This document shows positions 1 through 32,000 of a DNA stretch of 32,000 nt, in pieces. Position 1 is the first letter of the stretch. The number at the start of each line of letters is the position of its first letter. Below the pieces are notes generated by a model, which was given only the letters and a program-made list of their open reading frames with translations, did no database searches and was not told the DNA's origin. The translations under genes were made by a program, and so were the position numbers. Origin of the DNA: Devosia nanyangense. GTDB lineage: Bacteria; Pseudomonadota; Alphaproteobacteria; Rhizobiales; Devosiaceae. The stretch is from NCBI GenBank assembly GCA_016213505.1, contig JACRAF010000069.1, positions 136,316 through 168,315 on the forward strand, read 5' to 3'.

Positions 1-1
1 C

Positions 2-487
2 GAAGGCCCGCTGAACCAGATGCTGGGCTGGATCGGCATCGGCCGCCAGACCTGGCTCTCCTCGCCGAGCACAGCGCTGGTCTCGATCGTCATCCTCAAC
101 GTCTGGCAGCAGGTGGGCTACTTCACTGTTCTCGCCGTCGCTGGGCTGACGCAGGTCCCCGAGGCCCTCTACGAGGCCGCCAAACTCGACGGCGCCAATC
201 CGGTGCAGCGGTTTTTCACCATCACCCTGCCGCTGCTCGGCAACACGCTGCTGTTTTCCGCGGTGATCGCCATCATCAACGCCGTCCAGGTGTTCGAGCC
301 GGTGGCCCTGATCACCCAGGGCGGGCCGGTCAATGCCACCAATGTGCTGACCTACCACATCCGGCGCGTCGGCATCGAACGGGCGCAGGGCGGCTTGGGC
401 TCGGCCATGGCGGTGACGCTGATGCTGGCGCTGATCGTCGCCATCGCCCTGTTGTTCGCCGTGTCGCGCCGGGCGGATCGCACATGA
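2..487 (+). CDS. Carbohydrate (CUT1-type) ABC transporter permease, MalF/UgpA-like; 5' end cut by window edge
   Basis: The frame is open from nt 2 (EGPLNQMLGW...). It has hydrophobic TM segments and the EAA-loop-like 'LYEAAKLDGANPVQRFFTITLPLL'. The stop overlaps the next start (ATGA at 484-487). Confidence 0.9.
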   Translation, partial: EGPLNQMLGWIGIGRQTWLSSPSTALVSIVILNVWQQVGYFTVLAVAGLTQVPEALYEAAKLDGANPVQRFFTITLPLLGNTLLFSAVIAIINAVQVFEPVALITQGGPVNATNVLTYHIRRVGIERAQGGLGSAMAVTLMLALIVAIALLFAVSRRADRT

Positions 488-1359
488 GCCTCGCCCTCGC
501 CGACAGCCGCGTGCTCGAGCGTCCGCGGATGCGCATCTCTGTGCCGCGCGCGGCGCTGCTGCTGCTGATCATCGCGATCTGCGTCGCCGCTGCCTTTCCG
601 CTGGCGTGGATGGTGCTGACCAGCCTCAAGACACCGCAGGAAACCATGCAGACGCCGCCGGTCTGGCTGCCGGCGACGCCGAACCTCTCGGCCTATGCGC
701 AGGTCGCCGACGTCGTCAGCCTCGGCCGCTCGTTCTTCAATTCGGCGGTGATCGCGTTGACCACCACGATTGCCATCAACGTCACCAGCCTGATGGCGGG
801 CTACGCCTTCGCCAAATACGAGTTCCGCTTCCGCGAGCCGCTGTTTGCGCTGCTGATCGCCACCATGTTCCTGCCACCGATCGTGACGCTGATCCCGCTC
901 TACCGCATCGTCGGCTATCTCGGGCTCACCGGTAGCCTCGCCGGCGTCGTCGTCCCCAATCTTGCCAATGCCTTCGGCATCTTCCTGATGCGCCAGTTCA
1001 TCAAGGGCGTGCCGGACGAGCTGATCGAGGCGGCCCGCGTCGACGGCGCGTCGGAATTTAGAGTGCTGTTCCAGATCGTTGCGCCAACCGTCACGCCGGC
1101 GATCGCGGCACTGACCTTGTTCGCCTTCGTTTATCACTGGAACAGCTACCTCTGGCCGCTCACGGTGCTGCTGGGCAATGCCGATCAGTACCCCATCGTC
1201 ATCTCGCTCTCGCGGCTGCTGAGTTACAATCGCGGGGCAATGAACACCGGGCTGGTGATGGCCGGGGCCACCCTCGCGGTCCTGCCGCCAGTCGTGCTGT
1301 TCATTGTGCTCCAGCGCTTCTTCGTCGATTCCATCGTCTCCTCGGGGGTGAAGGGATGA
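484..1359 (+). CDS. Carbohydrate (CUT1-type) ABC transporter permease, MalG/UgpE-like
   Basis: 291 aa, multi-TM, with EAA loop 'LIEAARVDGASEFRVLFQIVAP'. ATGA overlaps at both ends indicate coupling to its neighbours. Confidence 0.92.
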   Translation: MSLALADSRVLERPRMRISVPRAALLLLIIAICVAAAFPLAWMVLTSLKTPQETMQTPPVWLPATPNLSAYAQVADVVSLGRSFFNSAVIALTTTIAINVTSLMAGYAFAKYEFRFREPLFALLIATMFLPPIVTLIPLYRIVGYLGLTGSLAGVVVPNLANAFGIFLMRQFIKGVPDELIEAARVDGASEFRVLFQIVAPTVTPAIAALTLFAFVYHWNSYLWPLTVLLGNADQYPIVISLSRLLSYNRGAMNTGLVMAGATLAVLPPVVLFIVLQRFFVDSIVSSGVKG

Positions 1360-2237
1360 GCGATACGATCCTCGCCATCGATCTGGGCGGGACGCGGTTC
1401 CGCGCCGCGCTTGCGAGCGCGGACGATCCGGTGGTGCTGCGGATGCTCGCCGAGGAAACGGCGCCGCAGTCGCGGGACGTGTTCCTGACGCGGCTCCGGC
1501 AGTTGCTCGGCGAGACCGGCGCCACCAGATTGGGCCTGGGCATTCCCGGGCTGGCGCAGGCGTCGACGTGCCGCTGGGTACCCAATCTGCCTTACCTCGA
1601 CGGCCTCGACCTTGCCGAGGCACTACCGGGAACGATCATCGGGCTGGGCCATGACGCGCAGCTGGCGCTGCTTGCCGAAAGCACGGCAGGTGCGGCCGTG
1701 GGCCTCTCGGATGCCATCCTGCTTGCCATCGGCACCGGCATCGGTTCGGCCGTGCTGGCTGGTGGCCGCATCGTCGCCGGCAGCGGCGGGGCGGCCTGTT
1801 CGTTCGGCTGGGCCGCCGCTGACGTGAACGATCTGGGCGAGGATCGCTCGGGCTGGCTCGAGCGTCACGCCTCGGGGCGCGCCCTCGATGCGGTGGCAAC
1901 AACGATCGGCGCCGCGAGCGGTGCCGCGCTGGTTCAGGCGGCGCGCAGCGGCAGCGCGCTGGCCATCGAGACGCTGGCCAAACCGATGACGTCGCTCGGC
2001 ACCGCGCTCGCCGGCGCGGTGGCCTTGCTCGACCCGGCGGCGATCATCTTCGCCGGTGGGGTCGCCGAGTCGCTCGACGTCCTGGGGCCGCTGATCCTGC
2101 CGGCGTTGCGGCGGCAGTTGCCGGCGCATCTGCGGGGCATCGAGCTCAGGGCCGGCCGGTTCGGAGCGCAGGCGGGCCTGGTGGGCGCGGCGCTGGCGGG
2201 GGCGCGCGGACCGAATTGGAGGAATGCTCATGGATGA
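1356..2237 (+). CDS. ROK-fold (ASKHA) sugar kinase, probable amino-sugar/GlcNAc kinase; lacks the ROK zinc motif
   Basis: Motifs 'AIDLGGTRFRAAL', 'LGIPG', 'GHDAQLALLAE' and 'AIGTGIGSAV' are present. There is no CxCGxxGCxE motif and only 2 Cys in the protein. It sits next to the GntR, SIS and NagA genes. Confidence 0.7.
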   Translation: MSDTILAIDLGGTRFRAALASADDPVVLRMLAEETAPQSRDVFLTRLRQLLGETGATRLGLGIPGLAQASTCRWVPNLPYLDGLDLAEALPGTIIGLGHDAQLALLAESTAGAAVGLSDAILLAIGTGIGSAVLAGGRIVAGSGGAACSFGWAAADVNDLGEDRSGWLERHASGRALDAVATTIGAASGAALVQAARSGSALAIETLAKPMTSLGTALAGAVALLDPAAIIFAGGVAESLDVLGPLILPALRRQLPAHLRGIELRAGRFGAQAGLVGAALAGARGPNWRNAHG

Positions 2238-2976
2238 AGTCCCGGGTCTGCAGCGGCCGGACCGGCGCCGGCCGGAGCCGCTCTGGCACCAGGCCGAGAC
2301 CGCCCTGCGCGCGCTGATCGAAGCGGGCGAATGGGGCGCCGGCTCGCAGATCCCCAATGAGGACAAGCTCTGCGACATGCTGGGTATTTCCCGCATCACC
2401 GTCCGCCACGCGCTGCGCAATCTCGAGGAGGCGGGGCTGCTCCGGCGCGAGCATGGCCGCGGCACGTTCGTGCGCTCGGCAACCGTGGTCGCCGGCGTGC
2501 GCGGCCTCACCAGCTTCACCGACGAGATGCACACGCTGGCCCTGTCGCCCGGCACGCGGCTGCTCGAGGCGCGGCGCCTGTCCGCCAGCGTCGACATGGC
2601 CGACGCCCTCGAACTCGCGCCCGGCGACCCGGTGGTGCAGTTGCGCCGCCTCCGGCTCGGCAACGGCCTGCCGATCGGCATCCAGACGACCCACCTGCCC
2701 GAAGCGCGCGTGCCCGGACTGCTTGCAGCGGCGGCCGACGTTCAGTCGCTCTATGGCTGGCTCAAGGAGCACTGCGGCATCACCCCGCTCAAGGCCAAGG
2801 AGGTGTATCGCGTCGGCCGCGTCGCCGCCGAGGACGCCGAGCACATCCAGCTCGAGGCCGGCACGCCCGCCTTCGAGGTCGAGCGTATCACCTATGACAG
2901 CCGCGGGCCGTTCGAACTCGCCCGCTCCACCATGCGCGCCGACCGCTACGAAATCCGCTCCACCCTTTACGTCTGA
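2230..2976 (+). CDS. GntR-family (HutC/NagR-like subfamily) transcriptional regulator with C-terminal UTRA-type effector domain
   Basis: wHTH 'KLCDMLGISRITVRHALRNLEEAGLLRREHGRGTFV'. GGAGGA at 2218-2223 lies 6 nt before ATG 2230. The ORF-track start at 2224 abuts the SD and is less likely. Confidence 0.85.
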   Translation: MDEVPGLQRPDRRRPEPLWHQAETALRALIEAGEWGAGSQIPNEDKLCDMLGISRITVRHALRNLEEAGLLRREHGRGTFVRSATVVAGVRGLTSFTDEMHTLALSPGTRLLEARRLSASVDMADALELAPGDPVVQLRRLRLGNGLPIGIQTTHLPEARVPGLLAAAADVQSLYGWLKEHCGITPLKAKEVYRVGRVAAEDAEHIQLEAGTPAFEVERITYDSRGPFELARSTMRADRYEIRSTLYV

Positions 2977-2999
2977 CCCTGCTTCCGAAAGGCACACCC

Positions 3000-3794
3000 A
3001 TGTCGACCCTCTATATCAGCCGCCTGCTCAAGATCGCCGAGGCCACGGCCGGCGCCAACGCCGACGCCTTTGCCAAGGCCGCCTCGGCCATGGCCGATAC
3101 TCTCGCCAACACGGGCCTCGTCCATCTCTACGGCTCGGGTCACTCGGTGCTGCCGGTGCAGGAGACGTTTCCGCGCTATGGCTCCTATGTCGGCTTCAAC
3201 CCGCTTACCGACCCGCGGGTGATGTGGCACAATGTCCTCGGCGCCGGCGGCGTGCGCGAACTGCTGTGGCTGGAACGCACTGAGAAATATGCCGAGAAGT
3301 TCCTCGACCACCAGCCGCTCAATGCCGGCGACACCATCGTCATCTTCGGCCATTCGGGGCGCAATTCCTCGGGCATCGACACCGCGCTCTATGCCAAGAA
3401 GCGCGGCATGACGGTGATCGCCATCACCGCCAAATCGAACCTCGACAAGCCGGCCACCCATTCGTCGGGCAAGCGCCTGGCGGACGCCGCTGACATCGTC
3501 ATCGACACCGGCGCGCCGATCGAAGACGCGATCGTGCCGATCAAGGGGTGGAGCCGGCCGGTCTCGGGATCGTCCACCGTGCTCGCCATGATCATGATGC
3601 ACGAGCTGATTGCCGAGACGGCGCAGAACCTCGCCGGCCGCGGCATCGAGTTGCCGGTGTTCGCTTCGCCCACCATCGCCGGCGTCACGCTGCACGACAC
3701 CGACGTCATCTACGGCATCTACCGCGAGCGGATGATCGAAGCGCAGCAGAAGCACCTGCCGCAGTTCAAGAAGACCATGGCCGCAGAAGGCTGA
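3000..3794 (+). CDS. Single-SIS-domain phosphosugar-binding protein (UPF0309-like); putative phosphosugar isomerase/deaminase/dehydratase
   Basis: 264 aa. 'VHLYGSGHS' and 'IVIFGHSGRNSSGIDTALYAKKRGMTVIAITA' are SIS-type nucleotide/phosphosugar-fold motifs. It lies directly upstream of nagA. Confidence 0.7.
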   Translation: MSTLYISRLLKIAEATAGANADAFAKAASAMADTLANTGLVHLYGSGHSVLPVQETFPRYGSYVGFNPLTDPRVMWHNVLGAGGVRELLWLERTEKYAEKFLDHQPLNAGDTIVIFGHSGRNSSGIDTALYAKKRGMTVIAITAKSNLDKPATHSSGKRLADAADIVIDTGAPIEDAIVPIKGWSRPVSGSSTVLAMIMMHELIAETAQNLAGRGIELPVFASPTIAGVTLHDTDVIYGIYRERMIEAQQKHLPQFKKTMAAEG

Positions 3795-3799
3795 AGCAT

Positions 3800-3835
3800 T
3801 CGCCCCGGCACGTGGGTCCACCGCGGTCGGGGCGA
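3800..3835 (+). other. Intercistronic stem-loop (8-bp stem TCGCCCCG/CGGGGCGA, 20-nt loop) between the SIS gene and nagA
   Basis: Inverted repeat read directly at 3800-3807 and 3828-3835. No U-tract follows. Confidence 0.25.
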
Positions 3836-3845
3836 CAGTCCTGTC

Positions 3846-5009
3846 ATGATCAGCACGGACCTCATTGCCTACACGGGCGCCCGCATCTTCGACGGCGAGC
3901 ACTGGCACGAGCGCGCGACGCTCCTCGTCGATGGCGCGCGCATCCATGCCATCGCGGCCGCGATCCCGCCGGAGACGGCTCACATCGACCTCGGCGGCGG
4001 CATCCTCGCCCCCGGTCTGGTCGACCTGCAGGTCAATGGCGGCGGCGGACTCATGGTCGGGGCTGGAACCTCGGCCGGCGATCTGGCCGCGATCTGTGCG
4101 ACGCACGCGCAGTTCGGCGCCACCGCGCTGTTGCCAACCTTGATCACCGATACCCCCACCGTCACCGATGCGGTGCTGGCTGCCGGCGCCGCCGCGGCGC
4201 AAGCCGGGGTTCCGGGCTTTCTCGGTCTTCACCTCGAGGGCCCGCATCTGTCGATCGCGCGAAAGGGCGCGCACGATCCGGCGCTGATCCGGCCGATGGA
4301 CGAAGCCGACCTGGTCCGGCTGGAGCGGGCGCGGCGCCTGCTGCCGCATCTGCTGGTCACCGTCGCGCCCGAGACGGTGAGCCCCGAACAGATCGCGCGG
4401 CTGGTCAAGGCCGGCATCGTGGTCAGCCTCGGCCATTCCGATGCGTCGTTCGAGACCGCCTCAGCCGCGATCCGCGCCGGCGCCGGCATGGCGACGCATC
4501 TGTTCAACGCGATGAGCCAGATCGGCAATCGCGATCCCGGCGTCGCGGGGGCGGCGCTCCACCATGGCAGCGTCTGGGCGGGCCTGATCGCCGACGGCAT
4601 CCATGTGCATCCGGCGACGGTGGGCATCGCGCTCGCCGCCAAACGCGGCCCGGGGCGGGTCTTCCTCGTTTCCGATTCCATGTCGCAGGCTGGAACGGCG
4701 CTCGAGAGCTTCGAGCTCGGCGGGCGGACCATCTTCCGCCGCGACGGCGCGCTGCGCCTCGCCGACGGCACGCTGGCCGGTGCCGACCTCACCATCGGTG
4801 GCGCGGTGCAGCAAGCGCATCGCCGCTTCGGCCTCGAGCTGGGCGAGTGCCTCAGGATGGCGTCGCTCTATCCCGCTACCGCCATCGGCGCCGCCGGTCT
4901 GGGGCGGCTCGGCCCCGGCACGGAGGCCAGCTTCGTGCATCTGGATGAAGGTGGCACAGTGCAGGAGACCTGGGTGCGGGGCCGGCGCGCCGGCGGCTAC
5001 ACTGCCTGA
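3846..5009 (+). CDS. nagA: N-acetylglucosamine-6-phosphate deacetylase
   Basis: 387 aa. The blocks 'LVDLQVNGGGG', 'LHLEGPHLS..KGAH', 'LGHSDAS', 'THLFNAMS' and 'LVSDSM' match the NagA active-site pattern (E. coli-type QxN variant). The amino-sugar context agrees. Confidence 0.88.
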   Translation: MISTDLIAYTGARIFDGEHWHERATLLVDGARIHAIAAAIPPETAHIDLGGGILAPGLVDLQVNGGGGLMVGAGTSAGDLAAICATHAQFGATALLPTLITDTPTVTDAVLAAGAAAAQAGVPGFLGLHLEGPHLSIARKGAHDPALIRPMDEADLVRLERARRLLPHLLVTVAPETVSPEQIARLVKAGIVVSLGHSDASFETASAAIRAGAGMATHLFNAMSQIGNRDPGVAGAALHHGSVWAGLIADGIHVHPATVGIALAAKRGPGRVFLVSDSMSQAGTALESFELGGRTIFRRDGALRLADGTLAGADLTIGGAVQQAHRRFGLELGECLRMASLYPATAIGAAGLGRLGPGTEASFVHLDEGGTVQETWVRGRRAGGYTA

Positions 5010-5018
5010 TAGCCGCCG
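4991..5018. terminator. Perfect 9-bp GC-rich inverted repeat (CGGCGGCTA-N10-TAGCCGCCG) across the overlapping 3' ends of nagA and the FGGY kinase; candidate bidirectional terminator or RNA stem
   Basis: Read directly. Both stop codons (TAG at 4997-4999 on the minus strand, TGA at 5007-5009 on the plus strand) lie inside the structure. No U-tract on either side. Confidence 0.4.
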
Positions 5019-6466
5019 TTGAAGCCGCGCAGCGCCTCGTAGAGCTCGCGGTATTTGCCGAACTTTTCGTCATAGTAGGCGCGGACCGACGCCTGCGGCT
5101 CGAACACGCGGTCGAACTGCACCAGCCGGCGGACGGCCTCGGGCAGCGATGGCAGCGTGCCGCTGCCGAGGCCCGCCAGGATCGCGGCGCCGATAGCGGC
5201 GGCATCGGGCACCCTGGTGCGGCGAAGACCGAAGCCGAGCGCGTCGGCACGAATCTGGCACCAGATGTCGGAGCGCGAGCCGCCGCCGCCGATATTGGCG
5301 ATGGTCAGTCTGCGGCCGGCCGATTGCTGCAGCGCATCGAAGGCGAGACGGACGGAGAAGGCGACGCCTTCGAGCACGCTGCGCGCCATTTCGGCGGCCC
5401 CGGCGCGGCCATCGATGCGAGCGAAGACGCCGCGCGAGGCGGCGTCCCAGAGCGGCGCGCGTTCGCCCTCGAGGTGCGGCAGGAACAGCGGCACCGCCGA
5501 CGACGGCGGCACGGTCGCCGCGAGCGCCGAGAGCTCGGCGGGGGTGCGGCCGAGCACGGCGCCCATCCAGGCGATGGCGGCGCCACCGGATTGGGTGGGC
5601 GCGGCGTGCATGACGATGCCCTCATAGGGCGGAAACAGGATCACACCAGGCGTCGGGTGGACGCTCGCGGAGACGATGCCGGCGATCTCGCTGGTGCCGC
5701 TCTGCAGCATCGCGTCGCCATCGGCGACGACGCCGACGCCGAACATGCCGCCCCAGGCGTCCATGGCGCCGACGACCACCGGCACGCCGGCGCAGGGCAG
5801 ACCCGGCCGGACGCGCCCGGCGACGTGGCTGAACGGATGGAGCGGCGGCAGCAGCTGGCGCGCGCCTGGCACCAGTTCGAGCAGCGGGGCGACATAGCCG
5901 GCGCGGTCGACAAGGCCGACCGCCGAGATCGGGTCGCTGCCGACGGCGCCGGTCAGTTGCATCACGCAGTAATCCTTGGGCAACAGGATTTGGCGGGTCT
6001 TCTCGTAGACGTCGGGGTGGACGCGGCGGACATAGGCCAGGCGCGACAGGGCGTGGCTGGCATCGATCGGCATCGGTCCCCCGAACCAGGCGAGCTTCTG
6101 GTCGGCCGACACCTGCGCGTCGAGCGCGGCGGCGTCGGGCGCGGCGGTGGTGTCCTGCCAGACCATGGCGGGGAGGAGCGGGGTGCCGGCAGCATCGACG
6201 AAGACATGGGTGTTGACCTGCGAGCAGATGCCGATGCCGGCAAGGCCGGAGAGATCATGGTCGGGGGCGAAGCTCGTCAGCGCATCGAGGACGCCGTCCA
6301 TCCAGTCGGCGGGGTCCTGCTCGGCGGCGCCCGGCGAAGGCCGGGCGATGGGGTAGGGCCGGGCGAAATCGGCTAGCCGGTTGCCGTCGAGATCGATGAG
6401 CACCGCCTTGAGCGCTGTGGTGCCGACATCGAGGCCGATCAGGGTGGTGTGCAAGACGTGCTCCAA
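4997..6466 (-). CDS. FGGY-family carbohydrate kinase (xylulokinase-like)
   Basis: 489 aa. N-terminal 'LIGLDVGTTALKAVL' and C-terminal 'IANIGGGGSRSDIWCQIRADALG'. The only in-frame starts near the N-terminus are TTG (6466 or 6454). Confidence 0.88.
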   Translation of the reverse strand: MEHVLHTTLIGLDVGTTALKAVLIDLDGNRLADFARPYPIARPSPGAAEQDPADWMDGVLDALTSFAPDHDLSGLAGIGICSQVNTHVFVDAAGTPLLPAMVWQDTTAAPDAAALDAQVSADQKLAWFGGPMPIDASHALSRLAYVRRVHPDVYEKTRQILLPKDYCVMQLTGAVGSDPISAVGLVDRAGYVAPLLELVPGARQLLPPLHPFSHVAGRVRPGLPCAGVPVVVGAMDAWGGMFGVGVVADGDAMLQSGTSEIAGIVSASVHPTPGVILFPPYEGIVMHAAPTQSGGAAIAWMGAVLGRTPAELSALAATVPPSSAVPLFLPHLEGERAPLWDAASRGVFARIDGRAGAAEMARSVLEGVAFSVRLAFDALQQSAGRRLTIANIGGGGSRSDIWCQIRADALGFGLRRTRVPDAAAIGAAILAGLGSGTLPSLPEAVRRLVQFDRVFEPQASVRAYYDEKFGKYRELYEALRGFNGGYQAV

Positions 6467-6598
6467 AATGTCCCGTAGCCCGGTGCCTTGGGCTGCCTTA
6501 TAGTGGCCTGAAGCGTAAGGAAAACAACCGCCGGCGGGTTGAATATGCCGGCGGCGGGCGAATGGCTCGCCCCTACGCGAACCAGGAGGCTATCCGGA

Positions 6599-7537
6599 AT
6601 GCTCGCCACATCTTTGCGCACTCTTCGCCGCGGGGCGTTCATCGCCACCGCGCTCGCCGCCGGCTCGTTCGCCGGCGCGGCCCTGGCCGCGAAAGTCGCG
6701 GTCATCACCCCCTATCTCGCCCAGCCGGGCACGCAGTTCTATGTCGAGGCGTTCCAGGCGGTCGCCAAGGACAAGGGCTGGGAAGTCAACGTCATCGACA
6801 CCCAGGGCGACGTCGCCGGGGTGATCAGCCGCATTGAGGATATGGTCAACCAGAAGGTCGACGCGATCGTCATCAATGTCGACCCGGCGCAGGTCACGGC
6901 CGGTCTGCAGGCGGCCAAGGACGCCAATATCCCGGTGTTCGGCATGGACGCGGGCAGCGATCCGCTGCTGGTCACCAACGTCACCTCCAACGGCTACGCG
7001 ATGGCGGCGGAGACCTCGACCTATGTCGCCGACCGCATCGGCGGCAAGGGCAATGTGGTGATGTTCGTGTTCGACGCGTTCCCGCCGGTGCAGGCGCGCG
7101 GCGTCGTCGCCAGTGCCGTGTTCGGCAATTTCCCCGACATCAAGATCCTCGACAAGGTGACGCCGGACGTCTCGGATGGCGGCATCGCCGACAGCCGCGC
7201 CAAGATGGAGGCGATCCTCGCCGCCAACCCGACGGCCGGCTCGATCAGCGCGGTGTGGGCGGGCTGGGACCAGCCGGCGCTCGGCGCGCTGCAGGCGATC
7301 GAAGCGGCGGGCCGGCAGAACGAGGGCATCGTCATCACCGGCATCGACGCCAATCCGCAGGCCCGCGCAGAGATCGCCAAGGGCGGCAATTTCGAGGCCT
7401 CGGTGGCGCAGGATTTCAAGGGCATCGGCTCGGCGACCGCCGACGCCGTGGCCCGGGTGCTGGGCGGCGAGACGCTGAAGCAGCACGTGATCTACGTGCC
7501 GACTAAGCTGGTGACGGCAGCCAACGCGGCGCAGTGA
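6599..7537 (+). CDS. Sugar ABC transporter periplasmic binding protein (RbsB-like, type I PBP)
   Basis: AGGAGG at 6584-6589 lies 9 nt before ATG 6599. The signal peptide is 'MLATSLRTLRRGAFIATALAAGSFAGAALA', followed by 'KVAVITPYLAQPG'. The ORF-track start at 6539 lacks an SD. Confidence 0.85.
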   Translation: MLATSLRTLRRGAFIATALAAGSFAGAALAAKVAVITPYLAQPGTQFYVEAFQAVAKDKGWEVNVIDTQGDVAGVISRIEDMVNQKVDAIVINVDPAQVTAGLQAAKDANIPVFGMDAGSDPLLVTNVTSNGYAMAAETSTYVADRIGGKGNVVMFVFDAFPPVQARGVVASAVFGNFPDIKILDKVTPDVSDGGIADSRAKMEAILAANPTAGSISAVWAGWDQPALGALQAIEAAGRQNEGIVITGIDANPQARAEIAKGGNFEASVAQDFKGIGSATADAVARVLGGETLKQHVIYVPTKLVTAANAAQ

Positions 7538-7546
7538 GTTGAAGTC

Positions 7547-7577
7547 GACGGGCGGGCGCCAGCGGCGTCCGTCCGTC
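7547..7577 (+). promoter_or_regulatory. 12-bp stem / 7-nt loop RNA hairpin between the binding-protein and ATPase genes
   Basis: GACGGGCGGGCG-ccagcgg-CGTCCGTCCGTC. The two non-Watson-Crick positions are G.U on the sense (+) strand only. Confidence 0.4.
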
Positions 7578-7585
7578 CCCGGACC

Positions 7586-9112
7586 ATGACCCTGCTTTCC
7601 CTGGAACACATTTCCAAGGCCTATGCCGGCGTGCCGGCCCTGCGCGACGCGACACTCAGCATCGCGGCGGGGGAAATCCATGCGCTGATGGGCGAGAACG
7701 GGGCCGGCAAGTCGACCCTGATCAAGATTCTCGCGGGGGTGGTGGCGCCCGACACCGCGTCGATCCGGATCGACGGCAGCGAAGTCGGCATCGACAGCCC
7801 GGCCACGGCCTACCGGCTGGGCTTTCGCTTCATCCACCAGGAACTGAACGTGGTGCCGGCGCTGTCGGTGGCCGAGAACATCTTTCTCGGCCGGGCGTAC
7901 CCGCTGCGCGCCGGGGTGCTGATCGACTGGGCGCGGCTCAACCGGGTGGCGGGCGATGCCCTGCGGAAGCTCGGGATCGGTCACATCGATCCCGGGGAGC
8001 GGATGGCGCGGCTGTCGCTGGGCGACCAGATGCTGGTGCGTATCTCGAGCGCGTTCCTCAGCGAGGCGGGGGCGCCGGCGCGGCTTTACGTCATGGACGA
8101 GCCGACGGCGGCGCTGACGCGCGAGGAGTCGGCGCGGCTGTTCGCCGTGTTGCGCGAAATCCGCGCTTCGGGCAATTCGGTGCTCTATGTGTCGCACCGG
8201 CTCGATGAGGTCATGGCGCTCTGCGATAAGGCGACGGTGCTGCGCGACGGCCGCACCATCGATACCGGCCGCATCGCCGATATCACCCATGACGATCTGG
8301 TGGCGCTGATGATCGGGCGGCGGGTGGAGGAGGCCTATCCGCGGCCGATCACCGCCCCGTCGAGCGAGATCGCGCTCGCAGTCGAGGGAGTGGCGGGCGA
8401 AGGTCTCGCAGCGACAAGTTTCTCGGTCCGCAAGGGTGAGATCCTCGGGATTGCCGGGCTTTCGGGTTCTGGGCAGCGGCACTTGCTGCGGCTGCTGTCG
8501 GGCGACCTGCCTGTGAAGACGGGACGCCTGCTTCTCGATGGCCGGCCGCACCGGCCGCGCGGCCCCGCCGCTTCGTGGAGCGCCGGCGTCGCCTATGTGC
8601 CGCGCGAGCGGCGGAGCGAGGGGCTGGTGGTGTCGCGCCCGATCTACCAGAACATCACTCTACCTCATCTGGGTACGCAGAGCCTCGGCGGGACGTGGCT
8701 GACGCCGCGACGCGAGCGGCGTTTCGCGGTGCAGATGGGCAACGACGTGAAACTGCGCGCCGTCGGCCCCAACCAGCGGGCCCTTGAGCTGAGCGGCGGC
8801 AATCAGCAGAAGGTGGTGTTCGCCAAGGCGCTGAGCGGCGCTCCCCGGCTGCTGCTGCTCGACGAGCCGACGCGCGGGGTGGATATCGGCGCGAAGTTCG
8901 ATATCTACAGCATCATCCGCGACATGGCGGCGAAGGGCATGGCGGTGATCCTGGTGTCGTCGGATCTGGCGGAACTGCTTGGCATGTGCGACCGCATCGC
9001 GATCATGCGCGACGGCGCGATCACCGAGATCGCCGACGCCGCCGGTCTCGCGGAGGATGATCTGCTCAACCGCTGCTACGGGCGCAACCCCTCGACGGCC
9101 GAGGCTGCCTGA
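7586..9112 (+). CDS. Sugar ABC transporter ATP-binding protein, tandem-NBD (RbsA/MglA-like)
   Basis: 508 aa. Walker A 'GENGAGKST', Walker B 'LYVMDEPT', second NBD 'GLSGSGQRHLL', 'LSGGNQQK' and 'LLLLDEPT'. Confidence 0.93.
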   Translation: MTLLSLEHISKAYAGVPALRDATLSIAAGEIHALMGENGAGKSTLIKILAGVVAPDTASIRIDGSEVGIDSPATAYRLGFRFIHQELNVVPALSVAENIFLGRAYPLRAGVLIDWARLNRVAGDALRKLGIGHIDPGERMARLSLGDQMLVRISSAFLSEAGAPARLYVMDEPTAALTREESARLFAVLREIRASGNSVLYVSHRLDEVMALCDKATVLRDGRTIDTGRIADITHDDLVALMIGRRVEEAYPRPITAPSSEIALAVEGVAGEGLAATSFSVRKGEILGIAGLSGSGQRHLLRLLSGDLPVKTGRLLLDGRPHRPRGPAASWSAGVAYVPRERRSEGLVVSRPIYQNITLPHLGTQSLGGTWLTPRRERRFAVQMGNDVKLRAVGPNQRALELSGGNQQKVVFAKALSGAPRLLLLDEPTRGVDIGAKFDIYSIIRDMAAKGMAVILVSSDLAELLGMCDRIAIMRDGAITEIADAAGLAEDDLLNRCYGRNPSTAEAA

Positions 9113-10062
9113 TGCTCAACTTCGCGCGCCGCTATGGCACGCTGATCGGCTTCGTCCTCATCCTGGTGCTCTTTTCGGCGCGGCTGCCCGACACCTTCAT
9201 GACGGCGCGCAACTGGCTCAACATCACCCAGCAGCTGTCGATGCTGATGGTGGTGGCTGCCGGCATGACCATCGTCATGGTGATGGGCGATTTCGACCTC
9301 AGCGTCGGCTCGATGGCAAGCCTGTCGGGGATCGTCGCGGCGCTGCTCTTCACGCTCGGTTATCCGATCTGGCTGGCGCTCGGCCTCGCGCTCCTCGTCG
9401 GCCTCGCCGGCGGGTTGTTCAACGGCGTGCTGGTGGCGCTGACGGGCATCCTGCCGTTCGTCGCGACGCTGGCGACGCTGACGATGTTTTCCGGCGCGGC
9501 GTTCGTGGTCAGTGGCGGCAAGACCATTTCCGGGCGCGCCATTCCCGAGGCGTTCGGCAATTTCGCGCGCGACGGGGTGGCGCTCGGACCGGTCACGCTG
9601 CCTAACCTCACCATCCTTGCGGCAGTCGTGGTGCTGGTCGTATTCGTGCTGCTCGAGCAGACGACGTTCGGACGGCGGCTCTATGCCATCGGCGGCAACA
9701 TCGAAGCGGCGCATCTGAGCGGCGTCAAGGTGCGCCGGCTGAAGCTGATCGCCTACGCGCTCACCGGCTTTGCCGCGGCGCTGGGCGGCCTCATGTATGC
9801 GAGCCGCGTCGCTTCGGCCAACCCGACGCAGGGCAGTGGGCTGATGCTCAACGCCATCGCCGCGGTGTTTCTCGGCATGACGATGAGCGAACAGGGCGAA
9901 CCGCGCATCCTCGCGACCGTGATTGGCGTCCTGATCATCGGCGTGCTCGACAACGGCCTCACCCAGATGAGCGTCGACAGCTATGTGCGGCAGATCCTGG
10001 TCGGCGCCATCATCGTCCTCGCCGTTGCGGCGAGCTCGATCTCGAAGAGCTCTCGGCGCTAG
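9112..10062 (+). CDS. Sugar ABC transporter permease (RbsC/AraH-like)
   Basis: 316 aa, strongly hydrophobic, with 'RLYAIGGNIEAAHLSGVKV' typical of this permease family. TGATG overlap with the ATPase stop. Confidence 0.9.
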   Translation: MLNFARRYGTLIGFVLILVLFSARLPDTFMTARNWLNITQQLSMLMVVAAGMTIVMVMGDFDLSVGSMASLSGIVAALLFTLGYPIWLALGLALLVGLAGGLFNGVLVALTGILPFVATLATLTMFSGAAFVVSGGKTISGRAIPEAFGNFARDGVALGPVTLPNLTILAAVVVLVVFVLLEQTTFGRRLYAIGGNIEAAHLSGVKVRRLKLIAYALTGFAAALGGLMYASRVASANPTQGSGLMLNAIAAVFLGMTMSEQGEPRILATVIGVLIIGVLDNGLTQMSVDSYVRQILVGAIIVLAVAASSISKSSRR

Positions 10063-10760
10063 GGACGCGCGGCATCGATCTGGCGCTGAAGCTGCAGCAG
10101 CTGATCCTCGGGGCTGCGCAGAATGCACGTCGCGCAATAGGAGCCGGCTTCGCACGTATAGTAGCGGCAGCAGCCGCCGCGTTTGAGAAACACCTCGGTC
10201 TCGCTGAGGCGATGGAATCCGGTGTGGCCGTTGAACGGCTTGAACCGCGGGTCGCGCACCGCGGCCATCGCCAAGGCCTGGGCGCGTTCGGGGCAGGCGA
10301 GGGCGGTGCCGGCGTGGAGGAAGGCGGCGGCGAGGCCGTCGGCGACCAGCCGCCACTGCGCGGGCTCGGCCAGCCGGGTCGCGAGCTTCACCCGACCGAT
10401 GAGCGGAACCATAGCAGTTTCAAGCACTTCGCCGATGGGGCGAGGAGTGGTGCCGGCGTCTTCGGCGAGGCGGAAGCGGAGGTCCATGGCCCCTCCGACG
10501 GCGGGCGTCACCGCGAACTTGTTCCACGTTATGTCCGGCGTGGTGCCGTGGCGCAGCTGGGACACTGCCACGGTGGCGGCGAGATAGTAGGCGATGGCGC
10601 CGATGAAGTAGGCGCCCTGGCCGCGCCGGTCGAGACCGGGATCGCCGCGCTCGGCCGCCACGAAATACGCCTCGGCCAGATCGAAGCGATCGGCCGCCAG
10701 GGCATCGAGCGTCACCCAGCCCGCGAGCGGGCCGCGATCGATCGGCAGGCCGGCGATCAT
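10059..10760 (-). CDS. fhuF: FhuF-type ferric-siderophore reductase, (2Fe-2S)-binding C-terminal domain
   Basis: 233 aa. The C-terminal '[18 protein letters not shown]' gives an exact C-C-x10-C-x2-C motif. ATGA overlap with the upstream ATPase stop (10757-10760). The ORF-track 545-aa version is an N-terminal extension running through the ATPase gene in another frame. Confidence 0.8.
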
Positions 10761-11596
10761 TGTTCGAGCGCCGGGAGCAGCAATGGCGTGCCCGACACCG
10801 GATCGGGGATCACCTGGCAATCGAGGCCGAACACCGCCTGCATGGTCGCGGCGGTGACGACGTCGGCCGGCGCGCCCTCGGCGACGATGCGGCCGTCGCG
10901 CATGGCGACGATGTGGTCGGCATAGCGGCAGGCGAGGTTGAGGTCGTGCAGCACCATCACGAAGGTGCGGCTCTCGTTGCGGTTGAGTCTTCGGACGAGG
11001 CTGAGAATCTCGATCTGGTGCTTGAGATCGAGGAAGGTCGTCGGCTCGTCGAGCAGCAGCAGCGACGTCTCCTGGGCCAGCGCCATGGCGATCCACACGC
11101 GCTGGCGCTGGCCGCCCGACAGCTCGTCGATGCGGCGATCGGCGAGATCGAGGATCTCGGTGGCCTCGAGGGCATCGAGGACCGCCCTCTCGTCTTGGGC
11201 GGACCATTGCTGGAAGGCGCTCTGGTGCGGGGTGCGGCCGCGCGCCACGAGGTCGGCGACGAGAATGCCCTCGGGAGCGATCGGGGTCTGCGGCAACAGC
11301 CCGAGCCGTTTGGCCACCTCGCGCGTCGGCAGCCGCGCGATCTCGTGCCCGTCGAGCAGCACCGAGCCGGTGCTCGGCTTCAGCAGCCGGCCGAGGGCGC
11401 GCAGCAAGGTCGACTTGCCGCAGGCATTGGGTCCGATCACTACCGTGATCTTGCGATCGGGGACCGAGAGGGAGAGATCGGCGACGATCCGCCGCTCGCC
11501 ATAGCCGAGCTCGACGGCGCGCGCGCTGAGCCGGTCGCCGCTCCAGGCCTTCGGCGTGTCGGCGACGGCCGGCCGAGCGATCCGCGACAGGTCCAT
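10757..11596 (-). CDS. Iron-siderophore ABC transporter ATP-binding protein (FepC/FecE/FhuC-like)
   Basis: Walker A 'GPNACGKST', signature 'LSGGQRQR', Walker B 'LLLLDEPT', H-loop 'VLHDLN'. ATG 11596 overlaps the permease stop (TGATG). Confidence 0.92.
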
Positions 11597-12627
11597 CACA
11601 TCGCCCCTTTGCGGATTTGGGTGGCCAGCAGCCACAGCAGGTAGGGGGCGCCGAGGATGGCGGTGAAGACGCCGACCGGCAGCTGCGTCGGCGCAAACAC
11701 CAACCGCCCGCCGAGGTCGCCGGCGGCGACCACCGCCGCGCCGACCAGCGCCGAGGTCACCAGGGTCACCCCGGCGCCGCTCAGCCGTCGTGCGATTGGG
11801 CTCGAGACCAGCGCCACGAACGGCAGCGGTCCGGCGGACGCTACGGCCAGCGCCGCCAGCAGCACGCCGACCAGACCGGCGACGATGCGCGTGGCGTCGA
11901 CGCGAATGCCGAGCGCCGCGGCGAGATCGTCGCCGAGCTCGATGCGATCGAGGGACGGACGCAGCACCAGGGCGGCCGGCAACAGGATCGCGAGCCCCGC
12001 CGCGATCGTTTCCACATGCGACCAGAGCCGGGCATTGAGCGAGCCGGTGAGCCAGGCCTGCGCCGCGGCGGCCTCGAAGATGTCGCTGCGCGTCATCAGG
12101 AAATCGACGCCGGCATAGGCGAAAAAGCCGACGCCGATGCCGACCAGCACCAGTCTGAGGGGCGTGCCGCCCCGGCGCCAGGAGAGGGCGAAGACCACCG
12201 CGGCGGTGATCAGTCCGCCGCCGATGGCGCCCAGCGCCACCGGTGTGCCGCTGGCCCCGAAAACGATGACCAGGATCACCGCGCCGAGCGCCGCGCCGGC
12301 GTCGAAGCCGATGATGTCAGGCGAGGCCAGCGGGTTGCGCGCCAGCGACTGGAAGATCGCTCCGGCGACGCCGAACGCCATGCCGGTGAACAGACCGGTG
12401 AGCAGCCGCGGCAGCCTGAGGCCGAAGACGATGAAGCGGCTCGCGTCCTCGCCCTGTCCGGCCAGCGTCCACAGCACCTCGCCGAGCGGCAGCGGAAAAT
12501 CGCCGGCGCCGATCGACCAGACGCCGAGGATTGCGATGGCGGCGAGGAGCGCCAGATCGACGGCGATGGTGCGCTCGTCGATCCTGAGCGAGATGCCGCC
12601 ACTGCGCCAGACCCGGCTGTTGGTCAT
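11596..12627 (-). CDS. Iron-siderophore ABC transporter permease (FecCD family, FepG/FecD-like)
   Basis: 343 aa from ATG 12627, with an ATGA overlap with the upstream stop. It is multi-TM and has the C-terminal '[17 protein letters not shown]' typical of the FecCD family. The upstream ORF-track extension is Arg/Pro-rich junk. Confidence 0.9.
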
Positions 12628-13721
12628 AGCTGTGCCAGCCGGATGTTGCGAACGATGGCGACAAAGAGCGGGCCGCCGATGAGGGCGGTCATGATGCCGA
12701 CCTGGACTTCGCCTGGCGGCAGGACGACCCGGCCGGCGACGTCGCTCAGCACCAGGACGATCGGCCCGAGGATGGCGGAATAGGCGATCAGCCAGCGCTG
12801 GTCGCCGCCGCACCAGGCGCGCGCCAGATGCGGCACGACGAGGCCGACAAAGCCGATGGGTCCGGCCGCGGCGACGGCCGTGCCGCACAGCAGCGTGATC
12901 GCCATCATGGTGACGACCCGGGTGAGCCCCAGCCGCGTGCCGAGCGACCGCGCCGTGTCGTCGCCGAGCGCCACGGTGTTGAGCGAGCGGCCGGCGATGA
13001 TCGCCAGCGCCAGTCCGCCGGCGAGGAACGGCAGCAGGTCGCGCAGCGCAATCCCCGCTGCGCCGGTCAGCGAGCCGACGATCCAGAAGCGATAGATATC
13101 GAGCGTCTCCTTGCTGAGCAGGAGCACGGCGCTGACCAGTGCGAACAGCAGCGCATTGATGGCGGCGCCGGCGAGCGCCAGCCGCACCGGTGTCGCGCCG
13201 CCGCGACCGAGCGAGCCGAGCATGTAGACGAGGACGGCGATCGTGCCGGCGCCGGCGAGCGCGAACCAGACCAGGGTGCCGAGGCTGGTCACGTGCAGCA
13301 CCCAGATCGCGATCACCGCCGCCAGCGAGGCGCCGGAGTTGACCCCGAGCAGGCCCGGATCGGCCAGCGGATTGCGGGTGATCGCCTGCATCAGGGCCCC
13401 GGCGACCGACAGCGCCAGCCCGACCGCGATGCCGACCATGGTGCGCGGCAGGCGCAGATCGTGGACGACGAGATGGAGGGTGTCGGCCGGATCGAACGCC
13501 GTCAGCGCCTCGAGCACTACGGTGAGAGGGATCGGGCGCGCGCCCACCGCGAGCGAGAGGAGCACCGCAGCGGCGAGACCCGCCGCGAGGACGCCGAGAC
13601 CGGCAATCCTGAGCCAGCGGCGGCGGCCGACGGGCGACAGCAGCCGCGCCCTCTCGGCCGCCCGGGCGGCGGCGATGCCGCCGCGCACTCCCGTTGTCGA
13701 GGGTTCGGCAAGTCCGTCCAC
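12624..13721 (-). CDS. Iron-siderophore ABC transporter permease (FecCD family, FepD/FecC-like)
   Basis: Multi-TM, with 'VQVGIMTALIGGPLFVAIV' at the C-terminus. The start is uncertain: GTG 13721 lies 3 nt after the upstream stop. Confidence 0.88.
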   Translation of the reverse strand: MDGLAEPSTTGVRGGIAAARAAERARLLSPVGRRRWLRIAGLGVLAAGLAAAVLLSLAVGARPIPLTVVLEALTAFDPADTLHLVVHDLRLPRTMVGIAVGLALSVAGALMQAITRNPLADPGLLGVNSGASLAAVIAIWVLHVTSLGTLVWFALAGAGTIAVLVYMLGSLGRGGATPVRLALAGAAINALLFALVSAVLLLSKETLDIYRFWIVGSLTGAAGIALRDLLPFLAGGLALAIIAGRSLNTVALGDDTARSLGTRLGLTRVVTMMAITLLCGTAVAAAGPIGFVGLVVPHLARAWCGGDQRWLIAYSAILGPIVLVLSDVAGRVVLPPGEVQVGIMTALIGGPLFVAIVRNIRLAQL

Positions 13722-13724
13722 CGG

Positions 13725-14702
13725 TTAGCCGTTCTGGCCGGCGCCGGCGTCGGGCACGATGGTGGCCGGATCGCCGTCGATGGCGAGCTCGATCAGCGGC
13801 ACGAGTTGGTCCAGCACGTAGTCGATGCTGAGCAGGCTCGAATAGGAGAACGCCCCCGACAGCAGGGCGTCGGCGAAGATCTCGCGGCCCTCACTGTAGG
13901 CCCTGAGGGTCGGCCGGAGCTTCATTGCCTTGATCTTGGCGGCATCGTCGAACCAGACGAGCACGTCGGCATCGAGCGGCGACAGATCCTCGGCCGAGAA
14001 GCTGGCATAGAAGTCGGTGGCGGCGCCGACCTTGTCGATGGCCTCCGGCGTTCCGAGGCCAAGCGAGGCAAGCAGCCGGGGCCGCATGTCGATCGAGCGG
14101 TAGGCGCCTGGAGCATCGTTCCAGAAAAAGCCGACTGCGGCGGTCTTGTCCTGCCAGCCGGGATGGGCGGCGCGGATTGCGGCAAAGCGATCTTCGATCG
14201 CCTTGATCCGTACTTCGGCCTCGGCGGATTTGCCGAGCGCCTTGCCGTCGGTGCGAACGTCGACCTGCCATGGCGTGCCGTAGTCGCCATATTCCGCTTC
14301 GGGAGCGACGGTCGGGGCGATCTGGCTCAGCAGCGCGTACTGCTCCTTGGTGATACCGGAGCCCACCGCGAGGATCAGGTCGGGCTGCAGCGCCGCGATC
14401 TGCTCGATGTTGAGGTCGCCCGTCAGCACGACCGGCTGGCTGTCGCCGAGCGCCGCCACGGCCCAGGGCCAGGCGGCATAGGGATAGTCGCCGTACCAGT
14501 AGCGCACGGCGACGGGCTTGATCCCGAGCGCCAGGATGTTGTCGGCGCCGGCATAGCCGAGCGAGACGACGCGCTCGGGCGCCTTCTCGATCGTGGTCGC
14601 GCCGTACATATGCGTCAGCGTGACGGGAAAATCCTGCGCCAGCGCGGGGGCGAGGCCGCCGGTGAAGAGCAGCGCGGCGGCGAACAAAGTCCTGAGGTTC
14701 AT
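13725..14702 (-). CDS. Iron-siderophore ABC transporter substrate-binding protein (paralogue 1)
   Basis: Signal peptide 'MNLRTLFAAALLFTGGLAPALA'. It has 'PERVVSLG' and 'WYGDYPYAAWPWA'. GGAG lies 7 nt before the ATG. Confidence 0.88.
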   Translation of the reverse strand: MNLRTLFAAALLFTGGLAPALAQDFPVTLTHMYGATTIEKAPERVVSLGYAGADNILALGIKPVAVRYWYGDYPYAAWPWAVAALGDSQPVVLTGDLNIEQIAALQPDLILAVGSGITKEQYALLSQIAPTVAPEAEYGDYGTPWQVDVRTDGKALGKSAEAEVRIKAIEDRFAAIRAAHPGWQDKTAAVGFFWNDAPGAYRSIDMRPRLLASLGLGTPEAIDKVGAATDFYASFSAEDLSPLDADVLVWFDDAAKIKAMKLRPTLRAYSEGREIFADALLSGAFSYSSLLSIDYVLDQLVPLIELAIDGDPATIVPDAGAGQNG

Positions 14703-14716
14703 CGAAGTCTCCGTTG

Positions 14717-15697
14717 TTACTGTGCGGGCGGCGGCACGGCCGTCGCGGGATCGCCGTCGACGGCGGCGGCCAGCATCGGCGGCAGGGTGTCGATCAGGTA
14801 GCCGAGCGCCGGCGGCGTCTGGAACGACAGCGCGCCCGAAAGCACGCCGCCGCCGAGCGAGATGTCGCGGCCCTCCCGGTGCAGCCGGGTGGTCCGGTAG
14901 ACCGAGAGCTCGGAAATGCCGGCCATACCCTCGGGCCAGACGAAGGCATCGAGCTCAATGAGGTTCAGGTTCTCGGGGCTGATGTCGAAATGGCCGCGCT
15001 CGGCCGCCTTCTCGTCGTAGAGCTTGGGGATCGTCAGCCCGAGGCTGGCGAGGAAGCGGTGCGAGGTGTCGGCCGAGTTGTAGGTGCGCACCAGCCCGTT
15101 GTCGAAATATCCGACCGCCGCCTGCTTGCCCTCGAGCCCCGGAAAGGCGGCGCGGGCGGCGGCGAAGCCGGCATCGATACCGGCGATGATTTCTTCCGCC
15201 CTGGCCGAGCGGCCGGTCGCCTGGCCGAGGAGCCGAAGCTCATCCTGCCAGGGGGCGCCCCATTGCGGAAACCCCCTGGGCGCGGTGATCGTCGGGGCGA
15301 TCGCCGAGAGCAGCCGATAGGTCGCCTCGTCGAGATCGCCATAGTAGGTCGCAACGATCAGGTCCGGATGCTGCGCCGCGACCCATTCGATGTTGATCTC
15401 GAAGCCCTTGAGCACCTCCGGGGTGGCGCCGGCCGCCTTGCGGGCCGCCTCCGCCCAGGGCCAGGTGGCATAGGGATAGTCGCCCCACCATTCGTGCACG
15501 CCGACCGGCGCAATGCCGAGGGCGTAGAGGAAATCCTGCTCGTGCATGCCGACCGAGACGACCCGCTCGGCCGCCGCCGCAATCGTCGTCTCGCCGAATT
15601 CGTGGGCGATGGTCACGGGGAAACCCTGCCCCAGCCCGACCGCCGGGAACGCCGTTCCAACCGAGACCGCAACGGTCGCCAGCGCTGCCAATTTCAT
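14717..15697 (-). CDS. Iron-siderophore ABC transporter substrate-binding protein (paralogue 2)
   Basis: ATG 15697 is preceded by GGAGACGAGACG. Signal peptide 'MKLAALATVAVSVGTAFPAVGLG'. It has 'AERVVSVG' and 'WWGDYPYATWPWA', and is collinear with paralogue 1. Confidence 0.88.
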   Translation of the reverse strand: MKLAALATVAVSVGTAFPAVGLGQGFPVTIAHEFGETTIAAAAERVVSVGMHEQDFLYALGIAPVGVHEWWGDYPYATWPWAEAARKAAGATPEVLKGFEINIEWVAAQHPDLIVATYYGDLDEATYRLLSAIAPTITAPRGFPQWGAPWQDELRLLGQATGRSARAEEIIAGIDAGFAAARAAFPGLEGKQAAVGYFDNGLVRTYNSADTSHRFLASLGLTIPKLYDEKAAERGHFDISPENLNLIELDAFVWPEGMAGISELSVYRTTRLHREGRDISLGGGVLSGALSFQTPPALGYLIDTLPPMLAAAVDGDPATAVPPPAQ

Positions 15698-15906
15698 CGT
15701 CTCGTCTCCATGTTTCGGCTTCGGCCGTAACAATCCGGACAAAACGAGTCAACTTTAAACGGCGCAGTTTGGAATGGCTCCAGACTAGGAGGGTTTCGGG
15801 ACCGGATTCGGTTCGCTCTCAGGTGGCGGTCTGGGACCTCGGAGTCCGCTTCCCTCAGAGGGAGGTGGCGCTGGAGCCGATCGCCGTGCGACTGTTTTGA
15901 GCGGTC

Positions 15907-17385
15907 CTAGATCGCCCGATCCGCGCAGATCGCGTAGTTGCCGGCCCATGGCCGCAGCTGCTCGAACACGGCGCTGGCGGCCAGCACGTCGGCGTCGGCA
16001 TAGCGCCGGCCGATGATCTGCATGCCCACCGGCAACCCGTCGGCGAGGCCGGCGGGAATCGAGGCCGCCGGATGGCCGGTGAAATTGACGGGGTAGGTCA
16101 GGCACCAGCCGATCAGCGGGTCGACGGCCTCGCCGTTGACCTCGCGCGGGCCGAGGGTGTTGCCGTCGGTGCCGTTCCTCACCGGCAGGCAGGCGAGCGT
16201 CGGAGTGACCAGCAGATCATAGGTGCCGAAGGCGCCCTGGATGGCGTCGTAGACGTGCGAGCGCATCTCCTGGTCGCGGCGGAGATCGGCGGCGGTCATC
16301 TTCTGCCCGAGCTCGATCCAGCGCAGATATTCGGGCGGGAAATCGCTGCGGTGATCCCTGAGCAGGTCGAGGCCGCCGGCCTTGACCGCATCGAAGTTAC
16401 CGAGGTTGAGCGGCATCATCAGGCGCGACCAGAGATCGGAAAGCTCGCGCTGGGAGTATGGGATGCCGAGCCGGATGTCTTCGACATGGGCGCCCGCCTC
16501 GGCAAACGCCTCGATGGCGCGCCGGACCACGGCCGCGACCTTGGGATCGACCGGGAACACGTCGAAATCCGGGCTGTAGCCGATCCGCATGCCCTTGATC
16601 GAGCGCTTGAGGGCGCCGAGATAGTCGACGCTCTCATCGAGGCTCAGCGGGTCGCGGGGGTCGTAGCCGCCGAGCGCGGTCATCGCCAGCGCCGCATCCT
16701 CGACGGTGCGGGTGATCGGCCCCTCGAACACGAACGGCAGATCGCCGGAAAACGCATTGGGGCGGACAACCACCGGCACCCGGCCGAACGAGGCCTTGTA
16801 GCCGTAAACGTTGCACCAGGCGGCGGGGATGCGGATGGAGCCGCCGGCGTCGGTGCCCTCGGCAAACGGCAGCAGCCCGTCGGCCACTGCCGCGGCACTG
16901 CCGCCGGAGGAACCGCCGGAATTGCGCGTGGTGTCGAACGGATTTCTGGTCGGGCCGAAGAGGTAGTTGTCGGTGGTGCCGCGGAGGCCCATCACCGGCG
17001 CGTTGGTCTTGCCGACGAGGATGGCGCCCGCTCTCTCGATGCGCTCGGCGAACACGCAGTGAAACTGGGTGGTGTTGTGCTCGAGGGCGCGGACGCCGCC
17101 GAAGGTCGAGGGCCAGCCCGGCTTGAAGTCGAAGAGGTCCTTGATCGCCGAGGGCACGCCGTGCAGGGGGCCGAGCGCATCGCCGCGCATCACCGCGTCC
17201 TCGGCGCTCCGCGCGGACTTGCGGGCGCCGTCGGCATCGAGATGGATGAGCGCGTTGAGACTGGGGTTGCGCGCCTCGATGCGCGCCAACGTCGCCGCCA
17301 TCACCTCGACCGGCGACATCTCGCGGGCGCGGATGCGGCGGGCGATCTCGGCGACGCTCACATAGGCGAAATCGTCCGGCCCCAT
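15907..17385 (-). CDS. Amidase-signature (AS) family amidase
   Basis: 492 aa. 'GVPSAIKDLF' (Lys), 'NSGGSSGGSAAAVA' and 'GTDAGGSIRIPAAWC' form the AS Ser-cisSer-Lys motif. GAGAGG lies 6 nt before the ATG. Confidence 0.92.
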   Translation of the reverse strand: MGPDDFAYVSVAEIARRIRAREMSPVEVMAATLARIEARNPSLNALIHLDADGARKSARSAEDAVMRGDALGPLHGVPSAIKDLFDFKPGWPSTFGGVRALEHNTTQFHCVFAERIERAGAILVGKTNAPVMGLRGTTDNYLFGPTRNPFDTTRNSGGSSGGSAAAVADGLLPFAEGTDAGGSIRIPAAWCNVYGYKASFGRVPVVVRPNAFSGDLPFVFEGPITRTVEDAALAMTALGGYDPRDPLSLDESVDYLGALKRSIKGMRIGYSPDFDVFPVDPKVAAVVRRAIEAFAEAGAHVEDIRLGIPYSQRELSDLWSRLMMPLNLGNFDAVKAGGLDLLRDHRSDFPPEYLRWIELGQKMTAADLRRDQEMRSHVYDAIQGAFGTYDLLVTPTLACLPVRNGTDGNTLGPREVNGEAVDPLIGWCLTYPVNFTGHPAASIPAGLADGLPVGMQIIGRRYADADVLAASAVFEQLRPWAGNYAICADRAI

Positions 17386-17402
17386 GGCGGCCTCTCGGTG
17401 CT

Positions 17403-17744
17403 TCAGTTGCCGAACCAGCCGTCCTTGAGATAGCGCATGTACTCGAAGATCATGCCGTGCTTGCGCACGAACACCACCTCGAGGAAATCGCCGACGATGA
17501 AGGGCGGAATGAGGATCTCGACGCCCTCGAGATGCGGCGCGAGGTCGGTGACGCGATAGGCGACGTGCGGATTATCGCGCACCGCCGCGGGCACCGTGCT
17601 GTCCTCGCGGTAGCGCAGGAACTCGATGTGCTCGGGGTGATGGCGCGGATTGGTGACCCAGATTTTGCTGGCCTCGACCCAATCCTCCTCGGGCTGCGGC
17701 TCAGTGGTGGTGATGCCGATATGATCGAAGACATAGTCCGCCAT
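17403..17744 (-). CDS. Small VOC (glyoxalase/dioxygenase-fold)-like protein, function unknown
   Basis: 113 aa from ATG 17744, with a TGATG overlap with the upstream stop. 'FDHIGITT', 'PHVAYRVTDL' and '...IFEYM' resemble the H/H/E ligand pattern of one VOC module. The assignment is by eye only. Confidence 0.5.
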   Translation of the reverse strand: MADYVFDHIGITTTEPQPEEDWVEASKIWVTNPRHHPEHIEFLRYREDSTVPAAVRDNPHVAYRVTDLAPHLEGVEILIPPFIVGDFLEVVFVRKHGMIFEYMRYLKDGWFGN

Positions 17745-18745
17745 CAGCCGATCCTCACCAGACTGCCGGTGCGGGCGGATTCCTCGGCGGCGAGCGTCGC
17801 CTCGAGCGCGGCGGTGGCGTCCTCGGGGATGCCGATCGCCGGCTGCTTGGCGGTGAGCGCACAATCGGCGAAATAGGCGAATTCGTCGCGCAGCGCGCCG
17901 CCGCGAACGCCGTCGAACATCGGCCAGTAGGTGGTATCGGGCGAGTGCAGCTTGCCGGCATCGACGATGCCGAGGTTGGGGAAGGTATCCTGGACGTGGA
18001 TGATGCCATCGGTGCCGATGATCGACATGCGCTCATCGATGTCGAACGGCGTTTTATCAGGCATGCACCAGACGGTCTCGAGCGTGGCGGTGGCGCCGCC
18101 CTTGAAGCGGAACATGGTCTGGCCGATGTCGGGGTGTTTGAGGCCGCGCACGTCGACGGTCTGGGCATAGGCCGAGACGATCGAGTCGCCGGTCAGCCAG
18201 AGCATGATGTCGGTGTCGTGGATGGCGTCGCCGACGATCGGGCCGATCTTGTTGAGGATGGTCGGGGTCCAGGCGGCGGGGATATTGCGGCGCGACGACA
18301 GCGCCACGATCCTGCCGATGCGGCCGGCGTCGATCGCCTGCTTGGCCATGCGGTAGCGCGGATTGAAGCGGACGATGTGGCCGATGAACAGGATGCCCTT
18401 GGCGCCCTTCGAGGCGGCCGTGATCGCCCTTGCGTCGGCCACCGTGGAGGCGATCGGCTTTTCGAGGAAGACGTGCTTGCCGGCCTTGAGCGCGGCGATC
18501 GCCGGTTCGGTGTGCTGGTCCCACATGGTGCAGATCGACACCGCGTCGATCTCGGGATCGGCGAGCATGTCGCGGTAGTCGCGGTAGAGTTTCTCGACGC
18601 CGAACTTTTCGCCCATGGCCTTGAGCCGGTCGGGGGTGCGCGTGCACAGCGCCTTGAGCTCGAGGTTCGGCACCCCGGCGATGGTCTCGGCGTGGATTTC
18701 GCCGAACCAGCCCAGGCCAATGATTCCGATACGCAGACGATCCAT
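17744..18745 (-). CDS. Gfo/Idh/MocA-family NAD(P)-dependent oxidoreductase
   Basis: 333 aa. Rossmann motif 'RIGIIGLGWFG' and the family 'VFLEKPIA' (EKP) motif. GAGGGGA lies before the ATG. Confidence 0.9.
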   Translation of the reverse strand: MDRLRIGIIGLGWFGEIHAETIAGVPNLELKALCTRTPDRLKAMGEKFGVEKLYRDYRDMLADPEIDAVSICTMWDQHTEPAIAALKAGKHVFLEKPIASTVADARAITAASKGAKGILFIGHIVRFNPRYRMAKQAIDAGRIGRIVALSSRRNIPAAWTPTILNKIGPIVGDAIHDTDIMLWLTGDSIVSAYAQTVDVRGLKHPDIGQTMFRFKGGATATLETVWCMPDKTPFDIDERMSIIGTDGIIHVQDTFPNLGIVDAGKLHSPDTTYWPMFDGVRGGALRDEFAYFADCALTAKQPAIGIPEDATAALEATLAAEESARTGSLVRIG

Positions 18746-18756
18746 GGTTGTTCCCC

Positions 18757-19536
18757 TCAGAAGTCTTCGAGCGTCAGCTCACGCGCCATCACGATGTTGC
18801 CGGCGCTCAACCCGCAATCGACCGGGATCACCGCGCCGGTTACGGCACTCGCCATATCGGAGGCGAGGAAGGCGATGACCCGCGCCACCTCGGCCGGCTC
18901 GACGATGCGGCCGAGCGGATACCAGCGCTCCAGCACCTCGAGGACTTTGGGGTCCTTGGCCGCCCGCTGGTCCCAGAGGGGCGTCCGCACCGTGCCGGGC
19001 AGCACGATATTGGCGCGGATGTTGTAGCGGCCATATTCGAGCGCGATGGCCTTGGTCATGGCGACCATGCCGGCCTTGCCGGCGCTGTAGGCGGGGTCGC
19101 CCAAGGCAAGCAGAGCGTTGACCGAGCCGACATTGACGATCGCGCCGCCGCGGCGGGCCACCATCTGCGGCAGCACCGCGTGGGCGCAATTGTAGGCGCC
19201 GTTGAGATTGGCGTTGACCTCGGCCTGCCAGCTCGCCGGATCGGTTCCGGCGAGGGTCGGGTGCTTCGAGCCGCCGGCATTGTTGATGAGGATGTGGACC
19301 TCCGCGAACCCGGCGAACGCCTCGGCGACCGATGCCGCCGAGCCGATCTCGGCCACCGCGGCGTGCGCGGCGTAGCCTTCCTCCCGGAGCTCCGTGGCGA
19401 AATCCATCACTGCCGGGCTGCGGTCGATCAGCGCCAGGGCGGCGCCGGCTTCGGCAAAGAAGCGGCACAGCGGACGGCCGATGCCGCCGGCGGCGCCGGT
19501 GATGGCGATGGTCTTGCCGTCGAACCTTTCGCTCAT
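18757..19536 (-). CDS. Short-chain dehydrogenase/reductase (SDR)
   Basis: 259 aa. 'TGAAGGIG', 'NNAG' and 'YSAGKAG' (YxxxK). ATGA overlap with the upstream gene. The ORF-track 519-aa version is an out-of-context extension. Confidence 0.92.
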   Translation of the reverse strand: MSERFDGKTIAITGAAGGIGRPLCRFFAEAGAALALIDRSPAVMDFATELREEGYAAHAAVAEIGSAASVAEAFAGFAEVHILINNAGGSKHPTLAGTDPASWQAEVNANLNGAYNCAHAVLPQMVARRGGAIVNVGSVNALLALGDPAYSAGKAGMVAMTKAIALEYGRYNIRANIVLPGTVRTPLWDQRAAKDPKVLEVLERWYPLGRIVEPAEVARVIAFLASDMASAVTGAVIPVDCGLSAGNIVMARELTLEDF

Positions 19537-20711
19537 GCGGCCCCCCTCAGCGCGTCGCCGATCCAGTTCAGGTTCGCCTGGCGCAAATGTCCCCAATTGT
19601 AGAACGCCACCTCGTCGACGCCGCCCGCCTGCAGCGCCTCGACGGCAGCGACGAACTCGCCCTTGCTGGCAAGATCGGGGTGCGAGGGCCTGAGGATGCC
19701 GCGCAGTCTGCCCGTCCCCAGCATCCGCCGGCGGATGTCGAACAGGTCGGCCTTCACCCGCATGGCGCTCGGCTCGTAAAAGCAGGCCTCGATGATGCCG
19801 GTGGTTTCGGCCAGTGCATGGAGGTCGCTGCCCTCGTACCAGGCGCCGCCGGTCGGCCGCGCCACCGAGGGGATGACGGCGACGTGCGCGTCCTTGCGGA
19901 CCGCGGCGCGGATTTCGCCGACCAAAGACGTGACCACGGAGCTGCGGAAATCGAGGTAGCGGCGGAGGTCGCCATCGGCGACGATGTCGGCGCGCCAGAA
20001 CGCCTCGGCCATGTCGGCGGGCAAATCGATGTCGCTGTCGAGATAGGCGGCGATATCGGCCGCGACCTGGGTCTTGAGCCGGCGCGCCTCGATCCCGGCC
20101 CGCTCCGCGGCGGCGACGCACTGGTCGCAGAAGCACAGCCCGAGCAGGTTCTCCAGCCAGATGTTCGACTTCATCAGCGCAAATTCGTGGTGGAAGCCGT
20201 GCGCATAGGGGGCGAAGCCCGGCGCTTCGACGGAGATGCCGGCGATCGGATAGCTCTCGGTGACATCGCGGGCGAGGCCGACAGCATAGGCGCGCGCCTC
20301 GGGGGCGGAGGGGCACAGATTGTAGAAATAGGGGTCGCCGAAGGCGTTGCGGACCACCGCGTCGGGGTGCGCCATGCCCAGCCGCGTATTGTGCAGCAGC
20401 ACCAGCCAGACATTGGTCGCCATGCCGCTGGTGTCGGTCAGCTCACGCAGGATGTCGCGGTCGCCCAGCAGGCTGTTGGCCACCGGTTTGATGGCGCCGT
20501 AGCGCGCCGGATCGGCGTTGAAATAGACGGTGCCGTCTTCGGGGAAATAGACCTTGCCGGTCTTGCCGTGAGGCCTGAGGAACTTGCCGGCGTGATAGCT
20601 GCCGGCGATGGTCACCGTGTCGAGCCCCAGCTTGCGGAACCCGTCCGCGGCGGCCGCGACGCCGGTCTCGGCGAGGTCCCAGGCGTAGGTGTAGATGGCC
20701 TTGTAGCTCAT
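19533..20711 (-). CDS. Conserved-looking hypothetical protein, 392 aa, cytoplasmic; possible glycoside-hydrolase-like TIM barrel with a Cys4 site
   Basis: Clean ORF with GAGGCAGG before the ATG and no signal peptide. Cys133 ('NLCPSAPE') plus 'C193-F-C195-D-Q-C198'. I recognise no family with confidence. Confidence 0.6.
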   Translation of the reverse strand: MSYKAIYTYAWDLAETGVAAAADGFRKLGLDTVTIAGSYHAGKFLRPHGKTGKVYFPEDGTVYFNADPARYGAIKPVANSLLGDRDILRELTDTSGMATNVWLVLLHNTRLGMAHPDAVVRNAFGDPYFYNLCPSAPEARAYAVGLARDVTESYPIAGISVEAPGFAPYAHGFHHEFALMKSNIWLENLLGLCFCDQCVAAAERAGIEARRLKTQVAADIAAYLDSDIDLPADMAEAFWRADIVADGDLRRYLDFRSSVVTSLVGEIRAAVRKDAHVAVIPSVARPTGGAWYEGSDLHALAETTGIIEACFYEPSAMRVKADLFDIRRRMLGTGRLRGILRPSHPDLASKGEFVAAVEALQAGGVDEVAFYNWGHLRQANLNWIGDALRGAA

Positions 20712-20723
20712 CGCGGGCCTGCC

Positions 20724-21935
20724 TCAGTGCTGATGGTCATGCGCATGCGCGCCGATGAACGGCGCCTCGAAAGGGCGCTGGGCGAGTTCCACCTCGGCGC
20801 CGCCGAGATAGCACGCAACCGGCTGCAGCAGCGTCGTGCCCTGCCGGCTCACGCCGACGACATCGGTGAACACATAGTCGGAGGCGACTTCGCGCAGCAC
20901 GGTGATATCGGCGGGCGCGCCGGCGCCGAGGTGGCCGAGGTCGGGCCGGCGCACGGCCAGCGCCGGACGGCTCGTCGACATGCCGATGATTTCGGCCAGC
21001 GGCAGGCCGCAATTGTGCAGCTTGCTCATGGTGTGGACCAGATCGAAGCCGGGCCCCTCGATCGAGACGACGTGGACGTCGCTCGAGATCAGGTCGGGCG
21101 GAAAGTTGTCGCCGATCGCGGCCTCGGCGCTGGCATAGCCGAAGGCGCCCATGCCGTGGGCGATGTCGAACAGCACGCCGCGTTCCCGCGCGGCGCGCAC
21201 CTCGGGCAGGATTTTGCCGTCGGCGCCGAGCGCCGAGTTCGGATCGGGGCGATAGCAGTGGGTCAGGATGTCGCCGGGGCGCAGCAGCGAGACCACCTCG
21301 GCATAGCTCGGCGGCGGGCCGCCGATATGGGCCATCAGCGGCAGGTCGGTCGCTTCGGCGGCCTCGAGCGCGAGGTGGAGCGCGCCCAGACCTAGATCGC
21401 CCGTCGCCAGCCCGCCGATGCGGACCTTCACGCCGATGATGCGATCGCGGTTGGCTTCGATCTTGGCCACGCAGCGGTCGACCGGCAGCATTTCTGCCAG
21501 CGTCGCCTCGCCGATGAACAGGCCTTTGTCGAAGCCGAAGATGCCGGGAAAGGAGATGTTGAGGAAGGCGAGGATGCGATAGGGCGAGTGCGCCATCACG
21601 TAGTCGCGTAGGCCGTCATAGTTGCCGGCGCCGGCGCTGCCGGCATCGATCAGCGTGGTGATCCCGCCGCGCCGCGCGACGAGGCCAGGGTCGACGCTGA
21701 GCGAGGTCGCCTTGTGGTAGACGTGGGTGTGGATGTCGATGAGGCCGGGCGCCACGATGCAGCCGCTCACGTCGCTGGTCCGGGTCGCGGCGGCGGCGAT
21801 ATGTTGGCCAACGGCGACGATCCTGCCGTCCTTGATCGCCACATCGAAGAGGCCATCGATGCCGTGGCGCTCGTCGATCACCCGTCCTCCCTTAAGGATG
21901 AGGTCGACGCTCGCGCCGGTCGCTTGCTCAGTCAT
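20724..21935 (-). CDS. Amidohydrolase-superfamily metallohydrolase (amidohydrolase/deacetylase, COG3964-like; often mis-annotated as dihydroorotase)
   Basis: 403 aa. N-terminal 'LILKGGRVID', 'AIKDGRIVAVG' and 'GLIDIHTHVY' (HxH metal motif). GGAG lies 7 nt before the ATG. Confidence 0.85.
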   Translation of the reverse strand: MTEQATGASVDLILKGGRVIDERHGIDGLFDVAIKDGRIVAVGQHIAAAATRTSDVSGCIVAPGLIDIHTHVYHKATSLSVDPGLVARRGGITTLIDAGSAGAGNYDGLRDYVMAHSPYRILAFLNISFPGIFGFDKGLFIGEATLAEMLPVDRCVAKIEANRDRIIGVKVRIGGLATGDLGLGALHLALEAAEATDLPLMAHIGGPPPSYAEVVSLLRPGDILTHCYRPDPNSALGADGKILPEVRAARERGVLFDIAHGMGAFGYASAEAAIGDNFPPDLISSDVHVVSIEGPGFDLVHTMSKLHNCGLPLAEIIGMSTSRPALAVRRPDLGHLGAGAPADITVLREVASDYVFTDVVGVSRQGTTLLQPVACYLGGAEVELAQRPFEAPFIGAHAHDHQH

Positions 21936-22001
21936 TCACGTCTCCGGTTGGACGCGAGGGGCGGGCCGTCTGCCCGCTGCCCCGCGACGGGCTGCGGCTC
22001 G

Positions 22002-23078
22002 TCAGGCGAGCACGACCACCCGCTCTTCGTTGATACTCTGCTCGGCGGCGAGCACGATGCGCAGGCTGTTCACCGCCGCGTCCATCTGCGTGCCGAGGTC
22101 GAGGTCCTCGTTGATGGCCTTGAGGAAGAAGGCCTGCTCGCGATCGCAGAGCTCCTGGTGACCGGGCTCGTCGGTCATGGTGAAGATCTCGTCCTTGCGA
22201 AGGAAGTTCCTGTCGGGCCCGACTTCGGCGTGGTGGTACTGGATCGCATCGGTCTTGGTGTGCTGGTCGATATTGGACGAATCCGACACGCCGTCCTTGT
22301 GCGCCTTGGGGTTGGGGACGATGGAGACGGCGCCCTTGGGGCCCACCACGTCCTTCACGAAATAGGCCACTTCGCTCATCATCGGACCCCAGCCGGCTTC
22401 GTACCAGCCGACCGAACCATCATCGAAGGTGACGTGGAGGTGCCCGTAGTTCGGCTTGTCCGCCTCGGCCCAGAGCTTGGCGCCGATGCCGTGCACGCGC
22501 ACCGGCTTGGCGCCGGTCAGCTGGCACATCACATCGACATAGTGCACGCCGCAATCGACGATCGGGATCAGCGAGTCGATGAGGTTCTTGTGCCAGTCAT
22601 AGGTCGGCCCGCCGCTCTGCTGGTTGAGGTTGAGCCGCATCACCAAAGGCTTGCCCAGCGTCTGGCCCAGCTCGATGAACTTCATCCACGAGGGGTGGAC
22701 GCGCAGGATATAGCCGAGCACCAGCTTGCGCTTTTTGGCGCGAGCCACGGCGACGACCTTTTCGGCGTCCTCGATGGTGGTGGCGATGGGCTTTTCCATG
22801 AATACATGGGCGCCGGCGTTCATCGCCTTGATGGCGTATTCGGCATGGCTGTTGGGCCAGGAATTGATCGAGACCGCATCGGGCTTGGTGACCCGCAGCG
22901 CCTCGTCGAAATCCTCGAACAGCGGATAGCCCTTCAGCTCCGCTGGAATCGTCTTCTCCTTGATCGACCGGCTCATCAGCCCGACGATCTCAAAGCCCGG
23001 GTTGCGATGGTAGGCGCTGGCGTGCGAGGCGCCCATATTGCCCAGTCCCACGACCAATACTTTCACCTTGGCGGCCAT
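22002..23078 (-). CDS. Gfo/Idh/MocA-family NAD(P)-dependent oxidoreductase
   Basis: 358 aa. 'KVLVVGLGNMG' and 'VFMEKPIA'. GGGGAGAG lies before the ATG. Confidence 0.9.
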   Translation of the reverse strand: MAAKVKVLVVGLGNMGASHASAYHRNPGFEIVGLMSRSIKEKTIPAELKGYPLFEDFDEALRVTKPDAVSINSWPNSHAEYAIKAMNAGAHVFMEKPIATTIEDAEKVVAVARAKKRKLVLGYILRVHPSWMKFIELGQTLGKPLVMRLNLNQQSGGPTYDWHKNLIDSLIPIVDCGVHYVDVMCQLTGAKPVRVHGIGAKLWAEADKPNYGHLHVTFDDGSVGWYEAGWGPMMSEVAYFVKDVVGPKGAVSIVPNPKAHKDGVSDSSNIDQHTKTDAIQYHHAEVGPDRNFLRKDEIFTMTDEPGHQELCDREQAFFLKAINEDLDLGTQMDAAVNSLRIVLAAEQSINEERVVVLA

Positions 23079-23108
23079 CCGGCTCTCCCCATCAGCTTGT
23101 TCTCGTGA

Positions 23109-23138
23109 GATGCGGGCGGCGGCGAGGCCACCCGCATC
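23109..23138 (-). other. Stem-loop (8-bp perfect stem GATGCGGG/CCCGCATC, 14-nt loop) just downstream of the binding-protein gene
   Basis: Inverted repeat read directly. No U-tract. Confidence 0.3.
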
Positions 23139-23156
23139 GTTCGTCAGGGTTCGCGA

Positions 23157-24323
23157 TCAGCCTTTGACGGCCTGGTCGAACAGATGCGCCTTCACGTCGG
23201 CGATATTGACCTTGGCGAAGGCCTCGGAGACCGGATAGGCCTCCGCGTCCGCCTTGATCTTGTCGTGATCGAAGTCATTGGCCGCGGCGATGCAGGCGTT
23301 GGAGCAGACGTCTTCGGCCTTGATCGGCTTGCTGATCTGCTTGAGTGCGAGCAACTGATCGAAGAAGGTCTGCCAGGCGGCCATGTTGTGGTCGCCCCAG
23401 CCGGCGCGCTTGGACATGTCGCCGCGCACGACGTTGATCTGCTGCAGGATCGAGGTCGCGCCGAGTTCCGGCCCGATGTTGGTGGCGAGCGTCGGGAACT
23501 GCTCGAACACCGCTTCCACCGCGGCCATCGGGTTGTGATACGAGAACTCCAACCCCATCGACCAGGCACGCAGGTACTTGTCGAGGAAGGCCTTGCGATC
23601 GGGATCGTCGAGATCGGCGGCACGCACCACATAGGTGTTGGCAAACAGCGGCGAGCGCTGCACGCCGAGCCAGTACTCGAAATCGAGGCCGCTGCCGATC
23701 CACTCGGCACGCAGACCCTCCCAGGCGAGGGCGGCGTCACCCTGGCCGGAGGCGAGCGCGGTGCCCCAGGTGGGCCAGCCGGCTTCGACGTATTTCACCT
23801 TCGAGATATCGACACCGTGCACGGCGAGCATCGGATCGACGATCGACTGCCACGCGGCGGAGCCGAGCAGGATGGTCTTGCCCTCGAGCTGCTTGAGATC
23901 GTTGGTGCCCTCGCCCTTGCGGAACGCAAGGCTGAAGGTGTCGAGCGCGCCCCAGTGGAACGCCGATTTGAGCTTCATGCCGTTTTCGAGCGCGAACGAG
24001 AAAATGCCCGGCGACGGAAAGCCCATATCGGCCTGGCCGACATCGACGAACTTCACTGTGGCGGTGCCGTCCGACGGGCCCGGCTGCATCTCGGTCTGAA
24101 CGCCGAGATCGTCGAAATAGCCCAGCTTCTTGCCCATCCAGTAGCCGAAATCGTCGAGCACCTCGAGCGTGCCACGCGGCGAGATCCACGTGAACTTCGA
24201 GTACGGTTCGGCCAAGGCGCGGCCGACCGAGCCGAACACGGTGGCGGTTACGACGCCCGCGGCGCTGACCTGGAGGAAGGTCCGGCGGTTGAGGCCGGGC
24301 AATCTGGACGTGAATTCAGTCAT
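23157..24323 (-). CDS. NitT/TauT-family ABC transporter substrate-binding protein (NMT1/THI5-like) with twin-arginine signal
   Basis: ATG 24323 is preceded by GGGGAGACTGAT. The N-terminus 'MTEFTSRLPGLNRRTFLQVSAAGVVTATVFGSVGRALA' carries an RRxFL Tat motif. Confidence 0.8.
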   Translation of the reverse strand: MTEFTSRLPGLNRRTFLQVSAAGVVTATVFGSVGRALAEPYSKFTWISPRGTLEVLDDFGYWMGKKLGYFDDLGVQTEMQPGPSDGTATVKFVDVGQADMGFPSPGIFSFALENGMKLKSAFHWGALDTFSLAFRKGEGTNDLKQLEGKTILLGSAAWQSIVDPMLAVHGVDISKVKYVEAGWPTWGTALASGQGDAALAWEGLRAEWIGSGLDFEYWLGVQRSPLFANTYVVRAADLDDPDRKAFLDKYLRAWSMGLEFSYHNPMAAVEAVFEQFPTLATNIGPELGATSILQQINVVRGDMSKRAGWGDHNMAAWQTFFDQLLALKQISKPIKAEDVCSNACIAAANDFDHDKIKADAEAYPVSEAFAKVNIADVKAHLFDQAVKG

Positions 24324-24359
24324 ATCAGTCTCCCCTGTTGAGTTCTTCTTGTTCGCGTG

Positions 24360-24385
24360 CACCCGCTCCGTCCCCGGCGCGGGTG
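24360..24385 (-). other. Stem-loop (7-bp stem CACCCGC/GCGGGTG, 12-nt loop) between the permease and binding-protein genes
   Basis: Inverted repeat read directly. Confidence 0.25.
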
Positions 24386-24391
24386 GTCTAG

Positions 24392-25234
24392 CTATGCTTC
24401 CCAGCTCGCCCACTTCTTTCCGATCAGGAAAAAGAGGATGTAGATGAGAATGCCGAGCATCGAGAGGATCACCACGACGGCAAAAAACTGCGGCATCTGG
24501 ATCATCGACGAATAGGATGTCAGCCGGTTGCCGAGGCCAAAGCCGCCTCCGACCATCTCGGCGCCGACTGCCGTGAGCAGCCCGAAGATCGCCCCGACCA
24601 TGAGGCCGACGAGGATCATCGGCAGCGCCATCGGGGCGCGAATCTTCCAGAAGATCTGCAGCGTCGTCGCGCCATAGGAGCGCGCCAGTGCGATCTTGCC
24701 GCGATCGACGCGGCGAAAGCCGGTGGCCGCGTTGATCATCACCATGGGGCCGGCGGCAAGCGCCACCGCGATGATGCGCGGGGTATAGCCGAAGCCGAAA
24801 CGCAGGATCAGCAGCGGCACGAGCGCCAGCATCGGCGTCGTCACCAGCAGCAGGATGTAGGGCGTGATGATCTTCTCGGCGAACGGGAACTGGGTGATGA
24901 CCGCCGCGAGGACCAGCCCGATGAGGGCGCCGATGCCAAAGCCCGAGAACAGCTCGACCAGCGTGTGCCCGAGATGCGGCAGGATATGCGGGAACTCGGT
25001 GACCAGCGCCTGGGCGATCAGGCTGGGCGCCGGCATGATGTATTGCGGGACGTTGAACCAGCGCAGCGCAAACTCGGTCGCACCGATCACCACCACGGCG
25101 ACGCCGATGATCGCCGCCACTTCGCGCGCCGATTTGATGCCGGGTCCGGCCGCCAGCGCCGACATGTTGGCGACGCCGACGTCGCCACCGGGCGCGGCTT
25201 TGGTAAATTCGGGGATGGCGTCGTTGCTGTCCAT
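24392..25234 (-). CDS. NitT/TauT-family ABC transporter permease
   Basis: 280 aa from ATG 25234, multi-TM. 'ARSYGATTLQIFWKIRAPMALP' is an EAA-type loop. The start is less certain because the SD is weak. Confidence 0.85.
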   Translation of the reverse strand: MDSNDAIPEFTKAAPGGDVGVANMSALAAGPGIKSAREVAAIIGVAVVVIGATEFALRWFNVPQYIMPAPSLIAQALVTEFPHILPHLGHTLVELFSGFGIGALIGLVLAAVITQFPFAEKIITPYILLLVTTPMLALVPLLILRFGFGYTPRIIAVALAAGPMVMINAATGFRRVDRGKIALARSYGATTLQIFWKIRAPMALPMILVGLMVGAIFGLLTAVGAEMVGGGFGLGNRLTSYSSMIQMPQFFAVVVILSMLGILIYILFFLIGKKWASWEA

Positions 25235-25247
25235 TTGAAGCGGAATC

Positions 25248-26069
25248 CTAGTGTGCCGCCTGGGGGAGCTTGCGCGTCGCCGTCGAGGCTTTGCTCTTTT
25301 GCTCGCCGACGATGTCCAGCTTGATGGCGTTGGTGAGGTCGAAGACCTCCTTGGTGGCCATGATCTCGAAGGAGCGCGGTCGCGCGAAGGGCACCGCATA
25401 TTCCTTGGCGACGCGGCCCGGCCGGGTGCTCATGACGATAACCCGGTCGGAGAGAAAGATCGCTTCGTCGATCGAATGGGTGATGAGGACGATGGTGGTC
25501 CTGGTGTCGAGGTAGATCTCCTCGACGAGGTGGTTCATTTCCTCGCGGGTGAAGGCGTCGAGGGCGCCGAACGGTTCGTCCATCAGCAGCACCGAGGGCT
25601 TGAACGAGAGGGCCCGGACGAGAGCGGCGCGCTGCTGCATGCCGCCCGAGAGTTCGCGCGGGAAGCGCTCGCCGAAGCCCTCGAGCCCGACCCGATGGGT
25701 GAGCCGCGCGATCCAGTCGCGGTCGGGCTTTTGATGCTTGATCTCGAACGGGAAGTGGATGTTGGCGTCGAGGTTGCGCCAGGGCAGCAGATTGGCGTCC
25801 TGAAACACCATGCCGATTTCCGAGCTCGGGCCGGTGATCGGCTTGCCGTCGATCAGCACCTCGCCGGCGCTGAGGCTGTGCAGGCCCGACATCGACCAGA
25901 GCAGCGTGGTCTTGCCGCAGCCCGACGGTCCGACGATCGAAACGATCTGGCCGGCCTCGATATCGAGGTTGCAATTGTCGATGGCGACGAGGTCGCCGGA
26001 GGCCGTCGGATAGACCTTCGTCGCGCCCCGCACCCGCAGCTTTGGGTTCGATTGTTCCCGAAGGCTCAT
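25248..26069 (-). CDS. NitT/TauT-family ABC transporter ATP-binding protein
   Basis: Walker A 'GPSGCGKTT', signature 'LSGGMQQR', Walker B 'VLLMDEPF'. I prefer ATG 26069 over the upstream GTG 26120. Confidence 0.9.
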   Translation of the reverse strand: MSLREQSNPKLRVRGATKVYPTASGDLVAIDNCNLDIEAGQIVSIVGPSGCGKTTLLWSMSGLHSLSAGEVLIDGKPITGPSSEIGMVFQDANLLPWRNLDANIHFPFEIKHQKPDRDWIARLTHRVGLEGFGERFPRELSGGMQQRAALVRALSFKPSVLLMDEPFGALDAFTREEMNHLVEEIYLDTRTTIVLITHSIDEAIFLSDRVIVMSTRPGRVAKEYAVPFARPRSFEIMATKEVFDLTNAIKLDIVGEQKSKASTATRKLPQAAH

Positions 26070-26247
26070 CGTCGTCGCGGTCCCCGTCCTGCCCGCCTGG
26101 CGGGACGCTCTCACAAGCACCCGTCAGTTGATGGTCGAGTTTGTGATTATCCTACACGATGAGTCAATGGGGCACCGAAAAAACTTACATATGGCCCAAA
26201 AGGCCCGGAAATCGGGCGGTTCTAGGTAGGAGGGTTGTGTAAGTTTC

Positions 26248-26264
26248 CAACATGGATCATGTTG
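26248..26264. promoter_or_regulatory. Perfect palindrome CAACATG-GAT-CATGTTG in the divergent promoter region; candidate operator (RpiR-type regulator?)
   Basis: 7-bp arms with a 3-bp spacer, read directly. It lies in the lowest-GC stretch of the window, 46 nt upstream of the regulator's TTG start. Confidence 0.4.
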
Positions 26265-26310
26265 TTGGCATGCCGCGACGGTCGGCCGGTGCAAACGAAA
26301 GGCAGTCATT

Positions 26311-27237
26311 TTGGGTGATGCAAGCCAGCGCAGGGCCGGGCAATTGCGCTACGACAAGCCCATCCCCGACATCCTCTCGCAGATCAAGGATTCCTATGCC
26401 GATCTGCGTCCGGCGGAACGCCGGGTCGCCGACGTGGTGCTCGCCGACGTCGCCTTCTCGGTCGATGCATCGAACGCCGTGATCGCCCGCCGCGCCGATG
26501 TCAGCGAGCCGACGGTCACGCGCTTCTGCCGCGCCATCGGCTGCGACGGGGTGCGCGACTTCAAGCTCAAGCTGGCGCAAAGCGTCGTCGTCGGCCGGCT
26601 CTATCTCAGCCCGGAGCAGCCGCCGGCCCCGAGCGACAACGCGTCACCGATGTGGAACGTCGTTTTCGGCGAGGCCCGCAGCGCGCTCAATGCCGTCGAG
26701 CGGCAGGTCGACCCGCGCGACATCGTCCGCGCCGCCGAGCTGATCGCCACCGCCCACCAGGTGGCGGTGTTCGGTCTGGGGGGCAGCTCGACGGCGCTGG
26801 CGCAGGAGACGCAATATCGCCTGTTCCGCTATGGCGTCGTCGTCTCGGCCCACTCCGACCCCTACATCATGCGGATGACGGCATCGACGCTGAAGCCGCA
26901 CGATCTGGTGATCGCCATCTCCGCCACCGGGCGCACGCGCGAAGTGGTCGAGGCGGTGGAGCTGGCCAAGCACTATCGCGCCAGCACCATCTGCATCACC
27001 GCGCCCGACACCGACCTCGCCAAGATCTGCGACGTGGCGCTGACCGTCGATATTCCGGAATTCCCCGACACCATGAAGCCGACGGCGTCGCGCTACGCCT
27101 TCCTCGCGATCATCGATCTGGTCTCGGCCGCCGCCGGCTACCGGCTCGATGCGTCGGCGCTCGAGACGCTGCGCCGGATCAAATACAACGTCGTTACGCA
27201 CAGGAAGGGCAGGGAGCTCGAGCCGCTCGGCGACTGA
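26311..27237 (+). CDS. RpiR/MurR-family transcriptional regulator (N-terminal HTH_6 plus C-terminal SIS domain)
   Basis: 'LRPAERRVADVVL', 'VSEPTVTRFCRAIGCDGVRDFKLKLA' and the SIS motifs 'VAVFGLGGSS' and 'VIAISATGRTREVV'. The start is TTG, with no in-frame ATG upstream of the HTH. Confidence 0.88.
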   Translation: MGDASQRRAGQLRYDKPIPDILSQIKDSYADLRPAERRVADVVLADVAFSVDASNAVIARRADVSEPTVTRFCRAIGCDGVRDFKLKLAQSVVVGRLYLSPEQPPAPSDNASPMWNVVFGEARSALNAVERQVDPRDIVRAAELIATAHQVAVFGLGGSSTALAQETQYRLFRYGVVVSAHSDPYIMRMTASTLKPHDLVIAISATGRTREVVEAVELAKHYRASTICITAPDTDLAKICDVALTVDIPEFPDTMKPTASRYAFLAIIDLVSAAAGYRLDASALETLRRIKYNVVTHRKGRELEPLGD

Positions 27238-27240
27238 CCG

Positions 27241-27266
27241 AGGCGGGTCGCGCCGCGGCCCCGCCT
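27241..27266. terminator. 7-bp GC stem (AGGCGGG/CCCGCCT, 12-nt loop) between convergent genes; candidate bidirectional terminator
   Basis: Read directly. It fills nearly all of the 27-nt convergent gap and overlaps the permease stop codon. No U-tract. Confidence 0.35.
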
Positions 27267-28149
27267 ACTTGACCGCGCCGGCCACGACGCCGCGGGTCAG
27301 CGTGCGCTGGAAGATCAAAAAGAAGATCACCGTGGGCAGGATGCCGAGGAGACCCGCTGCGGCCTGCAGGGTCGGGTCGGACATGTTCTGTCCGCGCGTC
27401 AGGCCCATGGCGACGGCGACCGTCTGGTTGTTGTTGGAGACCAGCATCACCACCGGGATCAGAAACTCGTTCCAGGTCCAGATGAAGAAGAATGTCCCCA
27501 GCACCATCAGCGTCGGGGTCATGATCGGGATCACCACCTTGGTGAGGGTCTGCCAGCGCGTCGCCCCGTCAATCTCGGCGGCCTCCAGAATCTCGCGCGG
27601 GAATGTGCTCATCACCGATGACAGCAGGTAAGTCCCGAAAGCACTGTGGAGCACCGCGGTGACGATGATCACCGACAGTTGGGTGTCATAGAGCCCCACC
27701 GTCTTGGCCATCCAGTAGATCGGATAGATGATCGACTCCTGCGGCACCATGGTGCCCAGCAGCAGGATGGCGAGGATGACGGTCGAGCCCCTTACGCGGC
27801 CGATGCCGAGCGCATATGCATTGAACAGGCTGATGCCCACCGCGAGGACGGACACCGTCACGCTGATCAGCGTGCTGTTGAAGAGCTTTCGCGCATAGTC
27901 GGCGTCTTTCCAGAACTTCGCGATCGAGTCGAACTGCAGGTAAGTCGGGATCGACAGCGGACCGCCGCGCACATAGTCGGTGCCCGGCTTGAAGGCGTTG
28001 AGCAGCGCTATGAAGAACGGGAACAGGGTGAACACCAGCAGGGCCAGCAGCACGGCAAGCACGAGCCATCGCATCGGCGAGCGTGCCTGGTGAGCGTGCG
28101 CGACGGCGGCCTTGGCCGGGTTGCTTGCGAATACGGTTGCCTCGGCCAT
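27265..28149 (-). CDS. Carbohydrate (CUT1-type) ABC transporter permease, MalG-like
   Basis: 294 aa from ATG 28149. EAA loop 'ILEAAEIDGATRWQTLTKVVIP'. The ORF-track 468-aa version is an extension into the upstream gene. Confidence 0.9.
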   Translation of the reverse strand: MAEATVFASNPAKAAVAHAHQARSPMRWLVLAVLLALLVFTLFPFFIALLNAFKPGTDYVRGGPLSIPTYLQFDSIAKFWKDADYARKLFNSTLISVTVSVLAVGISLFNAYALGIGRVRGSTVILAILLLGTMVPQESIIYPIYWMAKTVGLYDTQLSVIIVTAVLHSAFGTYLLSSVMSTFPREILEAAEIDGATRWQTLTKVVIPIMTPTLMVLGTFFFIWTWNEFLIPVVMLVSNNNQTVAVAMGLTRGQNMSDPTLQAAAGLLGILPTVIFFLIFQRTLTRGVVAGAVK

Positions 28150-28151
28150 TG

Positions 28152-29057
28152 CTACACTCCCCGTTCCGCTTGCCGCTGCTGGAACACGAGGAAGATCACC
28201 GCGAGCCCCAGCGTGAGGATCATCTGAACCGTGGACACTGCCGCAGCGTAGCCCACACGCTGCGTCGTGAAGAAATGGAAGTAGGTGAGATAGGACGGCG
28301 CGAGCGTCGCATCGTCGGGTCCACCCTGCGTCAGCACGAACACCGGCGCGAACACTTTGAGCGCGGCAATCAGCGTCGTGAGCGCCACGACAAAAATCTC
28401 GGGTGCAAGCATCGGCACCGTGATCGCCACAAGCCGCTGCCACCACCCGGCCCCGTCGAGCTGGGCGGCTTCGTAGAGCGCGGGATCGATGCGTGACAGG
28501 CCCGCCATGAAGACGACGAGGCAATAACCCACCTGCACCCACACGATGACCAGCGAAACGGCCGCCAGGGCGTAGGTCGCGTCCCCGATCCAGTTTTGCG
28601 CAAGCGCCCCGAGCCCGACCATCTTGAGGATCGCATTGGCGACACCGACGGGATTGAGGATCCATCCCCACAAGACGCCGGCCACCGTGAGCGGCAGGAT
28701 CTGCGGCAGATAGAACGCCGCCCGGAAGAAGCTCGACAGCCTCTCGCTGAACTGGTCGCGGACATAGTCGAACAGCAGCGAGGCGAGAACCAGACCGATC
28801 AGCACGGGGATCACGGTCATCGAGAGCATGTAAAAGAGCGTGTTGTGCATCGAGCCCCAGAACTGATCGTCCGTCAGCAGCCGCTGATAGTTCTGTGCGC
28901 CCACCCAGCGCGGGGTTCCCACGCCTTTCCAGGCCGTGAAGCTCAACACGAAGTTGGCAATCTGCGGACCGATGACGATCAGGATCAGCCCGAGGAAGCC
29001 CGGGATCAGGTACAAGTAGTAGCCGCGTCTGTGACGGGCGACACTATCGACAGCCAT
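28152..29057 (-). CDS. Carbohydrate (CUT1-type) ABC transporter permease, MalF/UgpA-like
   Basis: 301 aa. EAA loop 'LYEAAQLDGAGWWQRLVAITVPML'. GGGGAGGG lies before the ATG. Confidence 0.9.
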   Translation of the reverse strand: MAVDSVARHRRGYYLYLIPGFLGLILIVIGPQIANFVLSFTAWKGVGTPRWVGAQNYQRLLTDDQFWGSMHNTLFYMLSMTVIPVLIGLVLASLLFDYVRDQFSERLSSFFRAAFYLPQILPLTVAGVLWGWILNPVGVANAILKMVGLGALAQNWIGDATYALAAVSLVIVWVQVGYCLVVFMAGLSRIDPALYEAAQLDGAGWWQRLVAITVPMLAPEIFVVALTTLIAALKVFAPVFVLTQGGPDDATLAPSYLTYFHFFTTQRVGYAAAVSTVQMILTLGLAVIFLVFQQRQAERGV

Positions 29058-29074
29058 CTCACCCTCCCCGGATT

Positions 29075-29101
29075 GGGCCGCCGCCTGGTGGGCGGCAGCC
29101 C
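29075..29101 (-). promoter_or_regulatory. 11-bp stem / 5-nt loop RNA hairpin immediately downstream of the binding-protein gene
   Basis: GGGCCGCCGCC-tggtg-GGCGGCAGCCC. The single DNA mismatch (C/A on the plus strand) becomes G.U on the sense (minus) strand. Confidence 0.4.
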
Positions 29102-29118
29102 GTCAGTTGCGGCCCGCC

Positions 29119-30384
29119 TTACTGGCTCGCCTGTGCGTCGTCGTAGACGGTCTTGATCTCGTCGACGAACTGCTCGGGGCTCAGCGTGCCCTGCAGGAGG
29201 CCCGTGTCCTTCTGGTTCAGAACGTCATAGTAACCCGGCACCGGCCAGTCAGGATAGAAGCCGAGGCCCTGCTTGGCCGCAATCTGCGCGAACACGGCCG
29301 ACGCGTTGGCGCCCACCGGATTGGTGACGCCGGCCGGATCGGCGGCGAACGACACGCCACCATTGTTGGCCTGCTCGGTCTGATACTTGGTCGAGAGCAG
29401 GAGGCTGATGAACTCCTTGGCGAGTTCGGGGTTCTTGGAGCCCTTGGGGATGATCCACAAATTACCCGTCGAGCCCACCGAATATTTCGGCGTCGGGATC
29501 ACGAACTGGCCCCACTTGAAGTCCTTGATGTTGGCCGAGAAGTTGCCGAGGTTCCAGGTGCCCGACACGTACATCGGCGACTTGCCCGAGGTGAACTGCA
29601 GCGACGCGTCGTCGTCGTTCATGCCGGTCGAGTCCTTGGTGATGTAGCCCTTGGCCAGCCAGTCGGTCAGCGTCTGCGCGGCGAACAGGTACGGTGCGCC
29701 GTCGAGCGGTGCTTTGAGACCCTGATAGTTCTGCACCCAGGTGTCGTCGGCCTTGGTGTAGGCGAGCGATGCCAGCAGGTGCTGACCGCTCGTCGACGCG
29801 CCACCGAGCGCCAGGGGGGTGACGCCCTGGGCCTTGAACGTGTCGAAGGCCGCTGTCAGTTCCTCGAGCGTCGCCGGCACTTTCACGCCGGCCTTCTCGA
29901 ACGCGTCGATGTTGTAGAACGCCGAGACATACTCGCCGTAGGTCGAGATGCCCCAGATCGGGCCCGAGCCGTAGATGCCGAGCTCATTGTAGCGGCTCAG
30001 CACCAGCTGGCCCTCGTTGAGGACCTTGTCCCAGCCCTCGGCGGTGTAGGCGTCGTCGAGATTGGTCAGCAGGCCCTGGCTTGCAACCAGGCCGGCCGTG
30101 GCGTTCCCCTTGTTGTATTCGAGAACATCGGGCGCCTCGGCGGAGTTCAGGATCATGCTTCCCGACTGCTGCAGCTGGTCGAACGTCTTCTGCTCGAAGT
30201 TCACCGTCACGTCAGGATGGTTGGCCTTGAGCTCTTCGAGAGCCTTGGTCCAGGTGATGCCCTGGGCGCTGTCGGCGCCCTCGTACCACCAGATGTTGAA
30301 CGTCTTGTCCTGGGCGAAGGCCGGACTGCCCAGCAGCATCAGCGATGCGCCGGCGACCAGCGCCACTTTCGAGAGTGAAGTCAT
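29119..30384 (-). CDS. Carbohydrate (CUT1-type) ABC transporter extracellular solute-binding protein
   Basis: AGGAGG at 30394-30399 lies 9 nt before ATG 30384. Signal peptide 'MTSLSKVALVAGASLMLLGSPAFA', followed by 'FNIWWYEG'. Confidence 0.88.
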   Translation of the reverse strand: MTSLSKVALVAGASLMLLGSPAFAQDKTFNIWWYEGADSAQGITWTKALEELKANHPDVTVNFEQKTFDQLQQSGSMILNSAEAPDVLEYNKGNATAGLVASQGLLTNLDDAYTAEGWDKVLNEGQLVLSRYNELGIYGSGPIWGISTYGEYVSAFYNIDAFEKAGVKVPATLEELTAAFDTFKAQGVTPLALGGASTSGQHLLASLAYTKADDTWVQNYQGLKAPLDGAPYLFAAQTLTDWLAKGYITKDSTGMNDDDASLQFTSGKSPMYVSGTWNLGNFSANIKDFKWGQFVIPTPKYSVGSTGNLWIIPKGSKNPELAKEFISLLLSTKYQTEQANNGGVSFAADPAGVTNPVGANASAVFAQIAAKQGLGFYPDWPVPGYYDVLNQKDTGLLQGTLSPEQFVDEIKTVYDDAQASQ

Positions 30385-30404
30385 GTCGGTGTTCCTCCTC
30401 ATCA

Positions 30405-30455
30405 GCGGACCATTGTCCTCCCATTGTAGCCGGCGATCGGTCCGCGATTGGTCCG
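30405..30455 (-). promoter_or_regulatory. Cluster of GGACC/GGTCC-containing repeats plus a TACAAT -10-like hexamer upstream of the binding-protein gene; candidate internal promoter/operator
   Basis: Tandem 11-mers GCGATCGGTCC/GCGATTGGTCC at 30433-30454. CCATTGT occurs twice, 11 bp apart (30410-16 and 30421-27). GGAC-catt-GTCC is at 30407-18. TACAAT is on the minus strand at 30423-28. Confidence 0.3.
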
Positions 30456-30478
30456 GCTCAGGATTTGGGTATGTCGGC

Positions 30479-31378
30479 TCACGCAGCTTCGATGAAATCT
30501 CCGCCGCGTGCGTCCTTGAGATAGTTGAGCGCCCGGACCTGTCCGGTCATCTCGAGCGCGTCGCGATAGACCGGATCGTGCCAGCCCTCGATGTCGATCG
30601 AGCCGGTCCAGCCGGCGAGGCGCAACTCGGAGATGACGTCGACCCAGTTGCTGTCGCCGAAACCCGGGGTGCGCATGAACACGAACTTCTGTTTGCCGAA
30701 GATGCCGTGCTCCTTGATCACCTCCCAGCGCACCGTCGCGTCCTTGCCGTGCACGTGGAAGAATTTGTGGGCCCATTTGCGGATCTGGGGCAGCGGATCG
30801 ATGAGATAGACGAGCTGGTGGCAGGGCTCCCATTCGAGCCCGAGATTGTCGTCCGGCGTCTCGTTGAACATCAGCTCCCAGGCATCGGGATTGTGCGCGA
30901 TATTCCAGTCGCCGGTCTGCCAATTGCCGTCCATGGCGCAGTTCTCGAACGCGATTCTGATGCCCTTGTCGGCGGCGCGCTTGGCGAGCTCGGACCACAC
31001 CTCTTTGTACTTCGGCAGGCTGTCGGTCAGCGGCTTGTTGCGGATGCGGCCGGTGAAGCCGGCGACGCAGGTCGCGCCGAAATGGTGGGCGTTGTCGATG
31101 CAGTCCTTCCAGCCTTGCAGCGTCTGGCGGTCCATCTCCTGATCTTCGAGCGGATTGCCGAACATGCCGAGCGTCGAGATGGTGATGTCGCGGTTGCCGA
31201 TGGCATCGAGGCAGCGCTTGCCGAGTTCGCCCAGGTCCTGGCCGCTGGTGGTCTGCCAGAAGAACGGCTCAAAACTCTCGAAGCCGAGGTCGGCGATCGC
31301 CGCGATGTTGTCGGCGGCCTTGCCTTCGGTGGCCTTGATCATGGTGCCGATGCGGATGGCTTTGGCGGGGTCGGTCAA
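30479..31378 (-). CDS. Sugar phosphate isomerase/epimerase-family protein (xylose-isomerase-like TIM barrel)
   Basis: 'IRIGTMI', 'IRIAFENC' and 'HVHGKD' follow an AP-endonuclease-2/xylose-isomerase-like TIM pattern. I prefer TTG 31378 because GAGGA lies 7 nt upstream and overlaps the upstream stop. Alternatives are ATG 31441 and ATG 31342. Confidence 0.75.
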   Translation of the reverse strand: MTDPAKAIRIGTMIKATEGKAADNIAAIADLGFESFEPFFWQTTSGQDLGELGKRCLDAIGNRDITISTLGMFGNPLEDQEMDRQTLQGWKDCIDNAHHFGATCVAGFTGRIRNKPLTDSLPKYKEVWSELAKRAADKGIRIAFENCAMDGNWQTGDWNIAHNPDAWELMFNETPDDNLGLEWEPCHQLVYLIDPLPQIRKWAHKFFHVHGKDATVRWEVIKEHGIFGKQKFVFMRTPGFGDSNWVDVISELRLAGWTGSIDIEGWHDPVYRDALEMTGQVRALNYLKDARGGDFIEAA

Positions 31379-31388
31379 TTCGATATCC

Positions 31389-32000
31389 TCAGGCTGCAAT
31401 GGCGACGCGCTGGCGCGTCCTGGCGCTCTCGATGGCGGCAAACACCATGGCGAGGCTGTTGATGTTGTCCGAGCTCACCGTCTCGGGCGCTCGGCCCTGT
31501 TCGATGGCGTCGATGAAATCGAGCAGCACGCTGGCATGCCCCAGCGTCTGGCCGGCGTCGGCGGCCGGCAGCACGGCGAGGGGTTCGAGCGGGCGGAAGA
31601 AGCCCTCGCTGCCGGCGACGATGCTGGCCTCGAACTTGTCCGCTCCATCCCAGAGCAGCGTCCCTTTGGAGCCGACGATGCGCCACGACGAGTCCCAGCT
31701 CGTATTGGCCCCTTCCGCGCTCCACGAGCCGCGATAGGTGAAGAGCACGTCGTCGGAGAATTCGAAGATGGCGTTGGCCACCGAGCCCTGCGCGTACCAC
31801 GAGCTCTTGGGGTTGGCCTCGTGGCAGTAGACGGCGAGCGGCTGCTTGCCCGAGACGTAGCGGGCGGCATCCAGGGTGTGGATCGCCATATCGACCAGCA
31901 GCACATGCTCCATCTGTTCGCGGAAGCCGCCGAAATGGGCGCCCACGAAGAAGTCGCAATGGATGGCGTTGAGCGTGCCCAGCGCCCCGCTGCCGAGCGT
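31389..32000 (-). CDS. Gfo/Idh/MocA-family oxidoreductase, C-terminal domain only (5' end beyond the window)
   Basis: The frame is open to nt 32000 (TLGSGALGTLNAIHCDFFVGAHFGG...), with the family's C-terminal alpha/beta domain pattern 'LLVDMAIHTLDAARYV'. Confidence 0.75.
   Translation of the reverse strand, partial: TLGSGALGTLNAIHCDFFVGAHFGGFREQMEHVLLVDMAIHTLDAARYVSGKQPLAVYCHEANPKSSWYAQGSVANAIFEFSDDVLFTYRGSWSAEGANTSWDSSWRIVGSKGTLLWDGADKFEASIVAGSEGFFRPLEPLAVLPAADAGQTLGHASVLLDFIDAIEQGRAPETVSSDNINSLAMVFAAIESARTRQRVAIAA

Follow-up and report, generated by a model that had tools for sequence, protein, structure and literature searches.

An RpiR-flanked operon of Devosia nanyangense with a candidate role in the breakdown of an N-acylated amino-sugar-like compound

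A nine-gene core within an operon of Devosia nanyangense is common to many soil and marine bacteria, and the cluster holds two enzyme families without prior characterisation. Our preferred reading, tentative and held with rather less than even confidence, is that the operon serves the RpiR-repressed catabolism of an imported amide-bearing (N-acylated) polyhydroxylated small compound. Most likely, this compound would be an amino-sugar, amino-sugar-acid or aminocyclitol derivative that is handled as an 'N-acyl-D-amino-acid-like' sugar acid, and the breakdown route for such an N-acylated amino-sugar-like compound is probably previously undescribed. The neighbourhood evidence agrees with the general idea of the first-pass annotation, namely that an amide-linked compound of sugar, cyclitol or opine-like type is broken down oxidatively. 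Gene content and folds are the level demonstrated here; each chemical step of the route is inferred.

Gene content and control region

The window, the whole stretch of 32,000 nucleotides that we analysed, contains ten minus-strand genes (g1–g10, Table 1). Using Pfam and NCBIfam model searches for family assignment, we reproduced exactly what had been annotated: the gene families, the ORF coordinates with their start choices and, from the coordinates, all successive spacers (13, 68, 78, 66, 12, -4, 11, -1 and 17 nt). For g1, the taurine and aliphatic-sulfonate ATPase models of NCBIfam gave the top scores, both under cutoff. The binding protein g3 carries a twin-arginine motif (RRTFL) at residue 13, and its sole relative by sequence in the PDB is 4nmy (2.5e-10). 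Both Gfo/Idh/MocA (GFO) proteins, g4 and g8, retain GxGxxG and EKP, and no NCBIfam equivalog matched g4 at or above cutoff. Intact as well are TGxxxGIG, NNAG and YxxxK in the SDR g7, and GGSSGG and K82 in the amidase g10, which has a GAGAGG ribosome-binding site in its 17-nt spacer. Elsewhere in the window, at a distance of 11 kb from the operon, there is a nag-like GlcNAc cluster.

Table 1. Features of the operon and its control region (positions refer to the window).
Feature	Position	Strand	Evidence
g1, ABC ATPase, TauB/SsuB-like	25248..26069	-	ABC_tran 1.4e-31; Walker A and LSGG
g2, ABC permease, SsuC/SaoP-like	24392..25234	-	BPD_transp_1 5.7e-24
g3, Tat-exported NMT1/THI5-like substrate-binding protein	23157..24323	-	NMT1 4.6e-20
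g4, Gfo/Idh/MocA oxidoreductase	22002..23078	-	GFO_IDH_MocA 1e-28
g5, COG3964/PRK09237 binuclear-metal amidohydrolase, predicted deacylase	20724..21935	-	NF006689 384.5 bits
g6, uncharacterised 392-aa GH-like (β/α)8 barrel	19533..20711	-	predicted structure
g7, classical SDR	18757..19536	-	adh_short_C2 5e-51; 4-nt overlap with g6
g8, Gfo/Idh/MocA dehydrogenase	17744..18745	-	GFO_IDH_MocA 1.3e-29
g9, predicted 113-aa VOC-fold metalloprotein	17403..17744	-	1-nt overlap with g8
g10, amidase-signature enzyme	15907..17385	-	Amidase 3.5e-100
Divergent RpiR regulator, HTH_6 and SIS	26311..27237	+	Pfam HTH_6 1.2e-16, SIS 1.2e-16
Operator-like box 1, GTTGGAAACTTACA	26238..26251	-	conserved block, alignment of 12 RpiR–g1 intergenic regions
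Operator-like box 2, GTAGGATAATCACA	26142..26155	-	invariant columns in the 12-region alignment; motif search

The divergent RpiR/SIS regulator noted at first pass is present; its TTG start is uncertain. A homologue (70–84% identity) occupies the same divergent place in all 18 syntenic loci. The pattern GTNGGAWANTYACA occurs twice in 32 kb, both times between RpiR and g1, versus 0.10 occurrences expected. Box 2 coincides in part with the spacer and -10 of a putative promoter whose -35 (TTGACT) is at 26162–26167; the TTGAC of this -35 is invariant among the 12 aligned intergenic regions. Judged by sequence, the two 14-nt boxes and TTGACT represent a putative operator and promoter, and the position of the conserved boxes over this promoter suggests one RpiR-controlled transcript. 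Terminator-like sites across the scanned operon region were no commoner than in shuffled sequence.

Conservation across genomes

We compared 18 genomes with the window's arrangement (type-1) from Devosia, Hoeflea, Mesorhizobium and Aquibaculum, and a wider set of 48 fully flanked related loci (18 type-1, 19 type-2 and 11 others). Since all 80 comparison loci fall into a single clade, with g6 identity of 68% or more, their counts cannot be treated as independent. Of the syntenic loci, 18/18 contained RpiR, all three ABC genes, g4 and g5, and 17/18 each contained g7, g8 and g9; g1–g9 and RpiR kept the same order, with 70–90% identity across genera. Within the 48 flanked loci we counted ABC genes in 39, g4 in 40, g5 in 29, g7 in 42, g8 and g9 in 36 each and RpiR in 36. 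Within the cluster, conservation is highest for g8 (80–90% identity between loci); like g9, this gene was present in 17 of the 18 type-1, all 19 type-2 and none of the 11 other loci.

Since the amidase g10 was missing from all 18 syntenic loci, we regard it as a local add-on. Amidase-signature genes occur in 8 of the 48 related loci, only at other positions. The remaining nine genes are beyond chance juxtaposition, because their order is shared with other genera. That is, the annotated ten-gene operon stands as a compact, co-oriented unit, whereas the evolutionarily kept unit is nine genes plus RpiR: the neighbourhood-conservation check proposed at first pass bore out co-conservation of g1–g9 and RpiR across genera, but not of g10, which is physically within the operon here and outside the conserved cluster. 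'Two different amide/ester hydrolases' can thus not serve as a defining trait; a single deacylase slot is conserved.

Predicted enzymes and proposed route

The smallest recurring unit consists of a deacylase, g6 and an SDR, and was found alone in two loci, L090 (g6 91% identical) and L087. In the window the deacylase is g5, which exceeds the PRK09237 cutoff of 371 bits and falls into the COG3964/EF_0837 group of amidohydrolases (Atu3266 = 2ogj; EF_0837 = 2ics; BmulJ_04915). Its closest structure is 2ogj (1e-61, full-length alignment), and HxH is found at residue 69. COG3964 enzymes reportedly cleave acetyl esters of alpha-hydroxy acids of the acetyl-(R)-mandelate type, as Ornelas et al. are said to have described in 2013. 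We know of no established physiological substrate for the group, and this ester hydrolysis is the sole activity known to us.

In type-2 loci without g5, the slot is filled by a D-aminoacylase-like enzyme adjoining RpiR, and in other lineages by hydrolases of unrelated families (M20, S9/S15, creatininase-family, AstE-like). The D-aminoacylase-like replacement (type-2 and Planctomicrobium clusters) scored 521 bits to AfDam (1m7j); this counterpart of AfDam and N-acyl-D-glutamate deacylase is absent from the window. Its cavity is lined by F/A/T/T/Q, a more polar set of residues than in AfDam (F/M/T/L/M) and a different one from that in OngB (A/A/S/Q/G). This signature fits neither OngB nor known D-aminoacylases, which counts against our preferred reading.

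The g6 protein of the window matched no Pfam or NCBIfam family and no GH or GHL model. Its AF2 model (pLDDT 96) was closest in Foldseek to PgaB GH153 (E 1.5e-11, TM 0.59–0.63), and its best structural matches are the hexosaminidase-type barrels PgaB/GH153 and GH20. GHL10 matched 21 of 47 g6 relatives weakly, and a g6-family profile reached Cwp19 at E 0.08. Thus, the 'glycosidase-like barrel' of the first-pass annotation holds at fold level, and we consider g6 a glycoside-hydrolase-like barrel by predicted fold, at moderate similarity (TM about 0.6). It shares the (β/α)8 barrel with the PgaB C-terminal domain (GH153) and GHL10 barrels (Cwp19), but is only 11–13% identical to them in sequence, cytoplasmic and single-domain, with its own motifs HG[FY]HHE and C..CxCxxC. 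In g6 itself we found HGFHHE (171–176), LCP and CFCDQC, with Cys133/193/195/198 and an invariant Glu162. No GH model matched, and the His-rich HGxHHE is no classical glycosidase signature; g6 may be no hydrolase, which counts against our preferred reading. The family comprises 1672 clusters at 50% identity, and the g6-SDR pair was found again in distant lineages of bacteria and archaea.

No Pfam or NCBIfam family matched g9 either. The VOC-like assignment made at first pass survives at the level of fold: the AF2 model (pLDDT 92.7) matched glyoxalase I, methylmalonyl-CoA epimerase and BH1468 in Foldseek (TM 0.61–0.68), which points to a metal-binding VOC fold. The paired βαβββ fold of glyoxalase I and methylmalonyl-CoA epimerase (2qh0, 3hdp, 6bu2) is common to g9, and H8, E41, H60 and E101, invariant in the alignment, form an H/E/H/E tetrad on the usual metal-ligand strands; compared with these enzymes, the g9 family is shorter (111–117 aa). 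Since g9 always occurs together with a GFO dehydrogenase, a sugar-ketone substrate is suggested rather than a thioester or hemithioacetal.

Related loci point to deamination. In at least 9 loci, g9 is directly followed by a DSD-like PLP enzyme and RidA; paralogue operons in Rhizobium and Aminobacter encode PLP-III, RidA, deacylase and g6 in order; and haloarchaeal clusters combine creatininase-family, sugar ABC, g6, enolase-superfamily, SDR and RidA genes. In 19 of the 48 related loci, the gene after RpiR is FMO/BVMO-like and encodes 593 aa. The window contains no PLP deaminase, RidA, D-aminoacylase-like or FMO-like gene, and its tie to deamination chemistry is therefore one of association only. 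Given the relatives, it is likely that an N-acyl D-amino-acid-type sugar acid is deacylated and deaminated. The precedent is the ong cluster of Pseudoalteromonas prydzensis ACAM 620, which catabolises GlcNAc1A from oxidised chitin (PMC9537276; PMC12017989) and encodes a repressor of the RpiR family, a deacetylase resembling D-aminoacylase, a PLP deaminase of fold type III, and RidA (PMC9537276). In the published literature we found no experimentally defined catabolic locus matching the operon. To this extent the earlier claim that it matches no known pathway stands, but the operon's relatives bear counterparts of OngR, OngB, OngC and OngD.

In the route that we propose, the Tat-exported NMT1-type protein g3 would bind the compound for import through the TauBC-like pair g2 and g1. 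NMT1/TauABC-type importers are atypical for sugars, which counts against this reading. In the cytoplasm, g6 would open or cut the sugar-ring part at a glycosidic or lactone bond, g7 would oxidise or reduce the product, and g5 would take off an N- or O-acyl group. A keto intermediate might then be formed by g8 and isomerised or epimerised with its partner g9, a glyoxalase-I-like metal VOC protein by prediction, the start codon of which overlaps the stop of g8; g4 could add one more redox step. Sister genomes would convert the 2-amino acid to a 2-keto-3-deoxy acid through the fold-type-III PLP enzyme and RidA, in an ong-like manner. The cluster of this MAG lacks such an end module, and g10 appears to have been appended in its place, suggesting a lineage-specific change in substrate or nitrogen-release step. 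RpiR would sit on the two boxes at the promoter and let go upon encountering a pathway sugar or acid.

Alternative readings and comparison with ong

It is improbable that the operon is an alphaproteobacterial version of ong, importing GlcNAc1A or chitobionic acid, with g6 as OngA (GlcNAc-GlcNAc1A cleavage), g5 as OngB (deacetylation), and GFO and SDR enzymes oxidising C1 of the released GlcNAc, whereby the two halves would join one route. The Ong counterparts in relatives, the hexosaminidase-type barrels nearest to g6 and the nag-like cluster in the window are consistent with it. However, the D-aminoacylase-like neighbours, whose cavity differs as described above, do not retain Ser292 and Gln298 of OngB, two residues of demonstrated importance for GlcNAc1A. 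KdgK, an SSS transporter and GH20 are lacking, OngC and OngD counterparts are absent from the window, and the model would have no use for the VOC protein and for one oxidoreductase of the three.

We consider equally improbable an aminocyclitol or inositol derivative (rhizopine-like, N-acyl-inosamine), from which the IolG-like GFO enzymes would produce an inosose; in relatives, a Baeyer-Villiger-type flavin monooxygenase would open the ring to a lactone that g6 hydrolyses, and the resulting amino-aldonate would be deacylated and deaminated. IolG is indeed the top NCBIfam match of g8, whose nearest structures are annotated as dehydrogenase (3ezy) and inositol dehydrogenases, and both the FMO/BVMO-like gene of related loci and the COG3964 activity on acetyl esters suit such a route. 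Yet the IolG score of 175.7 bits is far under the cutoff of 355, iolE, iolD, iolB and iolC are lacking, the FMO-like gene is not in the window, and the ring-opening chemistry is wholly speculative.

Less probable still is a 3-keto-glycoside route, in which an imported glycoside or N-glycoside would be oxidised at C3 by a GFO enzyme and g6 and g9 would carry out elimination or hydration, freeing the aglycone for the amide hydrolases, while the SDR or second GFO would reduce the sugar product. Two GFO proteins with a barrel and a small metal enzyme follow the logic of 3-keto pathways, GFO matches include disaccharide/glycoside 3-dehydrogenases and DgpA, and a 3keto-disac_hyd gene lies near a Planctomicrobium cluster. 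But every 3-dehydrogenase model scored far under cutoff, the known eliminases are xylose-isomerase-like barrels whereas g6 is GH-like, and the units in L087 and L090 lack any intact GFO gene.

Least likely is a mosaic of an N-acyl-D-amino acid/peptide scavenging module beside unrelated sugar oxidoreductases, or NMT1-type vitamin/pyrimidine salvage with a deformylase (ThiXYZ/YlmB-like): thiamine-pyrimidine salvage offers a precedent for an NMT1 binding protein with an amide hydrolase, g10 is clearly a late addition and hydrolase partners differ widely among lineages, but nine genes keep one order across genera, with translational coupling (the -4 and -1 nt overlaps) and a single conserved operator-like region, g6-SDR pairs span bacteria and archaea, and neither TenA nor any thiamine gene is present.

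Among known systems, ong shares with the window operon a MurR/RpiR-family repressor, a non-phosphorylative start with a metal-dependent deacylase and a glycosidase-type barrel, and its fold-type-III PLP deaminase and RidA also end the operon's sister clusters. The window has no homologue of OngA, OngB, OngC, OngD, KdgK or OngIT, and its RpiR is related to OngR at family level only. Where ong uses an SSS transporter and a D-aminoacylase-like deacylase, the window encodes an NMT1-type ABC importer and a COG3964 enzyme, and adds three oxidoreductases and a VOC enzyme. Finally, ong has been reported from Gammaproteobacteria and one betaproteobacterium (PMC9537276), whereas the window cluster is alphaproteobacterial.

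Gene content and predicted control of the operon

A six-frame ORF list combined with inspection of start codons reproduced the ten minus-strand genes (g1 to g10) claimed by the first-pass annotation, and the recomputed spacers had the same values (13, 68, 78, 66, 12, -4, 11, -1 and 17 nt). Its family calls (ABC, NMT1, two Gfo/Idh/MocA enzymes, COG3964, SDR and amidase) agree with Pfam and NCBIfam, and the divergent RpiR/SIS regulator that it had described is present as a gene with HTH_6 and SIS domains (RpiR). The G+C content of the window is about 68%, and g6 and HY834_21165, a protein of the 'Devosia nanyangense' MAG, are 100% identical. Motif inspection found the catalytic motifs of the operon enzymes intact; the g3 binding protein bears RRTFL. 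The amidohydrolase g5 scored 384.5 bits against the NCBIfam PRK09237 cutoff of 371 and carries the HxH metal motif as HTH (residues 69-71), which assigns it, by sequence, to the COG3964/PRK09237 amidohydrolases. It was rejected as a true dihydroorotase; 2ogj is left outside the dihydroorotases in PMC12524618. The last gene, g10, matches PF01425 at 336.6 bits and has both GGSSGG at residue 157 and K82, i.e. the GGSS(G/A)G motif and catalytic lysine of the amidase signature family, to which it belongs by sequence. For the ABC genes, a firm call as sulfonate/taurine importer was rejected because all equivalog scores lay far under their cutoffs.

Features of the window and of the comparison loci (locus coordinates carry the locus name)
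Feature	Position	Strand	Assignment
nag-like set	1356-5009	+	ROK kinase, GntR/UTRA regulator, SIS_2, NagA-like Amidohydro_1
sugar kinase and sugar ABC	4997-10062		FGGY sugar kinase (-) divergent from CUT2-type sugar ABC (Peripla_BP_4, double ABC_tran, BPD_transp_2)
genes directly downstream of g10	11596-15742	-	two FecCD permeases, two tandem Peripla_BP_2 binding proteins
g10	15907-17385	-	amidase-signature enzyme (Pfam/NCBIfam)
g9	17403-17744	-	no Pfam/NCBIfam match
g8	17744-18745	-	Gfo/Idh/MocA enzyme (Pfam/NCBIfam)
g7	18757-19536	-	SDR (Pfam/NCBIfam)
g6	19533-20711	-	no Pfam/NCBIfam match
g5	20724-21935	-	PRK09237/COG3964 amidohydrolase (NCBIfam)
g4	22002-23078	-	Gfo/Idh/MocA enzyme (Pfam/NCBIfam)
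g3	23157-24323	-	NMT1 binding protein (Pfam/NCBIfam)
g2	24392-25234	-	ABC permease (Pfam/NCBIfam)
g1	25248-26069	-	ABC ATPase (Pfam/NCBIfam)
operator-like box	26142-26155		14-nt motif
half-site	26183-26189	+	ACTTACA
operator-like box	26238-26251		14-nt motif
RpiR	26311-27237	+	HTH_6 + SIS, divergent from operon; predicted MurR/RpiR-family repressor
separate operon convergent on RpiR	27265-32000	-	two permeases, SBP_bac_1, AP_endonuc_2, GFO (cut by window end)
AP_endonuc_2 barrel	30479-31441		xylose-isomerase-like
FMO/BVMO-like gene, example	L004:1550-3331	-	flavin monooxygenase
CutC-family gene	L047:12723-13661		PF03932
CutC-family gene	L060:14185-14868		PF03932
reduced cluster	L090:3121-6520		g5, g6, SDR, 69-aa ORF

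Alignment of twelve intergenic regions between RpiR and g1 showed two conserved blocks, each holding the 14-nt motif GTnGGAnAnTTACA, and a promoter-like CTTGAC-N16/17-(T/C)ACAAA, likewise conserved, that overlaps the second of them. Two copies of this operator-like motif were found against 0.10 expected, none of them elsewhere in the 32 kb or near the operon convergent on RpiR, and a third half-site lies between both boxes in opposite orientation. By inference, this supports one putative RpiR-controlled promoter upstream of g1. Terminator-like sites between 15600 and 26400 were not commoner than in shuffled sequence (5 found versus 5.0 expected), and the 164-nt gap after g10 contains neither an intrinsic terminator nor an unusually stable fold (z = 0.30), so that read-through into the downstream FecCD and Peripla_BP_2 genes may occur. 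None of the five loci examined for them (L004, L005, L018, L026 and L037) has such genes after g9. The nag-like set of the window represents a cluster of conventional type for using GlcNAc and lies about 11 kb away from g1-g10. The genes of the operon convergent on RpiR are those usually seen in pathways of the 3-keto-sugar or inositol type.

Conservation of the cluster and its interchangeable genes

Relatives of g6 were sought by a pattern-plus-tblastn scan of species-representative genomes, which located them at at least 508 places within the limits of the pattern. The best 80 of these places were taken with 10-kb flanks and searched by tblastn with all eleven window proteins. Counts rest on the 48 loci with full flanks, which belong to one clade and are non-independent observations: each ABC gene was present in 39, g4 in 40, g5 in 29, g7 in 42, g8, g9 and RpiR in 36 each, and the amidase g10 in 8. 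In 18 loci (type 1, 64-93% identity) the order of the window is kept from g1 to g9 with RpiR divergent; carriers are Devosia, Hoeflea, Mesorhizobium, Aquibaculum and Rhizobiaceae MAGs. The amidase was detected by tblastn in none of these 18. The earlier proposal of a ten-gene operon for an undescribed pathway thus stands in part: the ten genes form one compact unit in the window and no published locus matching the operon was found in the literature, but the conserved unit excludes the amidase.

A second arrangement (type 2, 19 loci, in Taklimakanibacter, Aestuariivirga, Rhizobium setariae and others) has RpiR divergent from g1 g2 g3 g9 g6 g7 g8 g4, with g5 mostly missing. The remaining 11 loci are reduced forms that keep g6 together with g5 and/or the SDR and are without g8 or g9. 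One contig, L090 (g6 91% identical), consists of just g5, g6 and the SDR, followed by a 69-aa ORF without family and with no transporter, and looks like a reduced or decaying cluster copy. In Planctomicrobium, RpiR is divergent from g9, g6, SDR and GFO (Gfo/Idh/MocA), with a D-aminoacylase-like gene and an M20 peptidase at the flanks. CutC-family genes lie inside two divergent cluster versions.

Directly after g9, in the position taken by g10 in the window, at least nine type-1 loci carry a fold-type-III PLP enzyme (Ala_racemase_N plus D-ser_dehydrat), followed by RidA. Among structures, D-threonine aldolase (4v15) and D-threo-3-hydroxyaspartate dehydratase (3wqc) come closest to this enzyme. 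A D-aminoacylase-like amidohydrolase gene (521 bits to AfDam 1m7j, 454 bits to PpOngB 9kb1) adjoins RpiR in Planctomicrobium and in seven of the type-2 loci; none of these has g5, and the enzyme is predicted to take over its deacylase step as a non-orthologous substitute. Neither the PLP enzyme with RidA nor the D-aminoacylase-like gene occurs in the 32-kb window, where tblastn with the latter gave a sole match of 74 residues (28%) within g5. We compared the published specificity positions of OngB and D-aminoacylases in eight cluster-linked sequences (L001, L036, L044, L069, L071, L073, L078 and L081). These positions are A193/A256/S292/Q298/G348 in PpOngB and F191/M254/T290/L298/M346 in AfDam (PMC12017989). 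All eight sequences read F/A/T/(T,S,G)/Q, a predicted cavity that is more polar than that of AfDam and is not the OngB signature. Since it is unlike AfDam, BbDam and OngB, the cluster-linked enzymes may form a third specificity group in the D-aminoacylase family.

The neighbours of more distant g6 subfamilies agree with this picture. An operon of Rhizobium johnstonii pRL10 and Aminobacter pSR1 combines a PLP-III enzyme, RidA, an AstE/aspartoacylase-like deacylase and g6, with a sugar ABC system and an amidohydrolase beside it. In Haloferax volcanii pHV4 and Haloarcula marismortui pHMA411, g6 is found with IclR, a creatininase-family hydrolase, sugar ABC, an enolase-superfamily enzyme, SDR and RidA (additionally with eda in H. 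volcanii), and on a Burkholderia pseudomallei plasmid g6-SDR adjoins a GH88/KduD/KduI locus. Metagenomic contigs showed Amidohydro_1-g6-SDR, S9/S15 next to g6-SDR, and GFO-g6-M20. Across these varied neighbourhoods, then, what stays with g6 is an SDR together with an amide hydrolase of one kind or another, and RidA with a deaminating enzyme is often present as well.

Folds of the two proteins without family models

The g6 family is large, with 2698 of 8000 scored candidates matching at E <= 1e-3 and 1672 representative clusters matching in a 50%-identity library (405 at E <= 1e-30), nearly all about 390 aa long. It ranges from Alphaproteobacteria to Planctomycetes and haloarchaea and has no Pfam model. 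Among 47 diverse members, GHL10 was weakly matched by 21 (best 1.1e-07) and GHL6 by 8; the g6 protein of the window matched neither, nor any other Pfam model up to E 1. The alignment of these members has P, E, F and Y columns without variation, together with the motifs HG[FY]HHE and LCP...CFCxxC; in g6 these correspond to Glu162, His171/174/175-Glu176 and Cys133/193/195/198. Glu162 is invariant throughout, and in a closer set the same holds for Glu308 as well. The four-Cys cluster may be GH42-like.

AlphaFold2, run on the 47-member alignment, gave a (β/α)8 barrel (pLDDT 96, pTM 0.94). The best Foldseek matches in the PDB were to the C-terminal GH153 domain of PgaB (E 1.5e-11 to 1e-9, TM 0.57-0.63), followed by GH20, GH156, GH66, GH5 and others. 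A sequence profile matched only Cwp19 (E 0.08) and 4s1a, both weakly, and searches of the PDB with the g6 and g9 sequences returned nothing useful. That is, the possible 'glycosidase-like barrel' of the first-pass annotation was borne out at fold level, without placement in any GH family.

The g9 family (111-117 aa) has members in Alphaproteobacteria and Planctomicrobium. Although g9 does not match the VOC Pfam model, its AF2 model (pLDDT 92.7) resembles the VOC enzymes BH1468, glyoxalase I and methylmalonyl-CoA epimerase (Foldseek TM 0.61-0.68), in agreement with its earlier description as a VOC-like small protein. Judged by the paired βαβββ modules with metal ligands on each module's outer strands (β1, β4, β5 and β8 of the canonical fold), the modelled g9 is placed in the VOC superfamily. 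Its invariant residues are His8, Glu41, His60 and Glu101. This four-ligand pattern (H/E/H/E), of the glyoxalase-I type and not the 2-His-1-Glu dioxygenase type, suggests a proton-transfer isomerase or epimerase.

Proposed pathway and its relation to known systems

On the basis of the established gene content, folds, conservation and conserved operator-like boxes, we propose that g1-g3 import the substrate, g6 would act on its sugar-ring part with g7 as redox partner, and g5 would serve as deacylase. A dehydrogenase and keto-isomerase/epimerase couple would be formed by g8 and g9, with g4 adding another redox step. The product would be an amino-acid-like sugar acid, deaminated in relatives by the PLP-III enzyme and RidA; in the MAG, the amidase-signature g10 would have been appended at the relatives' deaminase position. 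Stated at class level, this mechanism and its substrate class are plausible but fall somewhat short of an even chance. More doubtful is the fuller claim that the g6 family is a new GH-like enzyme family which, joined by an SDR and an interchangeable deacylase, makes up the entry module of an undescribed non-phosphorylative pathway for compounds of the N-acylated amino-sugar(-acid) type, with g8/g9 (GFO dehydrogenase and mini-VOC isomerase) as a second new enzyme couple.

As a target for the discovery of new functions, the cluster is both well delimited and widely distributed. Among its core proteins, two are without family model or characterised relative, and the neighbourhoods narrow the substrates to a short testable list of N-acylated hydroxylated D-amino-acid-like sugar acids or glycosides. 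If the reading of the g6 module is true, 'ong-like' D-amino-acid-style sugar catabolism reaches well past Gammaproteobacteria. Should the proposed connection with oxidised amino sugars hold, Alphaproteobacteria and haloarchaea would join in the use of carbohydrate products whose main consumers are thought to be Gammaproteobacteria, and a new CAZy-type family would be added; if that link fails, the operon is still a clean case of non-orthologous displacement at the deacylase step.

Other pathways fit less well. In 19 of the 48 loci, of both arrangements, a gene for a 593-aa FMO/Baeyer-Villiger-like flavin monooxygenase comes just past RpiR on the same strand; breakdown of an aminocyclitol with BVMO ring opening, which would employ such an enzyme, is improbable, and the gene is absent from the 32-kb window. 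Nor is the operon an iol system: the IolG model (cutoff 355) gave 175.7 bits for g8 and 86.2 bits for g4, orthology of g8 to IolG was rejected because its score was under the cutoff, and no other iol families (iolE, iolD, iolB, iolC) are present in the operon. We give a similarly small chance to a 3-keto route, for which the Gfo/Idh/MocA enzymes would be candidates. In 3-keto-glycoside systems, a GFO 3-dehydrogenase and a xylose-isomerase-like eliminase are expected together, whereas the sole AP_endonuc_2 barrel lies outside the operon, in the one convergent on RpiR, and all NCBIfam 3-dehydrogenase models scored far under their cutoffs. A mosaic or salvage system is an equally slim prospect: the NMT1 binding protein is in common with thiamine-pyrimidine salvage (ThiXYZ / YlmB / TenA), where a deformylase and TenA are expected beside it, and the TenA and M20 families had no match among the scanned window genes.

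Among characterised systems, the nearest is the ong cluster for GlcNAc1A (oxidised chitin) of Pseudoalteromonas prydzensis, in which OngR (MurR/RpiR family) represses ongCRBD, the D-aminoacylase-like OngB deacetylates GlcNAc1A, and OngC (fold-type-III PLP) deaminates GlcN1A to KDG (PMC9537276). OngD is a RidA protein, OngA a GH20 enzyme, OngIT an SSS transporter and KdgK a kinase; the route, found in Gammaproteobacteria and one betaproteobacterium, was called 'akin to D-amino acid catabolism' (PMC9537276). The window cluster likewise has a MurR/RpiR-family regulator gene, and functional counterparts of OngR, OngB, OngC and OngD are spread over various members of the cluster family. In contrast to OngB, which is D-aminoacylase-like (subtype V), g5 belongs to another branch, COG3964; the 32 kb searched are without the OngC-type deaminase and OngD; and none of the ten genes is a homologue of an ong enzyme or transporter, and none belongs to the KDG kinase, GH20 OngA or SSS OngIT families, the transporter being of the ABC type. 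A pathway for GlcNAc1A proper is improbable too, and the compound consumed is probably another one than GlcNAc1A. The operon is of an ordinary kind (ABC-fed, catabolic and under a predicted repressor), but its enzyme set holds two uncharacterised widespread families, and its chemistry is only partly paralleled by ong. From the comparison with OngB, the logic in common would thus be deacylation followed by deamination of an N-acyl D-amino-acid-like hydroxy acid.
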